Origin: Rickettsiales bacterium | GTDB taxonomy: Bacteria > Pseudomonadota > Alphaproteobacteria > Rs-D84 | Length of the DNA stretch: 64,000 nucleotides | Assembly: GCA_031262525.1 (NCBI GenBank) | Contig: JAISHM010000006.1 | Location: 7,880-71,879 of the forward strand | Direction of reading: 5' to 3' | Shown here: positions 1 through 64,000 of the stretch, piece by piece | Numbering within the stretch: the first letter of the stretch is position 1 | Layout: the number at the start of each line of letters is the position of its first letter | Made by a program: the position numbers and the translations under genes | The notes under the pieces: model-generated | The model's input: the letters and a program-made list of their open reading frames with translations, nothing else | Database searches by the model: none | Told to the model about the DNA's origin: nothing

Positions 1-407
1 CGAATCAGTTTGTAATTTCGGGTCTGGCCGCAGATGTAGAAAAAGCGATGGAAATCGCAAAGTCGCGCGGCGCGCGGCGCGCGATGCAGTTGCCGTTATC
101 CGCGCCAGTTCATTGTTCGTTGCAATTACCGACTGCGGATATAATGGCGGATGCGTTATCAAATATAGAAATAAAAGCGCCAACCCACCCGCTTATATCA
201 AACAAAACAACCTTGCCGATGTCTGAACCTGATGAAATTAGGGACGCGTTGGTATATCAAATTACACATGGTGTGCGTTGGCGTGAATCTGTTACAAATA
301 TGCCGGACTTTGGAATTACAAAAACCATAGAGGTTGGACCAGGTTCCGCATTGACAGGAATGGTTCAACGTATCACAGATAAAATAACAGCAGAAAAAAT
401 AGGATAA
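1..407 (+). CDS. fabD: malonyl CoA-ACP transacylase, 3' part (5' end outside window)
   Basis: Frame 3 is open from the window edge (NQFVISGLAADVEKAMEIAK...). The C-terminal peptide reads ...VYQITHGVRWRESV.... The stop lies 4 nt before fabG, the usual fabD-fabG order. Confidence 0.8.
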   Translation, partial: NQFVISGLAADVEKAMEIAKSRGARRAMQLPLSAPVHCSLQLPTADIMADALSNIEIKAPTHPLISNKTTLPMSEPDEIRDALVYQITHGVRWRESVTNMPDFGITKTIEVGPGSALTGMVQRITDKITAEKIG

Positions 408-410
408 AAT

Positions 411-1148
411 ATGAATAATTTAACAGGGAAAATTGTTTTAATAACAGGTGCGACGGGTGGAATTGGTGCGGCGATTGCGCGGCGATTTGCAGACGCTGGC
501 GCAGCTGTTGTTTTAACAGGTCGTGATGAAAAAAAACTGGCGAAAATGTGTGATGGGTTGGGTGAATGTAGTGCAATGATACCGGCGGATTTATCTGATA
601 GCGCGGCAGCGAATAAACTAGTTGCTGATGTTTTGGAAAAATATGGACGCATAGATATTTTGGTAAATAATGCCGGTATAACCCGTGATACTTTGATGAT
701 GCGTATGACCGATGACCAATTTGATGAGGTTTTGCGTGTAAATTTACGCAGTACATTTTTGCTGACACGCGCTGTTTTAATACCGATGATGAAAAATCGT
801 TTTGGTCGGATTATAAATATGGCATCTGTGGTTGCCTTTATAGGGAACGCAGGTCAGGCAAATTATGCGGCAAGCAAGGGCGCAATCGTTGCAATGACAA
901 AATCAATCGCGGCCGAGGTTGCATCTCGCGATATAACCGCGAATTGTATTGCCCCTGGGTTTATTGAAACGCCAATGACAGATGGTTTGTCAGATGATGT
1001 AAAGACCCTGTATCAAAAACAAATTCCGATGGGGCGTTTTGGTTCGCCGGACGATGTGGCGGGCGCGGCGTTATTTTTGGCGTCTGATGACGCATCATAT
1101 ATCACAGGTCAAACAATCCATGTAAATGGCGGAATGGCAAGGTTTTAA
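411..1148 (+). CDS. fabG: 3-oxoacyl-ACP reductase
   Basis: 245 aa classical SDR with TGATGGIG nucleotide-binding motif, NNAG, and catalytic Y-x3-K (NYAASKGA). It directly follows fabD. Confidence 0.9.
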   Translation: MNNLTGKIVLITGATGGIGAAIARRFADAGAAVVLTGRDEKKLAKMCDGLGECSAMIPADLSDSAAANKLVADVLEKYGRIDILVNNAGITRDTLMMRMTDDQFDEVLRVNLRSTFLLTRAVLIPMMKNRFGRIINMASVVAFIGNAGQANYAASKGAIVAMTKSIAAEVASRDITANCIAPGFIETPMTDGLSDDVKTLYQKQIPMGRFGSPDDVAGAALFLASDDASYITGQTIHVNGGMARF

Positions 1149-1151
1149 TAA

Positions 1152-1252
1152 TTGGTGATGGTGGTTAGTGGTTAGTTATGGTGATTTATAAATAAATTGT
1201 CCTTTATAATGGACAAATTTACCATCCACCAGCACTAACCACTAGCCACTAA

Positions 1253-1260
<8 letters not shown>
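1152..1260. repeat. long palindromic repeat element, copy A (G/T-rich left arm, core TTGTCCTTTATAATGGACAA at 1197-1216, C/A-rich right arm)
   Basis: The left arm TTGGTGATGGTGGTTAGTGGTTAGTTATGGTG is the imperfect reverse complement of the right arm CACCAGCACTAACCACTAGCCACTAATTACACCA. The same core and arms recur at 26.0-26.9 kb. It lies between convergent fabG and ORF 1253-1831 and is probably a bidirectional terminator hairpin. Confidence 0.85.
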
Positions 1261-4279
<3,019 letters not shown>

Positions 4280-4290
4280 AGGATATTATT

Positions 4291-4575
4291 ATGACAAAAA
4301 TAAATGAATTTGGTGAAATTGTTCGTGATGGTGTGGGACTAGAAATCAGTCCCGAAGAATCTGAATTTAATAATTTGGTGTATCTGTTTTATAATCATAA
4401 AGATAGGATGACGCCAAGGCAATTACAGAGATACAATGAATTAAAACCAAAACATCAACAAAACGATAACTCTGTAAAAATTGCGTTGGACGCCGCCAAG
4501 GCAAAAATCCAAAAATCATCAAAACAAAATCCATTGGATATGATGAAAAAAATAAAAGCCGAAAATAGTCAATGA
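4291..4575 (+). CDS. hypothetical protein
   Basis: 94 aa ORF starting 11 nt after the gyrB stop, with an ATGA overlap to the next ORF. No motif recognised. Confidence 0.4.
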   Translation: MTKINEFGEIVRDGVGLEISPEESEFNNLVYLFYNHKDRMTPRQLQRYNELKPKHQQNDNSVKIALDAAKAKIQKSSKQNPLDMMKKIKAENSQ

Positions 4576-5153
4576 CACCAGAACAATTCTTTACCATAGA
4601 AAAGCAAATTATAGATGCTGAGTTGGATGCGGATTTAGATTCATTTTCACAAATAAAAAAACGGCTGTTGACGCATTCGGTTATGGACTTAAACGAATTT
4701 ACCCGTCAAATAATTTATGTGATTCTGGTGTCAGGGTTTTCACAAAGAACAGCAAAAATAATTCATAAAAAGATTATGGATTATTTAATGTCTGTGTCTA
4801 TGCCAACCGCTGATGATTTATTAAAAATTTTTAATAATAAAAATAAAATAAACGCGATTGTTCGGGTTTGGGAAAATAAAAAACAATATCACGCGGATTA
4901 TTATAAATTAAAAACACTGGATGAAAAATTAAACTATTTGGCGACTTTGCCACATATTGGAAAAATCACAGCAAATCATTTGGCGCGTAATCTGGGCGAA
5001 AATGTTTTTAAGCGTGATGTTTGGATAGAAAGGTTATTAAAAAAATATGGGGAAAATTTGTTGGAAGATTTATCGAGGAAAACAAAATTACCAATTGGGT
5101 ATATTGATGTTGTGTTATGGAAATCATGCCAAATAGGTTTAATAAAATTATGA
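4572..5153 (+). CDS. helix-hairpin-helix DNA glycosylase-like protein
   Basis: 193 aa. LATLPHIGKITANHLARNLG...KRDVWIERLL fits the HhH motif (LPGIG.kTA...D.h..R) of endonuclease III/3-methyladenine glycosylase-type proteins. It is translationally coupled to ung. Confidence 0.45.
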   Translation: MTPEQFFTIEKQIIDAELDADLDSFSQIKKRLLTHSVMDLNEFTRQIIYVILVSGFSQRTAKIIHKKIMDYLMSVSMPTADDLLKIFNNKNKINAIVRVWENKKQYHADYYKLKTLDEKLNYLATLPHIGKITANHLARNLGENVFKRDVWIERLLKKYGENLLEDLSRKTKLPIGYIDVVLWKSCQIGLIKL

Positions 5154-5824
5154 AAATAAATTTGGAGTCATCTTGGGCGGAAAAATTAAAAGACGAATTT
5201 TCGCAATATTATTGGACGCGCTTGCTGAATTTTTTGGATAATGAATATAAAAGTGGCACGGATATTTTCCCAGAAAAAAAAGATATTTTTTCGGCGTTAA
5301 ACGCATGTCCATTTGATTCTGTTCGGGTTGTAATTTTGGGACAAGACCCATATCATGGATGGGGGCAGGCGCACGGATTTTGTTTTTCGGTGCCAGATGG
5401 GGTGGCGGTTCCGCCCAGCCTGCGCAATATAATTCGTGAAATTGAAAATGATACAGGTGAAGTTTTTCCACTGATGTCGGGCGGCGATATTTCGTATTTG
5501 GCGGGGCGGGGCGTGCTTATGTTAAATTCTGTATTGTCTGTGCGAAGTGGCGCGCCCGCATCGCACGCGGGGCAGGGGTGGGAGCAATTTACAGACTCTG
5601 TTATTCGCGCATTGAATAAAAAATCAGAACTGGTTTATTTGTTATGGGGTGATTATGCGGCAAAAAAAGCAGCAATAATAGATGAAACAAAAAACTTGGT
5701 GTTGCGGTCGGCGCATCCGTCGCCTTTGTCAGCATATCATGGTTTTTTCGGGAACCATCATTTTACGCGAGCGAATGATTATCTGGTGTCGCGCGGATTC
5801 GCGCCTATTAAATGGGTAAAATAA
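5150..5824 (+). CDS. ung: uracil-DNA glycosylase
   Basis: Family-1 UDG motifs GQDPYHG, GVLMLNSVLSV and HPSPLSA. The ATG at 5150 overlaps the upstream stop (ATGA); the ORF-track start at 5117 is less likely. Confidence 0.9.
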   Translation: MKINLESSWAEKLKDEFSQYYWTRLLNFLDNEYKSGTDIFPEKKDIFSALNACPFDSVRVVILGQDPYHGWGQAHGFCFSVPDGVAVPPSLRNIIREIENDTGEVFPLMSGGDISYLAGRGVLMLNSVLSVRSGAPASHAGQGWEQFTDSVIRALNKKSELVYLLWGDYAAKKAAIIDETKNLVLRSAHPSPLSAYHGFFGNHHFTRANDYLVSRGFAPIKWVK

Positions 5825-5865
5825 TCTTGATTTTTAATAAATGCCTGATATAATCGGGCTTGTTT

Positions 5866-5903
5866 GGCGGGTTAGCTCAGTGGTAGAGCAGAGGAATCAT
5901 AAT
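5866..5903 (+). pseudogene. orphan 5' half of a split tRNA(CAT) gene (acceptor 5' strand, D-arm, anticodon stem 5' strand and loop)
   Basis: GGCGGGT-TA-GCTC-AGTGGTA-GAGC-A-GAGGA-ATCATAA ends in the anticodon loop. It pairs perfectly with the 3' half at 8658-8702 (acceptor GGCGGGT/ACCCGCT, anticodon stem GAGGA/TCCTT). Confidence 0.8.
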
Positions 5904-6101
5904 TATCAGAGGGTAAGTGTGATTTATCTGGATACAGCCCTGAACACCCCAGGTTTCGGCAGAAATACCGAAATAACAAGTGTGGATAAAACTGGATAGA
6001 ATTGGATTGAAATCTGGGGAAATATAAGTTATATTTTACACAGATGACACACAGGATTACACACAGAGTAAGATAAGGTAAAAATTGGTAAAAGTTTTTT
6101 T

Positions 6102-6176
6102 GGCGGGATAGCTCAGTGGTAGAGCAAGGCAATCATAATGCTTGGGTCGGGGGTTCAAATCCCTCTCCCGCTACCA
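6102..6176 (+). tRNA. tRNA with CAT anticodon (elongator Met or lysidine-type Ile2; not initiator)
   Basis: 75 nt cloverleaf by hand: GGCGGGA/TCCCGCT acceptor (G1-U72), GCTC/GAGC D-stem, AGGCA/TGCTT anticodon stem, loop ATCATAA, GGGGG/CCCTC T-stem, TTCAAAT T-loop, encoded ACCA. It lacks the three G-C pairs and 1-72 mismatch of initiator tRNA. Confidence 0.85.
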
Positions 6177-6182
6177 AAATTC

Positions 6183-6207
6183 ACAGGGGATTTATCCCCT
6201 GTTTTTT
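6183..6207 (+). terminator. rho-independent terminator after tRNA(CAT)
   Basis: ACAGGGGA-TTTA-TCCCCTGT hairpin followed by TTTTTT. Confidence 0.7.
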
Positions 6208-6227
6208 ATTGAAAATATACACCTTGT

Positions 6228-6440
6228 TTAACTCTTTGCCATTTGGATTAGAAATTCAGCACAGGCGGTGTCATATGTTTTGTATGTCAGTGCCAATACC
6301 AAACCGCTATCACATTCTGCATATGCCTGTGCCAGTTGTTCTGGCAGGTGTCGTAATATACGATTATTTGATTTCCGAATGGCTTTTTTGATTCTCTCTA
6401 TCATTCTGTTTTCAAATTCAATTCTTTCTTGCTCAGTCAT
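6228..6440 (-). CDS. hypothetical small protein (island)
   Basis: 70 aa ORF overlapping the next island ORF by 8 nt. No motif recognised. Confidence 0.35.
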   Translation of the reverse strand: MTEQERIEFENRMIERIKKAIRKSNNRILRHLPEQLAQAYAECDSGLVLALTYKTYDTACAEFLIQMAKS

Positions 6441-6930
6441 TATTTTCTCCTTTGTTTTTTGTGATTTTTGTTAATTCTTCGACAAATTCTTCACTAAACT
6501 CGTCAAATTCTGCGGTTAAAATATCTTCTATTTTTTGCGGGTCTTTTATATTGACCAGGCGCGGCGCAATATTAAACGGGATTCGCATCATTTTATCGCG
6601 ATGAATCCGTGCCACTGCAAAAGCATCGCTTTCAACCTGTGCGGCAGAAATCAATTTTCCGCTCTTCTCTTCATATTCCAATTTTTTCAAAGCCGCCTCA
6701 TAAGCCATACGCATTGCGCGGCTTTTACGATAAGAATCGTTTGATGTGTCCGAGACCTTTTTGTCTTCATTGTATGTCGTGTTTGTATTTTTACACCATT
6801 GAACATCTGCAATCGCGGGGTCAATTTTGCCATCATGGGTTGTGCTGATGCGTCCAGTTTCAATGGCTTTGCGTACAGCAGCGTCAGAAACGCCAATGTA
6901 TTTCGCATATGCTCTGATTGACATCGCCAT
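6433..6930 (-). CDS. phage-type HTH DNA-binding protein (Nu1/terminase-small-subunit-like N-terminus)
   Basis: 165 aa. The N-terminus SIRAYAKYIGVSDAAVRKAIETGRIS..DGKIDPAIADVQW is the HTH pattern I associate with small phage DNA-recognition proteins. Confidence 0.35.
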   Translation of the reverse strand: MAMSIRAYAKYIGVSDAAVRKAIETGRISTTHDGKIDPAIADVQWCKNTNTTYNEDKKVSDTSNDSYRKSRAMRMAYEAALKKLEYEEKSGKLISAAQVESDAFAVARIHRDKMMRIPFNIAPRLVNIKDPQKIEDILTAEFDEFSEEFVEELTKITKNKGENND

Positions 6931-7136
6931 TGTTTTTTTACCCTTGTTTTGTTCCCAAAAGTTCGCACTAAGTTCGCGCCCAGGTTCGCACCGTTATCCC
7001 AAATTTCTGCGGTGTTGAACCGCAAAGTGCGAACTGCGAACCGTTTTTTATTCTCTGTCGCTAGCGAGGTCTCGCGGTCGCCTTTACCCTCGTGGGAAAA
7101 TGTCCCCACAGTACCTTTTTGTTTTTTATTTTAATT

Positions 7137-7694
7137 TCAGTGTTTACTTTGCTCTTCCACCCATTTAATAATTGCGGCGAATGTGAATTGCTTTCCCATG
7201 CATTTTTCACGCAATGCCCGTTCAGTTTTTAATAACACTGGTTCTGAATACATTGAAAGTATTTGCGCCAGCGATGCATCCCGCCGCAGTAATTCCGCAA
7301 ATGAAAAATCATGCGCGATTTCGTATTTTTTGTCTTTGTCGGGGCTGAAATTATTCGCCAATTTTTTAATCAAAGCAGATACATTGTTACTGCCATTGTT
7401 ATTGTTTATGGAATTGCTATTGCTTACTGCTATTGCCGGAGTCAAGTCATCAGATTGCGAGCCAATCTGTTCAGATTGTTTTGCCCATCTGTTCGCACGT
7501 GCAACAGATAGTCCTTTCTTTCTGTTCTGATATGCGGCTTGGTCGCGGTCAATCTGTTTACGCATAAACCGCCATGCACCGACATCACAGTCTTTGTCTG
7601 GATAATGCAGCAGGCAATCAAAGATTTGCAATTTTTCCGCGTCCGACAAAGGCGCAATTATATCAATCAAATCAGTTTCCAGCAGGACTCGCAT
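7137..7694 (-). CDS. hypothetical phage-associated protein
   Basis: 185 aa ORF in the island with an Asn/Ser-rich linker. No catalytic motif recognised. Confidence 0.35.
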   Translation of the reverse strand: MRVLLETDLIDIIAPLSDAEKLQIFDCLLHYPDKDCDVGAWRFMRKQIDRDQAAYQNRKKGLSVARANRWAKQSEQIGSQSDDLTPAIAVSNSNSINNNNGSNNVSALIKKLANNFSPDKDKKYEIAHDFSFAELLRRDASLAQILSMYSEPVLLKTERALREKCMGKQFTFAAIIKWVEEQSKH

Positions 7695-7710
7695 AGCAAC
7701 CCCCCTTTGG

Positions 7711-7941
7711 TTATTGGCGGTTCGCCGTTGCCCTGAACGCAGATAGTTCGTCGATAATTTTATTTGCGTCGGCTGGAGTCATTCGTTCGCATTTCTGCCC
7801 TGTGCCTTGATAAGTCTGCGAAGCCTCGTAATCCGCAATGTCTGATTTGCGATAAACCACGCGACCAACACGTTTTATAAATTTGGGACCAACGCCCAGC
7901 GAACGCCATTTTTGCAAAGTATTGCGTTTACCTGTGAATAC
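7711..7941 (-). pseudogene. AlpA/excisionase-family HTH gene, 5'-truncated
   Basis: ...TLQKWRSLGVGPKFIKRVGRVVYRKSDIADYE matches the recognition-helix/wing part of AlpA-type regulators. The frame is open upstream only to a stop at about 7942-7944, has no ATG, and the first HTH helix is missing. Confidence 0.5.
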
Positions 7942-7945
7942 TTAC

Positions 7946-8458
7946 GCAAAATACAAAGATTTTTGCAATGCAACATTTATGACATTTGAATTGCCAGCAT
8001 ACAGCAAGCCGAATAAATTAAATAAAAGGTTCGTTAAACGTAAAAAGATTTATTTTACCGATACTAATTTCTTGTGCTATATCAAGCGTCGCGACATAGT
8101 GGATTTATATAATAATGACAAATCGGTTATGGGACATATATTTGAAAACTTTGTTGCAACGGAAATTATTAAAAATACAAGTGTTTTACCAGATAAATAT
8201 TATGTATCGCATTTTAATCCTGTACGTGGTGAGGGCAACGAGACCGACTTTATTATTGAAAAAGACAATGGCGAAACAATCGCAATCGAAGTTAAATTGG
8301 ATTCCACGTTAAACCCGAAAGATTTTAAAAATATGGAATTATGCCGTGATACAATTGGCGACAAATTCAAACGTGGTATAGTCCTTTATACTGGTGAAAA
8401 CATTGTCCCATTTGGTGATAAATTATGGGCAGTGCCTGTAAATTATTTGTATGAGTAA
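7946..8458 (+). pseudogene. C-terminal fragment of a DUF4143-type AAA ATPase
   Basis: ...KRFVKRKKIYFTDTNF...GHIFENFVATEIIK...ETDFIIEKDNGETIAIEVK matches the C-terminal DUF4143 region. The N-terminal AAA domain of roughly 200 aa is absent, and the fragment abuts the truncated AlpA-like gene. Confidence 0.55.
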
Positions 8459-8657
8459 AGATTTGCTTGAATATTGGGTTTTCGTGTGTTATATTTCATT
8501 CAACAAACAAGTAGTGGGTTTGGGGCGAAAGCCCAGACAAACAGCGGTTGTGATACAAAGCGACAAGCGCGCAAATGACGCGCAAAGGCTCGTAAAGGTA
8601 TTGTCGGGTGGGTAAAAACGGCGGATTTCCGCGTTAAATTATTGTCTGCTGACTGGT

Positions 8658-8702
8658 ATCATAATCCTTTGGTCGGGGGTCCGAATCCCTCACCCGCTAC
8701 CA
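8658..8702 (+). pseudogene. orphan 3' half of the split tRNA(CAT) gene
   Basis: ATCATAA-TCCTT-TGGTC-GGGGG-TCCGAAT-CCCTC-ACCCGCT-ACCA complements the 5' half at 5866-5903. The T-loop reads TCC instead of the near-invariant TTC (U55), consistent with decay. Confidence 0.8.
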
Positions 8703-8714
8703 AAATTGTAAATT

Positions 8715-8788
8715 GCCCGCATAGTATAATGGTAGAACACGTCCTTGGTAAGGACGAGACGGCAGTCCGATTCTGCCTGCGGGCACCA
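8715..8788 (+). tRNA. tRNA-Thr (GGT)
   Basis: GCCCGCA/TGCGGGC acceptor, CGTCC/GGACG anticodon stem, loop TTGGTAA, GGCAG/CTGCC T-stem, encoded ACCA. The D-stem has one mismatch and the variable loop is 4 nt. Confidence 0.75.
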
Positions 8789-8896
8789 GAATAATATATT
8801 CATCGGCATTGGCATCGGCTCGTGTATTTTTATACACTTCGCCACTGACCAACACCAATAACTATATCATTTTATCACCCGCAGCGGGCACCAGAA
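8779..8896 (+). repeat. 13-bp direct repeat of the tRNA-Thr 3' end flanking a ~92 bp hairpin-like insert
   Basis: GCGGGCACCAGAA occurs at 8779-8791 (tRNA 3' end) and again at 8884-8896. The interior contains GTGTATTTTTATACAC with G/T-rich and C/A-rich flanks (CATTGGCATCGGC ... GCCACTGACCAACACCAAT). Confidence 0.65.
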
Positions 8897-8973
8897 CATC
8901 GCATATGCGGCGAATTTTTTTCCTTTGTTTATTTTTTAAATAAGACTATGATATGAAAAAGGGAGAAAAAAAA

Positions 8974-11769
8974 ATGAAAAAAATATTGCCCGTATCTTTG
9001 TTTGTATCTGTTTTTTCAATATCAGCATTCGCCGATATAATCACTTCAAATCAGTATATTAGTAATGGCGAAACAAAAAACTATACTGACCCAATTGCAG
9101 AAAATATGACCGATACTTATCCAGGGGTTGTATTTTATAACGAGGGAGAATTAAATATAACAAATGGGGAATTTAACACCAACTCTACAACTGGAAATAA
9201 TGGTTTTGGTGGTGTAATTATGAATTTAAATACGATTGGTTTGAAAAGCACTGTGTTCGATAAAAATACAGCAGAAAAAAGTGGCGGGGCAATTTATAAT
9301 GTCGGTTCTGCAAATATGGACGAAACACATTTTTCTGAAAATACAGGTGCATGGGGTGGCGCAATTTATAATGATGGCGGCGAGTTGGAGATTACAAATA
9401 GTTTATTCAGTAAAAATATAGGAACAACCGCAGGTGGCGCAATTTCCAGTTCAAATACAATAAATATAGAAAAAAGCACATTTTCTGAAAACGAAAGCGC
9501 ATGGGGTGGCGCGATTTATTCCACTGGCGATATAAATATAAAAGAAAGTTTGTTTGTGGATAATGATAGTGGTGCGAATTATGGTGGTGCAATATATATC
9601 CAGGGCGGTCAGACAGATATTTCAGATTCAAATTTTTCTGGTAATACCGCCAGTGGTGGCGGCGCAATCAGCGCAAGTACCGCGTCTGGTATAACTATTT
9701 CCATCACGGATAGTTTGTTTGAAAATAATTCTGTAACCGTTCAAGGTGGCGGTGCAATCAGTAATTATTCTTGGGGAGATGGTGTAATTGTTGATAATAC
9801 TATTTTCAGAAATAACCAAACAACAGGGACCACTCTGATAGATGGCACAGCTGCCGAAGGTGGTGGCGCAATGTTTTTTGGTTCTGATTCCGCAACATCG
9901 CTGACGAATAGTCAATTTATAAACAATACTTCTGTTATGAATGGTGGTGCGATTTCAATGCGAGCCAACAGGTTGGGGGACCAATCTTCTGCAAAACTTG
10001 ATATTAGTGATACAACTTTCAACACAAATGTTGCATCTGGAAACGGCGGCGCGATTTTTAATACTTTCTATGGCAGTGCCGCGGATGCTGATTTTGTAAA
10101 AATAAATAACTCTATTTTTTCAAACAATACTGCCGTAAATGGTGGCGCGGTTTATAATGATGGGACTGGTGACAAGATTGGTGGTATCGCGGCAATAAAG
10201 TTTGTTGGCGCAACATTTACAGATAATATCGCAACAACAAACGGCGGCGCGATTTATAACGCTGGTGGCGATATTTTGTTTTCTGGTGGCGCGACTTTTT
10301 CTGGGAACAAAGCAAATGGGGTGTTAAATGATATTTATAACACAGGTACTTTGACCTTTGATGGGGGAATTGTTGCGCTGGATGGTGGAATTGTTGGGGC
10401 TGGCGAAGTTGAATTTACAAACGGAACTTCGTTAAAAGCCAGTTTAACAGGTACAAATCCAATTATAACAACCAGTAAATTGTCAGGAACAATAAATCTG
10501 GTTGTAACCAATGTGAATGGCGGGCAAATTGTGTTTGATGCAGGTGAAGACACCCTGGTAATCAATAATAATAATTCTTTGTATGATATCACGGGTGTGT
10601 CAGGAACCTGGACAATCGCAAAGAGAAATACAGACGAGATATTATCAAATATCGGCGCATCAAATGAAGATGCAGAAATGGTTGCCGGGATAATGGCGGG
10701 GGATTCTAATAATGATAGTTTTAACTCTCTGCAAAATGAGATTACCGCACTGATGCAAAATGATTATACAAAAGCGACAGCAATTAAAATGTTGCGTGAA
10801 ATGGCGCCGACCAAGGCACCAACCATAGTAAGTAATTCGGTTCAGACGACCGGCGCTGTGATGAAATCTGTGGGGACGCGATTTAGTGGCGGTGGAATTA
10901 GCAGCGGAATGTCATCTGGTGATTATGTTTATGGTGATACAGCAGTATGGGCCCAGGGTTTGTATAACAAATCAAAATTGACGGGCGCAAATGGATACAA
11001 GTCAGATTCTTATGGTATATCGGCTGGGTTGGAAAGTGAATTGACCAGGGGGGTAAAATTGGGTTTGGGGTATGCATTTACTGAAACAACTATTGAACCA
11101 TTTGCGAATTCAACTGATATCAACTCAAACACTTTTGTATTATACGGGGAATATAAACCATTACATTTATACGGATTCCAAGATGCTGGAAATTGGTATG
11201 TGAATTCTATATTGTCCTATACAAACAGCGTATATGACAATGATAACAAGGTTGGATTAAATCATATTATGGCGAATTATGAAACGGATACATTGGCGGC
11301 GCAAATGATGACTGGTTATGATATTCATGCGTTTGATTTGAATTCCAATAAACTTTTTACAATGACGCCAGAGATTGGATTGCGTTATATGAATATCAAA
11401 CAATATGATTATACGAATAGTATCGGGAGTTTTTACAAAGGTAAAAAATACGATATCTTGACAGGGTTGGCAGGTGTGAAATTGGCAACAGACTTTTATC
11501 TGTCTGATAACTTTATGTTGCGACCAGAATTGCGAATTGGGCTTACATACGATATGTATAATGCGGATGGTTCGTCGGTTATGCGGCTTGCGAATGGTTC
11601 AACGATTGTTACAAATGGCGGTGCGCTGGATAGGTTAGCAACCGAGATTGGATTTGGCTTGACGGCAAGTTTGTCTGGAAATGTTGATTTCAGTTTAATT
11701 TACGAAGGGCAATTCCGTGATGGTTATTCTGATAATACCGGGATAGCAATGTTAAAAATATATTTCTAG
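8974..11769 (+). CDS. autotransporter outer membrane protein with Pmp-type (FxxN/GGAI) repeats
   Basis: Signal peptide MKKILPVSLFVSVFSISAFA. About 12 tandem F-x-x-N...GGA[IV] units (e.g. FSENTGAWGGAIYNDG). The C-terminal beta-barrel region of about 280 aa ends in aromatic ...AMLKIYF. GGGAG lies 8 nt upstream of the ATG at 8974; the alternative ATG at 8953 is less likely. Confidence 0.8.
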   Translation: MKKILPVSLFVSVFSISAFADIITSNQYISNGETKNYTDPIAENMTDTYPGVVFYNEGELNITNGEFNTNSTTGNNGFGGVIMNLNTIGLKSTVFDKNTAEKSGGAIYNVGSANMDETHFSENTGAWGGAIYNDGGELEITNSLFSKNIGTTAGGAISSSNTINIEKSTFSENESAWGGAIYSTGDINIKESLFVDNDSGANYGGAIYIQGGQTDISDSNFSGNTASGGGAISASTASGITISITDSLFENNSVTVQGGGAISNYSWGDGVIVDNTIFRNNQTTGTTLIDGTAAEGGGAMFFGSDSATSLTNSQFINNTSVMNGGAISMRANRLGDQSSAKLDISDTTFNTNVASGNGGAIFNTFYGSAADADFVKINNSIFSNNTAVNGGAVYNDGTGDKIGGIAAIKFVGATFTDNIATTNGGAIYNAGGDILFSGGATFSGNKANGVLNDIYNTGTLTFDGGIVALDGGIVGAGEVEFTNGTSLKASLTGTNPIITTSKLSGTINLVVTNVNGGQIVFDAGEDTLVINNNNSLYDITGVSGTWTIAKRNTDEILSNIGASNEDAEMVAGIMAGDSNNDSFNSLQNEITALMQNDYTKATAIKMLREMAPTKAPTIVSNSVQTTGAVMKSVGTRFSGGGISSGMSSGDYVYGDTAVWAQGLYNKSKLTGANGYKSDSYGISAGLESELTRGVKLGLGYAFTETTIEPFANSTDINSNTFVLYGEYKPLHLYGFQDAGNWYVNSILSYTNSVYDNDNKVGLNHIMANYETDTLAAQMMTGYDIHAFDLNSNKLFTMTPEIGLRYMNIKQYDYTNSIGSFYKGKKYDILTGLAGVKLATDFYLSDNFMLRPELRIGLTYDMYNADGSSVMRLANGSTIVTNGGALDRLATEIGFGLTASLSGNVDFSLIYEGQFRDGYSDNTGIAMLKIYF

Positions 11770-11770
11770 G

Positions 11771-11804
11771 AAAAAAAATATCCGAATTTTTTCGGATATT
11801 TTTT
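11771..11804 (+). terminator. rho-independent terminator
   Basis: ATATCCGAA-TTTT-TTCGGATAT hairpin flanked by an A-run and a T-run, immediately after the autotransporter stop. Confidence 0.75.
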
Positions 11805-11829
11805 ATGGGTTTGGTGTTAAAATTATCTT

Positions 11830-12573
11830 ATGCGGTATTTGTTTGTTTTTTTATTTTTTTTAACTGGATGCGCTGGATTACAAATCCCAAGTGATTTTAA
11901 ATATTATGATATTAAAACAGATTTTTTTACAATCGCGTCATGGCAAAAAATTACAACCGATGATGGTGTGATAAAAGTCTATATAGAGGGCGACGGACAC
12001 GCGTTTAATCGTCTGGGGCGACCAACATCTGACCCAACGCCCCATGGAACACTTGTGCGGGATTTAGCCTTTGCGGATACTTCGGAAAATGTGGTGTATT
12101 TGGCGCGACCTTGTCAATTTATACAAGGGGGGGGGTGTGATAAAAAGTATTGGACGACTGCGCGTTTCTCCCAGGAAGTAATTCAGTCAGAATATATAGC
12201 AATAAAAAAAATAGCGGGTTCCAGACCTGTTGTTTTAATTGGATATTCTGGTGGGGCACAGGTCGCAGGGTTGTTGGCGACAACAACAAATCTGAATATA
12301 AAAAAAGTTATAACATTGGCGGGGAATTTGGATTTTAATACCTGGACATCTGAATTTAATATGCCGCCATTATCTGAATCTTTGGCTTTGGAAAATTATA
12401 AAAAAGATTTTATGAAAATATCACAAATACATTATGTTGGGGAATTTGATAAAATTATTCCTATGAAAATTACAACCGATTTTGTTGGTTCTGAAAATGT
12501 GGTTGTTGTGCCTGGGGCAGACCACAGCAAAGGATTTGAAGTAATATATACAAAAATATGGAATGAAAATTAG
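11830..12573 (+). CDS. lipoprotein, alpha/beta-hydrolase-like
   Basis: Lipobox FFLTGC. G-Y-S-G-G nucleophile-elbow motif (LIGYSGGAQVAG) and late PGADH. 247 aa. Confidence 0.5.
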   Translation: MRYLFVFLFFLTGCAGLQIPSDFKYYDIKTDFFTIASWQKITTDDGVIKVYIEGDGHAFNRLGRPTSDPTPHGTLVRDLAFADTSENVVYLARPCQFIQGGGCDKKYWTTARFSQEVIQSEYIAIKKIAGSRPVVLIGYSGGAQVAGLLATTTNLNIKKVITLAGNLDFNTWTSEFNMPPLSESLALENYKKDFMKISQIHYVGEFDKIIPMKITTDFVGSENVVVVPGADHSKGFEVIYTKIWNEN

Positions 12574-12665
12574 TTATAAACGGATTGAAGTATAGTGGAT
12601 AATCCTTGCATTATTTACAATCTGGGTATAGAATGAGCCCTGTGTTTCTAAATAGAATATAATTT

Positions 12666-14228
12666 ATGAATTTATACCAGTATCTTAAAAATGCCGCAGA
12701 TTCCGCGCCGAATAAACTCTTTTTAATCAAAGAATCTGTTTCGTATTCTGAATTTATAAAACGGATTGCGCGTCGCGCCGCAATATTGGAATCCGATGGT
12801 GTAGTTGCTGGTGATGTTGTTGGAATTTTGGCGCGTAATATCCCAGAATTTTTGATTACAGCATGGGCCGCTTGGCAAGTTGGTGCGCGTGTTTTGTTAT
12901 TGGATAATAAATTGACCCATGATGATTATGAAAATATGACATCTCTGGTAAATTGTAAAATAGTCTATGCCGAAGAGAGGTTTATTTTCCAAACAAAAAA
13001 GATTAAATTTTGTGATATTTGCGCCCCAGACAAAGATATAAAAAAAACACCGAAAATTGTTGATGTTTCGGGTGATGAAATTGCAACTCTTCAATTTACA
13101 TCGGGTTCAACCGGCGTGCCAAAAATTGTCCCATTGACCCATAATAATTTAATTGCGGCGGCAGACGGACTGGAAGACCTGCGTGGCTATATTGACGATG
13201 GCGATGACTTTTTATTATTCTTGCCATTGTTTCATATTTTTGGATTGGCATTTATTACGTTAAATGCAATTCATTATCGTGGTGGTGTTGTTTTGGAAAC
13301 ATCGGGCAACCCGCGCGAGATTGTTAAAAACTTCCGTATTTACAAACCGCGTGTTGTTCCGGCAGTGCCACGAATTTGGGAAATTATTCGTAATATGATA
13401 ATTTCTGAATATAAAAATCATGGAACTTGGTCGGCGGCAAATTGGATTTTGCGACATCAAAAATTATTGCGATTTTTTCATCTAAACCAGCTTGTGCGTC
13501 AAATGCAATGGCCGGTTCATGAAATGTTTGGGCGCCGGCGCGCGACCTTGATTGGTGGGGGGGCCGCGGTAAAACCAGAAATTATTGAATTTTTTGAGTG
13601 GTTCGGTTTTGATTTCTTACAAGGGTATGGTTTGACCGAGGGAAGCGGCCCAAATTGTGTATCTTTACCGCGCCCTGGACGATATGTGGGCAGTGTGGGT
13701 ATGCCATTGCGTCCAAATGACTTTAGAATACAAAATCAAGATAAGTCGGGTGTTGGTGAATTATGGCTGCGCGGGCCAATGATTTTTTCTGGGTATTTGG
13801 ATAATGTTGCTGCGACCAATGAAATTTTTAATAATGGCTGGATGAATACTGGCGACCTGGCACGCACGGATAAAAACGGCGAAATTCATATTTGTGGGCG
13901 CGCGAAAAATGTTATTGTTTTGGGGTCTGGGAAAAATGTTTTTCCAGATGAGTTAGAGGCTGCATACATAACAATTGACGGCGTAAAAAATGTTATGGTT
14001 ATTGAATTTGATGGGCGTGTATTCGGTATTTTCCAGGTTGATGACTATATAACTTTGGAAAAATTGGGCGCAAAAATAGAAGTTGTAAATAAAAAAATTG
14101 CGCCATATAAACAGGTGGTGCATTTTGCAATAACTACCGAAAATTTACCCGCAACCAGCAGTGGAAAAAACAGACACTTTATCGCCAAAGAATTGTTAAA
14201 AGCGGGCGCATACCCAAACCGAAAATAA
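12666..14228 (+). CDS. AMP-dependent synthetase/ligase (acyl-CoA synthetase-like), paralog A
   Basis: ANL motifs TSGSTGVPK, GYGLTE, TGDLAR and SGKN. 520 aa. Collinear with ORF 23600-25180, with the same N-terminus (MN.Y.YL) and C-terminus (AG.YPNRK). Confidence 0.8.
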   Translation: MNLYQYLKNAADSAPNKLFLIKESVSYSEFIKRIARRAAILESDGVVAGDVVGILARNIPEFLITAWAAWQVGARVLLLDNKLTHDDYENMTSLVNCKIVYAEERFIFQTKKIKFCDICAPDKDIKKTPKIVDVSGDEIATLQFTSGSTGVPKIVPLTHNNLIAAADGLEDLRGYIDDGDDFLLFLPLFHIFGLAFITLNAIHYRGGVVLETSGNPREIVKNFRIYKPRVVPAVPRIWEIIRNMIISEYKNHGTWSAANWILRHQKLLRFFHLNQLVRQMQWPVHEMFGRRRATLIGGGAAVKPEIIEFFEWFGFDFLQGYGLTEGSGPNCVSLPRPGRYVGSVGMPLRPNDFRIQNQDKSGVGELWLRGPMIFSGYLDNVAATNEIFNNGWMNTGDLARTDKNGEIHICGRAKNVIVLGSGKNVFPDELEAAYITIDGVKNVMVIEFDGRVFGIFQVDDYITLEKLGAKIEVVNKKIAPYKQVVHFAITTENLPATSSGKNRHFIAKELLKAGAYPNRK

Positions 14229-14454
14229 TTATTGAAATTTTGTAAAAATATAATAAACTATTGTTCGTTGTGATGAATAATTTGTAATCAGTAATTATTC
14301 CGCGAACTATGACACGACTGACAATCGAAGAGTTTTACAACAAAATCAAAGGCAATTATAAATGATGATTATAAATTTATAATTGTGAATCCAGGGTGGC
14401 ACCGCGTTATAAAAATCTACGCCCCTGGGAAATTAAAAACAAAAGGTGTTAAAA

Positions 14455-16221
14455 ATGACTTTATCTTTGCAATCAAAATATCGTACACATACTTGCGGGG
14501 AATTATCTGCAAAAAATGTCGGCGAGAGTGTTGTTTTATCTGGCTGGGTTCATCGCAAACGCGACCATGGTGGTTTGTTGTTTATTGACTTGCGTGATAA
14601 TTATGGGATTACACAATGTGTTTTAGATAATATGGCGGGCGCTTCGGATATTCGCCCTGAATCAGTTATTACAATTCGTGGAAATGTTGCAAAGCGTGAT
14701 GATACAGCGATAAATAAAAAAATTCCAACTGGTGAAATTGAAATACAAACTGGGTCTTATGAAATTTTAACATCGTCTGATGTTTTGCCTTTCCAAGTAT
14801 TTGGTGATGATGGCAGTGTTGCCGAAGATTTAAGATTAAAATACAGATACATTGACCTGCGTCGTGAATCGCTGCATCACAATATATTATTTCGCAATAG
14901 CGTATTAAAGTTCGCGCGGGACAAGATGTGGGATTTTGGTTTTTCGGAATTTCAGACACCGGTTTTGACGGCAAGCAGTCCAGAAGGTGCGCGCGACTTT
15001 ATTGTGCCATCGCGTCATCATCATGGACAATTTTACGCGCTGCCCCAGGCACCACAAGTATTCAAGCAATTGACACAGGTTGCAGGATTTGACCGATATT
15101 TTCAGATTGCGCCATGTTTTCGCGACGAAGATTTGAGGTCTGATAGATTGCTGGAATTTTACCAATTGGATTTGGAAATGAGTTTTGTTGATTTATCTGA
15201 TATTCAGGAAATCGGAAATAAATTATTACCGGCAATAATTAAAAAATTTGCGCCGAATAAAAAATTGGTTGATGAAATACCGCATATTACTTTTGATGAA
15301 TCCATGTTGAAATATGGAAATGACAAACCGGACCTGCGCAATCCGATTGAAATTTTTGATGTGTCGGAAATTTTCGCAGATTCAGAATTTTTGGTGTTTT
15401 CAAATGCGGTAAAAAATGGTAGTGTTGTTCGCGCAATCCCAGCGCCGAATACCGCGGACAAGCCTCGTTCGTTCTTTGATAAATTAGGTGAGTTTGCAAC
15501 CAGTGAATTGGGACTGGCGGGACTGGCGTATATCTCAATGGGCGCAGATGGCGCAAAGGGACCAGTTGCAAAAAAATTAAATGAATCCCAAATCGCAAAA
15601 TTAAATTTGGGGCAGGGGGACACACTTTTCTTTGTGTGTGATGTGCCGAATGTTGCGGCCAAAGCGGCGGGAAAACTGCGTGATAAATTGGGCGCGGATT
15701 TGGAGCTGATAGATGAAAACGAAATGCGTTTGTGTTGGGTTGAATCATTCCCGTTTTTCGAGGAAACAGATGAATCACCAACCGGGATTGGTATGACACA
15801 TAATCCATTTTCTTATCCCTTGGCGACGCTTTCAGAACTGGATACAAAAAATCCGTTGGATATAAAGGCCGCTCAGTTTGATATGGTATTAAATGGCGCG
15901 GAAATTTGTTCTGGTGGATTACGCAACTATCAACCAGATGTTATGTTAAAGGTTTTCAGTATTGCGGGATATCCAGAAGAAGAAGTAAAAAAGAACTTTG
16001 CGGGTTTATACACTGCGTTTCAATACGGGGTTCCACCGCACGGCGGATGTGCATTTGGAATTGACCGGATTATCCAAATTATGTGTGATGCAAATAACCT
16101 GCGCGAGGTTGTAATGTTTCCAACCAATCAACGCGGTCAGGATTTAATGCTGGGGGCGCCACGCGAAGTTACCGAACAGCAACTGCGTGATGTGCATATC
16201 CAGGTTCGTAAAAAAGGATAA
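14455..16221 (+). CDS. aspS: aspartyl-tRNA synthetase
   Basis: Bacterial-type AspRS of about 588 aa with YRTHTCGEL, FRDEDLRSDR, and class II motif 3 GGCAFGIDR. The ATG at 14455 with AAAGG upstream is preferred over the GTG at 14446. Confidence 0.93.
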   Translation: MTLSLQSKYRTHTCGELSAKNVGESVVLSGWVHRKRDHGGLLFIDLRDNYGITQCVLDNMAGASDIRPESVITIRGNVAKRDDTAINKKIPTGEIEIQTGSYEILTSSDVLPFQVFGDDGSVAEDLRLKYRYIDLRRESLHHNILFRNSVLKFARDKMWDFGFSEFQTPVLTASSPEGARDFIVPSRHHHGQFYALPQAPQVFKQLTQVAGFDRYFQIAPCFRDEDLRSDRLLEFYQLDLEMSFVDLSDIQEIGNKLLPAIIKKFAPNKKLVDEIPHITFDESMLKYGNDKPDLRNPIEIFDVSEIFADSEFLVFSNAVKNGSVVRAIPAPNTADKPRSFFDKLGEFATSELGLAGLAYISMGADGAKGPVAKKLNESQIAKLNLGQGDTLFFVCDVPNVAAKAAGKLRDKLGADLELIDENEMRLCWVESFPFFEETDESPTGIGMTHNPFSYPLATLSELDTKNPLDIKAAQFDMVLNGAEICSGGLRNYQPDVMLKVFSIAGYPEEEVKKNFAGLYTAFQYGVPPHGGCAFGIDRIIQIMCDANNLREVVMFPTNQRGQDLMLGAPREVTEQQLRDVHIQVRKKG

Positions 16222-16254
16222 TCTACCTATTTTTATACTTTGATTAAAATGATA

Positions 16255-16285
16255 AAATCCCCCATATAGACCAAGGGGGATTTTT
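16255..16285 (+). terminator. rho-independent terminator after aspS
   Basis: AATCCCCC...GGGGGATT hairpin followed by TTTTT. Confidence 0.65.
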
Positions 16286-16618
16286 ATGCATCAACACAAA
16301 TTGACCACAGGACAGATTATAAAACTGACCGATAAATTGCGTTTAACGCCATTCCAGGTTATGATGATGACAGAACATGGCGACAGATACAATATTGAAA
16401 AACTGGTTAAAAAAGGCGATGTTTTATATGCGCCACTGCGTAAATCAGTATTTAATTTTTTTGGTGCGCGCGCAGATTTAATCGGCGCATCAAAAGTTTT
16501 GGTTCGTGAAAATCGTCGTATTAAATTATATCCAACTGGTTTTTATAGTGTCGGATTAAAATACTTTGACCCGATGGGGCGGCAACTGACGCGAAAATTA
16601 TTTTACAAAATAGTGTAA
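16286..16618 (+). CDS. hypothetical protein
   Basis: 110 aa ORF. No motif recognised. Confidence 0.3.
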   Translation: MHQHKLTTGQIIKLTDKLRLTPFQVMMMTEHGDRYNIEKLVKKGDVLYAPLRKSVFNFFGARADLIGASKVLVRENRRIKLYPTGFYSVGLKYFDPMGRQLTRKLFYKIV

Positions 16619-16632
16619 AAAATAATCCATGC

Positions 16633-17772
16633 TTATGGATTATTTACAATACTTTTAATAAAATCATATTCCCTTGCACGCAATGAGTTTATTTTATTAG
16701 TGTTGTATTTTGTTGCTAATGATTCTTCCAACCTATCAACAATAAATTCAGAATCAAATAACTTATGCGGAGTAATTGCAAAACTTTGGCGTCCTAGTAA
16801 ATCAAAGAAAAATTTTAATTTGTTATTCCATACCAAACCAACCGATGGGACACCCAAAGATGTTGCCAATATATTTGCATGCATCCTCCCTGCGATTATT
16901 CCGCGAAATCCCGCAATATCTGATAATAATTGTTGTGGTGATTCCGGTCTGTTCAGAATACAAATATCAAAACCACAATTTTTCTTTATTTCTTTTGCAG
17001 TTTCATAATCTGATATACTGCCGTTTGTAAATAATGTAATTTTATATCCGCGGGCAATCATACATCTAATTAAATCAGAATAAATTTTTATAGTATCTGT
17101 ACCTGATATTTTAATCCCGTTATCTTTGAATATTCGCTTGCGCACGATTCCGATACCAATAATATCACTTTTTTTATTATGTGTAATTTTTGGATTTGCG
17201 TCCGCATAGAATAATGCCGGGTCCCCAACAATGCAACTTTTATCGCGCGGAAATTTATATTTTTCTTGCAATACCCAAAGGTCATCACGAACGGATATTT
17301 TTGCGATATTTTGCAATGATTTTTGTAGCACACGGCAATACAGATTATTTTTGTCGTATCCCTCGACCCCTACTGCATTCATATACAAAGGCGTTTTGTT
17401 TTCAGTACATACTATTTGCAAAGCATAAATAGCCGCCCATAACCATTCATACCTGTATTTTATTAAACCACCACCGGCCAACACAACAACATCCGCGTCA
17501 ATTACCAAAGATTTGTAGTGTTCGTAAAAATTTCTTTTTTTTAACGCGCCTTTCCATGCGCGAAATACAAAATATCTTTTTATAAATTTTGGAAGATGTC
17601 TAAATCTGCGACTTGCTTTTGCCAAAAAATTTATATGATTGTCTGGAATCAAAGAATTAGTTGTCACCAAGTCATTATCATTCATAATACTTTGGAATAA
17701 ATACCGCGCAGATTCAAGTATTGCGCCATCACCATGATTATTATTCAAAAGTCCAATAAGTGCTATTTTCAT
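16633..17772 (-). CDS. polysaccharide pyruvyl transferase family protein
   Basis: 379 aa. The N-terminus MKIALIGLLNNNHGDGAILESA is typical of the PS_pyruv_trans family. It has a 4-nt overlap with the upstream gene. Confidence 0.5.
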   Translation of the reverse strand: MKIALIGLLNNNHGDGAILESARYLFQSIMNDNDLVTTNSLIPDNHINFLAKASRRFRHLPKFIKRYFVFRAWKGALKKRNFYEHYKSLVIDADVVVLAGGGLIKYRYEWLWAAIYALQIVCTENKTPLYMNAVGVEGYDKNNLYCRVLQKSLQNIAKISVRDDLWVLQEKYKFPRDKSCIVGDPALFYADANPKITHNKKSDIIGIGIVRKRIFKDNGIKISGTDTIKIYSDLIRCMIARGYKITLFTNGSISDYETAKEIKKNCGFDICILNRPESPQQLLSDIAGFRGIIAGRMHANILATSLGVPSVGLVWNNKLKFFFDLLGRQSFAITPHKLFDSEFIVDRLEESLATKYNTNKINSLRAREYDFIKSIVNNP

Positions 17773-18809
17773 TTATATGTACTGATATGATATCTGTTTT
17801 TGTGTAAAAATACCCGCGCTAAAATAACACGAATCATATATTTTAATCTGATAAAATAAGGTATTCGTTTGTTTTTGTTCTTGTCCAATTTCATTACGCG
17901 CAACAATGCGATTGCTGGGTATATATTTTTTATTTGTGATTCGCGACTATCAAAACCAGTAATTTTTTTGCATGTGGCAACCAAGTTTTTTGCAATCTTT
18001 TTATATTCAATTGGATTTGGTGGCGGATTATTAAAGTCATACACACTTTTATTTTGTATAAATTCTGTGAAAGTAGATTTATTAAAACATTTATCATTTC
18101 CACCAAACCTGCTGAAATTTTCGGGGTGTTTTCCATATAAATGCAAACATGGCGTTCCCAATGCGACCGCCGGCATACACGAATGCAAATTAGATGATAC
18201 AACACAATGTGCCCCTTGGATTGTTGCCAGCATCGCCTCGGCTATGTCCATAGTTTCAACACAATCGCCAACCCAACCGACCCATTTTGATATATTAAAC
18301 ACAGGATGATTTCCGGCGCGTTGTTGAACTATGTCAACCAATTTATCATCTAAATCTATGCATAAAATATAATCATCGCGTTTGATTTTCGGATTTGGTA
18401 ATAGTGTAGATGTTAAACAACCACTGAAATATGATGGAACGCCAACCGCTTCTAGTAATTTAACGCTGTCCATATCGCGACACCCAACAGGTCCCCATTT
18501 TTTTAACCATTCCACTGATTTTTTTGATGAAAAAGTTTTATATAAACTTTTATGCATATGCATTGAAATACATAATGGAATTATGTCATCTTTTGGTGGC
18601 CAAATTTTTTTTACCAGTTTATCGTATGTTCCCCACCACGCGTTTAATATAATTTTTACTGGGAATTTTCCATTACCCAATGCGATTTGTTCGCGCGGAA
18701 CATATCGGTCAATATGCGGCAAAAATCGACGCGCAGCCAAACTTTGCACTGTATCACCAATGTTTGTGCAGTTATAAACCATTAAACCGAATTTATCTTT
18801 ATCATTCAT
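17769..18809 (-). CDS. polysaccharide pyruvyl transferase-like protein
   Basis: 346 aa. NCTNIGDTVQSLAARRFLP resembles the N.GD.iQslaa..flp signature. It has a 4-nt overlap with the upstream SDR gene. Confidence 0.4.
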   Translation of the reverse strand: MNDKDKFGLMVYNCTNIGDTVQSLAARRFLPHIDRYVPREQIALGNGKFPVKIILNAWWGTYDKLVKKIWPPKDDIIPLCISMHMHKSLYKTFSSKKSVEWLKKWGPVGCRDMDSVKLLEAVGVPSYFSGCLTSTLLPNPKIKRDDYILCIDLDDKLVDIVQQRAGNHPVFNISKWVGWVGDCVETMDIAEAMLATIQGAHCVVSSNLHSCMPAVALGTPCLHLYGKHPENFSRFGGNDKCFNKSTFTEFIQNKSVYDFNNPPPNPIEYKKIAKNLVATCKKITGFDSRESQIKNIYPAIALLRVMKLDKNKNKRIPYFIRLKYMIRVILARVFLHKNRYHISTYK

Positions 18810-19678
18810 TTTTTATTCCAAAGTTTTCGCAATATACGGGAAAGTAAATTTTCTGTTCTTTGATTTGTTTTTAGTTTTTTTACAAAACGATAATCGTATC
18901 TCATTTTATTATTTATTCGCTTAAAACGGCGCACAGCATTTACCCCCAATACCATATACATTGGTAATTCGCTTTGCGCAGCAATAGTTTCAATTATATC
19001 ATTAGCCGCGATTTCAATATCCCCAAATCCCTTTTTTTGCAAGTATTGTTCGGTTATCTGTTCTTTTTCTGTGTCATTTTTATCCATATTTTCCAAAGAA
19101 TTTAATCGTATGTTTGTCGGAAACTTTCCTGGATTTATACTCATACTGCGTATTTTATTGTTCTTTTTGTTCCGCAGCGCCTGGGTCATACCATTGACTG
19201 CATTTTTGCTTATACCATATAAAACCTGACCCTCATAAAAAGCATCCAGCCCGTCAATACTGGATACATTTATAATTGCGCTGTGGATTTCATTTGGCAT
19301 ATATGGCAATACATCGCGGGTCATATTTATAATACCAAAGACATTTGTTTCAAACAAAGCCCGCATTTTATCGTTATCAAAATCCATTATGTCCGCAACA
19401 TAATTTATACCGGCATTATTGACCAGAATATCTATTTTTCCAAACTTTTTTACCGCGGCTTTAATCGCCAATTTAATAGATTTCTCATCTGTGACATCCA
19501 TTGCGACACATAATACATTTTTGTATTCAGATAAATAATTCAGAGATTCTATCCGTCGTGCAGTCGCAACAACATTATATCCGTGCTTTATCGCCGCCAA
19601 CGCTATTGCGCGTCCAAAACCAGTGGAAGTTCCAGTTATAAAAATTACAGAGTCATTGGGAATTCTAAATTTTTTCAT
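18806..19678 (-). CDS. SDR-family oxidoreductase
   Basis: ITGTSTGFGRAIA Rossmann motif, NNAG, and catalytic Y-x3-K (LYGISKNA). The start is taken at MKKFRIPN (19678); the ORF track extends to 19714. Confidence 0.7.
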   Translation of the reverse strand: MKKFRIPNDSVIFITGTSTGFGRAIALAAIKHGYNVVATARRIESLNYLSEYKNVLCVAMDVTDEKSIKLAIKAAVKKFGKIDILVNNAGINYVADIMDFDNDKMRALFETNVFGIINMTRDVLPYMPNEIHSAIINVSSIDGLDAFYEGQVLYGISKNAVNGMTQALRNKKNNKIRSMSINPGKFPTNIRLNSLENMDKNDTEKEQITEQYLQKKGFGDIEIAANDIIETIAAQSELPMYMVLGVNAVRRFKRINNKMRYDYRFVKKLKTNQRTENLLSRILRKLWNKK

Positions 19679-20123
19679 CTGATTTTTCCGCGCACTCCAT
19701 ATTATCTGCTTCATTTAACTTGTCGCGTATAATCGTTGAAGATATTCCATCAGTATGCGGCAAGAAAAACACATTTACCCCCAGATTGGAAATTTTTTCA
19801 TTTTCTGCGGAAACATACGACAATTCTGGTTCATATCCACGATAATAAGTATCTGGATTATGACCATTATCCAATAACCATTTTATAAATTGAACGGCAT
19901 TATCTTCTACCAAGAAAACTTTATCAACACATCGTATTGCCTCTACAATTTTAAACCGGCTCAGTTCAGTTATAATAGGGGATTTATTTTTGTCGCGCAA
20001 TACAACATTATCAACATTTACCCCAGCAATTAAATAGTCACATCGTGATTTCGCATTGTTCAGCAGATTCAAATGCCCAATATGAAACATATCAAAAGTT
20101 CCGACAACGACGCCTACTTTCAT
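19665..20123 (-). CDS. cytidylyltransferase (TagD/glycerol-3-phosphate cytidylyltransferase-like)
   Basis: 152 aa with GTFDMFHIGHLNLL (HxGH) and HTDGISSTIIR (RTxGISTT-like) motifs. Confidence 0.75.
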   Translation of the reverse strand: MKVGVVVGTFDMFHIGHLNLLNNAKSRCDYLIAGVNVDNVVLRDKNKSPIITELSRFKIVEAIRCVDKVFLVEDNAVQFIKWLLDNGHNPDTYYRGYEPELSYVSAENEKISNLGVNVFFLPHTDGISSTIIRDKLNEADNMECAEKSDEKI

Positions 20124-20126
20124 TGT

Positions 20127-21092
20127 TTATACCTCTAGTTTCTTATTATTTGCTAAATTACGAACCATTGCCCACTGAGCCGCAGTCGGCAATGCGGTGT
20201 TATGTCCTGGTTGAACAAATACTTTTGGTAATTTATAAATATCGCCCCATACCATAAAAGCATAAGTTTCCATGTCATTTGGAAATGGTATTTTTTCACC
20301 CTCGAACTCAATAATTTGTAAGGGGTATATGGTATTATAATCGAAAACCTCGCCCAATTTGCTGATTGCAGAATGATGCGCCAGCCCGCCATTTTTAATA
20401 GGAGACATTCCCTTTCTGACATTATCATTAAATAATTTTTCTTCGGCTGTTATTACCCGCATAATCTTTTCCCATTTTTTTGCGCGAATGTCATCGGTAT
20501 CAGAATCAGTAATAATAATGCCACCGCGCGCAGATGTTGCGACACTGTCCGCCAAGAATGCGCCGTGATAATCTTTTTTGCGTATTTTATAATCTGCATA
20601 ATTTGTTGTATAATCTATTTTATCTGGCAATCTGGAAAACCGAAATATATCCAGGAATAACCCAGTTTTTTTATGTATTATCTTGAAAAAATTCCAGTAT
20701 TTTCCATATAAAATATCAAATTCTGCGTTTGGTAATTTGTCACGGAATAAAACAACCATTTTGTCCCAACTCTCATCGGTCAATGCGACATCTATGTCAT
20801 CATCAAATGGGATAAATCCATTATGACGCAGTTTCCCAATAATAGAACCACCAATTACAAAGTATTCCAGTTTATGTTTTTTACAAAATCGGTCAAATGC
20901 CATTAAAATAGACAGGTTTGCCATCTGGACCATACGGGGGTATCCACGCGCCGGCGGCAGTTTGGATATATCTGTCAGACGTTGTATTATTTCGGCTGGC
21001 GTTGCCACATCGGAACCCAAAGAACGAACTTTGTGCCGCAGTTTGCGAAATGGGATTGGTAAAGCCAACAATCTAAAAAATGTTTTTTTCAT
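20127..21092 (-). CDS. LicD-family phosphotransferase
   Basis: 321 aa. YFVIGGSIIGKLRHNGFIPFDDDIDVAL matches the LicD GG..lG..RH.GfIPwDDDiD signature. Confidence 0.7.
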   Translation of the reverse strand: MKKTFFRLLALPIPFRKLRHKVRSLGSDVATPAEIIQRLTDISKLPPARGYPRMVQMANLSILMAFDRFCKKHKLEYFVIGGSIIGKLRHNGFIPFDDDIDVALTDESWDKMVVLFRDKLPNAEFDILYGKYWNFFKIIHKKTGLFLDIFRFSRLPDKIDYTTNYADYKIRKKDYHGAFLADSVATSARGGIIITDSDTDDIRAKKWEKIMRVITAEEKLFNDNVRKGMSPIKNGGLAHHSAISKLGEVFDYNTIYPLQIIEFEGEKIPFPNDMETYAFMVWGDIYKLPKVFVQPGHNTALPTAAQWAMVRNLANNKKLEV

Positions 21093-21125
21093 TACAAAAT
21101 TTCTTTGTTTTATTTGATTTTACTA

Positions 21126-21156
21126 TAAAAATACGCGGTGGGATTTACCGCGTATT
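21126..21156 (-). terminator. rho-independent terminator after secB (palindromic, could act both ways)
   Basis: ATACGCGGT...ACCGCGTAT hairpin flanked by A- and T-runs, starting 2 nt after the secB stop. Confidence 0.6.
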
Positions 21157-21157
21157 T

Positions 21158-21583
21158 TTATTTTTTATTATTTTCTTCATACATTTTTGCAAAATCCACA
21201 GGTTGCATTGCAAACGCTGGGAATCCACTGTCGCCTGTCATACACATAATTATCGCGCGCACCGATGGGAATAATAAATTCGGAATATCTATCAACAATG
21301 TCCGTTTTGTATCTTCTTCGTCTTTCTTTTCTTCTATTTTTACCAATCCGGAATAAACAGATTCAATCATAAAGATAGATTTTTCGTCTGCTTCCAGTTT
21401 GCTGTGTAATTTAACAATTAAATCCACCATAAATACATCATTATCAGCACCCTTTATCTGGATATCCAGATTGATGTCCATTTTTGCAGCACCATTGTCT
21501 TGTTTGAAAAACAATTCTGGGACATTTGGGGACTCAAAAGAAAAATCTTTGAGAAATTGTGAAATCAGTTGAAACTTTGCCAT
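21158..21583 (-). CDS. secB: protein-export chaperone SecB
   Basis: MAKFQLISQFLKDFSFESPNVPELF... is a typical SecB N-terminus. AGGAG lies upstream of the ATG at 21583; the ORF-track TTG at 21634 is less likely. Confidence 0.85.
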   Translation of the reverse strand: MAKFQLISQFLKDFSFESPNVPELFFKQDNGAAKMDINLDIQIKGADNDVFMVDLIVKLHSKLEADEKSIFMIESVYSGLVKIEEKKDEEDTKRTLLIDIPNLLFPSVRAIIMCMTGDSGFPAFAMQPVDFAKMYEENNKK

Positions 21584-21645
21584 TAAAAAACTCCTTTGTT
21601 TATGATAATATAACACATAAAGATTAAATTTCAAGAGAGGATATA

Positions 21646-22731
21646 ATGAAAATAAATATCTGTGTCGTTTTGTCTGTTTTAACCCTGTTATTTATGGCGG
21701 GCTGCGGGGATTTAACCGAAACACGTGATTATCGCACTGGGGATTCGGCGCAAATCCCATCAAACCTTAAAAAAGTATCATATTCTAATGTTCCTGGCTG
21801 GGACGAAGACGACCATCGGTATGCGCTGGCGGCATTTCGCAATACCTGTGCGGCGCGGTTGCAATATCGGGGGCGTGTTGTGCCAGATAAACAATTACTG
21901 GATGAGAAATGTCAAATTTTACCATCTGCGTCTATATCACAAAGCGGTGCAAAAAAATGGTTTATGGAAAACTTTGCCCCATATCAGGTTTTTGATGATA
22001 GTGGTAAAAAGACAGGGACATATACGGGATATTATTCGCCAGTGATTGACGCCTGTACACATAAAACAGACAAATGTAATGAACCACTGCTGGGGATTCC
22101 AACAAACGGGCAAACTTTCAAGGGAATTCCAAAGAAAACAATTGTGCAAAACAATATCGGGCGCGTTCTGTATTGGGCAAACATTGTTGATGTCCAAAAT
22201 ATGCAAATTCAGGGCAGCGGAATGTTAAAATTGGAAAATGGCGATTTGGTAAAATTAAACTTTGCGGCGGTAAATGATATGCCTTTTCGTTCAATTGGTG
22301 ACCAATTAAAACAACGCGGTATTCGCCCAGATGGTGGTTATTCTTCGGACGCAGTTTGGACATACTTGAAAAAAAATCCATCACTGGCGCGTGATGTGAT
22401 TTATAATAATCCGCGATATGTTTATTTTAAGCCTGCGCAAAGCCACGATGTTATTGGAAAAATCGGAACGCCGCTGACAAAAATTCGCAGTATTGCAATG
22501 GACGATTCAATTTATACAATTGGATTACCGGTGTTTATAAATACTAATCTGTCTGTTGACGGGCGTAAGTTTCGTCGTTTAATGGTTGCCCAAGATACTG
22601 GCAGTGCGATACGCGGCTGGATTCGCGCCGACATATTTTTCGGCAGCGGGATTGATGCTTATAAATATGCGCACGGACAACATGCCCAGGGCGAAATATA
22701 TATTCTGATACCAAAACCATATGGAAAATAA
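21646..22731 (+). CDS. mltA: membrane-bound lytic murein transglycosylase A
   Basis: Lipobox LFMAGC. MltA-type GYYSPV region. C-terminal 3D domain AQDTGSAIRG..RADIFFGSG. Confidence 0.8.
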   Translation: MKINICVVLSVLTLLFMAGCGDLTETRDYRTGDSAQIPSNLKKVSYSNVPGWDEDDHRYALAAFRNTCAARLQYRGRVVPDKQLLDEKCQILPSASISQSGAKKWFMENFAPYQVFDDSGKKTGTYTGYYSPVIDACTHKTDKCNEPLLGIPTNGQTFKGIPKKTIVQNNIGRVLYWANIVDVQNMQIQGSGMLKLENGDLVKLNFAAVNDMPFRSIGDQLKQRGIRPDGGYSSDAVWTYLKKNPSLARDVIYNNPRYVYFKPAQSHDVIGKIGTPLTKIRSIAMDDSIYTIGLPVFINTNLSVDGRKFRRLMVAQDTGSAIRGWIRADIFFGSGIDAYKYAHGQHAQGEIYILIPKPYGK

Positions 22732-23047
22732 AAAAATAAATTTTACACAACGACGCGGGTATCCCCAAACTATGGGGGCGGTATTTGGTGGATTTTTATC
22801 GTTGTTTGGTGTTCGCGCGGGGGCATCTGATTTGTCAGAGCGATGGGGTGAAATTGTTGGTGATGAGTTATCTAAAATTGCAACATTGTATGGAATTCGC
22901 GCATTAAAAAACAAACAATTTAATATAACTTTGCGTGCGATAAACCCGGCGGCAAAAACAGAATTATCATATAGGTTGCCAGAATTTTCTGTGAAAATAA
23001 ATCATTACTTTGGATATGATGCGGTGGCAAAAATTACAATCCGTTAA
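22721..23047 (+). CDS. DUF721/DciA-like protein
   Basis: 108 aa. W.EIVGDEL...L.L.A.NPAAKTELSY...IN..FG fits the DUF721 pattern. Confidence 0.55.
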   Translation: MENKKINFTQRRGYPQTMGAVFGGFLSLFGVRAGASDLSERWGEIVGDELSKIATLYGIRALKNKQFNITLRAINPAAKTELSYRLPEFSVKINHYFGYDAVAKITIR

Positions 23048-23519
23048 ATCGCGACATATTGCTGTGCGCCAGGGCAATTGCGATTGCGTCCGCTTCGTCA
23101 GCGGTTTTTGGGGTTGCCGCGGGCAGTAAAATTTTTATCATTTTTGCAACCTGTGTTTTATCCGCATGGCCGGCCGCAGAAATTGCTTTTTTAATTTTAT
23201 TTGGTTCATATTCATAGACTGGGATTTTTTTTATCCCAACCGCAACCATCGCCGCCGCGCGCGCATGCCCCAACAATAATGTGCTGGTCGGATTTTTATT
23301 TACAAATGTAATTTCAATTGCACACTCATTTGGCGCAAAGTCATCACAAATTTTTGATACCGAATTAAAAATTTCTGATAATCTGTCCGCCAAGGATAAT
23401 TTTTGATTTGGCAAAACAACCCCGCTGGCAATATATTCGCGCGAACTGCCATTCATATCAACAATTGCCCAGCCAGTGTGTAAAAGTCCAGGGTCAATAC
23501 CGATTATTCTTCTTTTCAT
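23034..23519 (-). CDS. ruvC: crossover junction endodeoxyribonuclease RuvC
   Basis: IIGIDPGLLHTGWAIVD N-terminus and C-terminal DEADAIAIALAH. Confidence 0.92.
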   Translation of the reverse strand: MKRRIIGIDPGLLHTGWAIVDMNGSSREYIASGVVLPNQKLSLADRLSEIFNSVSKICDDFAPNECAIEITFVNKNPTSTLLLGHARAAAMVAVGIKKIPVYEYEPNKIKKAISAAGHADKTQVAKMIKILLPAATPKTADEADAIAIALAHSNMSRFNGL

Positions 23520-23569
23520 ATTAAAAGAGTACCCAATAAAGTATAATCTGTAAAGAAAAAATACTGATT

Positions 23570-23593
23570 AAACAAAACGGCGCATTGCGCCGC
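23570..23593 (-). terminator. rho-independent terminator after ligase paralog B
   Basis: On the minus strand, CGGCGC-AAT-GCGCCG is followed by TTTTGTTT. Confidence 0.6.
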
Positions 23594-23599
23594 TTTGTC

Positions 23600-25180
23600 T
23601 TACTCTTTACGATTTGGGTAATCGCCTGCTTGCAATTTTTCACGCACCACATGGTGTTTGATTTTTTGTGTTCCAGACAATGGTAATTCATCTGTTGTCA
23701 TCGCAAAGTGCGTAACCCATTTATAACTGGCTACTTTTTTATTTGCATGCATAATTGACTTCATCAGTTTATCCATCGTTGTGCCGTTTTCTACTTGAAA
23801 TACGCCGTATGATACGGTTTTATTTTTTACACGATGTTCAAACACTGCGACATTTTTTACGAATGGGATTTTCATAAACAAGGCCTCTAATTCATCTGGA
23901 TAAACATTTTTTCCAGAATCCAAAACAATCACTTGTTTTTGCCGTCCATGAAAATGCAATTCGCCGTTTTTATCCATTGATACCAGGTCGCCTGTGTTAA
24001 AAAATCCGCGTTCATCAAAGGCATTTTGATTAGCCTCGTCATTGGCTAAATATCCGCCAAAAACCTGATGCCCGCGCAACCATAAAACACCGATACCTTC
24101 TTCGTTTTTGCATCTGATTTCAACCTCGTTATTAGTAATCGGTCCGCCAAACGCAAATGGTTTTCTGTGTTTTACTGGTTTGGAAATACAGATTGGTCCA
24201 ACCGTTTCTGTCAGTCCGTATCCCTGGATAAAGGTCAATCCCAGACGTTCGTAAAATGTTTCAACCTCTGGCTTTACCGCAGCGCCACCTGCGACCAACA
24301 GGCGCGCACGACCACCAAATACTTTCAATACTGGTTCTTGAATTTTGCGCAATAAAAATCCTAATCCCAGTTTTTGGAAAATATGTCCGTATTTCAGAAC
24401 AAACGATGCCAACCACCATATTTTCTTTTCTTTCAGAGTAGTTATAATTTTATTGCGGAATACTTCCCATAAACGTGGGACCGCTGGAATAATTTGCGGG
24501 CGGTATTTTGCAAAGTCCGACAAAATATCCTTTGGATTGACAGTCGGTTGTAATAAAACATTTGCGCGATAGTGTATAGTCGCCAGAATTTCTACCGCAA
24601 ACCCAAACACATGATACATTGGTAAAAATCCATATAGCGTATCACCACGATTGAGCCACGCACTCATATCATCCAGGGATTCTGCACATTCCACCAAATT
24701 ATAGTGTGTCAGTGGAACAATTTTTGGCACGCCGGTCGTTCCCGATGTAAAGGATAATGTCGCGATATCTTCGGATGATACAGACGCAACCTTTGGATAA
24801 GTTTTTGGTTTTTCATCTGTTTCGGTAATATCATAAAACTTAAACTTTGCTGATTTATAGAAAAAACTTTTTTCCGCCAAAACCAATTTTGTTTTGGTCA
24901 GTTTTGTCATATTATCATATTCAAACGGGGTTAAATTTGTATCCAGCAATAACACCTGGGCCCCCAGATACCATATTGCAAATAATGATAATGGAAATGA
25001 CGGAATGTTATGTGCCAGAACACCAACAACACTACCCTGTTTTACCCCCAACGATTCCAATGTTGCGGCGCGATTTTTCACCATTGTGAAAAAGTTTGCG
25101 TATGTTATATTTTCACGCGTCAGGAACAATTCGTTCGGGGCGTCTGCCACCGCCTGTTCCAGATATTTATACATATTCAT
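23600..25180 (-). CDS. AMP-dependent synthetase/ligase (acyl-CoA synthetase-like), paralog B
   Basis: 526 aa with TSGTTGVPK, GYGLTE, TGDLVS and SGKN. Collinear with 12666-14228, roughly half of residues identical by eye. Confidence 0.8.
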   Translation of the reverse strand: MNMYKYLEQAVADAPNELFLTRENITYANFFTMVKNRAATLESLGVKQGSVVGVLAHNIPSFPLSLFAIWYLGAQVLLLDTNLTPFEYDNMTKLTKTKLVLAEKSFFYKSAKFKFYDITETDEKPKTYPKVASVSSEDIATLSFTSGTTGVPKIVPLTHYNLVECAESLDDMSAWLNRGDTLYGFLPMYHVFGFAVEILATIHYRANVLLQPTVNPKDILSDFAKYRPQIIPAVPRLWEVFRNKIITTLKEKKIWWLASFVLKYGHIFQKLGLGFLLRKIQEPVLKVFGGRARLLVAGGAAVKPEVETFYERLGLTFIQGYGLTETVGPICISKPVKHRKPFAFGGPITNNEVEIRCKNEEGIGVLWLRGHQVFGGYLANDEANQNAFDERGFFNTGDLVSMDKNGELHFHGRQKQVIVLDSGKNVYPDELEALFMKIPFVKNVAVFEHRVKNKTVSYGVFQVENGTTMDKLMKSIMHANKKVASYKWVTHFAMTTDELPLSGTQKIKHHVVREKLQAGDYPNRKE

Positions 25181-25278
25181 TTTGTTTTACCTTTACTTGT
25201 ATTCGCGATTTGCGAATAAAATTCCTTTGTTTTTTATATTGAACGGGTCTATTATAATAAAAATAAAAGGAATATCAA

Positions 25279-26052
25279 ATGAAGATTTTAACATTAAATA
25301 TCAACTCTATCCGCGCGCATATTGAATCATTTATCGCTATTTTGGAAAGCGGTGAATATGATACAATTTTGGTCCAGGAATTAAAAGTTGAAACAAATTT
25401 ATTTCCATCTATTTTATTTGACCATCTGGGGTATAATTTTCGCGTTTTTGGGCAAAAATCGTGGAATGGGGTCGCAGTGTTTTCTAAATTTTCTATCGAG
25501 GATTTTGCGCGCGGACTGCCAAATTATCCAGATACTAACGCCCGTATGACCGAATGTGTGATTGACGGAAAATTGCGCGTGATAAATGTTTATATGCCAA
25601 ATGGAGAAGCGATAGATAGCCCAAAATTCCCATATAAAATTGAATGGATGAATCATTTTACAAAACATATTGCTCCATTATTAAATAGTGACGAGCCTGT
25701 CATAATCGGCGGAGATTTTAATGTTGCAATAACGGATGCAGACATTTGGAATCCAAAACAATACGAAGGCAGCAGTATTTCCGCACCCGCCGCACGCGAA
25801 ATTATGCAAAAATGGTTGAATGATGGGTGGTCTGATTCTTATCGGCGTTTTAATCCAGATGCTACAAAGCCTTGGACTTGGATTGGGTACCGCGGAAATT
25901 CTTTGCAAAAAAATGATGGATTGCGCCTTGATTATTTTCTGGCAAATTATGCGGCGCAAAAACTGATTAAAAGTTGCGACATTGACCCACGACCACGAAA
26001 CGCTATAAAACCAACCGACCATTTGGGATTGTTTTTGGAGATTGGTGGGTAG
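25279..26052 (+). CDS. xth: exodeoxyribonuclease III
   Basis: 257 aa. MKILTLNINSIRA, QELK, GGDFNV and DHLG motifs of the EEP/Xth family. The last codons and the TAG stop lie in the repeat arm. Confidence 0.9.
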   Translation: MKILTLNINSIRAHIESFIAILESGEYDTILVQELKVETNLFPSILFDHLGYNFRVFGQKSWNGVAVFSKFSIEDFARGLPNYPDTNARMTECVIDGKLRVINVYMPNGEAIDSPKFPYKIEWMNHFTKHIAPLLNSDEPVIIGGDFNVAITDADIWNPKQYEGSSISAPAAREIMQKWLNDGWSDSYRRFNPDATKPWTWIGYRGNSLQKNDGLRLDYFLANYAAQKLIKSCDIDPRPRNAIKPTDHLGLFLEIGG

Positions 26053-26130
26053 TGCTGGTGGGTAGTGCTTGTGGTTAGTGATGGTGGTTAGTGCTTAGTG
26101 GCTGGTAAATTTGTCCATTATAAAGGACAA
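26042..26130. repeat. palindromic repeat element: left arm made of about five 13-nt units (GGTGGNTAGTGNT) plus core 1
   Basis: GGTGGGTAGTGCT GGTGGGTAGTGCT TGTGGTTAGTGAT GGTGGTTAGTGCT TAGTGGCTGGTAA, then the core TTGTCCATTATAAAGGACAA (26111-26130). Confidence 0.85.
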
Positions 26131-26234
26131 GTTTTTTAATCTGTAAATTTGTTATTTATAATCTTATAAACAAGAACAAAATTTTCATCATACTGGCACA
26201 GGATTGCAAGAACCGGTATCCAGGAATTTTATTG

Positions 26235-26254
26235 TTGTCCATTATAAAGGACAA
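26235..26254. repeat. isolated copy of the 20-bp palindromic core
   Basis: TTGTCCATTATAAAGGACAA is identical to the cores at 26111 and 26843. Confidence 0.8.
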
Positions 26255-26298
26255 CGATATCCTTGTTTATACAACTATTACTTATCGTGTATTATAAC

Positions 26299-26369
26299 TT
26301 GTCCTTTATAAAGGACACCCAACTTCTAATTACCAATACTAATCCATAGCACTATTCACCAACACTAAT
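26299..26369. repeat. palindromic repeat element: core 3 plus C/A-rich right arm
   Basis: TTGTCCTTTATAAAGGACA followed by CCCAACTTCTAATTACCAATACTAATCCATAGCACTATTCACCAACACTAATT. The arm encodes the last five residues (ISVGE) and the stop of tsaE on the minus strand. Confidence 0.8.
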
Positions 26370-26759
26370 TCGTAATTTTCGCCCCAAACCAAATTCGGTT
26401 ATATAAATATGAATTGTGTTTTCGGGTAAAAATTCGGACGCAATTTCTGGCCATTCAATCAGAGTAATATCATTTGCGATGGCGTGTTGCATACCAATCT
26501 CGGTCAATTCGGAAATATCTGAAATCCTGTATAAATCAAAGTGAGAAATTCCATCATAATTTTGCACGATTGTAAATGTCGGACTGGGGACAATCGTGTC
26601 CGCACCGCGCAACTCTTGGATAATCGCGCGCGCGATTTCTGATTTTCCCATACCCAAATCCCCGTGCAAGGCAACCACCACCGGCGCACACAGAGTTCGC
26701 GCAAATCCCCGCGCCCAATTTTTTGTTGATTCAATATCTTCCAAAATAACTTCTTTCAT
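26352..26759 (-). CDS. tsaE: tRNA t6A37 biosynthesis ATPase TsaE
   Basis: 135 aa. LHGDLGMGKSEIARAI P-loop and SPTFTIV, typical of YjeE/TsaE. Confidence 0.85.
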   Translation of the reverse strand: MKEVILEDIESTKNWARGFARTLCAPVVVALHGDLGMGKSEIARAIIQELRGADTIVPSPTFTIVQNYDGISHFDLYRISDISELTEIGMQHAIANDITLIEWPEIASEFLPENTIHIYITEFGLGRKLRISVGE

Positions 26760-26842
26760 TATATAACCCTAATCCATAATCTATATTATTATTATTATCA
26801 TTATTATAATTATTACATTTATTATAATTCAGTATTTCTTAC

Positions 26843-26899
26843 TTGTCCATTATAAAGGACAACCAACACTAATCCCCAGCACCAGCCACTAACACTAAT
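26843..26899. repeat. palindromic repeat element: core plus right arm
   Basis: TTGTCCATTATAAAGGACAA then CCAACACTAATCCCCAGCACCAGCCACTAACACTAA. The left side (26761-26842) is an AT-rich TAAT/TATT tract rather than a G/T arm. Confidence 0.8.
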
Positions 26900-26905
26900 T
26901 TATGC

Positions 26906-28915
26906 TTACTCTAATAACAACAAATCATCTTCCATTTGTTTAATTTGGTCGCGCAGTTCGGTTGCGTGCTCGAACTCTAAATTTTCTGCCAACTTAAACA
27001 TTTTTTTGCGCAATGTTTTGATTTCTTTCTCCAATGTTCCGCGGTCCAAAACCCCACCATTTTTATTATATACAAACTGACGCTTTTTATCTGTTTTTTC
27101 ATCCTTATCGCCGACTTCGGCAAATATGGATTTTATAATTGTCTTTGGAACTATGCCGTGTTTTTTATTATAAGCCATTTGTATAGAACGACGGCGTGCG
27201 GTCTCGTCAATGGCCGTCTGCATAGATTCCGTTATTTTATCCGCATACATAATTACGCGTCCGTTTGCGTTTCGCGCCGCACGCCCAATCGTCTGAATCA
27301 GCGAACGAGCGCTGCGTAAAAAACCTTCCTTGTCAGCGTCCATAATCGCAACCAATTCGCATTCGGGGACATCCAGTCCTTCGCGCAGTAAATTTATTCC
27401 GACCAAAACATCAAACTTTCCCATACGCAATTCACGCAGTAATTCAATGCGTTCCAGAGTTTCGATGTCCGAGTGTAAATATCGCGCACGCACCCCGTGT
27501 TCGGTTAAATAATCGGTCAATTGCTCTGCCATTTTTTTTGTTAGGGTTGTAACCAAAACGCGCCCCGATATTTTCTTTATATTTTCCAATAAATCATCAA
27601 CTTGATTTTTTGTTGGGTGAATTTCAATTTCTGGGTCCAACAGACCAGTTGGACGAATAACCTGTTCGGCGACAATGCCACCCGCCGCATTCATTTCCCA
27701 ATCTGCGGGTGTGGCGGACACAAATATAGTTTGTGGTCGCATCGCATCCCATTCATCAAAAGACAACGGACGATTGTCTGCGCAACTTGGTAGACGAAAA
27801 CCATATTCAGATAATGACTTTTTTCGCGCCGCGTCGCCTTTACCCATTGCGCCAATTTGCGGCACGGTCACATGACTTTCATCAACGAATAATATAGCAT
27901 CCGTGGGCAGATATTCAAACAAAGTTGGTGGTGGTTCCCCGGGTTTTCGTCCAGACAAATACCTGGAATAATTTTCAATTCCGCGACAAATTCCGGTTGA
28001 TTCCATCATTTCAATGTCAAAACCTGTGCGCTCGCGCAGGCGCTGTTCTTCCACATATTTTTGCGCGTCCTTGAAAAAATCCAATCGCGATGCTAAATCT
28101 TTTTTTATTTCGCCGATTGCTTGTAATACGGTTGGCATTGGCGTCGCATAATGGGTATTTGGATAAATCGCAATTCGGTCCAACTTTTTTAATTTACCAC
28201 CGGTCAGAGTATCAAATTCCCAAATTTCTTCCACCATATCGCCAAAGAAAGAAACCTTCCACCCGCGGTCCATAGAGTGTGATGGAAAAATATCCAAAGT
28301 ATCGCCACGAACACGAAAATCCCCGCGCCCGAACGCTGTATCGTTTCTTTCGTATTGGATATTTACCAACCCACGCATAATTTCTTTGATATTAGTTTTG
28401 TCCCCAACCGACACAATCATTTTCATCTTCATATATTGTTCGGGGGAACCCATACCATAAATAGACGATACCGATGACACAACAATAACATCGCGCTCTT
28501 CCAGCATTGCGCGCGTTGCCGAGTGTCTCATTCGGTCCAGTTGGTCGTTGATTGACGCGTCCTTGTCAATATAGGTGTCTGTTGTTGGCATATACGCCTC
28601 GGGCTGATAATAATCATAATAAGAAACAAAGTATTCTACATGATTTTCTGGGAAAAATGATTTCATTTCTGTATAAAGTTGTGCCGCCAAAATCTTATTG
28701 GGCGCCATAATCAGGGTGGGGCGCCCCAATTCCGCGATAACATTCGCCATTGTAAAAGTCTTACCCGTGCCGGTCGCCCCCAGTAAGACCTGATTTCGTT
28801 GTCCTTGCTGGACCCCAACAACCAAATCACGAATTGCATCGGGCTGGTCCCCACTGGGAATATAATCACTGCTAAGATTAAATATTTTTTTATTCACCAA
28901 TTTAATATAATTCAT
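26906..28915 (-). CDS. uvrB: excinuclease ABC subunit B
   Basis: [28 protein letters not shown] Walker A, DESH box, and C-terminal UVR domain ([11 protein letters not shown]). The start is set at MNYIKLV (28915); the 66-aa upstream extension in the ORF track is hydrophobic and unlike UvrB. Confidence 0.93.
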
Positions 28916-28919
28916 TATA

Positions 28920-31454
28920 ATGAAATTGCAAGAGAGAGAATATATGAAGTCGTCTTCACAACATATTGCTATTTTCTGCGTGTTAGCAGTGATTTTATCA
29001 CTGGTAATCGCATGGCTGATTGTGCCCCCATTATTTAATATGAATGGATTGCGTCCGTATTTTGCACAAACTATTATGAACCAGACCGGTACCCCAATAA
29101 AAATAAATGGCAAAATTCATATCAGCACGATTGGTAGAATCAGTGTGGTTGCGCATGATATAACAACACAAAACGGGACCATAGAGTCGGTATCTTTTTC
29201 TATCCCAATGTCAAAAATTTTTGATATAAGAAATGCACCTGTATCTGGGGATATTTATGTTCGTGGCGCAAATATGGAAATAGAAAATTTGACCCCCATA
29301 CGAATAAATCAAAAAATAAACATTTCTGATTCAGTTATAAATTTTATGGGAATGAATTATCATATTCTGAATGGAACACTTGAAAACGGCAGTTTTTCTG
29401 GTGGTGTTCGCACAGACCAACATAAATATGTTGTAAATTCCAATGGTTCGGAATTTTTTGTTATAAACAAGAATGAGGGGTTATCCATAAACGGAACTTT
29501 TCTATCAAACGGCGGTGTGCATGCAACACTTAAAATAGACACAGATGATGTAAATACTTGGTTTAATTTTTTCGAGCCTGATATTTGGGAACATGTGAAT
29601 ATGAGTATGAATATTGACTGGGACGGGAAATATGGATTTGTATTTTCTGATATTACTGGAAATGTTGGTGGGGATGATTTCAATGGACGCATAGTTTTAC
29701 CAGAAAATGGAATTCGCGAAATGTCTTTTTCTTCGGATTCTATTGACTTTGACCTGAATTTTTTGCGGACGCAAAAATTATTCTTGAAAAATGCTTCGTT
29801 GGATTTAGACCTGAATGGAAATTTGCGTTTTAATAATAAGTTTTTTAATTATGTTCGGTTGCACGCGGTTGGCGATGACAAGACCGAAAAAATTAAAAGT
29901 TTGGAATTTGGTGGCGCAAAAATCAGCGGAAAAATCAGCGGGGAAATTTTATCAAATGGTGATGAAAACCTAAATCTGGAATTTTCACGCGCAGGCGCCG
30001 ATGTTTATTGTAAATTACGCAAAACAAAGAATCTGTGGGCGTGTGATGAATATAAATACAAAGACAAAGAAATATCAGCCGTTGGAACATTGGTTGTGGA
30101 TTCTGAAAAATTTTCTGGGACGATGACATCTGAAAATGATATGCCGCGTGATTTTAATTTTGTAAAATTTACAGAATTTACAAAAACTGATGGTGAAATT
30201 ATTTTCCGTTTTCGTAATATGGGTGGAATTGCAAAAATACAAAAGAATAAAGTCAGTATTACTTATAATTTTGTAAATGATACGAATCTGAATTGGTTGT
30301 ATCCAAACAAATTTCCTTTTCTGCCAAACCAAATGACTGATGAACTGGGTGATATTGTTATTGGCGGAGATGATATTTCTTTTTTACCAAAATCAAAAAA
30401 GTGGGAACTGACAACATCTGGGAATTATTTTTATTTAACAGGGGACAGCGTAATCAGTTTTATAAAAAACTTTGCGCCGGGCGCAGATTTAAGTTTTCTA
30501 AATGATTTTAGTTTCGAAATGTCTGGTAATTTTAATAAAACATCAATATCTGATTTAGAATTACGAATTGCAAATCATATATTTCGTGGTCGCGTGTCTG
30601 ATAATAATTTAACACTGATAACCGAAACACTGGATATGGATATTTTCGCAAATAAAAATTATTTTACAAAATATGATGAAAATCAGTTTTTACATAATGC
30701 ACCAATTTTAATCCCATTTGATTTTACCAATATAAAAATTTCTCTGTCGGCTGGTTCTGTTATGTTCAGCGGGGAAAAGTATGAAAATTTTATATGGACA
30801 TTGGCAAATAACCAAATGAATTTTTCAATCAGCGATACAACGCGTGGCAGTGTCCTGGCCACAATAATAAAAAACAAATTTAATTATGATATTTCTGTGC
30901 GGTTAAATCGTTTTGCATTTACCAGAAAATTATTACCAGAAACAATGCCGTTAAATATAACCGAATCAGTGGCAACCGGTGATGCAAAAATTTCCAGCAA
31001 TGGACGAATTGCGTATGATTTTTGGAATAATATGTCGGGTCCTGTGAATTTGACTTTTGATGGGGGAAAACTGATTGGAATCGGCACGGATTATTTGTAT
31101 GCGAATGCATTAAATTTAACGCCGGTAAATACAGATGATATTTTAACAACTGCTTTGTCTGGTGGCACAACAATAATAAAAAGTATGAACTTTTCTGGTG
31201 AGTATAAGGGTGGAAAATTTATAACTACATCTCCATTAAAAATCATTGCGCGTTTTGCAACAATCACTGGGGATTTGGAGATAGATGACAATAAAATGAC
31301 TGCTAACTTAAAAGTTTTGTTCAATGGTATATCGCCGTCTCCATCGTCAATACCGATGTCGATATTTTCCGATGGGACGCGCGATTATTCATTTGATAAT
31401 ATATTGGTAAATTTCAGTAGTGATTATCTGATAAAATTTATGAACAAATCATAA
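28920..31454 (+). CDS. AsmA-family-like envelope protein
   Basis: About 840 aa. N-terminal membrane anchor [20 protein letters not shown] is followed by a long beta-rich region, as in AsmA/TamB-like proteins. The alternative start is 28944. Confidence 0.5.
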
Positions 31455-31462
31455 ATGCAAAA

Positions 31463-32449
31463 TTATAATTCTGTTGGTAATGACATTCCTCTGGCTTCTA
31501 TGTATATGCGTTCCGAGCCTGTACCCTTTCTGATTTCTAGATAGGTATTGGTCATATTTCCGTTATTTACTGCTATATATGTTGATACCTCACCGGATGC
31601 TGTTCCTGTTGTTTCCCGTGTTATATTTACATGATAATTAGCATCTGCGAATGGCATTGGAAATGTCCAACCAAGTTTTGTATGTGTTGTGCTATTAAAC
31701 CTTATACCTTGTTCAACCCATCCAGATTTATATCTGCGATACCAAACATAACCACTGGTGGTATTAGATGCAGATGTTTTAACAACATAATCTATGTATT
31801 CATTGGATAATGTTGGTGATTTTGATACAATCAGGTTTGTATCAACAGGTTCGTGTAATTCATCTTTGGTGGCATAGTTTGTTAAATCTGGTATATCGGC
31901 GGAAAGAGTTTCACCATTCATGGTAAGTCCGGTGCCTATTTTAACACATCCCTTTACAGATGCACTGGCGGTAGGGATATTAAATTCGGCAATTGCGGTT
32001 GCGGCTGCCAAAATATCCTGGGGCATACCCAGTTTTTCCCAATCTGAAAAATTATTTAATTTATTACGAAATTCTTTGACCAATTCCACCAAATAATTAA
32101 AATCGGTATTCAGATGATTTGGTTGAATCATACCTGCTTGTGGATAACAAATTGGACGAGTTAAAGATAATTCGCGGTATATTTTGATTATCGTCCCTGA
32201 CGCTGGGGCATTGTTAAAAACAATCCTTCCCCCCCAATTTGATATAATCCCAATATCATTTGCAGCGCGTTGTTCTTCTGATTCGTATTCTGGCTCGGTT
32301 GTTGATTTTTGGACAGAATAATTGTCCAAGGTCTGTAAAATTCCATCAATGGAAATTTTTATATCTGATTCTTGGAACCATTGAAAATTAAAATTGTATT
32401 CGTGTGTCTGCCCGTCCCCTGAAAAGGTTATTTGATTTGTGTTTTCCAT
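31463..32449 (-). CDS. phage tail fibre-like protein (orphan)
   Basis: 328 aa. The N-terminus ITFSGDGQTHEYNFNFQWFQESDIKISIDG fits the tail-fibre N-domain pattern. ASVKGCVKIGTGLTMNGETLS is a fibre repeat. The C-terminus GYVWYRRYKSGWVEQG...FPMPFADANYHVNIT is like gp53-type tail-fibre tips. Confidence 0.6.
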   Translation of the reverse strand: MENTNQITFSGDGQTHEYNFNFQWFQESDIKISIDGILQTLDNYSVQKSTTEPEYESEEQRAANDIGIISNWGGRIVFNNAPASGTIIKIYRELSLTRPICYPQAGMIQPNHLNTDFNYLVELVKEFRNKLNNFSDWEKLGMPQDILAAATAIAEFNIPTASASVKGCVKIGTGLTMNGETLSADIPDLTNYATKDELHEPVDTNLIVSKSPTLSNEYIDYVVKTSASNTTSGYVWYRRYKSGWVEQGIRFNSTTHTKLGWTFPMPFADANYHVNITRETTGTASGEVSTYIAVNNGNMTNTYLEIRKGTGSERIYIEARGMSLPTEL

Positions 32450-32487
32450 GATATTTTCTCTTTGGGTTGTTAAATTTTTTATATATG

Positions 32488-32511
32488 GTCATACTAGTAT
32501 GCTAGTATGAC
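32488..32511. promoter_or_regulatory. operator-like palindrome upstream of the tail-fibre gene
   Basis: GTCATACTAG-TATG-CTAGTATGAC has perfect 10-bp inverted arms and also contains a CTAGTATG tandem direct repeat. It lies 39 bp upstream of the start codon at 32449. Confidence 0.35.
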
Positions 32512-32721
32512 TATATGGTTATAAATTTGGTAATGATTGTAAATTTTAGTTATTAAAAATAAAAAAAATCGCGAAGTGCGACCATTTTTTTGTTTGTATC
32601 AGTATATCAAAAACAGCAACAAAAATCAAGATATTTTTATTTCGCAGTGCAAAACCCAACACGTATAGAACCCTTCGTTGCGCGTTGCGCAACTTTTACG
32701 GGTTCTCATCTCCTGAATCCG

Positions 32722-32752
32722 ACACAAAAATAAAATCGGGACACGCCCGATT
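32722..32752 (-). terminator. rho-independent terminator after tRNA-Lys
   Basis: On the minus strand, ATCGGGCGTGTCCCGAT hairpin followed by TTTTATTTTT. Confidence 0.7.
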
Positions 32753-32759
32753 TAATTTT

Positions 32760-32836
32760 TGGTGGGGTTGCAGGGATTCGAACCCTGGACCCAATGATTA
32801 AAAGTCATTTGCTCTAGCCAACTGAGCTACAACCCC
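32760..32836 (-). tRNA. tRNA-Lys (TTT)
   Basis: GGGGTTG/CAACCCC acceptor, GCTC/GAGC D-stem, AATGA/TCATT anticodon stem, loop CTTTTAA, CAGGG/CCCTG T-stem, TTCGAAT, encoded ACCA. Confidence 0.9.
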
Positions 32837-32955
32837 AAACGCCGCTTATTATAACTGATTTTTCTTGTGTTTCAAGTGTTTTTTTATAATTGCTTATTTT
32901 TACCCCAGATGATAAAATCCAAATGTTCAATATATGATAATAAAAGGAATAAACT

Positions 32956-37519
<4,564 letters not shown>

Positions 37520-37523
<4 letters not shown>

Positions 37524-38404
37524 TGCACCCCGTCGCCGATACGATTCCATCTGAACTTTTTCGCCCAATCCCATACATATAACATCGGCGAAAAATAATT
37601 ATGCGAATACCAAATAAACCAAACGCGCCCCATCAGATATTCACGTGGAACAAAACCAACATCGGCGCGGCTGTCTGCGGACCAATCGCGGTCATCGCCC
37701 ATCATAAAATAATGCCCATCTGGCACAGAAAATAATTTTGTGTTGTCATACATTTCGTTGTCTCCACGTTCAACGATTTGATGTTCGGTTCCGTTTGGTA
37801 AAACTTCGGTCCATTCGGTCAATTCGTCCAGACCGCCACTCATACAGATTGCAGACATTTCACATTCGCGCCGTGATTTATATTCAATTGTATAATTAAA
37901 GTTTGCGGGCGCGTCATTTACGAATAATTTGTTTCCACGAATTGAAATATCGTTTTTATAAAATCCTGTGCGACGAATATCCGTTGGCAGATGTGCAATA
38001 ATATAACGGGTGGGATTTTTACGCACAATTTGTTTCCCATTTATATACAGGCGTCCGCCATTCATTTGTATTTTGTCGCCTGGCATTCCAACCAAACGCT
38101 TTACATAGTCCAGTGATTCATTCGCAGGATTGCGGAATACAATTATATCACCCATTTTTGGGTCGTCGCCAAAAATTCGCCCATTCCATAAATGCCAAGA
38201 ACCAAATGGAAAAGAATAACGCGAATATCCATACGACCATTTTTTTATAAAGATATGGTCGCCAACTTGCAGTGTGGGAATCATACTGCCCGATGGGATA
38301 TTAAAAGGTTCAATCAAAACACTGCGAAAACAGATGGCAATCAGTCCCGCCCAAAACAAAGTATTTATCCATTCTTTTGCTGAATTTGTATGTTTTTTTG
38401 CCAT
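37520..38404 (-). CDS. lepB: signal peptidase I
   Basis: SGSMIPTL catalytic Ser box, VKRLVGMPGD, and GDDRDWSADSR. Confidence 0.9.
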
Positions 38405-38473
38405 TTGATTTAATGTCCTTTTTTGGGTATATTATACCTTGAAAACAATTCGCGCAAGGGATAATATAAAATT

Positions 38474-39991
38474 ATGATTTCATTAAACTCTTTGATATTT
38501 AACGGGCTGGACGCGATACCAATCCAGATTCAGGTCCAGATGACATCAGGTATGTCGGAACAGAATTTTTTTCTGATTGGGTTGCCGGACCGCGCGGTTC
38601 GTGAATCACAAATGCGGGTGCGAAATGCGCTGTCGTCGTTAAACATTGCATTACCAAATAAGAAATTGACAATCAACCTGGCGCCCAGTGATATTGAAAA
38701 ATCTGGTGCGCATTTTGATATGCCGATTTTGTGTGGCATTTTATGCGCGTTGGGGATTCTGCCCGAAGAAGAATTATCAAAATATGTTATTATGGGAGAG
38801 GTCGGATTGGACGGCGCAGTTCTGAAAACGAATGGAATTTTACCGGCCAGCGTTTGGGCAAATCAAAATGGAATGGGAATAATTTGTCCAGCGGCAAACG
38901 GGGCCGAAGCGCGCTGGGCTGGATTTGATAAAATACTGGCTCCGTCTCATATTTTGGATTTAATAAATCATTTTCGTGGGACCCAGGTTTTACCTGTGCC
39001 GAATACCACATCGCCAAAACAAAATAATTCGTCGGCGGGTGATATGTCCGAAATTTATGGGCAGGATAGTGCAAAGCGTGCGCTGGAAATTGCGGCGGCG
39101 GGCGGGCACGCAATGCTGATGATGGGACCGCCCGGGTCGGGGAAAACTATGTTGGCTTCGCGCCTTTCCGGGATTTTACCAGAAATGACGCCGGCGGAAA
39201 TTTTGGAATCTTCGATGATTTATTCTGTGGCGGGACAACTTGACGCACAAAGTTTGGTATCAACGCGCCCGTTTCGCGCTGTGCATCATACGGCATCTGC
39301 GGTTGCGTTGGCCGGGGGTGGAACGGACGCAAAGCCAGGTGAAATTTCGTTGTCACATTTAGGGATTTTGTTTTTGGACGAGTTGCCAGAATTTCAAAGG
39401 GCAACCTTGGAAATTTTGCGCCAGCCGATGGAAAGCGGAAAAATTATGATTTCTCGTGCAAAGCGGGTGGCGACTTATCCAGCAAAATTTCAACTGATTG
39501 CCGCGATGAATCCGTGTCCGTGTGGTCATTTGGGAAATCCAAAAATGGCGTGTTCGCGCGCACCACGTTGTGCCGAAGCGTATCAAAATAAAATCAGTGG
39601 CCCCCTGTTAGACCGCATAGATTTACATGTTGATGTAGATAGCGTAAATCCCTGGGATATGAAGGCGGATGATGGCGCACATCGCGAATCCAGCGCGGAT
39701 ATTCGTGCGCGAGTGGTCGCAGCGCGAAAACGGCAATTAGGGCGCCAGGGAAAAATAAACGCTCACTTAGACGGGGCGGAATTGGACAGGGTTGTAAATT
39801 TAACATCTGAACTGACGGACTTTCTGAATAATGCAGCGGAACAAATGGGAATGTCGGCGCGTGGATATCAAAGGATAAAACGCATTGCGCGGACAATTGC
39901 AGACTTGCGCGGTGGGGACGATGTGATAATGGATGACTTGGTAGAGGCGATTTCATATCGCCCGATTAAACGCGGAAAATATGGGGTATAA
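38474..39991 (+). CDS. YifB/ComM-family Mg-chelatase-like AAA ATPase
   Basis: 505 aa with an N-terminal Lon-protease-like domain, GPPGSGKTMLA Walker A, and LFLDELPEF Walker B. Confidence 0.85.
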   Translation: MISLNSLIFNGLDAIPIQIQVQMTSGMSEQNFFLIGLPDRAVRESQMRVRNALSSLNIALPNKKLTINLAPSDIEKSGAHFDMPILCGILCALGILPEEELSKYVIMGEVGLDGAVLKTNGILPASVWANQNGMGIICPAANGAEARWAGFDKILAPSHILDLINHFRGTQVLPVPNTTSPKQNNSSAGDMSEIYGQDSAKRALEIAAAGGHAMLMMGPPGSGKTMLASRLSGILPEMTPAEILESSMIYSVAGQLDAQSLVSTRPFRAVHHTASAVALAGGGTDAKPGEISLSHLGILFLDELPEFQRATLEILRQPMESGKIMISRAKRVATYPAKFQLIAAMNPCPCGHLGNPKMACSRAPRCAEAYQNKISGPLLDRIDLHVDVDSVNPWDMKADDGAHRESSADIRARVVAARKRQLGRQGKINAHLDGAELDRVVNLTSELTDFLNNAAEQMGMSARGYQRIKRIARTIADLRGGDDVIMDDLVEAISYRPIKRGKYGV

Positions 39992-39994
39992 AAA

Positions 39995-40609
39995 ATGGGT
40001 ATAGATTATAAATTTAATAATATGGATTTATATGAATTGGCGCTGACTCAATCGGGCGCGAACGCAAAAAATAATAACGAGCGCTTGGAATTTATTGGCG
40101 ACCGCGTTTTGGGTTTGTCGGTGGCGGCGATGTTGTATGAAATATTCGGTAATGAAAGGGAAGGGGATTTGGCGCGACGACACGCTGTTTTGGTTTCAAC
40201 TGATACCTTGGCGAATGTTGCAAAATCACTGGGGCTGGATACGAAAATTCGTCATGGTCATATGACAGGCGGGCGAAAAAATCATATGATTGCGAACGCG
40301 ATGGAGGCGGTTATCGGCGCAATTTTTCTGGATGGGGGTTTTGACGCGGCGCGTAATTTTATTGTTAAAATATGGGGCGATTTGGCGACCAGTGATTTAA
40401 CTCCACCAAAAGATGCCAAAACCGCACTGCAAGAATTTGTGCAAAAAAATAATTCTGGGGCATTACCAGAATACACAGCATATACAGAAAAAAATGGATT
40501 CCGGGTCAGTGTTATCGCAATGGGAAAATCTGCATTTGGAAATGGCGCAACAAAAAAAGAAGCGTCAATAAATGCCGCAGAAAAATTATTACAGGAATTG
40601 CAAAGTTGA
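39995..40609 (+). CDS. rnc: ribonuclease III
   Basis: NERLEFIGDRVLGL signature, AMEAVIGAIFLDGG, and a C-terminal dsRBD (GATKKEASINAAEKLL). Confidence 0.9.
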   Translation: MGIDYKFNNMDLYELALTQSGANAKNNNERLEFIGDRVLGLSVAAMLYEIFGNEREGDLARRHAVLVSTDTLANVAKSLGLDTKIRHGHMTGGRKNHMIANAMEAVIGAIFLDGGFDAARNFIVKIWGDLATSDLTPPKDAKTALQEFVQKNNSGALPEYTAYTEKNGFRVSVIAMGKSAFGNGATKKEASINAAEKLLQELQS

Positions 40610-41676
40610 AAAAAATTATTACAATTTTTTTTATTGTTTTTGTGATACCTGTATTTGCGGCGCCGTCTGATTTAGCGAGTGTCCAAAAACAAATCCTTGC
40701 TACCGAGGTGCAAAATAAAAAACTGGAAAAACAGGTCGCGGTCAGCGACAGAGAAGTTGAAAAAACAAAAAAACAATTGGTTGGCGCAGCGTCAAAACTG
40801 GATAAAATTGAAAGCGAGCGCGGAACTATTTTGGAAAAAATTTCCGACTTGGATTCGCGTCGCGATAAATTGTTGTTGGCGGTGAATGCGGGCGCGGGCG
40901 CAATGGATGATGCGGCAGCCGCCATGGCAATTATGACGCGCAATCCAGGGTCCGCGGCGGATTCTGCGCGTGATTATGTTTTAACATCTGTTTTATTATC
41001 TGGGGTGTCCGATGGATTTGACGCGGAAATTACCAGTATGCAATCCAAAATAAAAGAGTTGGAAAAAGTTTTAGAGCAACGAAAATCACAACAAAAGAAG
41101 TTGGATAAGACCGCAAAAAAATATGCGCAAGATAAATCTTATCTGGATAAACTGATGCGGACGCGCAGCGCGCAAAACGAAAAATTAAAATCACGACAAT
41201 ATGAATTACAACAAAAATTACGCAATTTATCAGCGCGCGCAAAAAACCTGTCGGAATTGACCGCGGGAATTTCAGACAAAGAGGTGTCCAGCGACGACTC
41301 TTTTTCATGGCGTAAAATGCGCAGTCCAGTGCGTGGCATAATGTTGCGGCGGTTTGGAGAAAAATCGCCACTGGGGCTGGTGTCGGACGGGTGGTTGATT
41401 AAAACGCGCAGTGATGCGTTGGTATCTGCGCCTGCGGACGGCACAATTGAGTTTTCAGATAACTTTAAGAAAAATGGACGTGTGATAATAATTTCTCATA
41501 AAAATTCGTATTATTCGGTTTTGACGGGTCTGGCGTCCAGTGATGTTTTGGTTGGGCAAAATGTTTTGGCGGGGGAGCCAATTGGAAGAATGCCAGATGG
41601 TCGCGCGGAAATGTATCTGGAATTGCGCCGCGGCGCGCGCGCAATTGACCCAGCGCGATTGTTTAACGAACCATAA
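40606..41676 (+). CDS. M23/LytM-domain protein with coiled coil (EnvC-like murein hydrolase activator)
   Basis: Signal peptide, long coiled-coil region, and C-terminal LytM domain (APADGTIEFS...VIIISH...GEPIG...LYLELRRG..AIDP). The TTG start overlaps the rnc stop. Confidence 0.7.
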   Translation: MKKIITIFFIVFVIPVFAAPSDLASVQKQILATEVQNKKLEKQVAVSDREVEKTKKQLVGAASKLDKIESERGTILEKISDLDSRRDKLLLAVNAGAGAMDDAAAAMAIMTRNPGSAADSARDYVLTSVLLSGVSDGFDAEITSMQSKIKELEKVLEQRKSQQKKLDKTAKKYAQDKSYLDKLMRTRSAQNEKLKSRQYELQQKLRNLSARAKNLSELTAGISDKEVSSDDSFSWRKMRSPVRGIMLRRFGEKSPLGLVSDGWLIKTRSDALVSAPADGTIEFSDNFKKNGRVIIISHKNSYYSVLTGLASSDVLVGQNVLAGEPIGRMPDGRAEMYLELRRGARAIDPARLFNEP

Positions 41677-41688
41677 AAAAGAGATAAA

Positions 41689-42042
41689 ATGAAATTATCA
41701 AAAAAACTGATTATTGCGCATCGCGGGGCGTCCGGCACATATCCTGAAAACACTTTGGCTGCGTTTCGCGCTGCAAAAGAACTGGGGGCAGATGGTATAG
41801 AATTATATGCAAATGACCCCCAGGTTCCTGCTGTGTTAAGGTTTGGGTGGGGGCGATTTATACACAATCCAGATATTATGAAACCATACTATAAAAATAT
41901 ACAAAATCGTAAAAGTTTATCGGGAAAAAAACCAATGCTGGCATGGACAATTGACGATGAAAAAGTTGCAAAAGATTTATTTGATAAAAATATAACTGGT
42001 GTTATAACAAATTTTCCAAAGAAAATCTTAAATACAAGATAA
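41689..42042 (+). pseudogene. glycerophosphodiester phosphodiesterase remnant (internal deletion)
   Basis: The N-terminus LIIAHRGASGTYPENTLAAFRAAKELGADGIEL and C-terminus MLAWTIDDEKVAKDLFDKNITGVITNFP match the two ends of the GDPD fold. Only 117 aa remain, and the central barrel of about 120 aa is missing. Confidence 0.55.
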
Positions 42043-42110
42043 AAAATTGTGCCGTATCTGGTGATAGCGATTAGTATTGACAAATAATATAGTAATGTTA
42101 TGATAGGGGT

Positions 42111-42715
42111 ATGTCGCAAATATCAGAATCTGAATTGATTACAAATCGTGATGTATTGAATAAATACAAAAACGAGATTGATTTTCGCAAGGTAAATGAA
42201 TTTGCGGAAAATTTTAGACTATTTTCACTTGTAAAGGGGCAGTGTTCATAAAAAATCGTAACACATCTATTAGTAATGTATTCAGGTATAACGATATATC
42301 TGGGCATGATAAAGAATCAACAATAAAAACAATGTCCCGCATTTTGATGAATTATAAACTGAATGCAAGCTATAAACTCGTATGTTTATTTCCACCCAAA
42401 CGAGATATTGGAAACGCAATGGCAAATTATTATTCTTATGGAAGGATTGAATTTGAACACCAATCAGTATCAAACAGCGATTTTAATTCTGTGATTAAAA
42501 CAATAGTCCATGAAATATCTCATTATTTCCAAGATTATGGAAAAACAACTCTGCCAGATAATGTATGTAAAAATTGTATTAAACATTATCTGACAATAGA
42601 TGAAGATAACGAATTGTATTAGAATAACCCAATTGAATACGAGGCGCGAACAATCGCAGAAATTGTCAGTAAAGATTGGTTAAATTCACTTAGACAATAT
42701 ATTATAGGTGGGTAA
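42111..42715 (+). pseudogene. putative HExxH zinc-metallopeptidase-like gene, disrupted (frameshift near 42218-42251 and in-frame TAG at 42620)
   Basis: A 46-codon ATG ORF (42111-42251) overlaps the open part of ORF 42242-42622, which carries IVHEISHYF. After the TAG the frame stays open for 30 more codons (NNPIEYEARTIAEIV...), giving an HExxH...E.EA arrangement like ImmA/IrrE-type peptidases. Confidence 0.35.
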
Positions 42716-42720
42716 GTTTT

Positions 42721-43413
42721 TTACTCTTTCGTTTTGGCGTGAAATCTTATAGATGCGTGTGCGCCATTGCAAAATGGTTTGTTCGCGGATGCGCCACAAC
42801 GACACAGCGTTTGTTTTTGCCGAACTTCATACGATTTCCCGTCCGCAGATTCAACGCGAATTCCACCACGAATCCAAAGCGGGCCACTGATTTTTAATCC
42901 ATTATCTTCAATCGTATGAATTTGTGGTTCGCTATTTTCTTCCAGTAAATTACCCGCATTTGTAAACATCATCAAGCGACCGGCTGGGCATAAATTTGCT
43001 TCTTCGGTCGCCAGTTTGTTGGACGCCTCGTCCCCGCGCATTACCAGATTCCATATTCGTCCGCCGCGGTCGCAAAACCGCGCAAACGCACAATAGTTTT
43101 GATTATCCAATAATGTTTGTTTTGGACCACGAATTGCCTCGGCAGATGGTTGTCGCATAATTGGTTCAAAACTAGCGGTTTCCGTCCCATCAAATTTTGC
43201 GTCTATGTGCGACCCATCACAAAAAGGTGCATTTTTTGATTTGCCGCAACGACAGAGCGCGACGGGGTCGGATTTAATTTCAAAACTTTTACCATCACCG
43301 TATTTTATAGAAACCCCATTTTCATCGGTTAAAATAATTTTCTCTGTAATTTTGGATGCGCCGAATAACAGGTATGGTCCGTCTTTGGTGATTTTTATAT
43401 ATGGCATATTCAT
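42721..43413 (-). CDS. CDGSH iron-sulfur domain protein (two CDGSH motifs)
   Basis: CRCGKSKNAPFCDGSH and CRCGASANKPFCNGAH motifs in a 230 aa protein. Confidence 0.75.
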   Translation of the reverse strand: MNMPYIKITKDGPYLLFGASKITEKIILTDENGVSIKYGDGKSFEIKSDPVALCRCGKSKNAPFCDGSHIDAKFDGTETASFEPIMRQPSAEAIRGPKQTLLDNQNYCAFARFCDRGGRIWNLVMRGDEASNKLATEEANLCPAGRLMMFTNAGNLLEENSEPQIHTIEDNGLKISGPLWIRGGIRVESADGKSYEVRQKQTLCRCGASANKPFCNGAHASIRFHAKTKE

Positions 43414-43497
43414 AATAAATCCTTTTTGTTATAATAACACTATAATACATTTTTTCATTTTTCTGAAATAGGATTTTTTATGGTATAATAAAACATT

Positions 43498-44700
43498 ATG
43501 GCGTCGGATAAATACCTTTCTATGAAATCATCTGTATCTGGATTCTCGTTTGCGAATCTGGGTTTTTTTTATGGGCTGGGTAGTGCGATTATCGCAACGG
43601 TTTATTCACTGGTTTTGTTTGATATTTTGGGCGGCACTGCATGGGTTGGAATTTATAATTCGTTGTCCTATGGCTTTGTAATGATATTGGCATTGCTGAC
43701 GGGTGAATTTTTTCGCCGATTTACCAAAACGCGAATTTTTTATTATGCAATGTTTGCGGCGGGCTCTATCGCATTTTTAATGGGTTTTTCTGTTAAACCG
43801 ATTACATTTATTATATTGGACCAGTTATCATGGTTGCCATGGCTGTTGATTATGTATTGCATACCATTATTTTTAACAGACTTTTGTAAAAAGGTTGGAT
43901 TGGAAAAATTATCTGGGCGATATTATACATGGCAGAATATAGGAACATTGGTTGCGCCAATTATTGCGATGTTTGCGGCGACACATTTTGGAAACCGCAG
44001 CGCGTATTTAATCGCGTCGGCAATTATGTTTGCAGGATTGGCTTATTTTAATAGTTATCGCGTTGTCTCTGCGGATAAACCAATAAAAAAAATAATCCCG
44101 CGCAAAACATTGCGTTCAATGAAAAACAATGTAAAAAGTTATTTTGCACGGCCGGCTCTCACACGCGCTTATTTGATAAATTGTGGGTACTATGCGGTGT
44201 ATATCGTGGCAAATATCTATGCGCCGATTTTAATTATAGACCAGTATGGTTTTTCCAAAACTGCATTGGGGCTTATTCTGGCGGCGTGTATTATTCCCTA
44301 TATTTTGCTGGCGTCACCTATTACAAATTTATCAAAAAAGATTGGCAAGAAAGCAATTATCGTAACTGGATTTTTTGCGTATGCGGTATGTGCATTTTTT
44401 GCGACCTTTGCCAATGGACCAATGTTTGTTGCGCTGTTGTTGTTATCAAATACAGCGATGGCAACACTGGAACCAGTGCGTGATTTATTGTTCTTTGATG
44501 CAACCAATCGGGCAGATGCGTCGCGCTTTATTGGGATATTTAATGGGGGGGATAATGTTCCAAAATTTATTATTCCAATGATTTGCGCGGGGGTTATCTT
44601 TTTAACAGGGGGGTGGACATCGGCGGTATGGTTGGTGTCATGCGTATGCGCGGTTGCGACGGGGGTAATTATGCTGTTGCCGTTAAAAACTTATAAATGA
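43498..44700 (+). CDS. MFS-type transporter
   Basis: 400 aa, about 12 hydrophobic spans, with a basic loop between TM2 and TM3 (GEFFRRFTKTR). Confidence 0.55.
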   Translation: MASDKYLSMKSSVSGFSFANLGFFYGLGSAIIATVYSLVLFDILGGTAWVGIYNSLSYGFVMILALLTGEFFRRFTKTRIFYYAMFAAGSIAFLMGFSVKPITFIILDQLSWLPWLLIMYCIPLFLTDFCKKVGLEKLSGRYYTWQNIGTLVAPIIAMFAATHFGNRSAYLIASAIMFAGLAYFNSYRVVSADKPIKKIIPRKTLRSMKNNVKSYFARPALTRAYLINCGYYAVYIVANIYAPILIIDQYGFSKTALGLILAACIIPYILLASPITNLSKKIGKKAIIVTGFFAYAVCAFFATFANGPMFVALLLLSNTAMATLEPVRDLLFFDATNRADASRFIGIFNGGDNVPKFIIPMICAGVIFLTGGWTSAVWLVSCVCAVATGVIMLLPLKTYK

Positions 44701-44758
44701 TATTGACTAAATCCCTGTAATTTTCTATACTTTTTTATAAAAGATAAGGAGTTTTTTT

Positions 44759-45820
44759 ATGGCAAAGAAAGAAGTTGAAAAAGTTGCGCCAACCGCGAAA
44801 AATCCAGCATTGGAATCTGCATTGGCGCAAATACAAAAACAATTCGGCAAAGACGCAATTATGAAAATGGGCGATGGAAGTCAGCAAAATATCGAGGCGA
44901 TTTCTACTGGTTCCCTGGGGTTGGACATCGCGCTGGGGATTGGTGGTTATCCAAAGGGTCGTATTGTTGAAATTTATGGACCGGAATCATCTGGGAAAAC
45001 AACGCTGGCGTTGCACGCCGTGGCCGAGGCGCAAAAAAAAGGCGGGGTCGCTGCATACATTGACGCGGAAAATGCGCTGGACCCATCGTATGCAAAAAAG
45101 TTAGGTGTTGATGTTGAGAATTTAATTATTTCCCAGCCATCCAGTGGCGAAGAAGCATTGGAAATCGCAGATACACTGATTAAATCGGGCGCGGTTGATG
45201 TTGTTGTTGTAGATTCTGTCGCGGCACTGGTGACCAAGGCAGAATTAGAAGGAAATATGGGGGATACCTATATGGGGACGACAGCTCGTTTAATGTCGTC
45301 ATCATTGAAAAAATTGGCAGGCAGTGTTTCACGCAGTAATACCTTGATGATTTTCATAAATCAAATCAGAATGAAAATCGGTGTTATGTTTGGGTCGCCA
45401 GAAACGACCAGCGGTGGAAATGCGTTAAAATTTTATGCTTCGGTGCGCCTTGATATTCGTCGCACTGGAGCAATCAAAGACAAAGAAAATATTGTCGGAA
45501 ATGAAACACGGGTAAAGGTTGTAAAAAATAAAGTCGCGCCACCATTCCGCGTTGTTGATTTCAAGATTATGTATGGCGAGGGTATTTCCCGTCTATCCGA
45601 GATTTTAGATATGGGTGTAAAGTTTGACTTTATTGAAAAGGCGGGGTCATTTTATTCTTATAATTCAGAACGAATTGGTCAGGGCGAGGCGAATGCGCGT
45701 CAGTGGTTAAAAGATAATCCAGACAAGGCCGAAGAAATTCTGAAACGGATTATGGATAAATCATCGGGCATCGCCGAAGAAATGACAACCGGTCCAGATG
45801 CCGACGACGATGCAGAATAA
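44759..45820 (+). CDS. recA: recombinase A
   Basis: [34 protein letters not shown] Walker A, and VVVDSVAAL. Confidence 0.97.
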
Positions 45821-45834
45821 AATTTATATGTAAT

Positions 45835-45869
45835 AAAAAACAAACCCCGGTTTTCGGGGTTTGTTTTTT
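45835..45869. terminator. bidirectional rho-independent terminator between recA and typA
   Basis: AAAAAACAAACCCCG-GTTTT-CGGGGTTTGTTTTTT is a perfect extended hairpin with A- and T-runs on both sides. Confidence 0.8.
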
Positions 45870-47691
45870 ATTTCTTTGCTTTTTTACGCATTGTTGAATC
45901 CAATTCCCTTTTTCGCAATCTGATTGTGTTTGGTGTAACCTCTACCAATTCATCATCTTGGATATAGGATAATGCTTCTTCCAGACTAATCCGACGCGGT
46001 GGCGCCAAGAATAATTTTTCATCCGCCGTCACAGAACGCATATTGGTCAATTCCTTGCCCTTTATTGGATTTACTTCCAGGTCATTTTCTTTGCTGTGTT
46101 CGCCGATAATCATACCAGAATAAACCAATGTTTGTGGTTCAATAAATAATGTGCCGCGTGGTTGCAAGTTAAACAGCGCGTATGTCGCCGCACCACCATT
46201 TTCCATAGAAACCAAAACACCCGGGCGATAGGTTTCAATATCACCACGATAAAAATCATATTTATCAAAGATACGATTCATTATACCTGTGCCGCGTGTG
46301 TCTGTGCGAAACTCTGATAAATATCCAATCAGTCCCCGACTTGGCGCCGAAAATACAATTCGCGATTTACCAACGCCCGATGGTTTCATCTCAATAATCA
46401 TACCCTTGCGCTTGGTCATTTTTTCAATAACAACGCCGCTGTATTCATCATCAACATCAATCACAACATCTTCGATTGGTTCCAGTTTGTTTCCATTTTC
46501 ATCTTCGTGGAACACAACGCGCGGACGCGAAACTGATAATTCAAAACCCTCGCGGCGCATGGTTTCAATCAAAATCCCCAGTTGTAATTCGCCACGACCA
46601 GAAACCTCGAACGCTTCGTTATTCGCGCTTTGCACCACGCGCAGCGCAATGTTTGTTTCTGCTTCCTTGAATAATCTTTCGCCAATCATTCGACTGGTCA
46701 ATTTTTTCCCACCGCTCTTTCCCGCCAGTGGCGAAGTATTTACAAAAAATGTCATTGTCAGGGTCGGCGGGTCAATCGGCAATGCAGGAATTGGTGCAGA
46801 AACAGATGGGTCACACAGGGTATCAGCCACTGTTGCCTTGCTGAATCCAGCAACAACAACAATATCGCCGGCAGACGCGCTGTCCAGTGAAATTTTTTCA
46901 ACACCGCGATGTTCAATAATTTTTGTGATTTTTGCGTTTTCAACAAAATCACCATTCATATTTATTGCTTTTACACTTTGCCCAACACGGACACTGCCAC
47001 TTTCAATTCGTCCAGTCAGTATTCGTCCAACATATGGGTCCGCTTCTAGCGTTGTCGCCAACATCTTAAAAGGTCCATCCGTATCCAGTCGTCCCGGTAC
47101 GCAATCAGGCGCCGGCACATGGTCAATAATCAGTTGAAACAAAGGTGTTAAATCCTTGGGTTCATCTGTCAATTCACGCGTCGCCCAACCATCGCGACCC
47201 ACCGCATAGACATACGGGAAATCCAATTGCGCATCTGTCGCGCCCAATTTATCAAACAGGTCAAATGTTTCGGATAATACTTCGTCAGGACGGGCATCAT
47301 GCCTGTCCACCTTGTTTATACAAACAATAGGACGCAGTCCCAGTTTTAACGCCTTACCCAATACAAATTTTGTTTGGGGCAGGGGACCCTCGGAACTATC
47401 TACCAATAATACAACACCATCAACCATGGATAAAATTCGTTCCACTTCTCCGCCAAAGTCCGCGTGCCCAGGGGTATCCACAATGTTGATTTTATAATCA
47501 CGCCACACGACCGATGTCGGTTTTGCAGAAATTGTGATTCCGCGTTCGCGTTCCAAATCCCCGCTGTCCATAACGCGGTCGGCGACCTTTTCATTTTCAC
47601 GAAACGAGCCCGCTTGTTTTAACATATTATCAACCAAGGTTGTTTTGCCGTGGTCAACGTGCGCGATAATCGCAATGTTTCTGATTTTCAT
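45868..47691 (-). CDS. typA: translational GTPase TypA/BipA
   Basis: 607 aa. IRNIAIIAHVDHGKTTLVD, DTPGHADFGGEVER and NKVDR GTPase motifs with BipA-type C-terminal domains. Confidence 0.95.
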   Translation of the reverse strand: MKIRNIAIIAHVDHGKTTLVDNMLKQAGSFRENEKVADRVMDSGDLERERGITISAKPTSVVWRDYKINIVDTPGHADFGGEVERILSMVDGVVLLVDSSEGPLPQTKFVLGKALKLGLRPIVCINKVDRHDARPDEVLSETFDLFDKLGATDAQLDFPYVYAVGRDGWATRELTDEPKDLTPLFQLIIDHVPAPDCVPGRLDTDGPFKMLATTLEADPYVGRILTGRIESGSVRVGQSVKAINMNGDFVENAKITKIIEHRGVEKISLDSASAGDIVVVAGFSKATVADTLCDPSVSAPIPALPIDPPTLTMTFFVNTSPLAGKSGGKKLTSRMIGERLFKEAETNIALRVVQSANNEAFEVSGRGELQLGILIETMRREGFELSVSRPRVVFHEDENGNKLEPIEDVVIDVDDEYSGVVIEKMTKRKGMIIEMKPSGVGKSRIVFSAPSRGLIGYLSEFRTDTRGTGIMNRIFDKYDFYRGDIETYRPGVLVSMENGGAATYALFNLQPRGTLFIEPQTLVYSGMIIGEHSKENDLEVNPIKGKELTNMRSVTADEKLFLAPPRRISLEEALSYIQDDELVEVTPNTIRLRKRELDSTMRKKAKK

Positions 47692-47707
47692 ATATTTACT
47701 CTTTTAA

Positions 47708-48001
47708 TTATAACCCTGTTATAAAGTCTGGAAAGCCCACGTCTTCTTCGTCCAGTTTATCATCCACAGGCTCTGGCGCAGGTATTTTTTCCCCAGGCGC
47801 ACGTGTAGTGTCAATTTTTGATTGCTCTTCATTTACAATACGGCCATAGTGTTCCGCCATTTGTAAAATTCTTTCCCGTTCAATCGGGTCGGAAACACCA
47901 CGCGCCGCGTCCATATATTGTTTTCTTTTTTGACGCCAGCGATGACAGCGTTGTATCATTGACCCAACAGGCGATTGTTTTTTATTATTATTGTTTTGCA
48001 T
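47708..48001 (-). CDS. DUF4167-like small basic protein
   Basis: 97 aa. ...YMDAARGVSDPIERERILQMAEHYGRIV resembles the alphaproteobacterial DUF4167 Q.AEHY.R core. Confidence 0.4.
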   Translation of the reverse strand: MQNNNNKKQSPVGSMIQRCHRWRQKRKQYMDAARGVSDPIERERILQMAEHYGRIVNEEQSKIDTTRAPGEKIPAPEPVDDKLDEEDVGFPDFITGL

Positions 48002-48092
48002 AATTTTTTCTTTGTTATTAAAGTGGAAATTATCCAGGGAAATTTATTAAATGTCCCAAGGTTCCCTATATTTTACACCGATAGAAATTCAA

Positions 48093-48121
48093 TTGCAATA
48101 ATTTTTTTTAATCGCTATTAT
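48093..48121 (+). promoter_or_regulatory. candidate sigma70-type promoter of the pilin-like operon
   Basis: TTGCAA - 17 bp - TATTAT, 25 bp upstream of the TTG start at 48146. AGGAGG lies at 48133-48138. Confidence 0.35.
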
Positions 48122-48145
48122 TGCGGATAAGTAGGAGGTTTTTTA

Positions 48146-49585
48146 TTGCGTAAATCGCTCTCTGGAAATTTTTTATTACAGGCGTTATTGGCAATCGCCT
48201 TGATTATGGCGTTTATGCCGTTCCTGGCGTCGCGTATGGCGGTGCAAAAAAATGACGCCGCCGCCGCCGCAATCGCGCGACAGGTAAATATTGCGGCACG
48301 CGCTGCGCGTGGGTATTTAACGGAAAACGAAAAAAATATAAATTATGGAATAACAAAAACAGATGGTGATGATTTTGTTGATTTACTGGAACCATTTGGA
48401 TTGCCGTTGGGTTTTATCCCGACAACAATAGACGAACAAAAAATATCGCTGGTTGCGATTAAATCACAAAATGATATGACAATGCTGGTTGCGCTGGACG
48501 CAGGGAATTTATCAGAATCTGCGCGCGCCGCACTGATGACTCGGATTGGACCGGACGCAGCCGAATTATCCAATGATGGTGTATTGAGTGGTATTGGTGG
48601 TTGGGAAAAAAAGTTAGGCAAGGTTGCGTCATCACTGGATACAGATGCAATTTATGTTTATGTGCAAACCGGGAATGATTATTCGGAACTGGTGCGCCGC
48701 AATTCGTCAGATATAAAACGCAACAGATTTCATACTGATTTATATATGGGTGATAATATGATACGCAATATGACATCGTTATCGGCGAAAAATGCCGATA
48801 TTGGTATTGCAAATTTTGGAACATTGAATATATCGGGAACATCGGACAAGAGAAATATAAAAAATAAAATAGAATCATTAAATGCTGGACGTGCGGTATT
48901 CCAGACGCGTGATGGCGCAAATGCGTTGAATATTACGGGCGGAAATTTAATTGCGGATTCTATAACGACTGGCTCGTTGTTTATGTATGGTGGAATTGGT
49001 GATGTTTCTGCGGGCGATGTGTCGTTAAATTCCCTGACTATGTCGGTGGGCAAGACCGGATTTAACAGCACGGGTGATTGGCGTATAAATGGAAATATGA
49101 CACTATCAAATATATCACTTGATACACAATTGTTGGAAATAAAGGGTTTTATAAACGCCGCACGTGGTCAGGATGTTTTTATAGATACAGATGAATTGAC
49201 ATATTCAACAACCAGTGGGATTATTGCAAATTCTGTATCAACATCATTTATTACATTACGCGACCAAATTTCGTCTTCGTTATTATCTGGTGGAACAGGC
49301 GCGGTTATTTTGGATATTCGCCCAGCGGGTGTTTCATTATTACCAGACATATTATTATCAACAATAAATAATGATGATTTTAGTATTTTACGGCGACCAT
49401 TGGAATCAAACGCTGATACAGACGGGTGTTCCGCGATTATTCGCGCACTGAATAAATCACCAAAATATAATGAAAAATCAGTGTCGCAAAATGTTGTTTG
49501 TCAGATGGTGTATTTGCATCGTTTAGAACAAAGATTAAATGCAGCAGAATGTATTGCAAAGGGGCGTTCGGATTGCGGGGTATAA
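48146..49585 (+). CDS. large prepilin-like protein P1 (pseudopilin/minor-pilin-like N-terminus, beta-solenoid-like C-terminal region)
   Basis: The TTG start is preceded by AGGAGG. The N-terminus MRKSLSG|NFLLQALLAIALIMAFMPF aligns without gaps with P2 and P3 (Gly at -1, Q/E at +5, PF at +18/19). 479 aa. Confidence 0.6.
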   Translation: MRKSLSGNFLLQALLAIALIMAFMPFLASRMAVQKNDAAAAAIARQVNIAARAARGYLTENEKNINYGITKTDGDDFVDLLEPFGLPLGFIPTTIDEQKISLVAIKSQNDMTMLVALDAGNLSESARAALMTRIGPDAAELSNDGVLSGIGGWEKKLGKVASSLDTDAIYVYVQTGNDYSELVRRNSSDIKRNRFHTDLYMGDNMIRNMTSLSAKNADIGIANFGTLNISGTSDKRNIKNKIESLNAGRAVFQTRDGANALNITGGNLIADSITTGSLFMYGGIGDVSAGDVSLNSLTMSVGKTGFNSTGDWRINGNMTLSNISLDTQLLEIKGFINAARGQDVFIDTDELTYSTTSGIIANSVSTSFITLRDQISSSLLSGGTGAVILDIRPAGVSLLPDILLSTINNDDFSILRRPLESNADTDGCSAIIRALNKSPKYNEKSVSQNVVCQMVYLHRLEQRLNAAECIAKGRSDCGV

Positions 49586-49599
49586 ATAAAATTTTTAAT

Positions 49600-50817
49600 T
49601 TGCGACAACAGCGCGGAGCAGGCCTGATGGAAACATTATTGGCGCTGGCGATTGTTGGTGCGATTGCGCCATTTGTGTATGACACAATGTCTGGGGTAAC
49701 CATTGACATTGCCAACGCTGCCGAGGCCACGCAAGTCAAAGCCTGGGGCGGACCAGTTATGGCCTATGTTCGTAAAAATAATGCGGATTGGCCTGCGAAT
49801 GCAGGATTGGAATTTGATGCCGAAGAAATAGTAAAAATAGGTACGGGTAAAAATAAATTGACATCGCCATACGCAGGGTTTATTGAAAAACGCACGGAAA
49901 GTAGCGGCGTTATTATAAATGCTTATCTGGTGTTTCGTCCAAAAGATATTTCCGCTATGCGTGTTCATAAAATCGCAAAATTATTGGGGCGCAACGCTGC
50001 GGTTGCAGACGATAATGGCACAGCGCAAAGCCCATCTGGTTGGCGCGTTTCGTCGGATGTTTTCGCAGTTGGTGATTTGGTCTTTCGTATTTCGGATATT
50101 TTGGGGATGGATGATTCTGAAAAATATCTGCATCGGACATTTCTTGATAGTTTGGATATGAATACGATGCGTCGCGACCTGGATATGGGAAAACATAGTA
50201 TTGTTGATGGCGGCACAATAAATACCCAGGTGTTAAACGCAACAAATGGAAATTTATGGCTGGTTGAAACGCCAGTTATGAAGGTTGGAGAAATTTATTT
50301 TCCATTCGGCGCGACATTGAATGGGTCGCGGGCGCGTTTTAATTCACTCAGTATAAATGGGGATATGAATTCATTCCGTAAAATCACCGCGGGAAAGTTC
50401 AAGGGCACTGGCGCAATCGCAAATACCCAATGGTCATCGCGTGGGAATGTTGTTGCAGATTATGTAAATATATTGGGGGATGTAAATGTAAATAATGGCG
50501 TTCGTGTCGCGTCGTCAACGGCACGAACAATTTCTGGATTTGCATCTGTGGCGACTGGTTCGGTCGCGACGTCTTATTTATCTGCATCTGATGTGTTGTT
50601 TGCGTCTGGCGCGGGTATAACAATATCCAGCGAATTGTTATATTCTAATGCTGATGCGCCATTACAATTGGGTAAGTGGGTATTCCCATCAGAAAACGGA
50701 CCAGAATTTAACAGATTTATTTTGGGCAATTCAGGCGATATAACAAATATATTATCTGTGCCCAATAACAAAGAATTTGATTTAATAATGGGCAGTAATT
50801 GGAAAGACATACGATGA
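49600..50817 (+). CDS. large prepilin-like protein P2
   Basis: MRQQRG|AGLMETLLALAIVGAIAPF is a short basic leader, Gly at -1, Glu at +5 and a hydrophobic helix of about 20 aa. The start is inferred as TTG 49600, 15 nt after the P1 stop; the ORF track begins at 49498 inside P1. The stop overlaps the P3 ATG (ATGA). Confidence 0.6.
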   Translation: MRQQRGAGLMETLLALAIVGAIAPFVYDTMSGVTIDIANAAEATQVKAWGGPVMAYVRKNNADWPANAGLEFDAEEIVKIGTGKNKLTSPYAGFIEKRTESSGVIINAYLVFRPKDISAMRVHKIAKLLGRNAAVADDNGTAQSPSGWRVSSDVFAVGDLVFRISDILGMDDSEKYLHRTFLDSLDMNTMRRDLDMGKHSIVDGGTINTQVLNATNGNLWLVETPVMKVGEIYFPFGATLNGSRARFNSLSINGDMNSFRKITAGKFKGTGAIANTQWSSRGNVVADYVNILGDVNVNNGVRVASSTARTISGFASVATGSVATSYLSASDVLFASGAGITISSELLYSNADAPLQLGKWVFPSENGPEFNRFILGNSGDITNILSVPNNKEFDLIMGSNWKDIR

Positions 50818-52133
50818 AAATAAAACGCAGATTTTTTTCAAGGACACAGCGCGGTGGTATGATGATAGAAATTTTATTGTCGCTCGCGATTACGGCCGCC
50901 GCACTGCCTTTTGTTTTACGTGATGTTGCCAACCGCGCAAGACGTGCAGAAAATGTTATGGTTGCGCGTGAAATAGCCGATGTTCGTGATGCACTGGAAA
51001 GATATATGGATACGAATAAATATGAGTTGTTAAAACCTATATCGCGAACAATTACACGGGTTAAAATGGCGGATTTGGCGACTTATGGTAATTTACCAAC
51101 CGATATGGATAAATATGCCGCGCGTGTTATAAAGTCTCGTGATGTAAATGGTCGCGGTGTTTTATCCGGTGTTGTAATTTATAATTCTGAAAATGAATCT
51201 GTTATGCGGACACGCGAAATTGCTGCTTTTGGTGGTGGTTCTGCCGGATTTATCGAAGATGGTCGTGCAATTGGTGTGTATGGTGATTGGACCAGTAATA
51301 CCAGTATTTTTGATGCAAATATAGAAAAAGACGCCATTGTTCAAAATACCGGGACAATAATTTCATCGGGGGATTTTTTATGGAGAATTCCGTCTGATAA
51401 TGCGACAGACGGAACTATGTCGTCGGATTTGTCTTTGGGTGGATATGGAATTTTAGATGCACGGGATATTACAACATATACATCTGACTGGACCGAAATT
51501 TTCAAGGCCGACGCTATAAATGCGCGGACCGCACGAATTACCCCGCGCGCTGATATAGATTTTGGTGTAATCGTATCGGGGGATGCGGGGGTTATGGGGG
51601 CTTTGACATCTGATTCGCGTAATGCAGAATTGACGGGTGGTTTGTTTATAAATGGTGATGCGCGCCTGTCCAGGTTAGAGGCGAGTCAATTATGGGTGCG
51701 GGATTTGTCTTTATCTGCATTATCGTCCAGCAACGAAGACGGAACCGCCGCAATGAACATAGGTGGTGTTATGGATATTACACGCGGACATATTTATTCC
51801 CAGGTCGCGACAATTGGTTCCCAGGGCAGTATAGCGCCTAAAATAGCGATTGAAACAAAAATATCAGATAACACCAATCCAAATTATTATTGGGATTTAG
51901 AACTGGGTGATGCGGCAATGAGTGATATTATATTGGGGCAATTGACACCGATGATACAAAACGCGATAAAGAAAGAGTCTGGGAATTCACGGACTTTGTC
52001 GGCGTTTTCACAAATATCAGCAAATAATAACGCGACACTTTTGGATTATGTGCGTGCAACCGAAGACATAAAAAAGCAATTACAACAAAAATATATACAA
52101 ATTCAAGAAATAATAAAAAATACACAAAACTAG
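50814..52133 (+). CDS. large prepilin-like protein P3
   Basis: MKIKRRFFSRTQRG|GMMIEILLSLAITAAALPF has Gly at -1 and Glu at +5. 439 aa. It shares the internal motif L-x-R-x13-D-L-x-[ML]-G-x3-I with P1 and P2. Confidence 0.6.
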   Translation: MKIKRRFFSRTQRGGMMIEILLSLAITAAALPFVLRDVANRARRAENVMVAREIADVRDALERYMDTNKYELLKPISRTITRVKMADLATYGNLPTDMDKYAARVIKSRDVNGRGVLSGVVIYNSENESVMRTREIAAFGGGSAGFIEDGRAIGVYGDWTSNTSIFDANIEKDAIVQNTGTIISSGDFLWRIPSDNATDGTMSSDLSLGGYGILDARDITTYTSDWTEIFKADAINARTARITPRADIDFGVIVSGDAGVMGALTSDSRNAELTGGLFINGDARLSRLEASQLWVRDLSLSALSSSNEDGTAAMNIGGVMDITRGHIYSQVATIGSQGSIAPKIAIETKISDNTNPNYYWDLELGDAAMSDIILGQLTPMIQNAIKKESGNSRTLSAFSQISANNNATLLDYVRATEDIKKQLQQKYIQIQEIIKNTQN

Positions 52134-52171
52134 GTTTGTGTTTTGGGTAAAAGTTTTTTATAATAGGTTTT

Positions 52172-52648
52172 ATGAAAATAACTTGTCCTTTTTGTGGTGT
52201 ATCTTATTCTGTGCGTGCTGATGCTGGTCGGTTTCAATGCGCTGTATGTTCGCATGTGTGGCGCGCAGATTTACGCGCCCAAAAATCACGACGGGTAAAG
52301 TTATTATTATCTGGATTTATTTTATTGGTTGCAGTGTTTATTCTGGTTGCTACAATTTTATGGTTTCCAAATAATCATCATGATGAATTGACAGCAAATG
52401 TAAATTCTGTATCGCAAATGGAAACTTCATTAAATGTTTCGGGTGTAATTAAAAACATATCTGATAATTTATATGGTATTCCAGATATGTTTGTTATTAT
52501 AACAGATAAATCTGGTGTGGTGATAAATTCGTATCGGTTTTCGCCACCTGCGCCGCTGCTGGATTCTGGGGAAAGTATAAATTTTTCTGTTGATGTTCCA
52601 GGAAGTTATACTGGTGCGATAAAAGTTATGGTAAAGTTTAAGGAGTAG
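52172..52648 (+). CDS. zinc-ribbon (MJ0042-type CxxC...CxxC) membrane protein with DUF3426-like C-terminus
   Basis: MKITCPFCGVSYSV....FQCAVCSHVW, then one TM (LLLSGFILLVAVFILVATILW), then a beta-sandwich-like tail (VSGVIKNIS...INFSVDV). Confidence 0.55.
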   Translation: MKITCPFCGVSYSVRADAGRFQCAVCSHVWRADLRAQKSRRVKLLLSGFILLVAVFILVATILWFPNNHHDELTANVNSVSQMETSLNVSGVIKNISDNLYGIPDMFVIITDKSGVVINSYRFSPPAPLLDSGESINFSVDVPGSYTGAIKVMVKFKE

Positions 52649-52652
52649 GGCA

Positions 52653-53141
52653 ATGAAAAAAATACTTTGTTTTGTTGTTGGAATTTTTTGTATTACAGGT
52701 TCGGCAATTGCAGACTTGACCGCGAACCCATCTGTTAAACCATCGTATGTCAGTGTCTTTTCCACCAGTTCCGATTGGGAGGCCGTAACAGGTCTGCGTT
52801 TTTCAGAATATACTTTGGAATTTGTGCGTTCTCGGGCGATAAATGGGCGCGGCACAGAAATTTATTTTCTGGATGAATTTCCATGTGTTGGTCAGGCATC
52901 TGATGTTCGCCAATGGATTTCTGCGAAAAGAACTAAAACATCGGCGGCCGATATGCGGATTACATGTTTGGTTGCCCCGGAATCTGTAAAATTTGCTTGG
53001 CGGGACGCGGGAATGGACGATGCCCAGGGGCGCACGACAGGGATGATGGAATGTGAAACACGGGGTCGTGGGAATACATTGGTTATTGACCTGGCGGATT
53101 GTGATACGGATATAACATGGGATAAATTGAAAAAACAATGA
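52653..53141 (+). CDS. secreted hypothetical protein
   Basis: Signal peptide MKKILCFVVGIFCITGSAIA. 162 aa with several Cys. It starts 4 nt after the previous gene and has an ATGA overlap with rluD. Confidence 0.4.
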   Translation: MKKILCFVVGIFCITGSAIADLTANPSVKPSYVSVFSTSSDWEAVTGLRFSEYTLEFVRSRAINGRGTEIYFLDEFPCVGQASDVRQWISAKRTKTSAADMRITCLVAPESVKFAWRDAGMDDAQGRTTGMMECETRGRGNTLVIDLADCDTDITWDKLKKQ

Positions 53142-54100
53142 ATGATGAAATAAAAAAATTTGTGGTTGGCGATTTGGATAATGGGCAAAGGCTGGATAAA
53201 TTTTTATCCGCCCAAATGCCAGAATTTTCGCGCAATGAAATCCAAAAATTTGGAATTGTAAAAATCCCAGATAAAAAAATAAAATTATCAGATAGGGTAA
53301 AGGTCGGTGATATTTTTGCGGTGTCATTGCCGATAAAAACAGAATCAAACAAAATAATCGCAGCGAAAAAAAATGAATTCCCGCTGGATATTTTATACGA
53401 AGACAATGATATTATTGTTGTGAATAAACCACGTGGGGTTGCCATGTATCCAGGCGCAGGACGCGAAGACGATACAATGGTTGCACGCGTTTTAGCACAC
53501 ACAAATTTATCAAACTTATCTGGTGATATGCGACCTGGTGTTGTGCATCGTTTGGATAAAGATACCAGTGGAATCGTTATTTTTGCAAAGTCTGACGCGG
53601 CGATGCGCACGCTGACCGCGACCTTTGCGGCGCATGATTTAATAAGAAAATATATTGCATTTGTTTGGGGAATTCCAAATTGGGAAACTGCGGATATTTT
53701 TGGAAATATCGGACGCAGCACAAAAAACAGACAAAAAATGACAATGTTAAAGGTCGGTGGAAAGCCTGCCCAAACACAGGTGCGCGTTGTGAATGCGTGG
53801 GCGCACTTTGGTATATCAAAACTGGAATGCACATTATTGACGGGGCGGACACATCAAATTCGTGTTCATTTGTCGTCGCACGGATTTCCTGTTGTTTGCG
53901 ACCCTGTGTATGGTCGTGGCACTTCGCGTCTGGGCAGTGTCAAAGATTTAGATTTGTTGGATTTTATAAAAACACATCATGGGCAAATGTTGCATGCAGC
54001 GGTTTTAGAATTACATCACCCAATTACAAATGAATTGTTAAAGTTTCGGTCAAAATTGCCGACTGATATGAAGGAACTGCAAGAAATTTTATCTAATTGA
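53138..54100 (+). CDS. rluD: RluA-family 23S rRNA pseudouridine synthase (RluD-like)
   Basis: N-terminal S4 domain, catalytic HRLDKDTSG, and TGRTHQIRVH. Confidence 0.85.
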   Translation: MNDEIKKFVVGDLDNGQRLDKFLSAQMPEFSRNEIQKFGIVKIPDKKIKLSDRVKVGDIFAVSLPIKTESNKIIAAKKNEFPLDILYEDNDIIVVNKPRGVAMYPGAGREDDTMVARVLAHTNLSNLSGDMRPGVVHRLDKDTSGIVIFAKSDAAMRTLTATFAAHDLIRKYIAFVWGIPNWETADIFGNIGRSTKNRQKMTMLKVGGKPAQTQVRVVNAWAHFGISKLECTLLTGRTHQIRVHLSSHGFPVVCDPVYGRGTSRLGSVKDLDLLDFIKTHHGQMLHAAVLELHHPITNELLKFRSKLPTDMKELQEILSN

Positions 54101-55633
54101 AACCGCGTCAATCATTGTGCGCTGGACAGGCTCTGGCGATACTTGCTTAAAATCTGGGCCTGCTGCTATTTCTGGATTGTCGTCATTCGGCAAAATAATA
54201 ATCTCTTCGGTGGTTGTTTTTTTCTCAATCGGTTTATCATTTGTTTGATAAAAAGTTTTTGATTTATATTTTTTGCGCAGCGCGTCTGATAAATTCAGAT
54301 AGTCCATCGGATTTATTCCGGTCGCGATATGAATTTCATTCGGACGTGATGAATTTATTGTATCTGCCGAATAAATAGGATTGATAAAGTTTTGCGCAGA
54401 TTGTTCAATTGTTTGCGCAACCCCAGTTCCATTTAATTCACGAATTTCCAATGCGCGCACAGATGTCCCGCTGGGGTTTATTTTAATTAGGCCGGTCGCC
54501 CCACGAAATCCCGAAGGATTTGTTAAAAACGAGTTCGTATCGTCGTTGTGTAATGATGCAATCGCCAATGTTGACGCGTCATACCCCAGCGCCGAAAATA
54601 TAGAAGCGTCGTCCCCTGTTATATTTTTATATTCGTCTGCAAAATTTTGTGAAATTGCGGGCATGGCAGAAAAACGCGCGCCACTGAAAATCATATCCGA
54701 CATCATTGCAGAATTATCCCACATTGCTGTTCCATAAAAACTGACGCGATTCGCAGGGACATCAAAGTATCGTAAAAAACTGCCCAGGGAACGCGAATCA
54801 TTTACATTCCCCAGAAACAGAACTGCGTTATACGGAACATTTCCAATTGTGTCGGTTTTATTTAATTTCTCTAATTTTGTATTCAAATTTAATTTTTGTG
54901 CCGTATCCAAGTTTTGGGTCATAAGCGCATCAGACAAAATCTCTCTCGCGCGTGTGTTTGCATTTTCACGTGCGTTAAACATTGCCCCGTTTTGTGCCGC
55001 GTTGCGCAAGGATTCCATATCACCAGATTTGTAATAATAAAATCCAGATATTTCCAGTTTGTAAATATCGGCCGCGTTTAATGCGGTATTTGCCATTGTA
55101 TGTCCAGATGCGTCATCAGGCGCAAAAATAATTATATTTTTTTTGTTTTCTGATGCGATAAATTTAACAATCGCATCGGCGCTTTGGGTTGGTATCAACG
55201 ACATTGTTGATACATTATCGCCCAATGCATAGACATCAGATGTAAATGTTATTGCGGGTATTCGTGATGATTTTTCCCCGCGCAAAGTTTTTACATTTTC
55301 CGATGTCAGAGGACCGATTATAAAATCAGGGTCATCATCCAATGCTACTTCTATCTTTTCAGATACAATATCATCGTCCGCGATATTGGTAAAGCGTACA
55401 TTTATATTCGGGTCGCGCGCAGAAATAAACGCCAGCGCCGCGCCACGACGAATATCATTCGCAACGGCCGATTCGGGTAAAACCACAGAAATAGTTTTTG
55501 TAGAATTTAATTGGGGTAAATTATTTTCCCCCAGGTCGGTCGCGTTTGATACAGGAATATGCGTTGTTTGTGTGCATCCCGCCACTGCAAACGCACCCAC
55601 CACCAGCAATAATTTAATTTTTTGTATAAACAT
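54089..55633 (-). CDS. LpoA/LppC-like lipoprotein (periplasmic-binding-protein fold)
   Basis: Lipobox AFAVAGC. 514 aa with a type-1 PBP-like pattern. It is divergent from rsmI, as lpoA(yraM)/rsmI(yraL) are in E. coli. Confidence 0.5.
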   Translation of the reverse strand: MFIQKIKLLLVVGAFAVAGCTQTTHIPVSNATDLGENNLPQLNSTKTISVVLPESAVANDIRRGAALAFISARDPNINVRFTNIADDDIVSEKIEVALDDDPDFIIGPLTSENVKTLRGEKSSRIPAITFTSDVYALGDNVSTMSLIPTQSADAIVKFIASENKKNIIIFAPDDASGHTMANTALNAADIYKLEISGFYYYKSGDMESLRNAAQNGAMFNARENANTRAREILSDALMTQNLDTAQKLNLNTKLEKLNKTDTIGNVPYNAVLFLGNVNDSRSLGSFLRYFDVPANRVSFYGTAMWDNSAMMSDMIFSGARFSAMPAISQNFADEYKNITGDDASIFSALGYDASTLAIASLHNDDTNSFLTNPSGFRGATGLIKINPSGTSVRALEIRELNGTGVAQTIEQSAQNFINPIYSADTINSSRPNEIHIATGINPMDYLNLSDALRKKYKSKTFYQTNDKPIEKKTTTEEIIILPNDDNPEIAAGPDFKQVSPEPVQRTMIDAVSIR

Positions 55634-55678
55634 TGAAAAATCCTATTTATAGTATAATATATATGAAAAAGGTAAAAA

Positions 55679-56491
55679 ATGCAATCGGGTCTTTATCTTG
55701 TTGGCACACCAATTGGAAATCTGGGGGATATGTCGGCGCGCGCAATCGAAACTTTGCGTGATGTTGATTTAATTGCGTGCGAAGATACCCGCGTGTTTGG
55801 GAAATTGGCGTCGCACTTTGATATAAAAACACGACGTGTTGCCTTTCATGACCATAACGAGCAAAAATCTGTTGATAAAATTATGGAAATGTTGCGGGAT
55901 AAAAATATGTCGGTGGCAGTGGTGTCTGATGCGGGAATGCCGGGCATAGCAGACCCAGGTTTTCGTATTGTTCGAGCATGTCGTGATGCGGGGATTCCAG
56001 TATTTGCTGTGCCGGGGCCAACCGCGGTTGCAACGGCAGTGGCGATATCTGGATTTGCGACAAACAGATTTACTTTTTGTAATTTTTTGCCACCGACAAA
56101 AAATGCGCGCCTGGCGAAGTTGCGCAATGACAATCGGTTGCGTCATACATTGGTTTATTACGAAAGCCCAAATCGTATTATGGATACAATCGCGGATTTT
56201 GCAGCGATTATGCCAGAACGAAAAATTGCGATTATTCGTGAAATAACAAAAATCTATGAACAGGCAATAATTGGTTATCCCGCTGAATTGGTTGGTATTG
56301 AACCCCCGCGTGGGGAAATAGTTATTGTTGTAGAAGGCGGGGCAGAGCCCAATATGACAGATGAAGAATTAAAAGCATTGGTAAATGATGTGGTTGCAGC
56401 CGGACATAAAACCAAAGATGCCGCCGAAATTATCGCATCGCATGCGGGGATTTCGCGGTCTGATGCTTATGAAATGGTGTTAAAAAAATGA
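55679..56491 (+). CDS. rsmI: 16S rRNA (cytidine1402-2'-O)-methyltransferase
   Basis: LYLVGTPIGNLGDMSARAIETLRDVDLIACEDTR is the tetrapyrrole-methylase-fold RsmI signature. Confidence 0.9.
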   Translation: MQSGLYLVGTPIGNLGDMSARAIETLRDVDLIACEDTRVFGKLASHFDIKTRRVAFHDHNEQKSVDKIMEMLRDKNMSVAVVSDAGMPGIADPGFRIVRACRDAGIPVFAVPGPTAVATAVAISGFATNRFTFCNFLPPTKNARLAKLRNDNRLRHTLVYYESPNRIMDTIADFAAIMPERKIAIIREITKIYEQAIIGYPAELVGIEPPRGEIVIVVEGGAEPNMTDEELKALVNDVVAAGHKTKDAAEIIASHAGISRSDAYEMVLKK

Positions 56492-57057
56492 ATATAAAAT
56501 TTTTGGGCAGTTTTGAAAAAGTGCAAAGTTTGCCAAAAACTCATTTTGATGAGTATGCTTTTGTCGGGCGCAGTAATGTTGGTAAGTCATCGTTGATAAA
56601 TGCGATTGCGGGCGCGGTCATTGCACGCACATCAAAGACACCAGGACGGACACAATCATTAAATTTATTTAACTTTGGCGACCGACTGGCAATTATGGAT
56701 TTGCCAGGGTATGGGTACGCAAAAATTTCCAAAGAAACCGAAGATATGTGGCTGGATAGATTACAAGATTATTTAATAAATCGCGACCAATTAAAATTAT
56801 TGTTCTTGCTGATAGATGCGCGTCATGAATTAAAAAAGTCAGATAAACTGGTTATGGATTTTTGTGATGCAAACGCAATTCGCTATCAAATAATTTTAAC
56901 AAAAATAGATAAATCAAACAAAAAAATAATTGCCGAGATAAAAAATGAAATTGGTGCAAAGCCTCGACCTGCGGCAACGACGGATATTTTGGAAACATCT
57001 GCAAATAAAAACATAGGTATTGAATATATAAAAAAGGTCTTAGGTCTTAGGTCATAG
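56488..57057 (+). CDS. engB: ribosome biogenesis GTPase EngB/YsxC
   Basis: GRSNVGKSSLINAI G1, DLPGYGYA G3, and TKIDK G4. Confidence 0.9.
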   Translation: MNIKFLGSFEKVQSLPKTHFDEYAFVGRSNVGKSSLINAIAGAVIARTSKTPGRTQSLNLFNFGDRLAIMDLPGYGYAKISKETEDMWLDRLQDYLINRDQLKLLFLLIDARHELKKSDKLVMDFCDANAIRYQIILTKIDKSNKKIIAEIKNEIGAKPRPAATTDILETSANKNIGIEYIKKVLGLRS

Positions 57058-57060
57058 GGC

Positions 57061-59485
57061 ATGGGTATAAAGATTATGAAAAAAAATAAAAATAATATCT
57101 TTTGCACAGCGAACCCATCACGAATGTATGACGCGTTATGGGAAATTATGTCCGCGTCCGATGACCTGACACGTGATGTTATATTTTTACCATCCAGGCG
57201 CGCAATTCGCGAATTGGAAAAATACATTGCGGAAAAACGGGGGGGGGGCTGTTATTTTGCCAAAACTGGTCGCGCTGGGCGAGGGGGACGATACAGAATT
57301 TGACGATGATACAGATGATAATATTGTGTCAAATTTAACGCGTTTGGTTGTGTTATCAAAGTTGCTGTCCGTGGCGGAAAAGAAAAGTTTTTCGTCCGCA
57401 CTGCCAATCGCGCGTGATTTAATTCATATGGAAGATTATATGGAGACCGAGGGGGTATTGTCGCCAGATTGGAACGCCTTGGTTGATGAAAAGTATGCGG
57501 GTCATTTTCAGCGCAAGGCCGAATTTTTATCTATTGCCGATAATATTATGCCGGCATTATTTAATGGAAAAATTACCGAAACCGCACACAGAAATAAAAA
57601 AATTCGTGAGTGGATAAATTATGATTTCAAGGGGCGCGTGATTGTATGTGGCAGCACCGCGTCAATTCCAGCCACACGTGATTTAATGATTCATATTGCT
57701 GGTCTGCCAAATGGATTTATAATTTTACCTGGGAAAATTTATGGGCAAAAAATAGAAGATAATGATTTTTGTAATCCTTATTTTATGGAAAATCAGTTCT
57801 TGAAAAAACTGGGACTGACCGCGCTGGACGCATTCCCGCTTGGGGTTAAAGATAATGATATAGACTTCTTTAATGCAGCATTTAATAATTTTGGTGGAAA
57901 AATGTTCGCGCCAAATTCAGTGCGCAGGATTGACACCATGCGCGAAGGCGAAGAGATGGATGTTGCCGCCGAAATTGCGAAAGACGCACAAAATCAAAAT
58001 AAATCTGTTTTAATAATAACGCCTGACAGCGCAGGGAATCAGCGTTTGCGCGAATCTTTGGAGCGCCGTGGCGTGTCCGCTGATTTTTCAGCGGGTGTGC
58101 CGGCTGTGCAATCAAAAACAGCGCGTCATATATTAAATTTATTGGCAGACGCGCAGAATAATTTACAAATTAAAAATTTAATAGAATGGTTAGATTCGGT
58201 GAATATAGATTTTTCAGAATCTGACGCGCCGATTATATTAAAATTGCAAGAATTATCAAATGCGTTGTGCGATAATGATATTACTTTGGGACAGAGTGAT
58301 ATGGCCAGTGTTATTCGTGATGTGTTATCAAATGTGCAAATGCGCGGGACAGCAGATGACGCGCCATCTGTGCGTGTTTTGGGTATGATTGAATCACGTA
58401 TGCAATCCGCAGATGTTATAATTTTAACAGGTCTGAACGAGGGTATGTTTCCATCACACGGGTATGAAAATCCATGGCTTCCCCGTCATATTTCACAAAA
58501 GATTGGGTTGCCACCACCCCAGCGTAAGGTATCACTGATGGCGTTGGATTTTATGACTTTGTCATGTGGTGATAAAGTTTATTGGTTGCGCAGTCGTGCG
58601 TCTGGCGGTGCGCAAACGACCCAATCGCGTTTTTTATCACGCGTTGATGTTCGTGCGCATAATATAAAATATGATAATCATTTTCTGGATATTGTTCGCG
58701 CGCAAAATAATCTGCCGTATAAGCAATTGTCATCAGCGGCGCCAACACCACCCGCAGATTGGTCGCCTGTATTTGTTACTGCGCTGGAATTACTGATACA
58801 TAATCCATACGCTTTTTATGCAAAACATATTTTGCATTTATCCCCGAAAAAAGAATGGTGGGCGGGCGCAGATGCGCGTGATTTTGGTGATGTTGTGCAT
58901 AAGGAAGTAGAAAATTTAATAAAAAATAACATAACCCCGAACGAGGTAGATATTATAAAATCTTTGGAAAAACGCGCGACCGATGTTTTGCCAGCGAATA
59001 GTGTTATGATGCACTTTTGGAAAAAAAGATTTATACAAATCGCGCCAAAAATTGTGGAACTTTTAACCGACCCAAAAATAAAAAATATCCAGTCCGAGGT
59101 TTTATTAAAAACACAAATTCACGGACGTTTAGTTTGTGCAATTGCAGATATGGCTTTTGATACTCCGTCAGGGCCAGTTGCGCTGGATATAAAAACAGGA
59201 AGCGTTCCCAGTAAAAAAGATTTAATAGATGGTATGATGCCACAATTACCAGCCGAGGCAATAATGATTGGTGCAGTCGCAATAAAATTTTTGCAACTGA
59301 AAAATAATGATGTAAAGCCAATTGAATACACGGGGGATGACCTGGAAAATATGATAAATGGAACAAAGCAAAAATTGGCAGAATTGTTTAATATGTATGG
59401 TCAGGACTTTGCACCATACGAATATAGGCTGACTGGTAATATAAAATATGATAGATATCGCGACCTGGGGCGCATTGACGACTAG
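57061..59485 (+). pseudogene. AddB-like PD-(D/E)XK double-strand-break repair nuclease, frameshifted at a G10 tract
   Basis: ORF 57061-57303 (...VIFLPSRRAIRELEKYIAEKRGGG) and ORF 57173-59485 (...GGGAVILPKLVALGEGDD...) are two frames of one AddB-like N-terminus joined at GGGGGGGGGG (57239-57248). The C-terminus has ALDIKTGS nuclease-type and HNPYAFYAKHIL motifs. Confidence 0.6.
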
Positions 59486-60192
59486 CCCACAATCCCGTTT
59501 TTAATAGTAATAATTCGGTCGGCGCGTTTCGCCAAATTCATATCATGTGTTACAAACAGCATTGACATTTTTGTTTCCCGTGTCAGGGATAATAATAAAT
59601 CAAAAACACCCGTCGCATGCGCAGGGTCCAAGGAACCTGTCGGCTCGTCCGCCAGGACAATTTCGGGGGAATTTGCCAAAGCGCGTGCAACCGCCACGCG
59701 TTGTTGTTCGCCACCAGACATTTGTGATGGTCGATGCGACGCGCGATGTAAAACATTTACCATTTTCAATAATTTTTTCGCACGAATTTCGACCGCCACC
59801 GCGCTGGTCCCATTTGCCAGCATCGGCATCATCACATTTTCCAACGCATTAAAATCACCCAACAGGTTATGACGCTGATAAACAAATCCTAATTTAGTGC
59901 GCCGTATCATTGTTCGTGCGTCATCATTCATCTTGTCAGTGCGCACATTTGTAATTGTAATTTGTCCGCCACTGGGGCGTTCCAATAATCCAACGCATTG
60001 CAACAATGTTGATTTTCCACAGCCCGATGGCCCAACCAGCGCGATAATTTCGCCCCGCATTAAATCAAATCCACCCCCACGCAAAATTTGTAAAGGCGCG
60101 CCACCTTCGGTAAAAGACTTTTTTATATTGCTGACCGACAATACCGCCGGACGCTTTTTTACAGATGTCAAAGATTTTAAGATTCCACTCAT
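59482..60192 (-). CDS. lolD: lipoprotein-releasing ABC transporter ATP-binding protein
   Basis: GPSGCGKSTLL Walker A, MSGGEQQRVAVARAL signature, and VLADEPTGSLD Walker B. It directly follows a lolC/E-type permease. Confidence 0.85.
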   Translation of the reverse strand: MSGILKSLTSVKKRPAVLSVSNIKKSFTEGGAPLQILRGGGFDLMRGEIIALVGPSGCGKSTLLQCVGLLERPSGGQITITNVRTDKMNDDARTMIRRTKLGFVYQRHNLLGDFNALENVMMPMLANGTSAVAVEIRAKKLLKMVNVLHRASHRPSQMSGGEQQRVAVARALANSPEIVLADEPTGSLDPAHATGVFDLLLSLTRETKMSMLFVTHDMNLAKRADRIITIKNGIVG

Positions 60193-60195
60193 TTT

Positions 60196-61455
60196 TTACT
60201 CGTTCCGTAAGACTTCTACTGGGTCTGTTTTTGCCGCTTTGTATGCAGGATATAATGTTGCCAAAAATGCCAATAAAATTGCAACCAGCGCAATCCCCGC
60301 GACATTTGCTAACTCTATTTTTGATGGCAATTCAGACAGATAATACAATTCCGAAGGGAATAAATCGCGACCTGTTATTACCTGGAAAAACTGGCGGATT
60401 GGTTCAATATATTTTGCAATCAAGACCCCAAAAATTGTGCCGAACACCGCACCAATTACACCTATGCTGGACCCGCAAAGAATAAATATCTTCATCATAG
60501 ATTTTTTTGATACCCCAAAGGTGCGCAGCACCGCAATATCTCGCGATTTGTCCTTGACCAACATAACCAATGACGAAATTATATTAAATGCCGCAACAAT
60601 TACAATCAGTAATAAAATCAAAAACATAACATTTGATTCAACTTGCAACGCGCCAACAAATCCGCGGTTTAATTCCCGCCAATCGCGCACAATAAATCCG
60701 TCGGGCAGGGCGGTCGCCAGCGCATCACGAACCACGTTTGTGTCATCTGGGTTTTGTAAAAATAAATCTATGTGTGATACCGAGTCCCGCGCGCCCAAAA
60801 ACTTTTGCGCCGCATTTAATGGCATAAACACATAGCCAGAGTCATATTCATACATTCCAATAAAAAAACTGGATACCAATGGATATGATTGAATCCGTGG
60901 AATTGTTCCGAATGCTGTGGCGGTGCCGCCATTGGCCGAAACCATTGTCGCGCTCTTGTTTATATTTAATTGCAAAGTTCGAACAAGATTCATTCCCATA
61001 ATCAGTTTGTCGCCAGAAACCTCGGCAATTGGTGCGCCGAATACTTTTGCCCCAGATTCGCGCGCAAACATTTTTGCCAGTTTATTAGTCGGAACCCCAC
61101 GCACCATCGCCCCAGAGTTTTTTCCATTTGCGGATATCATAATTTGTCCCTCGGCAATAGGGACTATATCAGTTGTGTGCGCCGCCACAACTTTATTTTC
61201 CATCATTTTTTCTATTAAATAATCGTAATCTGTAATCGCGCCATCAGAATGATATACAACAACATGACCATTCATTCCGACTATACGAGAGAGCAAAGTA
61301 TCATGAAATCCGCCCATAACAGACATAACAACTATCAAGGTTGCCGTCCCCAGCGCAATCCCCAAAAGCGATACCCATGAAATCACACTGCCAAAGCCGC
61401 GGCCGCGTGCGCGCAGATACCGAAATGCAATTGTTCGTTCTAGCCTGTTAAACAT
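60196..61455 (-). CDS. lolE: lipoprotein-releasing system permease (LolC/LolE family)
   Basis: 419 aa. RYLRARGRGFGSVISW N-terminus, large periplasmic loop, and C-terminal FtsX domain (LRTFGVSKKSMMKIF). Confidence 0.85.
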   Translation of the reverse strand: MFNRLERTIAFRYLRARGRGFGSVISWVSLLGIALGTATLIVVMSVMGGFHDTLLSRIVGMNGHVVVYHSDGAITDYDYLIEKMMENKVVAAHTTDIVPIAEGQIMISANGKNSGAMVRGVPTNKLAKMFARESGAKVFGAPIAEVSGDKLIMGMNLVRTLQLNINKSATMVSANGGTATAFGTIPRIQSYPLVSSFFIGMYEYDSGYVFMPLNAAQKFLGARDSVSHIDLFLQNPDDTNVVRDALATALPDGFIVRDWRELNRGFVGALQVESNVMFLILLLIVIVAAFNIISSLVMLVKDKSRDIAVLRTFGVSKKSMMKIFILCGSSIGVIGAVFGTIFGVLIAKYIEPIRQFFQVITGRDLFPSELYYLSELPSKIELANVAGIALVAILLAFLATLYPAYKAAKTDPVEVLRNE

Positions 61456-61458
61456 TTT

Positions 61459-62766
61459 TTAATCCCCCAGGTATTCGCGCAACGCATCGCCAGATAATTG
61501 CGTGTTTTCTGTATCGTCTGATTCAGTGATAGATATTACACGCGGACTCATAAACACGACCAGTTCTGCGAACGGGCTGACCAATGTTTCGGGGGTTGTA
61601 ACAAATGAATGTGTCGGAATCCCAATAATTACATAATTATCCCCCAGTGTTGATGGCACATCAAAATTTACCAGCTCGCCATCACTGGTGCGAAGTGCAA
61701 TTTTTGCATCAACCTTCATCGTGTCTGCATATTTTCCATATTTACCTGTTGCGCCGATTATTAAATCTGTTTCCAGCCTGTCCTCGCGGGAACATTGGCC
61801 AATATCAAATCTGCTCTGCCAATTATTAGGCAAGACAAATGTTCCCTGGGAAATTAAAACCACATTCGCCTGGGTTGATAAAAACTCTTGCAGGGTTTTT
61901 GTATTTATATCTGGGCTGGTCACCAGCAAGCGTCCAACCACCCCAGGAATTGACATCTTTATATTATCCGCACCAAATGCAGGCAGCATATTCATCCAAA
62001 CAATCGGATTATCTGTGCGTGGATATACGCGATAAATATCCAAATCCCATGCCACCAGATATTTTTTAGAATCTATGTCAGATATGATATTGCGCGCAGT
62101 GCGTTCGGTTTGATAATTTCCAGAAAATACCAGTGTTTTATCCGCCCAGTTTGTAGTCAAGTTGCGCAAACCTGCGCCACGCATTGCGTCCAGTAATGCC
62201 ATAATCATATACTGGTCGGTTGGCATTTTCATCAGCCATTTCCCACGCGAAGAAATTCGCAGTTCCATCGCGTCATCATCGTATGTGTAATACGCATGCC
62301 CCAGTTTAGAAATCAGTTCCACCGCATCCGATAAAGTCCCAGATTTTATTTCACCACTGACCAGGTCTGGGATATTCTCGTCCGATACTACTTTTATTTT
62401 TGTGCCATCCAGTAATTTTTCCAAAACATCAGCCACGGGTTTTTTTGTAAAAACAAAATCTGAAACCGCAAAATCGGGCAACGCATCCCCAGTGTTTAAC
62501 CGAATAATTTCTATGGGTTGCGCGGGCAGAACAGATAAAACACTTTGATTATTCCAATCAACACTGCAACGCTTTGGCAAATCCAATGCGAAACGGCGCG
62601 CGGTATCTGTGGTCAATGCAGCCTTGCGCGGAAAAATCGGCACAGATAAATCATCAACGACGATATTTTCCACAACCTGGATAGTATCATATTGTTGTGT
62701 GTTCTCGGTGCGACCAATACATCCCGCCACCAAAAATAAACATAAAATTAAAAATACTTTTTTCAT
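61459..62766 (-). CDS. secretin-like outer-membrane lipoprotein
   Basis: Lipobox LFLVAGC at the ATG at 62766. N0/STN-like segments (VADVLEKLLDGTKIKVV; LSDAVELISKLGHAYY). The C-terminal pattern ANVVLISQGTFVLPNNWQSRFDIGQ ... KVDAKIALRTSDGELVNFDV ... LGDNYVIIGIP ... ELVVFMSPRVI parallels the secretin domain blocks. There is a 3-nt gap to lolE. Confidence 0.45.
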   Translation of the reverse strand: MKKVFLILCLFLVAGCIGRTENTQQYDTIQVVENIVVDDLSVPIFPRKAALTTDTARRFALDLPKRCSVDWNNQSVLSVLPAQPIEIIRLNTGDALPDFAVSDFVFTKKPVADVLEKLLDGTKIKVVSDENIPDLVSGEIKSGTLSDAVELISKLGHAYYTYDDDAMELRISSRGKWLMKMPTDQYMIMALLDAMRGAGLRNLTTNWADKTLVFSGNYQTERTARNIISDIDSKKYLVAWDLDIYRVYPRTDNPIVWMNMLPAFGADNIKMSIPGVVGRLLVTSPDINTKTLQEFLSTQANVVLISQGTFVLPNNWQSRFDIGQCSREDRLETDLIIGATGKYGKYADTMKVDAKIALRTSDGELVNFDVPSTLGDNYVIIGIPTHSFVTTPETLVSPFAELVVFMSPRVISITESDDTENTQLSGDALREYLGD

Positions 62767-62782
62767 AGTTTGCGTCCCCACA

Positions 62783-63088
62783 TTATATATTCATCATTCG
62801 TTCGAATTCAGGCAGTGTCATTTCATAAATCGGTTTATTATTAGGCGTTACCAATTGTTTTGTATTCTCAAATTCCACTTTGTATTTTTCCACCAACGCG
62901 GTCAATTGTTTATCCGTTGTGTTTAATTTTTCGCCATACGCGTTTAACATTTCCAATACATCTGCGTCAAAAAAACGGCCAACATAATTTTCAGGCGCGA
63001 TTCCTTTTTGTGTGCGAATTGCCGCTGAAATAGTTTTAAGGGCTTCGTAAAAACCAGCAACGCGAATATATCTCTCTTCGGGTGTCAT
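62783..63088 (-). CDS. hypothetical protein
   Basis: 101 aa helical ORF, first gene of the minus-strand run 63088-59482. No motif recognised. Confidence 0.35.
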   Translation of the reverse strand: MTPEERYIRVAGFYEALKTISAAIRTQKGIAPENYVGRFFDADVLEMLNAYGEKLNTTDKQLTALVEKYKVEFENTKQLVTPNNKPIYEMTLPEFERMMNI

Positions 63089-63191
63089 ATCATTCCTTTA
63101 TATATAGTGTTTATTATACCCCAATCGGGCAGGGCGGCGCAATTAAAATTTAGATTATGAAAAAATTATTTTTTAGGGTATAATAAAGCCG

Positions 63192-63578
63192 ATGAAAAAA
63201 ATCTGTATCTTGATTATTGCTGGCTTTATCTTGGTTGGGTGTGCGTCTGCGAACCGCGGTTCCTTGGACGACGCGACTGTATTAAACTGGGAGAACGAGG
63301 CCGTAACAACCGAACAATTTGTGCGCGACCATAAATCATGTCTGGGGATTGAATCAAAATCGCACGCGCCGCGTTCGCGGATTGCAAAACTGCTATCGCC
63401 TAATCAGTCTGCGTTGATGCCGGATTGGGATGGGCTGTGGGTTACATTCCAAACAAATGAATATACTGATACGGGGCAACGCGCGCTGATGTCGGTGCCA
63501 CCAAATACGGCGGCTAAATCGGTTGGGGCGTATCGTAAATGTATGATGCGGCGTGGATATTTGTTGCGTGCAATATAA
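63192..63578 (+). CDS. hypothetical lipoprotein
   Basis: Lipobox FILVGC. 128 aa. Confidence 0.4.
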   Translation: MKKICILIIAGFILVGCASANRGSLDDATVLNWENEAVTTEQFVRDHKSCLGIESKSHAPRSRIAKLLSPNQSALMPDWDGLWVTFQTNEYTDTGQRALMSVPPNTAAKSVGAYRKCMMRRGYLLRAI

Positions 63579-63594
63579 ATAATCGGGCGAAATT

Positions 63595-64000
63595 ATGAAA
63601 AGTAAATTTTGGTTTTGGCTGACTTTTGGGGTTGCCTTTGTATTGGCTGTGTATGTGTCGGCGCGAATTGTTTTGTCGGGCGGCGATTACAGCGTGAAAA
63701 AGATTTCAATTTATGTGAATGATTGTCCGAATACATCGGAATGTGTGAATGGGATTGCCGCAAATTTACATATAATCCCAGGGCAAAGCGTAAATTTACA
63801 AACGATATTATCAGATGTCTTGGCAAATCCAGATGTAGCGTCTGCATCTGTGCAAAAGCGTCCAAATGGCGAAATAAAAATTCGCGTAAATATGCGCGTT
63901 GTTGTGGCGACCTGGACAGATGGGACATATTATTATCCAATGGATAGTAGTGGGGAAAAAATAAATCGTCCCACAAATCAAAGACCGATAAATTCGCTGG
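63595..64000 (+). CDS. ftsQ: cell division protein FtsQ, 5' part (3' end outside window)
   Basis: This ORF is not in the ORF track because it has no stop in the window. The ATG at 63595 opens MKSKFWFWLTFGVAFVLAVYV (TM), then a POTRA-like region ISIYVN...LANPDVASASVQKRPNGEIKIRVNMRVVVATWTDG. The frame is open to the window end. Confidence 0.7.
   Translation, partial: MKSKFWFWLTFGVAFVLAVYVSARIVLSGGDYSVKKISIYVNDCPNTSECVNGIAANLHIIPGQSVNLQTILSDVLANPDVASASVQKRPNGEIKIRVNMRVVVATWTDGTYYYPMDSSGEKINRPTNQRPINSL

Follow-up and report, generated by a model that had tools for sequence, protein, structure and literature searches.

A tRNA(CAU) gene in the analysed stretch of 64,000 nt (hereafter the window) is split within its anticodon loop by an island that carries phage-type genes and a complete second tRNA(CAU) gene and that lacks an integrase gene. 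The two halves of the broken gene share an 8-bp direct repeat and are separated by the 2754 bp between its copies. The same gene is uninterrupted in related genomes, and the inner tRNA has the identity of a foreign gene. The split gene, lying between ung and tRNA-Thr(GGU), is probably that of the elongator tRNA-Met. We interpret the locus, with a probability of roughly 80%, as the product of a site-specific insertion of a phage-derived element into the tRNA(CAU) anticodon loop, with the tRNA of the element substituting for that of the host and the element decaying afterwards.

The letters of the broken gene are GGCGGGTTAGCTCAGTGGTAGAGCAGAGGAATCATAAT for the 5' half and ATCATAATCCTTTGGTCGGGGGTCCGAATCCCTCACCCGCTACCA for the 3' half. 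The repeat ATCATAAT, which consists of the 7-nt anticodon loop and one further base, forms the final 8 nt of the 5' half (attL core, 5896-5903) and the initial 8 nt of the 3' half (attR core, 8658-8665). When the two halves are joined in silico, ARAGORN calls a 75-nt tRNA-Met(cat), and Rfam gives 65.5 bits to the identical sequence that L004, a relative, carries intact. In the unmodified window, neither ARAGORN nor Rfam reports a tRNA at 5866-5903 or 8658-8702, and the DNA past the 8-bp core is non-tRNA on the element side of both junctions. The promoter-like site of the host gene persists 5' of the orphan 5' half, and its CTTGATTTT...TATAAT block recurs in the upstream regions of the intact genes in relatives. 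The preliminary description of this DNA had taken the two pieces as halves of one tRNA gene and had placed the 8-bp direct repeat at both ends of the interval; the halves proved to belong together, and the repeat positions agreed on re-reading. The features of the locus are listed in the table.

Table. Features of the split tRNA(CAU) locus and its island (positions in the window).
Feature	Position	Strand	Description
Host tRNA-Met promoter-like site	5827..5854	+	TTGATT, 16-nt spacer, TG-TATAAT; scan 10/12, extended -10
Orphan 5' half, host tRNA(CAU)	5866..5903	+	Acceptor strand to anticodon loop; equals nt 1-38 of intact genes in L004, L005, L007, L010, and L011
Left arm of island	5904..6101	+	AT-rich, non-coding; no similarity to the upstream region of any relative's tRNA
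Island promoter-like site	6007-6035	+	Promoter scan 10/12; within left arm, 5' of island tRNA
Island tRNA(CAU), complete	6102..6176	+	ARAGORN; Rfam 66.2 bits; encoded CCA, canonical TTCAAAT T-loop
Intrinsic terminator-like hairpin and T run	6183..6208	+	Hairpin 6183-6202, 8 pairs, 5 G-C; terminator scan
70-aa ORF	6228..6440	-	No family match; homologous to the 69-aa ORF preceding xis-int in L014
TerS-like gene, N-terminal HTH	6433..6930	-	PHROG phrog_57, terminase small subunit, E = 3.8e-29
DUF6291 gene, phage early-region protein	7137..7694	-	Pfam PF19808, E = 1.8e-7
HTH_17 (AlpA/Xis-like) fragment	7711..7923	-	About 20 N-terminal residues lost
DUF4143 ATPase fragment	7916..8458	+	C-terminal domain only; Pfam PF13635 profile positions 38-159 of 160, no AAA domain
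Right arm of island	8459..8657	+	Non-coding; no inverted repeat with left end
Orphan 3' half, host tRNA(CAU)	8658..8702	+	Equals nt 31-75 of intact genes in five relatives
Host tRNA-Thr(GGT)	8715..8788	+	ARAGORN; Rfam 61 bits; conserved neighbour 3' of tRNA-Met

Comparison with related genomes revealed the uninterrupted gene at the orthologous locus. Over 75/75 nt, the joined sequence equals the unbroken genes of five alphaproteobacterial relatives, all of them MAGs (L004, L005, L007, L010, and L011), so the agreement of the joined halves is not due to chance. The order gyrB - orf193 - ung - tRNA-Met is conserved in relatives, with tRNA-Thr next where the contig extends. The gene stands directly after ung and before tRNA-Thr(GGT) in L004, L005, L007, and L011, as in the window; in L010, the two tRNA genes together are flipped with respect to ung. 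Three genomes with variant alleles (L002, L006, and L009) keep the locus too, the contig of L002 ending before tRNA-Thr, and the Met-Thr tRNA pair is present at nine related loci. The tRNA-Thr(GGT) of the window, being the conserved neighbour, marks the locus as the original one. A degenerate 75-nt tRNA pattern finds exactly one match per genome in 12/12 related genomes, which suggests a single-copy gene in the clade. Scars of the classic type at the 3' end of tRNA-Met occur in the relatives L003, L004, and L013, indicating that classic integrases do use this gene. One earlier claim failed in this comparison: the TCC in the T-loop of the 3' half had been read as a sign of decay, but TCCGAAT occurs in all five intact orthologues. 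TCCGAT is also found in the adjoining intact tRNA-Thr, and to judge from these genes the TCC T-loop is a native trait of the clade.

The complete tRNA(CAU) of the island lies 198 bp inside attL in the orientation of the broken gene, and it matches, over 75/75 nt, the tRNA gene native to the Rickettsiales bacterium MAG L003. The island and split tRNAs have the anticodon CAT, G1, C3-G70, G4-C69, G5-C68, and C11-G24 in common and differ at nine positions. The changes at 7/66 and 30/40 compensate each other, those at 27 and 28 leave base pairing intact, and positions 44, 55, and 57 take no part in pairing. The anticodon stem reads AGGCA/TGCTT in the element tRNA versus GAGGA/TCCTT in the target. 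The 5' and 3' halves of the island tRNA co-vary with each other (A7:T66 and C30:G40) and not with the host halves, so that the inner gene is not a chimera of host and element. It is positioned downstream of the host promoter-like site and of its own promoter-like site, and the terminator-like hairpin behind it is bidirectional, being also located 3' of the convergent 70-aa ORF. Those phage-database matches to the island tRNA that are annotated as 'tRNA-Ile' have the anticodon GAT and are therefore uninformative on the distinction between Met and Ile2.

The remaining island genes are of phage type and partly broken. In the prophages L015-L022, homologues of the TerS-like protein (45-50% identity) are encoded immediately before a large terminase gene of the GpA type, and the island gene is 89% identical to that of L014. 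A DUF6291-family gene, recognized by weak to faint matches, lies between HTH_17 and terS in the prophages L015-L019; a search of viral contigs with the DUF6291 protein of the island found no relative. The HTH_17 fragment gives a weak match to phrog_2528 over its C-terminal part only, and residues 21-57 of the L014 Xis match 7923-7816 in tblastn (E = 8e-6). The longest homologues of the DUF4143 fragment among the matches listed measure 287-311 aa. Its truncated 5' end adjoins the truncated HTH_17 gene head to head at about 7916-7923, a junction that we read as a deletion scar, and the deletion may have removed the integrase. The DUF4143 homologues (L050-L052) were also considered as a clue to the element and were set aside, their contexts being unrelated. 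A protein search with the 70-aa ORF returned itself as the sole match, and exact-protein records were absent for Ung (from the first ATG), TerS (the 165-aa ORF of the window and the 163-aa database form), the DUF6291 protein, the DUF4143 fragment, and the autotransporter. The 2.75-kb remnant holds no structural or repressor genes; it may be what is left of a prophage or, alternatively, a satellite like L014.

A tblastn search of the whole 64-kb window, island included, with three related integrases detected no integrase gene or fragment, and Pfam found none in any island ORF. The window thus shows the footprint of the integration process and not an active element. In L014, whose genes are closest to those of the island (89% nucleotide identity), the order is terS - 69aa - xis - int, and the integrase contains Arm-DNA-bind_3 and Phage_integrase domains; homologues of the TerS-like and DUF6291 genes also occur in prophages with xis-int. 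The nucleotide homology to L014 ends inside the 70-aa ORF, which leaves the tRNA-bearing left module without a known relative. Four TGGAT motifs are present in the left arm (5929, 5983, 5993, and 6003), three of them in 10-bp phase, and may be considered candidate arm-type integrase sites; the count compares with 0.49 expected (Poisson P ~0.0016, post hoc), with no matching motif in the right arm. The attP reconstructed as right arm, core, and left arm had 0 matches in viral contigs, and 0 matches each were obtained there with the left-arm TGGAT block and with the degenerate tRNA pattern. The sole metagenome match to the reconstructed attP (L049) shows no flank similarity, falls within an unrelated ORF, and was rejected as a chance match; scans of viral contigs and metagenomes yielded no intact element copy or free attP. 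Among the TerS-related phage contigs, L032, with a TerS of 31% identity, is the only one with a tRNA gene. The contigs L014-L031, L033, and L034 have no tRNA genes, so the island tRNA is not a trait of the TerS lineage.

Together, these observations agree with the preliminary description on several further points. It had reported an intact inner tRNA(CAT) followed by its own terminator, with compensated stem changes between the two copies, and had noted phage-like and truncated genes in an element that had lost its integrase; all of these were recovered, the last with L014 as a relative that retains the xis-int pair. Its proposal of a site-specific integration at the anticodon loop that did not regenerate the tRNA is likewise borne out by junctions that form no tRNA around phage-type genes. 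The non-chimeric inner tRNA, together with these junctions, also sustains the contrast that it drew with the classic integration that duplicates the 3' end. Two of its refuting conditions were examined, joined halves that fail to score as a tRNA and relatives in which the halves are unrelated sequences, and the outcome of both favoured its reading.

We propose that a phage-derived integrative element entered the anticodon loop of the host tRNA(CAU) gene by site-specific recombination. With the integrase missing from the 64-kb window, we infer the class of the recombinase, the most likely catalyst being a tyrosine integrase. The attachment site of the element would match the target over the 8-bp core only, and because identity is limited to this core, neither junction rebuilds a tRNA. 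In this course of events, attL would be composed of the host 5' half and one element arm, and attR of the other element arm and the host 3' half, while the complete tRNA(CAU) of the element would assume the decoding role. The element would then have decayed, leaving the terS-like gene, the DUF6291 gene, and the 70-aa ORF with two truncated genes, and the loss of the integrase, presumably through the 7916-7923 deletion, would have frozen the arrangement. AUG would now be read with a tRNA whose gene matches the one native to a different species of the clade. As the part of the genome examined is the 64-kb window, we infer that the island tRNA is needed, and it is probably expressed.

The insertion might be real with the island tRNA as mere cargo, in which case another functional elongator tRNA-Met elsewhere would make the loss of this copy harmless and complementation unnecessary. 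The 64 kb examined are part of the genome, and tRNA genes are often carried by phages and islands for other reasons (PMC10865867). However, the single occurrence of the degenerate pattern in each of the 12 relatives suggests a single-copy gene, the island and split tRNAs have equal anticodons and acceptor-stem discriminators, and the island tRNA is co-oriented just behind the host promoter, which together make the cargo explanation improbable. Less probable still is a classic integration, with the tRNA rebuilt from a 3' half in attP, whose outcome was later reshaped by tandem integration, partial deletion, gene conversion, or the like. The two truncated genes make later deletions at the locus evident, and three relatives carry classic scars at this very gene, but non-tRNA DNA begins directly after the 8-bp core of the orphan 5' half, the halves of the inner tRNA co-vary mutually, and the interval contains no additional partial tRNA copies.

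Insertion sequence families commonly generate 8-bp target duplications, and the repeat could therefore be the duplication left by a DDE transposase that landed by chance in the anticodon loop. Terminal inverted repeats are missing from the island ends (16/60 identity), no transposase is encoded among the interval ORFs, and the gene content is of phage type, all of which argue against this origin. The anticodon loop is moreover a standard crossover site of tyrosine integrases, with documented cores of 8-17 bp (PMC10865867), and we consider transposition very unlikely. The least probable explanation is an assembly artefact, in which island DNA of another organism was spliced into the tRNA gene. 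The source is a MAG, and conserved tRNA repeats can cause wrong contig joins; however, a chimera would join inside long identical stretches and would not leave clean halves with 8-bp loop copies beside unrelated DNA. In addition, the independent Logan contig L001 (SRR14710920) spans gyrB - ung - 5' half - arm - island tRNA - terS, which supports the attL side only and not attR.

A more elaborate form of the insertion reading, which we find doubtful, is that the element was a capsid-less phage satellite (with terS and no structural genes, like the compact L014) that used 'tRNA hostage-taking' against its own loss. The stem differences might then shield its tRNA from use as an attachment site, and mobile elements would drive the replacement of essential tRNAs. 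If so, the loss of the integrase would have tied the host for good to an essential tRNA gene of foreign origin, and orthologous replacement of essential tRNAs by mobile elements would take place in small-genome, host-associated Alphaproteobacteria.

Understood simply as the insertion of a phage-derived element whose tRNA took over from that of the host, the locus reveals no new mechanism. It preserves, in unusually clean form, an integration strategy described only recently: both orphan halves are letter-perfect, and the replacement tRNA can be traced to the allele native to a second species of the clade. The known range of the strategy now includes an uncultured alphaproteobacterium labelled as Rickettsiales. 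A likely end state is also seen here, in which, with the integrase lost, a foreign gene has effectively taken the place of an essential tRNA gene. Such horizontal replacement, hidden in seemingly conserved loci, would affect tRNA gene phylogeny, and software for island detection, which expects one end of an island to show a regenerated tRNA, would miss the present case.

The arrangement resembles the split tRNAs of Nanoarchaeum and other archaea in that the halves are encoded apart and the split falls in the anticodon loop region, but here both halves retain a full copy of the loop and the host is a bacterium. To our knowledge, trans-splicing of tRNA halves has no example in bacteria. A split tRNA of the Nanoarchaeum type was considered and rejected, because the loop is duplicated and the trailer-leader complementarity is marginal (duplex energy z ~ -2.2); the halves are an insertion scar. 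With classic integration into tRNA genes (Williams 2002 sublocation scheme; Islander, PMC4383910), the locus has in common a crossover in the anticodon loop and a displaced host 3' fragment at the far island end. In the classic case, attP holds the 3' part of the tRNA and the gene is regenerated at one junction, whereas here identity covers 8 bp and the 5' half is orphaned.

The mechanism is already known, having been published in 2024 as 'tRNA-dependent lysogeny' (PMC10865867), with a case in Sinorhizobium as well (PMC11476347). It was demonstrated experimentally in the actinobacteriophages Fionnbharth, LeBron, Gaia, OneUp, and Mollymur (Guerrero-Bustamante & Hatfull 2024), whose attachment sites lie in tRNA genes with a common core of 8-17 bp, too short for a tRNA to be rebuilt at attL or attR; the core of Gaia is 8 bp, some of these phages target CAT-anticodon tRNAs, and arm-type sites flank the core in those examined for them (PMC10865867). 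The present locus is alike in an attB that overlaps the host tRNA gene, an 8-bp core with no tRNA rebuilt, and an element tRNA with the equal anticodon. It differs in its uncultured alphaproteobacterial host and in being an integrase-less remnant, known here from sequence alone, instead of a live temperate phage. In Sinorhizobium meliloti, prophage-related sequences noted bioinformatically inactivate tRNA-Leu(UAG) and carry a replacement that is closer to the gene of other Alphaproteobacteria than to the host's own (PMC11476347). Both cases involve an alphaproteobacterial host and an inactivated tRNA replaced by an element-borne isoacceptor; at our locus, the replacement is identical to the gene native to a different MAG. 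The two cases differ in tRNA, element family, and host lineage, and here the element has decayed and the exact uninterrupted allele is present in five relatives.

The window carries one host tRNA(CAU) gene in two pieces, which are separated by an island with a complete tRNA(CAU) of its own. An 8-bp core, ATCATAAT, lies at 5896-5903 and again at 8658-8665, with 2754 bp between the copies, and the sequence matches the halves, repeat and spacing given in the preliminary description. By ARAGORN the window has three tRNA genes: tRNA(cat) (6102-6176; 66.2 bits with Rfam), tRNA-Thr(ggt) (8715-8788; 61 bits with Rfam), and tRNA-Lys(ttt) (32760-32836). At either half, no tRNA is called by ARAGORN, nor by Rfam even at E <= 1. 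Joined in silico, 5866-5903 and 8666-8702 form a 75-nt cloverleaf, which ARAGORN identifies as tRNA-Met(cat).

Features of the split tRNA gene and the island
Feature	Position	Strand	Remarks
tRNA 5' half	5866-5903	+	GGCGGGTTAGCTCAGTGGTAGAGCAGAGGAATCATAAT; acceptor strand, D arm, 5' anticodon stem, anticodon loop
Promoter-like site	6007-6035	+	66 bp upstream of island tRNA; scores 10/12
Strong terminator	6183-6202 plus T run	+	after island tRNA
70-aa ORF	6228-6440	-	no family match
TerS-like gene	6433-6930	-	phrog_57, E = 3.8e-29
DUF6291 gene	7137-7694	-	
HTH_17 (AlpA/Xis-type) fragment	7711-7923	-	without ~20 N-terminal residues
DUF4143 ORF	7916-8458	+	C-terminal domain only
tRNA 3' half	8658-8702	+	ATCATAATCCTTTGGTCGGGGGTCCGAATCCCTCACCCGCTACCA; loop, 3' anticodon stem, variable loop, T arm, acceptor strand, CCA

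With a degenerate 75-nt pattern that admits either tRNA version, a scan of GTDB genomes, one for each species, gave a single match in each of 12 MAGs (L002-L013); their titles read Alphaproteobacteria or Rickettsiales, and in five cases "uncultured Muribaculaceae". Isolate names of the related MAGs may point to the termite gut as their habitat. Five of the 12 (L004, L005, L007, L010, and L011) hold an uninterrupted gene that is 75/75 identical to the in-silico join, and that of L004 reaches 65.5 bits in Rfam. In L002, L004, L005, L006, L007, L009, and L011, tblastn identified gyrB (~71-81% amino-acid identity), orf193 (~50%), and ung (~55%) upstream of the tRNA, and in nine loci tRNA-Thr(GGT) comes next after tRNA-Met, just as it does in the window. 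The orphan 5' half is preceded, at 5827-5854, by the promoter-like block CTTGATTTT...TATAAT that the relatives' intact genes also have upstream. The intact identical gene, the orthologous locus, and the common promoter block together indicate that the halves are one gene split by inserted DNA. Both the joining of the halves into a tRNA and the search for an uninterrupted copy in relatives thus came out as the preliminary description had anticipated.

The halves differ from the intact orthologues at 0 of 75 nt and show no decay. The T-loop TCC of the 3' half, previously taken as a sign of decay, belongs to the same TCCGAAT found in 5/5 intact orthologues (L004, L005, L007, L010, and L011), and that remark is refuted. 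U (pseudouridine 55) is nearly universal at tRNA position 55. The intact tRNA-Thr(GGT) has TCCGATT in the window and TCCGAT in L009 and L011, and the T-loop of the window's tRNA-Lys is the usual TTCGAAT; judging from these genes, some tRNAs of this clade characteristically have C at position 55. With the decay remark set aside as wrong, the split itself is confirmed, and its reading as site-specific integration compensated by a tRNA carried on the element is supported in its main points.

Two side observations concern the locus and its relatives. The "uncultured Muribaculaceae" titles belong to L002, L004, L005, L009, and L012. In the first four, ung adjoins the tRNA gene, in three also gyrB, and the nucleotide identity with the window (~65-75%) is like that of the MAGs titled Alphaproteobacteria or Rickettsiales; L012 has in common with the window only the tRNA and its promoter block. 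These taxonomic titles look wrong. Directly downstream of the tRNA pair in the window lies a 938-aa autotransporter (8953-11769) with Chlamydia-type polymorphic membrane protein (PMP) repeats, translation of which probably begins at the second ATG (8974), preceded by the ribosome-binding site AAGGGAG.

Nine positions distinguish the island tRNA from the split gene. As previously described, stem differences are compensated, here at 7/66 (T:A to A:T) and 30/40 (G:C to C:G); positions 27 and 28 retain pairing, and 44, 55, and 57 are unpaired. These compensated and pair-keeping differences indicate that the two halves of the island tRNA belong together and are no host/element chimera. All 75 nt of the island tRNA agree with the tRNA of L003 (Rickettsiales bacterium Hs463_bin75), where the promoter block usual for the clade lies upstream and marks that gene as native, and mosaics of host-type and island-type versions occur in L002, L006, L008, L009, L012, and L013. 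The island copy is thus one of the alleles that circulate within the same family of bacteria. As claimed earlier, it has its own terminator; the surviving host promoter, in the same orientation, lies 250 bp upstream of it, and a terminator scan found none in between, so read-through from the host promoter is possible. Both copies carry G1, C3-G70, G4-C69, G5-C68, and C11-G24. In the scheme of Silva et al. 2006 (PMC1635315), fMet is recognized by A11-T24, Met usually has C3-G70, and Ile(CAT) often has C4-G69 together with C5-G68. By these discriminators both copies are non-initiator tRNAs and fit elongator Met better than Ile2, and they should be isofunctional because all isotype positions are common to both.

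The island protein genes all lie on the minus strand except the DUF4143 fragment. HTH_17 and DUF4143, the two truncated genes of the preliminary description, stand head to head and meet at ~7916-7923, which suggests that one deletion took both 5' ends plus whatever lay between. The integrase is indeed missing: tblastn with three integrases from related elements found none in the island or the rest of the 64-kb window, nor did Pfam on the island ORFs. The G+C content of the island matches that of the window (40.6% versus 40.2%), and the island TerS is listed in NCBI as hypothetical protein LBL75_00655 of a Rickettsiales bacterium MAG.

On contigs L015-L022, from Alphaproteobacteria MAGs, homologues of TerS (45-50% identity) immediately precede genes for a GpA-type large terminase and a portal protein. 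The longer contigs (L015-L021), which represent P2/Mu-like prophages, have capsid and baseplate genes as well; L015-L019 contain an HTH_17 - DUF6291 early block, and xis-int is present in L015, L019, and L021, where the contig extends far enough upstream. The nearest relative, L014 (JGI 3300042599, 3.8 kb, 1-3834), has the order (DUF6291) - terS - 69aa - HTH_17 - integrase (Arm-DNA-bind_3 + Phage_integrase) and is 89% identical in nucleotides to window 7538-6370. Nucleotide homology stops within the small ORF (70-aa/69-aa), and amino-acid similarity, with translations compared by eye, seems to run to the stop. The place of xis-int in L014 is taken in the window by the terminator, the tRNA, and the left arm, so that the two integration modules differ. 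The phage-type homologues and the comparison with L014 mark the island, by its gene content, as a mosaic remnant of a prophage or terS-bearing satellite. No relative of the tRNA-bearing integration module, and no free attP, was found in the viral contigs, metagenomes, and protein collections searched. As for L014 itself, its integrase stop codon is followed after ~20 bp by a perfect palindrome, TTTGTATC-AGTATAAT-GATACAAA, beyond which come several copies of the motif TTATAACAGAAxTGTTATA and a pair of HipB/HipA-like genes. L014 resembles a phage satellite that carries terS and has its attP, and the L015-L022 prophages are candidate helper phages for such elements.

The 7-nt anticodon loop is the exact site of insertion and is duplicated at both ends. 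Such a duplication might also come from a transposon, a reading we consider very improbable because the island ends have no terminal inverted repeats (16/60 identity) and there is no transposase among the island ORFs. Together with the phage-type genes and phased TGGAT motifs adjoining the core (4 observed versus 0.49 expected, a post hoc count), these properties fit a tyrosine recombinase as the integrating enzyme, with an attP that would have only the overlap region in common with attB. With attP/attB identity of only 8 bp, neither junction rebuilds the tRNA gene, and the element's own tRNA would substitute for the broken host gene. That the island tRNA is instead dispensable cargo is unlikely, given that the pattern matched only once per genome in the 12 relatives. 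Classic integration followed by rearrangement is less probable still, since the inner tRNA is non-chimeric and the 8-bp junctions are clean. Misassembly has the least credit of all: an independent Logan contig (SRR14710920) contains gyrB - ung - 5' half - arm - island tRNA - terS, covering the attL side only. A functional split tRNA was rejected.

Further repeats of tRNA segments were observed in the window and in its relatives. The last 19 nt of tRNA-Met are directly repeated 80-175 nt downstream of the intact gene in L003 (2215-2233, 19/19), L004 (932-950, 18/19), and L013 (3568-3586, 17/19). These repeats are classic 3'-end integration scars and show that, in this clade, integrative elements have repeatedly targeted the tRNA-Met gene, at a sublocation other than the one used in the window. 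The 13-nt GCGGGCACCAGAA (the tRNA-Thr(GGT) 3' end plus 3 nt) at 8779-8791 recurs 105 bp downstream, at 8884-8896, and resembles the att scar of classic 3'-end integration; a second island, now almost wholly deleted, may have sat at the neighboring tRNA-Thr. A 15/17 match to the core plus 3' anticodon stem (ATCATAATCCTGTGGAC) in L011 (2203-2219, +), located between orf193 and gyrB on the other strand than the tRNA-Met gene and 1.9 kb away from it, is probably due to chance (roughly 0.02 expected, a post hoc estimate).

The mechanism favored here has already been described. In tRNA-dependent lysogeny (Guerrero-Bustamante & Hatfull 2024, PMC10865867), a tyrosine integrase uses an attB in a tRNA gene, the common cores are 8-17 bp (8 bp in Gaia), no tRNA remains at attL, and the cognate phage tRNA is required for lysogeny; arm-type sites flank the core in those phages examined for them, and the targets include tRNA-Ile2-CAT, with the earlier Lj965 case cited there. 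A bioinformatic study of Sinorhizobium meliloti reported the same arrangement for tRNA-Leu(UAG), the introduced tRNA being most similar to genes of other Alphaproteobacteria (PMC11476347). The window has the attB in a tRNA gene, the short core without a rebuilt tRNA, and the cognate tRNA on the element, but differs in that its present state has no integrase. With these three defining features and the integrase missing, we call the locus a fossil footprint of tRNA-dependent integration.

Follow-up and report, generated by a model that had tools for sequence, protein, structure and literature searches.

Few parts of bacterial genomes are as poorly understood as the short interspersed palindromes, such as REP, BIME, NIME, RPE, and SDR. 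RPE families are reportedly defined by a conserved consensus of 100 to 150 bp. REPINs combine conserved, imperfect palindromes of 20 to 40 nt, which form the arms of a doublet, with a variable loop, and the gene encoding the RAYT protein (a Y1/HUH transposase) is flanked by the repeats; MITEs have conserved terminal inverted repeats and a target-site duplication. The attC sites on which IntI acts are imperfect palindromes of 55 to 141 bp with the R''/R' pattern RYYYAAC/GTTRRRY, and the dif site measures 28 bp. In Nostoc punctiforme, the repeats SDR4 to SDR6, of approximately 21 to 27 nt, are said to be apparently mobile and to lie nested in hairpins and within tandem heptamer repeats (STRR). 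To our knowledge, no enzyme is associated with SDRs, and no gene cassettes are bracketed by them.

In Neisseria, the 20-bp dRS3 element (ATTCCC-N8-GGGAAT) is found in hundreds of intergenic copies and in NIME arrays, which vary between syntenic loci and contain many unrelated, noncoding spacers of 20 to 200 bp (PMC1797815; PMC11893778). dRS3 has been proposed to be the site of a recombinase, is a known target of phage integration, and, in about half of its copies, is a target of the Ssn nuclease (PMC1797815; PMC11893778); the mark of Ssn-related motifs (SRM/NTS) is that they lie on both sides of a cd10448 GIY-YIG gene (PMC11893778). In Xanthomonas, GGGAATC heptamers occur as convergent inverted pairs, mostly in intergenic DNA, where the preceding ORF ends 28 nt away on average; close species differ in their length and sequence, with one G-quadruplex-prone unit used genome-wide (PMC4692102). 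Here, we describe elements that look like an undescribed mosaic repeat family, and we compare them with these systems.

Results

The window, by which we mean the whole 64,000-nt stretch of DNA that was analyzed, comes from a MAG labelled "Rickettsiales bacterium" at NCBI. A pattern search for the core, TTGTCC-WTTATAAW-GGACAA, yielded five sites, against a chance expectation of 0.03, and none of 100 shuffled windows contained five. All five copies listed in the first-pass annotation were recovered in this way, but its description of them as palindromes with perfect arms needs correction: four are exact (1197, 26111, 26235, and 26843), the one at 26299 carries a mismatch (...GGACAC), and symmetry is limited to the 6 bp at either end (TTGTCC/GGACAA) and to TTATAA in the center. 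Three cores share an asymmetric A..A form, of which the copy at 1197 is the reverse (T..T), and only that at 26299 is internally symmetric (T..A). No other family of recurrent 18-mer near-palindromes is present in the window. Since palindromy in register barely extends beyond the 20-mer (0.37 versus 0.28 at positions +/-2 and +/-3), we regard the core as a discrete unit.

No described family was matched, in line with the failure of the first-pass annotation to recognize the sequence. Rfam gave no match at the gathering threshold over the whole window and, between 25900 and 27000 at an E value of ≤1, only a chance similarity to mir-2001 (21.9 bits versus a gathering score of 74). A blastn search with positions 26036 to 26375 found nothing among PLSDB plasmids and INPHARED phages, and the exact core motif string does not occur in the text of 8 million papers. 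Because the 20-mer had a single match in 2.9 million IMG/VR contigs, a link to phages was rejected. As a side observation, the Pfam scan found the window protein at 31463 to 32449 to be weakly tail-fiber-like.

The simplest arrangement is found at 1153 to 1260 (element 1), starting 5 nt past the stop codon of ORF 411-1148. Its left arm (1153 to 1196) is composed of G/T-rich heptamers (GTGGTTA) and a short AT linker and pairs with the right arm (1217 to 1260), a C/A-rich complement with CACTAAC units in which the minus-strand ORF 1253-1831 has its stop codon; between them lies an exact match to the core pattern, TTGTCCTTTATAATGGACAA (1197 to 1216). Plain 7-nt units are found at 1161 to 1176 (GTGGTTA) and at 1233 to 1252 (CACTAAC), and the arms are 79% complementary over 33 nt. 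The predicted fold of positions 1140 to 1265 reaches -50.9 kcal/mol (z score of -7.8 relative to shuffles). If the elements are read as having two layers (see Discussion), element 1 is an intact, unexpanded copy with a single core.

Element 2 (26042 to 26370) had been annotated as one long hairpin with separated halves, and this interpretation is upheld by relatives, in which the arms are likewise separated, there by whole genes. The G/T-rich left arm (26042 to 26110), described earlier as about five units of 13 nt, is indeed a tandem 13-nt repeat (TGGTGGGTAGTGC), but with approximately four units, 4.1 copies with an 87% match at 26043 to 26095, each a compound of 6 plus 7 nt; the first unit provides the stop codon of xth. 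Next come core 1 (26111 to 26130; A..A form), which is followed by GTTTTTT and has a terminator-like score on the plus strand; a unique, AT-rich spacer (spacer 1, 26131 to 26234; 27% GC) with a fourth, decayed core-like palindrome at 26149 to 26176; core 2 (26235 to 26254; A..A form), inside a local hairpin with an 11-bp stem (26230 to 26259); a second unique, AT-rich spacer (spacer 2, 26255 to 26298; 26% GC); and core 3 (26299 to 26318; T..A form), with a single mismatch, C for A, at its final base. The right arm (26319 to 26370), in which tsaE ends on the minus strand with its last five codons and stop codon, is the C/A-rich complement that the first-pass annotation had described, the arms being 74% complementary over 42 nt, with G:T accounting for 6 of the 11 mismatches. 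Positions 26036 to 26375 are predicted to fold at -112.8 kcal/mol (z score of -7.8), so that both full elements are far more stable than their shuffled counterparts. The reported intrusion of arms into coding DNA stands for xth (stop codon TAG in GGTGGGTAG) and tsaE (ISVGE and the stop codon), whereas ORF 1253-1831 shares only its stop codon. A G:U bias was dismissed as a sign of selection at the RNA level: element 2 has six G:T mismatches versus one A:C, element 1 has none, and decay from C to T explains the bias equally well.

Core 4 (26843 to 26862; A..A form) lies between the 3' end of uvrB and the 5' end of tsaE and is accompanied by a C/A-rich arm only (26863 to 26900; 82% identical to 26332 to 26370), which, on the minus strand, is a G/T-rich arm immediately past the uvrB stop codon. 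tsaE is flanked by a direct repeat of core plus right arm (26292 to 26370 versus 26836 to 26900; 82 to 88% identical). A mobile tsaE cassette between cores 3 and 4 was ruled out, as the synteny from uvrB to tsaE is ancestral in the related locus L231. Compared with the nearest relatives, synteny breaks at the junction between xth and tsaE, and in another locus (L020) a core is found at the opposite end of the same AMP-binding-xth block. Because related Alphaproteobacteria from the guts of higher termites reveal the separate pieces, we read element 2 as one hairpin whose apex has grown to three or four cores; on the same reading, 26843 to 26900 is a half copy left by a rearrangement, and the noncoding window spacers of 44 to 104 nt would, judging from the architecture, be inserted modules.

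Further copies of the core are abundant in relatives, which makes it a genuine dispersed palindromic family: it is found in at least seven related MAGs and in many metagenome contigs from termite guts, and the arms vary from copy to copy but stay complementary. The sets of loci were gathered by searching for the core itself, which biases any count of core types or of their contexts. Across these loci, 38 of 42 significant arms have a period of 7. At one codon position of uvrC, four relatives have hairpins that all differ in arm unit and in apex, and the core is present in just one of them; the inserts measure 138, 117, 105, and 138 nt, each a multiple of 3. In the relative L205, the uvrC hairpin is in frame and the linker spans 45 amino acids, versus 13 in PDB 3c65. 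The spacer between uvrC and efp behaves in the same way, with arms and apex changing between genomes, and at the orthologous 3' end of xth in L236, arms of the window type (TAGAGAA/TAGTGAA) are present without a core. xth homologues, too, have in-frame inserts. The 20-bp core, in other words, belongs to a set of small palindromic modules that can stand at a hairpin apex. The arms form a layer of their own, which evolves fast and differs by copy and by orthologous site, the core alone being conserved.

Such a distribution bears on the question of whether arm and core might be moved as a whole, as a nonautonomous transposon of the MITE or REPIN kind, by a transposase encoded elsewhere, with arm types representing subfamilies. 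We consider this improbable. Loci of the same genome do share arm type and conserved inner module (gtgcagg in L073, L112, L192, L195, and L205; tagtcgc in L056, L139, and L206), a single arm type, TAGTG/GGTGG, is found at all three window loci, and the in-frame insertion in uvrC would suit a mobile element. However, that arm units differ at orthologous sites is better explained by turnover in place than by repeated hits on the same codon, and arms without core as well as cores without arms exist. Moreover, no RAYT gene was seen among ten annotated window proteins, nor any RAYT, IS200, or IS110-like gene in the motif scan, a weak test built on motifs of tyrosine and serine recombinases only.

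In relatives, the same core also delimits AT-rich single-gene cassettes and short noncoding spacers, either between arms or in unrelated chromosomal contexts. Approximately 19 of 34 inter-core segments hold one ORF, which makes up 76 to 99% of the segment, and the GC content of these ORF-bearing segments is 0.32 to 0.39 (except in L139 and L205, which contain host genes), versus 0.44 to 0.50 for whole array loci. The commonest cassette, a HigA-like HTH gene that is repeatedly flanked by cores, occurs in at least five unrelated contexts, in which homology begins at the left core and stops at or before the right core. Three cassettes in a row, separated and bordered by four cores, lie between the two arms of locus L130, and L144 contains tandem 73-nt units of core plus spacer.

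These arrays admit a more far-reaching interpretation, which we put forward tentatively, as possible but doubtful: the core might be the attachment site of an unrecognized gene-cassette exchange system of termite-gut Alphaproteobacteria, operating without an integron integrase nearby, that also drives inversions of the xth/tsaE type. Small modules, circular or linear and ranging in size from a 50-nt spacer to a single accessory gene, would be taken up at cores, which would be presented, chromosome-wide and even inside essential genes, at the apex of heptamer hairpins that renew themselves. Neither this proposal nor, more generally, a role of the core in recombination is helped by the motif scan, which tied no recombinase, transposase, or nuclease to the core: over approximately 0.85 Mb of loci, motifs for tyrosine box II and the serine recombinase N terminus picked up only Xer-like genes on Patescibacteria contigs (a weak test), and the Pfam scan found no integrase or transposase among ten candidate window proteins. 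Against insertion at cores, furthermore, cores between genes could be terminator or promoter modules that travel with horizontally acquired genes, and the window spacers have no relatives in any collected locus; blastn against these loci and the window found nothing similar to spacers 1 and 2 or to the AT-rich repeats upstream of tsaE. Nor do hybrid cores such as TGTCCAATATATTAGACA prove crossover, since each is one point mutation away from a symmetric parent.

Nearly all solitary copies are located directly past the 3' end of a gene, often between convergent genes, and none was clearly seen between divergent genes among the loci examined. One could therefore see them as structural 3'-end elements, i.e., bidirectional terminators or mRNA-stabilizing hairpins with a REP-like function, in which the core is a preferred apex or the site of a host factor and cassettes merely look bracketed, each gene having brought its own terminator. 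Strong folding on both strands would fit, as would the canonical intrinsic terminators that some relatives have where others have heptamer hairpins; in a loose terminator consensus scan, cores 1 and 2 pass on the plus strand, and cores 3, 4, and 1197 fail. We nevertheless find this explanation unlikely. A U tract is absent from most cores, and the in-frame uvrC copy sits where termination would do harm. The window has canonical GC-rich terminators elsewhere (45832 to 45872, 21125 to 21161, and 32733 to 32753), and many of its convergent gene pairs overlap without any hairpin, which makes the elements look like sporadic extras. A hairpin loop, finally, needs no palindrome, yet the eight central bases of the core covary symmetrically across variants, and cassette homology ends at cores in unrelated contexts.

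The symmetry itself could point to an operator of a dimeric DNA-binding protein, with the copies making up a regulon or a nucleoid-organizing set; candidates would be the HigA-like cassette protein, whose gene is often flanked by cores, or a factor that apparently uses the identical 18-mer in Patescibacteria. The core has symmetric variants, and its dyad symmetry runs perfectly through the center. Core 4 overlaps a promoter-like site toward tsaE (TGGACA-N17-TATAAT; 11 of 12 matches), its TGGACA half-site serving as the -35 hexamer, and in approximately 40 Patescibacteria loci the identical 18-mer is found upstream of a promoter made from the same half-site. Still, the chances of this explanation are slim, lower than those of the others considered: most copies are at gene 3' ends rather than at promoters, split arms, n+1 arrays, and tandem core-spacer units are left unexplained, and neither the listed and annotated ORFs nor six-frame motif scans of the window revealed a HigA-like homologue. 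The link between core and xth in the Patescibacteria loci was set aside as a separate, operator-like site present once per genome; there, TAAAGGACA seems to be a candidate site for a DNA-binding factor at the locus. A core likewise lies beside xth in the window.

Discussion

To the interpretation that we prefer, we give about an even chance: the elements would constitute a lineage-specific, two-layer mosaic palindromic family of termite-gut Alphaproteobacteria, combining slippage-driven heptamer hairpins with a core that acts as a recombination or insertion site. The first layer would be a long hairpin, mostly just past gene ends and sometimes in frame within genes, with tandem heptamers arrayed in inverted orientation as its arms. 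These arms probably turn over fast by replication slippage, with template switching copying changes to the other arm, a combination that would produce arms of varying unit sequence in which the 7-nt period and complementarity persist. The second layer would be the dyad-symmetric core, which shares the apex position with other small palindromes related to it; its place in the architecture suggests a recombination or insertion site nested in fast-evolving hairpins. In the core-searched loci, symmetric variants are commoner than their single-change intermediates, which also speaks for this view. Entering DNA would come to lie between two cores, so that a site with n+1 cores would hold n inserted modules, which may range from the short noncoding spacers of the window to the single accessory genes of relatives. 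The host might experience side effects, such as a stable 3' stem-loop at xth, tsaE, uvrB, ORF 411-1148, and ORF 1253-1831, new stop codons supplied by an arm rich in TAG and TGA, and, for tsaE, a hexamer that resembles a -35 element.

A family of this kind pulls apart two usually confounded layers, a structural hairpin with fast turnover, of which orthologous sites keep just period and pairing, and a 20-bp site, strictly conserved, that shows where DNA is gained. Slippage and inter-arm conversion can be studied in the heptamer arms as in a natural experiment, even in essential coding DNA, where the frame must be kept. Should the core prove to be a recombination site, it would represent a compact, dispersed alternative to integrons by which accessory genes are shuffled in reduced, host-associated genomes and a tractable model for the assembly of NIME-like mosaics. 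As for annotation, the elements account for oddities in the housekeeping proteins of these MAGs, namely extended C termini, in-frame inserts, and borrowed stop codons.

Among known families, REP/REPIN was rejected because the layout is reversed here, with a conserved apex and variable arms, and MITEs because the termini are variable tandem repeats and inspection of the borders of element 1 brought to notice no direct repeat that would indicate a target-site duplication. The first-pass annotation had been reminded of RPEs and of REP- or MITE-like repeats. As far as behavior goes, the analogy to RPEs holds, because a relative has an in-frame copy inside uvrC: both are palindromic, selfish-looking DNA of a Rickettsiales-type lineage that resides in frame in housekeeping genes and overlaps gene ends. 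Membership, on the other hand, fails, since this is not a unit of fixed sequence; conservation is limited to 20 bp and the arms consist of hypervariable tandem repeats, in contrast to the long RPE consensus, and the window copies are intergenic or at gene ends instead of internal.

With integrons and the pdif modules of Acinetobacter, the arrays share promoter-poor, single-gene accessory cassettes (parts of toxin-antitoxin systems and small enzymes) between recurring palindromes, and the same cassette recurs in different arrays; unlike integrons, they are tiny and dispersed over many chromosomal sites, and the motif scan of the loci revealed no intI and no adjacent xer or tyrosine recombinase near them. 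attC itself was excluded by inspection, as GTTGTCC and GGACAAC break the R/Y pattern, stand in the wrong order, and belong to a core of 20 bp, and dif/pdif was excluded on sequence and geometry (20 versus 28 bp).

The heptamer arms resemble the arrays of Xanthomonas and the STRRs in being intergenic tandem arrays with a 7-nt period in inverted pairs. They differ from the former in that at least a dozen unit sequences are found per clade, with differences even between orthologous sites, and in having a conserved apical palindrome, which is unreported there (PMC4692102). A connection to Ssn was discarded: the core is unlike the NTS-like consensus CGTCATTCCCGCG-N3-GCGGGAATC (PMC11893778), and the sole small GIY-YIG gene in the loci (L205, 2420 to 2842) is flanked by the GC-rich hairpin CACTCCTGCGTAGGCAGGAGTG and not by the core.

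The closest analogues are the dRS3/NIME arrays of Neisseria and the cyanobacterial small dispersed repeats. NIMEs belong to another bacterial class, have no sequence similarity to the core (TTGTCC-N8-GGACAA), and do not lie within heptamer-arm hairpins, and whole single genes are bracketed only here; dRS3 nevertheless has the same plan, 6-bp inverted ends around eight bases, and the same arrays with diverse short spacers. SDR4 to SDR6 are cyanobacterial and unrelated in sequence, but they share with the elements described here a short conserved unit in a setting of hairpins and heptamers.

Core and arms in the window

A search of the window with the pattern TTGTCCWTTATAAWGGACAA returned exact matches at 1197, 26111, 26235, and 26843 and a one-mismatch match at 26299. 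With 0.03 copies expected by chance and five reached in no shuffle, the palindrome family proposed in the first-pass annotation holds; no other near-palindrome recurs in the 64-kb window. The ends of the core are 6-bp inverted repeats, and between them TTATAA occupies the center with one W position on each side. The W positions read A..A in three copies and T..A at 26299; at 1197 they read T..T, the A..A form in reverse. Left of the cores lie G/T-rich tandem repeats (1153 to 1196 and 26042 to 26110); to the right lie their C/A-rich complements (1217 to 1260, 26319 to 26370, and 26863 to 26900). The tandem 13-nt units described earlier were recovered by TRF at 26043 to 26095, in 4.1 copies rather than about five, as were 7-nt units at 1161 to 1176 and 1233 to 1252.

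The larger block is ordered arm, core, 104 nt, core, 44 nt, core, arm, with unique spacers and a decayed core-like palindrome at 26149 to 26176. Already suspected of being one long hairpin, it is predicted to fold as a single giant one (single strand, 26036 to 26375; −112.8 kcal/mol; z, −7.8); the region from 1140 to 1265 likewise folds far better than shuffles (−50.9 kcal/mol; z, −7.8). Folds of the opposite strands are almost as good. The overlap with coding DNA was largely borne out as well: the arms supply the stop codons of xth, tsaE, and the ORF at 1253 to 1831, and also the last five codons of tsaE, on either side of which core plus right arm form a direct repeat (82 to 88% identity).

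Between core 4 (26843) and the tsaE start, an AT-only tandem repeat (26784 to 26829; TATTATAAT, five copies) includes a TATAAT that, with the core half-site TGGACA as its −35 element, makes up a promoter-like site. At the end of the ORF at 56488 to 57057 stands a single degenerate array of heptamers (GGTCTTA GGTCTTA GGTCATA GGGCATG GGTATAA; 57035 to 57069) that contains the TAG stop of this ORF; neither an inverted partner nor a core was seen with it. Downstream of tRNA-Lys, the ORF at 31463 to 32449 (listed jointly with 32491 to 32517 and 32760 to 32836) has weak phage tail-fiber matches, both below the cutoff (Phage_T7_tail at the N terminus and Gp53-like at the C terminus); the short repeat or palindrome ACTAGTATG just upstream of it resembles the TTCTAGTATACTAGAA modules adjoining cores in two relatives' loci, L098 and L063.

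Occurrence of the core in relatives

In a scan covering one genome per species, the core was retrieved in a cluster of Alphaproteobacteria MAGs, whose isolate codes (Nt197, Emb289, and Lab288) denote higher-termite hindgut samples (Hervé et al. 2020; PMC7024585). Among the matches listed for the metagenome scan, most were termite-gut contigs. An identical Logan contig of 4.7 kb also exists. Parts of the window match some relatives' loci at 65 to 73% identity.

The core as a proposed border of inserted DNA

Across the loci of relatives and metagenome contigs (L numbers), sequence conservation stops at the 20-mer, and in-register flanks are just slightly more complementary than shuffled partners. 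The same loci contain related 18-mers (TGTCTATTATAATAGACA, TGTCCAATATATTGGACA, TGTCTACTATAGTAGACA, and others), mostly fully symmetric about their center, one-change forms being rarer. A single ORF spans 76 to 99% of about 19 of the 34 inter-core segments considered (up to 3 kb). Such ORF-bearing segments have a GC content of 0.32 to 0.39, excepting those in L139 and L205, which enclose ordinary host genes; array-bearing loci as wholes range from 0.44 to 0.50. Among the Pfam names given to cassette ORFs are an orphan HigA-like antitoxin, chorismate mutase, a zeta-toxin-like kinase, a GDSL hydrolase, Nmad3, an inositol-monophosphatase family protein, and a serine hydrolase. The HigA-like cassette follows grpE (L130), der (L160), or rplY (L197) and also occurs in L188 and L077; in the alignment, similarity starts at the left core and stops at or before the right core, and the DNA outside is unrelated. 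We infer that the core, a discrete module, may mark the edges of inserted DNA. Three layouts agree with this: in L130, three cassettes separated by cores lie between a left heptamer arm, placed before the first of four cores, and its matching right arm, placed after the last; in L098, two arms enclose two cores and another 40-nt palindrome; and in L144, 73-nt core-plus-spacer units stand in tandem. The window block would then be a miniature noncoding form of the arm-core-cassette-core-arm layout.

Cassette arrays also seem to have conserved end modules: on the left, a module of about 260 nt that contains repeated CTACATA motifs and has a core at its end, and on the right, AAAAAGACATATACCGGACATAGAAATT followed by a canonical terminator (listed jointly: L157 2023 to 2293, L222 1780 to 2030, L160 1457 to 1719, and L175; L197 832 to 858 and 1865 to 1890, L193, and L020 about 6630). 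In L197, the right-module sequence recurs as a direct repeat 70 nt ahead of the first core.

Judging from this architecture, we give even chances to the core being a recombination site; we go no further, since no recombinase, transposase, or nuclease tied to it was found among the annotated window proteins or in a motif scan of the loci and since point mutation is enough to account for hybrid cores. Searches of phage, plasmid, and viral collections were negative. The sole small Ssn-type GIY-YIG gene (L205, 2420 to 2842) was rejected as the core's enzyme because it is flanked on both sides by different, GC-rich hairpins of its own (CACTCCTGCGTAGGCAGGAGTG), which resemble the NTS/SRM consensus. 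Near that gene (4678 to 5694) lies a reverse transcriptase whose IGNLCSQ motif is typical of diversity-generating retroelements.

Turnover of the arms

In relatives, the arm units around an identical core vary from copy to copy (tagtcgc, aatcgtg, gtgcaag, gcgaaac, ggcacta, aggtaat, tttgagg, and ctaacaa, for example), and left and right arms stay mirror complements despite these differences; of the 42 arms scoring above the 99th percentile in a positional null, 38 have period 7. The arms are a separate, fast-evolving layer, for which the comparison of orthologous sites is decisive. In L205, a core-bearing element with gcgaaac arms lies in frame within uvrC, where two conserved UvrC blocks are joined by a linker of 45 aa, versus 13 aa in PDB 3c65. 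At the identical codon position, the related genomes L233, L234, and L235 carry hairpins with different units (cagttag; caaagag/cagatag; aggagac) and different apices, none of the three with a TGTCC core. Insert lengths across the four genomes (138, 117, 105, and 138 nt) are all divisible by three, and the two inserts folded (L205 and L233) have energies 6.6 to 6.7 SD better than shuffles. The uvrC-efp spacer shows the same pattern of differing hairpins. Given known quasipalindrome behavior, turnover might proceed by slippage within arrays and template-switch copying between arms.

In housekeeping proteins of the clade, in-frame inserts of variable sequence recur at certain hot spots, for example in uvrC before LIIVDGG (L205 1018 to 1155; proteins P0005, P0006, P0012, P0015, and P0022) and in xth at WLD-[insert]-GWxDCYR (P0128, P0141, P0146, P0150, and P0160 to P0162). 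The insert peptides look like translated palindromic repeats, an RPE-like phenomenon.

At the xth 3' end, where the nearest relatives share 75% amino acid identity in xth, L236 carries a decayed, coreless hairpin whose TAGAGAA/TAGTGAA units are of the window's type; in L238, a lone TTAACTA array is accompanied by a canonical terminator; and canonical terminators are all that L239 and L237 have. Because orthologous sites carry hairpins without the core, the heptamer hairpin is the older resident structure at such sites and the core an addition at its apex, and these hairpins take positions filled by ordinary bidirectional terminators in other relatives. This equivalence of position, the location of the elements at gene 3' ends, and the terminator-like scores of cores 1 and 2 make it a serious alternative that the arms are transcription terminators or stabilizers. 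As a full account, however, it is weakened by four points: many convergent gene pairs in the window overlap, and ordinary terminators are used elsewhere in it; one element is found in frame within uvrC; the core's "loop" is itself palindromic; and cassette homology ends at the cores. Canonical bidirectional intrinsic terminators at other gene junctions (45832 to 45872, 21125 to 21161, and 32733 to 32753; after recA, for example, AATAAAAAACAAACCCCG-N5-CGGGGTTTGTTTTTTATT) indicate that this genome does employ them.

The xth/tsaE junction is a synteny breakpoint, the relatives' order being tsaE | AMP-binding, xth | secB, mltA; in L020, a core lies at the opposite end of the AMP-binding-xth block. 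Compared with the nearest relatives, L236, L238, and L239, gene order in the region from 21158 to 29113 is rearranged, with different neighbors on both sides of that block and breakpoints that coincide with hairpin or core sites of the relatives or the window.

An identical 18-mer in Patescibacteria

The 18-mer TGTCCTTTATAAAGGACA, identical to that of the core, lies 10 to 500 nt downstream of an xth homologue in Patescibacteria/CPR loci (L182, L065, L198, L068, L093, L096, L224, L081, L200, L043, L007, L017, L212, L165, L087, and about 25 more), where it forms the tip of a hairpin whose flanks vary. Beyond it come, in order, a DnaA-box-like TTATCCACA, a promoter-like TGTCCTTTACA-N17-TAGAAT made from the same half-site, and a probable ncRNA (GGCCCAGAGAGGGCGAGCAGG...CCCCTTAAAGAG) that is conserved and matches nothing in Rfam. 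The 18-mer site looks like a once-per-genome operator. Cores in the window likewise lie just after xth, a coincidence with this arrangement.

Comparison with known systems

The palindrome family is real and nonrandom and, as far as checked, undescribed, with no match in Rfam. Membership in RPE, REP/REPIN, MITE, attC, SRM, or any Rfam family was rejected on the defining features tested, so the likeness to Rickettsia palindromic elements and REP/MITE repeats noted at first does not amount to membership; residence in coding sequence does recall RPEs. Cyanobacterial SDRs, reportedly small units nested in heptamer repeats (Elhai, 2008), resemble a core set in heptamer arms. The nearest analogue in form is dRS3/NIME of Neisseria, likewise with a 20-bp 6+8+6 repeat, which forms arrays with many spacer families, is a proposed recombinase site, and is targeted by phages for integration (PMC1797815; PMC11893778). 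In Xanthomonas, inverted heptamer arrays close to the 3' ends of genes have been described (PMC4692102). The family belongs with the bacterial interspersed palindromic/mosaic repeats and is unusual among them in two ways: its heptamer arms are hypervariable at sites that are conserved, and its conserved 20-bp apex is also found at the borders of gene cassettes.

What the first reader, a model, noticed from the sequence alone, without database searches (positions are those of the whole stretch)
48093..52133. Operon of three tandem, paralogous giant prepilin-like proteins
Seen in sequence:
- Three consecutive, translationally coupled genes: P1 uses a TTG start with an AGGAGG Shine-Dalgarno, P2 starts 15 nt after the P1 stop, and the P2 stop overlaps the P3 ATG.
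- They encode proteins of about 479, 405 and 439 aa.
- Their N-termini align without gaps: SG|NFLLQALLAIALIMAFMPF, RG|AGLMETLLALAIVGAIAPF and RG|GMMIEILLSLAITAAALPF. Each has a short basic leader ending in Gly, Q/E at +5, a helix of about 20 hydrophobic residues, and conserved PF at +18/19. This is the class III (prepilin peptidase) signal architecture.
- All three also share a gapless internal motif L-x-R-x13-D-L-x-[ML]-G-x3-I (ELVRR...TDLYMGDNMI / YLHRT...RDLDMGKHSI / FLWRI...SDLSLGGYGI), followed by Gly/Asn/Ile-rich segments that look beta-solenoid-like.

Inference:
- Typical pilins and pseudopilins are 130-200 aa, so three of 400-480 aa in a row is unusual.
- The window has no pilus/T2SS ATPase, platform protein or prepilin peptidase.
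- From unverified memory, a YLxR...DLDMGGN motif occurs in PilV/shufflon-type IVb minor pilins (adhesins).
- Together this may be a non-canonical, adhesin-heavy type IVb/T2SS-like surface fibre in a reduced alphaproteobacterium.
Basis: partly seen in the sequence, partly recalled or inferred. Interest (0 to 1): 0.85.

Follow-up and report, generated by a model that had tools for sequence, protein, structure and literature searches.

The report
Three tandem PilV-like pilin genes
A tiny-genome gut bacterium (order Rs-D84, Alphaproteobacteria) carries three adjacent, distantly related copies of a gene resembling PilV, the large tip adhesin of plasmid mating pili. The same trio is kept in every relative examined, which suggests a conserved surface-attachment device whose assembly machinery has not been located.

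Summary
Three co-directional ORFs (P1 48146-49585, P2 about 49549/49600-50817, P3 50814-52133) are ancient paralogs (hhalign 98.6-99.1 %). Their class III signal (Gly-1, Glu/Gln+5, hydrophobic helix, Pro-Phe) is invariant across 41-44 species-level genomes.

They are not a new protein class. Profile searches link all three to PilV (Pfam Shufflon_N), the 400-480 aa minor pilin and tip adhesin of conjugative type IVb pili (hhalign 97.5-98.3 %, E 1e-12 to 2e-14). Their size is therefore normal for this family.

What is new is the context:
- The genes are chromosomal, in order Rs-D84 (Ca. Enterousia and relatives, genomes under 1 Mb).
- They always form a fixed trio whose first member has Gln instead of Glu at +5.
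- There is no shufflon and no adjacent pilus genes.
- In Rs-D84 the trio is followed by a zinc-ribbon membrane protein and a four-cysteine secreted protein.

Enterousia also has a 152-aa classical pilin gene about 5 kb away. No ATPase, platform, secretin or prepilin peptidase was found in the window or in about 0.93 Mb of related loci. Whole genomes could not be scanned.

Best reading: a heterotrimeric PilV-like pilus-tip or priming complex. Confidence is moderate.

The parts
47708..48001 (-). P0: 97-aa conserved small protein, divergently oriented, weak DUF4167-like. Always next to the trio in Rs-D84; functional link uncertain.
   Evidence: Present next to P1 in every locus that extends far enough upstream (40 of 45), at 56-78 % identity. 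Pfam DUF4167 E 5e-4, below threshold.
48133..48138 (+). AGGAGG Shine-Dalgarno sequence of P1, 7 nt before the TTG start.
   Evidence: Sequence read directly.
48146..49585 (+). P1: 479-aa PilV-like pilin-like protein. Short leader MRKSLSG (Gly codon 48164-48166), then NFLLQALLA...PF with Gln at +5. PilV constant-region motif at about 48689-48763. Four invariant C-terminal Cys.
   Evidence: ORF. G|NFLLQ invariant in 41 genomes. hhalign to PilV 97.8 %, E 1e-12. Cys428/452/469/477 conserved in 97-100 % of orthologs.
49549..50817 (+). P2: PilV-like pilin-like protein. Start uncertain: ATG 49549 gives 422 aa, TTG 49600 gives 405 aa. Gly-1 codon 49615-49617; mature N-terminus AGLMETLLALAIVGAIAPF. Motif YLHR...DLDMGKHSI at about 50128-50202.
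   Evidence: Leader, Gly-1 and Glu+5 conserved in 41 genomes. hhalign to PilV 97.5 %, E 8e-12, from the leader through the motif. tblastn against plasmids hits only PilV genes.
50814..52133 (+). P3: 439-aa PilV-like pilin-like protein. Leader MKIKRRFFSRTQRG (Gly codon 50853-50855); mature GMMIEILLSLAI...PF. Motif FLWR...DLSLGGYGI at about 51378-51452. Beta-rich middle region and C-terminal helical region.
   Evidence: Family alignments A2 and A4. AlphaFold pLDDT 79, with 87-98 over residues 20-180. hhalign to PilV 98.3 %, E 1.7e-14, 298 columns. The family HMM retrieves proteins that pass the Shufflon_N threshold.
52172..52648 (+). P4: 158-aa protein with an N-terminal CxxC...CxxC zinc ribbon, one TM helix and a DUF3426-like C-terminal domain. 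Starts 38 nt after P3.
   Evidence: Pfam Zn_ribbon_4 E 1.7e-5; DUF3426 E 1e-3 to 1.5e-2 in two orthologs; all below threshold. Present after P3 in every Rs-D84 locus that extends downstream. The four Zn-ribbon Cys are 98-100 % conserved.
52653..53141 (+). P5: 162-aa protein with a Sec-type signal peptide and four invariant Cys. Starts 4 nt after P4; its stop overlaps the rluD start.
   Evidence: ORF. No Pfam hit. Present after P4 in every Rs-D84 locus that extends downstream. Cys78/105/134/150 are 100 % conserved.

Best explanation
P1, P2 and P3 are three ancient paralogs of the PilV family (Shufflon_N superfamily), the large minor pilins or tip adhesins of type IVb pili.

Each has a prepilin-type signal, a pilin-like N-terminal domain carrying the PilV constant-region motif, and a beta-rich C-terminal part.

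Inferred mechanism:
- The three are inserted in the inner membrane by their N-terminal helix.
- A prepilin peptidase cleaves them after the invariant Gly.
- They assemble through their alpha-1 helices into a heterotrimeric cap or priming complex. P1, which has Gln at +5, would sit at the very tip, by analogy with GspK, which also lacks Glu5.
- This complex would sit on a type IV filament made of a small major pilin. A candidate 152-aa pilin lies about 5 kb away in Enterousia.
- It would mediate contact with partner cells or surfaces in the gut.

P4 and P5 may be lineage-specific accessory factors.

Shown: homology to PilV, the signal architecture, paralogy, conservation, the operon layout and the lack of a shufflon. 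Inferred: cleavage, heterotrimer formation, tip location, adhesion, and the existence of assembly machinery elsewhere in the genome.
For: - Paralogy and operon layout.
- Gly-1 and Glu/Gln+5 are invariant in 41-44 genomes. Glu+5 is invariant in 51/51 distant relatives.
- The family profile matches solved pilin N-termini (9egp_A Geopilin, E 1.8e-4).
- The AlphaFold model has an alpha-1 helix at residues 12-67 plus a beta-sheet, pLDDT 87-98.
- PilV link, by four routes. (a) tblastn of P2 against 72,556 plasmids returns only PilV genes. (b) The P3-family HMM finds P0094 (E 3e-28) and P0146 (E 1e-13), which score 31.7 and 89.8 bits on Pfam Shufflon_N against a threshold of 27.5. (c) hhalign of the P1, P2 and P3 families against PilV gives 97.8, 97.5 and 98.3 %. 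(d) The P3 profile against a single PilV gives 80 %, E 1.4e-5.
- The Gln+5 first member recurs in distant lineages: L055 has G|AVLLQ and L056 has G|SILFQ.
- A small pilin gene with two C-terminal Cys lies near the trio in Enterousia and has 464 homologs.
- Invariant Cys pairs in P1 and P5 imply an extracytoplasmic location.
- PilV's role as a minor pilin or tip adhesin of conjugative type IVb pili is documented in PMC9045228, PMC5297154 and PMC5430464.
Against: - No pilus ATPase, platform protein, secretin or prepilin peptidase was found in the 64-kb window, in 6.6 kb beyond its 3' end, or within 10 kb of the trio in 43 genomes and five loci of more distant relatives (L052, L054-L057).
- A published survey of Rs-D84 genomes reports type IV pili only for another lineage and mentions none for Rs-D84 (PMC12306168).
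- The small pilin gene was not found in the window or in its closest relatives' loci.
- Conservation is uniform along P1-P3, with no variable receptor-binding end as in PilV.
- P1-P3 themselves fall below the Pfam thresholds for N_methyl and Shufflon_N.
- Foldseek gave no significant match.
Confidence: 0.55

Rival explanations
1. Machinery-independent membrane complex. P1-P3 descend from PilV-like pilins but are no longer cleaved or polymerised. Their N-terminal helices act as permanent signal anchors, and the three form a fixed periplasmic or envelope-spanning complex, perhaps with P4 and P5, that has a housekeeping envelope role in these reduced cells.
For: - No assembly genes lie near the trio in any of the lineages sampled.
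- The trio is embedded among housekeeping genes (rluD, typA, recA, dnaX, recO).
- Conservation is uniform rather than adhesin-like.
- The Rs-D84 survey did not report type IV pili.
Against: - Strict invariance of Gly-1 and Glu+5, and of basic leaders, across an order and a 574-member superfamily is hard to explain without peptidase cleavage and helix-helix assembly.
- A separate classical small pilin gene is conserved in Enterousia.
Confidence: 0.25
2. Competence or uptake pseudopilus. The trio and the small pilin form a short DNA- or nutrient-uptake pseudopilus (Com-like or T2SS-like) rather than an adhesive fibre. It would supply nucleotides to cells that cannot make them.
For: - Rs-D84 lack nucleotide and amino-acid biosynthesis (PMC12306168).
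- A ComM-like gene lies in the window at 38474-39991 (read by eye).
- The P2 and P3 N-termini weakly resemble GspI, GspH and GspG (NCBIfam gspI E 0.09; hhalign P2-GspI 72.6 % over 32 columns).
Against: - The resemblance to T2SS pseudopilins is limited to the first ~30-110 residues at no more than 72.6 % hhalign probability, whereas the PilV match covers 206-298 columns.
- No ComEC, ComEA, GspD, GspE or GspF was seen in the sequence available.
Confidence: 0.12
3. Remnant of an integrated conjugative element. The trio is a decaying leftover of a plasmid- or ICE-borne type IVb mating pilus.
For: The closest named relatives are plasmid- or ICE-borne PilV proteins.
Against: - The ORFs are intact in 43 species-level genomes, in conserved order and with 33-55 % identity. 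This indicates long-term purifying selection.
- No other pil, tra, rci or integrase genes lie nearby.
- There are no shufflon repeats.
- GC content is like the flanks.
Confidence: 0.03

Closest known systems
PilV, the minor pilin / tip adhesin of conjugative type IVb thin pili (IncI1 R64, IncI2 TP114, PAPI-1/pKLC102; Pfam Shufflon_N PF04917)
   Same: - Prepilin-type leader ending in Gly, with Glu+5.
- Size of 400-480 aa.
- N-terminal pilin-like domain ending in the YL-x-R...N-x-M...(L/I)D(M/L)GG-x-x-I motif, followed by a beta-rich region.
- hhalign 97.5-98.3 %.
   Different: - Chromosomal, in reduced Alphaproteobacteria.
- Three fixed paralogs instead of one gene with invertible C-terminal segments.
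- No Rci or sfx repeats.
- No adjacent pilL-pilU machinery (compare).
- The first paralog has Gln+5.
- Conservation is uniform.
- Below the Pfam threshold.
Type IVb minor pilins CofB/LngB (ETEC) and TcpB (V. cholerae)
   Same: From my own knowledge, not tested here: these are large (about 420-520 aa) minor pilins with a pilin domain plus beta-rich C-terminal domains. They act at the pilus tip as trimers that initiate assembly.
   Different: - Those are homotrimers of one gene product, encoded inside the pilus operon. Here three paralogs suggest a heterotrimer, with no operon-linked machinery.
- No sequence or fold match to them was obtained.
T2SS minor pseudopilin tip complex GspK-GspI-GspJ
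   Same: - Three different pilin-like proteins are encoded in tandem.
- One of them (GspK) lacks Glu+5, as the E. coli GspK N-terminus shows. This matches P1's Gln+5.
   Different: - Gsp minor pseudopilins are 125-327 aa and lie inside the gsp operon.
- Similarity to P1-P3 is confined mainly to the N-terminal signal/α1 region and is weak (hhalign at most 72.6 %).
- NCBIfam gspI scores 13 bits against a cut-off of 44.
Tad/Flp pseudopilins TadE/TadF/TadG of Alphaproteobacteria
   Same: They share the G|xxxxE processing-site logic, and TadG is also large. This is from my own knowledge.
   Different: - No Pfam or NCBIfam hit to TadE or Tad families.
- The post-Glu sequence (E-[LIT]-LL-[AS]-[LM]-A-I) resembles T4P/T2SS pilins rather than the TadE E-F-A-L-V-L-P type.

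Membership tests
Type IV pilin-like proteins (class III signal; Pfam N_methyl PF07963) | Short basic leader ending in Gly, Glu at +5, about 20 hydrophobic residues | tested here: met
   Seen directly in the sequence. Gly-1 is invariant in all three families. Glu+5 is invariant in P2 and P3, and Gln+5 in P1, across 41-44 genomes.
Type IV pilin-like proteins (class III signal; Pfam N_methyl PF07963) | Score above the curated N_methyl HMM threshold | tested here: not met
   P2 scores 12.2 bits (E 0.14) against a cut-off of 21.2. P1 and P3 have no hit. However, the family profile hits solved pilin N-termini at E 1.8e-4.
Type IV pilin-like proteins (class III signal; Pfam N_methyl PF07963) | Pilin fold: long N-terminal alpha-helix packed on an antiparallel beta-sheet | tested here: inconclusive
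   The AlphaFold secondary structure fits: helix 12-67, then 5-6 strands, pLDDT 87-98. Foldseek on the whole model gave no significant pilin match.
Type IV pilin-like proteins (class III signal; Pfam N_methyl PF07963) | Cleavage and N-methylation by an A24 prepilin peptidase; assembly by a PilB/PilC-type machine | not testable with these tools
   No such genes in about 70 kb of this genome or in about 0.93 Mb of related loci.
PilV / Shufflon_N (PF04917) | Score above the Pfam gathering threshold | tested here: not met
   No Shufflon_N hit for P1-P3 even at E<=10.
PilV / Shufflon_N (PF04917) | Homology to the PilV constant region, including the YL-x-R...DMGG-x-x-I motif | tested here: met
   hhalign 97.5-98.3 %, E 1e-12 to 2e-14. 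Transitive HMM hits reach proteins that pass the Shufflon_N threshold. The only plasmid tblastn hits are PilV.
PilV / Shufflon_N (PF04917) | Invertible C-terminal segments (shufflon) with an Rci recombinase | tested here: not met
   No sfx-like inverted repeats in 47600-53300. No recombinase gene in the neighbourhood.
PilV / Shufflon_N (PF04917) | Encoded within a type IVb pil operon on a plasmid or ICE | tested here: not met
   The genes are chromosomal, flanked by typA/recA and rluD, with no pil genes. Compare the Pseudomonas plasmid operon.
T2SS minor pseudopilins (GspH/I/J/K) | NCBIfam/TIGRFAM equivalog score; homology beyond the signal helix | tested here: not met
   gspI scores 13.2 bits against a cut-off of 44.35. 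hhalign is at most 72.6 %; the highest-probability matches (P2 vs GspI/GspH) cover only 29-32 N-terminal columns, and the longer alignments (up to ~108 columns) have ≤36 % probability.
Tad pseudopilins (TadE/F/G) | TadE-like or Tad N-terminal domain HMM hit | tested here: not met
   No hit in Pfam or NCBIfam at E<=10.

The most novel reading that the evidence does not exclude
The conserved trio, with its Gln+5 member and in Rs-D84 together with P4 and P5, is the core of a previously undescribed attachment or uptake organelle in obligately partner-dependent gut Alphaproteobacteria. Two versions remain open. In one, a heterotrimeric PilV-like cap sits on a minimal pilus whose machinery is too divergent or too scattered to have been annotated. 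In the other, the complex works without any type IV assembly machine at all.
Probability: 0.2. Interest if true: 0.8.

Novelty: new variant of a known kind. Interest (0 to 1): 0.55.

Why it matters
Rs-D84 bacteria (Ca. Enterousia and relatives) are widespread in animal, human and termite guts. Their genomes are under 1 Mb, they lack most biosynthesis, and they are thought to live off partner cells. How they contact those partners is unknown (PMC12306168).

A five-gene block of about 5 kb is retained in all 43 related species-level genomes retrieved (full trio wherever the contig allowed). It is built from relatives of a cell-recognising pilus tip adhesin, which makes it a concrete candidate for that contact device.

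The finding also extends the PilV/Shufflon_N family from mobile elements to a large chromosomal alphaproteobacterial superfamily: 574 cluster representatives, with variants of 400-1,600 aa. It further shows a recurrent three-paralog architecture with one subunit lacking Glu+5. That makes the idea of heterotrimeric type IVb tip complexes directly testable.

Tried and rejected
- Direct Pfam and NCBIfam scans of P1-P3 gave only sub-threshold hits.
- Foldseek of two AlphaFold models against PDB, and of the better one against BFVD, gave nothing significant. A likely reason is that the model is an extended multi-domain protein with a long helix.
- Searches for machinery found nothing near the trio. 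I ran phmmer with the Pseudomonas plasmid proteins PilN, PilO2, PilP, PilQ, PilR, PilS and PilT, and with E. coli GspD, E, F, G, H, I, J, K, L, M and O. The target was all ORFs of the window and 50+ loci.
- Seven context look-ups for distant family members also found no nearby machinery.
- Literature searches for Shufflon_N and PF04917 returned nothing. The 2023 Enterousia paper is not held, and the mSphere paper has no supplement text.
- Considered and rejected: a bactofilin domain (only faint Foldseek hits, no Pfam hit); an AsmA/TamB-like lipid-transfer protein (no support); a mobile-element remnant (contradicted by order-wide conservation); and a shufflon (no repeats).

Full report
**1. The observation**

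The three ORFs are present as described.
- P1 runs from 48146 to 49585 and encodes 479 aa. It starts at a TTG that lies 7 nt after AGGAGG.
- P3 runs from 50814 to 52133 and encodes 439 aa. Its ATG overlaps the P2 stop as ATGA.
- P2 ends at 50817, but its start is ambiguous. TTG 49600 gives 405 aa. Gene callers used ATG 49627, which gives 396 aa. ATG 49549 gives 422 aa.
- Orthologs conserve an in-frame leader of the form ...[KR]-I-F-x5-7-R-G immediately before the hydrophobic helix. The start must therefore be upstream of 49615, so the ATG 49627 call is very probably wrong.

The three proteins are true but old paralogs.
- Pairwise BLASTP gives E 2e-8 to 4e-5.
- I built family alignments from 40-42 orthologs each. 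Between these, hhalign gives 98.6-99.1 % probability over 243-359 columns.
- Controls against the neighbouring gene families P4 and P5 gave 0.3-2.9 %.

**2. Host and distribution**

- P3 has 26 close relatives in the 5.8-billion-protein collection. All that carry a name are uncultured Alphaproteobacteria or 'Rickettsiales' MAGs.
- A scan of GTDB species representatives found 43 loci. They include many Candidatus Enterousia, termite-gut MAGs and a closed 958,618-bp genome.
- These organisms belong to order Rs-D84. Its members have genomes under 1 Mb, lack most biosynthetic pathways, and are proposed to depend on partner cells. The same paper reports no flagella in these lineages, and it reports type IV pili only for a different lineage (PMC12306168).
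- In every locus that extends far enough, the order is: small divergent gene P0, then P1, P2, P3, P4, P5 and rluD. The outer flanks differ between lineages (typA/recA versus dnaX).

**3. The N-termini**

Logos over 41-44 genomes:

| Protein | Consensus around the cleavage site | Leader length |
|---|---|---|
| P1 | ...[RS]G\|NFLLQALLA...PF | 3-8 aa |
| P2 | ...RG\|[AST][GS]xxE[VT]LLAMAIV...PF.Y | 13 aa or more |
| P3 | ...[RH]G\|[GSN]M[LM]xE[LIF]LL...PF | 13 aa or more |

- Gly-1 is invariant in all three families. Glu+5 is invariant in P2 and P3, and Gln+5 is invariant in P1.
- In an alignment of 51 much more distant relatives, Glu+5 is the only fully invariant column, and Gly-1 and the Pro are more than 90 % conserved.
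- A profile of the P3 superfamily hits solved type IV pilin N-termini, with the leader, Gly and Glu in register. The hits are Geopilin domain 1 (9egp_A, E 1.8e-4; 7tgg_A, E 5e-3), a fimbrial protein (8tob) and GspG (5wda).
- With a 67-sequence alignment, AlphaFold gives mean pLDDT 79.4, and 87-98 for residues 20-180. The model has a helix at 12-67 followed by a beta-sheet with two short helices. A beta-rich region at 216-370 has pLDDT about 60-70, and C-terminal helices at 377-438 have pLDDT 80-92.
- Foldseek of the whole model found nothing significant. The fold assignment therefore rests on secondary structure and on sequence profiles.

**4. What the proteins are**

Direct Pfam and NCBIfam scans are negative or sub-threshold: N_methyl E 0.14 for P2, gspI E 0.09 for P3, and no Shufflon_N hit. 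Four independent routes nevertheless lead to PilV.

- (a) tblastn of P2 against 72,556 plasmids returns ten hits. Nine are annotated as PilV tip-adhesin genes and the tenth, matching the same query segment with identical scores, is annotated as a hypothetical protein. All cover residues 115-215, though the E-value is weak (0.6).
- (b) An exhaustive HMM search with the P3 family against 1.84 billion cluster representatives finds 574 proteins at E<=1e-3. Among 51 distant hits, five match Pfam Shufflon_N. P0094 (E 3e-28 to our profile) scores 31.7 bits and P0146 (E 1e-13) scores 89.8 bits, against a gathering threshold of 27.5. NCBI names P0094 'shufflon system ... pilus tip adhesin PilV'.
- (c) The P3 profile against a single Pseudomonas plasmid PilV gives 80 %, E 1.4e-5 over 223 columns.
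- (d) The P1, P2 and P3 family profiles against a two-sequence PilV alignment give 97.8, 97.5 and 98.3 % (E 1e-12, 8e-12 and 1.7e-14). The alignments run from the leader through the motif.

PilV is the minor pilin and adhesin of conjugative type IVb pili, and it selects recipient cells (PMC9045228, PMC5297154, PMC5430464). PilV proteins are about 400-480 aa, so P1-P3 are not oversized for their family.

**5. What differs from PilV**

- The genes are chromosomal and sit among housekeeping genes.
- There are no shufflon repeats and no recombinase.
- There are three fixed paralogs rather than one gene.
- The first paralog carries Gln at +5.
- Conservation among orthologs is uniform along each protein, at 0.4-0.6 per 30-residue block, with no variable C-terminal end.
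- P1 ends in four invariant Cys.
- In Rs-D84 two further genes follow with 38-nt and 4-nt spacers. P4 has a zinc ribbon, a TM helix and a DUF3426-like domain, all below Pfam thresholds. P5 has a signal peptide and four invariant Cys. The P5 stop overlaps the rluD start.

The trio architecture is older than Rs-D84. Similar triplets occur in other uncultured gut lineages:
- L052: a partial gene, then 427 and 518 aa, followed by recO.
- L054: 531, 455 and 653 aa, with P4- and P5-like genes.
- L055: 444, 461 and 487 aa.
- L056: 469, 446 and 482 aa.

In L055 and L056 the first member again has Gln+5. A subgroup of about 1,000 aa with the same N-terminal domain occurs in flagellated gut Alphaproteobacteria, and one copy lies inside a fliL/fliM/fliP cluster.

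**6. The machinery question**

- Nothing resembling a pilus or T2SS ATPase, platform protein, secretin or A24 peptidase lies in the window. This rests on reading the ORFs and on phmmer searches.
- The same holds for 6.6 kb beyond the window's 3' end and for about 0.93 Mb of fetched loci.
- A motif scan did turn up a 152-aa classical pilin-like gene in Enterousia loci, about 5 kb upstream of the trio between dnaX and an OmpA-family gene. Its N-terminus is M..esG|RSLIEviGVLAIAG..., and it has two conserved C-terminal Cys.
- This gene has 464 homologs; all 120 listed, barring one 105-aa fragment, are at least 59 % identical. PGAP names some of them 'type II secretion system (GspH family) protein'.
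- It was not found in the window or in its nearest relatives' loci.
Whether a peptidase and an assembly ATPase exist elsewhere therefore remains open. This is the main uncertainty.

**7. Interpretation**

The strict retention of Gly-1, Glu+5 and basic leaders argues that these proteins are still processed and assembled like pilins. So does the separate small pilin.

A tandem set of three different pilin-like proteins, one without Glu+5, parallels the T2SS GspK-I-J tip complex. E. coli GspK also lacks Glu5. From my own knowledge, it also parallels the trimeric tip-located type IVb minor pilins CofB and TcpB.

I therefore favour a heterotrimeric PilV-like tip or priming complex with P1 outermost, used for contact with partner cells or surfaces (confidence about 0.55).

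The rivals are:
- a machinery-independent, permanently membrane-anchored complex (about 0.25), favoured by the absence of nearby machinery in seven contexts and by the uniform conservation;
- an uptake or competence pseudopilus (about 0.12);
- a mobile-element remnant (about 0.03), which the conservation contradicts.

**8. Novelty and score**

New elements are the chromosomal three-paralog architecture with a Gln+5 member, the loss of the shufflon and of operon-linked machinery, the Rs-D84-specific P4 and P5 partners, and the size of the alphaproteobacterial superfamily. I rate this a new variant of a known kind, with interest 0.55. It would score higher if complete genomes prove to lack type IV machinery, or if the complex is shown to mediate the proposed partner dependence.

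Noticed in passing
L004 4939-5397 (-); also L047, L038, L054 4513-4968 (-): Enterousia loci carry a highly conserved 152-aa classical pilin-like gene between dnaX and an OmpA-family gene, about 5 kb upstream of the trio. Its N-terminus is M..esG|RSLIEviGVLAIAG..., and it has two conserved C-terminal Cys. It has 464 homologs; the 120 listed are ≥59 % identical apart from one 105-aa fragment. It is absent from the window and from its closest relatives' loci.
   Followed up: partly
window 31463-32449 (-): A 328-aa ORF has weak Pfam hits to the phage T7 tail-fibre N-terminal domain (E 2e-4) and to a gp53-like tail-fibre C-terminal domain (E 9e-4). It stands alone between an AsmA-like gene and fabI.
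   Followed up: no
window 6433-8458: A cluster of small phage-like ORFs, including a 165-aa HTH / terminase-small-like protein. This may be a prophage remnant, judged by eye only.
   Followed up: no
window 8953-11769 (+): A 938-aa autotransporter with Chlam_PMP-like repeats. This is another candidate surface adhesin in this small genome.
   Followed up: no
window 12666-14228 (+) and 23600-25180 (-): Two paralogous AMP-dependent ligase-like genes of 520 and 526 aa lie on opposite strands. Their N-termini are very similar.
   Followed up: no
window 49549-49617 and 50814-50855; orthologs in L001-L050: The leaders of P2 and P3 orthologs share a conserved [KR]-I-F-x5-7-[RH]-G motif and are 13 aa or longer (type IVb-like). 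P1 leaders are only 3-8 aa. Public gene calls for P2 often start downstream and remove the leader.
   Followed up: partly
L057 10001-13117: A 1,038-aa protein with the same PilV-like N-terminal domain (G|SMMVEALAMLGL...) lies inside a flagellar gene cluster (fliL, fliM, fliP) of a gut alphaproteobacterium. About 40 such proteins of roughly 1,000 aa appear among the top 150 HMM hits.
   Followed up: partly
window 47708-48001 (-): P0 is a 97-aa protein with a weak DUF4167 match. It is the most conserved gene of the block (56-78 % identity across the order) and is always divergent from P1.
   Followed up: partly
L059 504-3266 (-), about 3-6 kb beyond the window's 3' end: A 920-aa ORF with no Pfam family on record lies downstream of an ftsQ-like gene.
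   Followed up: no
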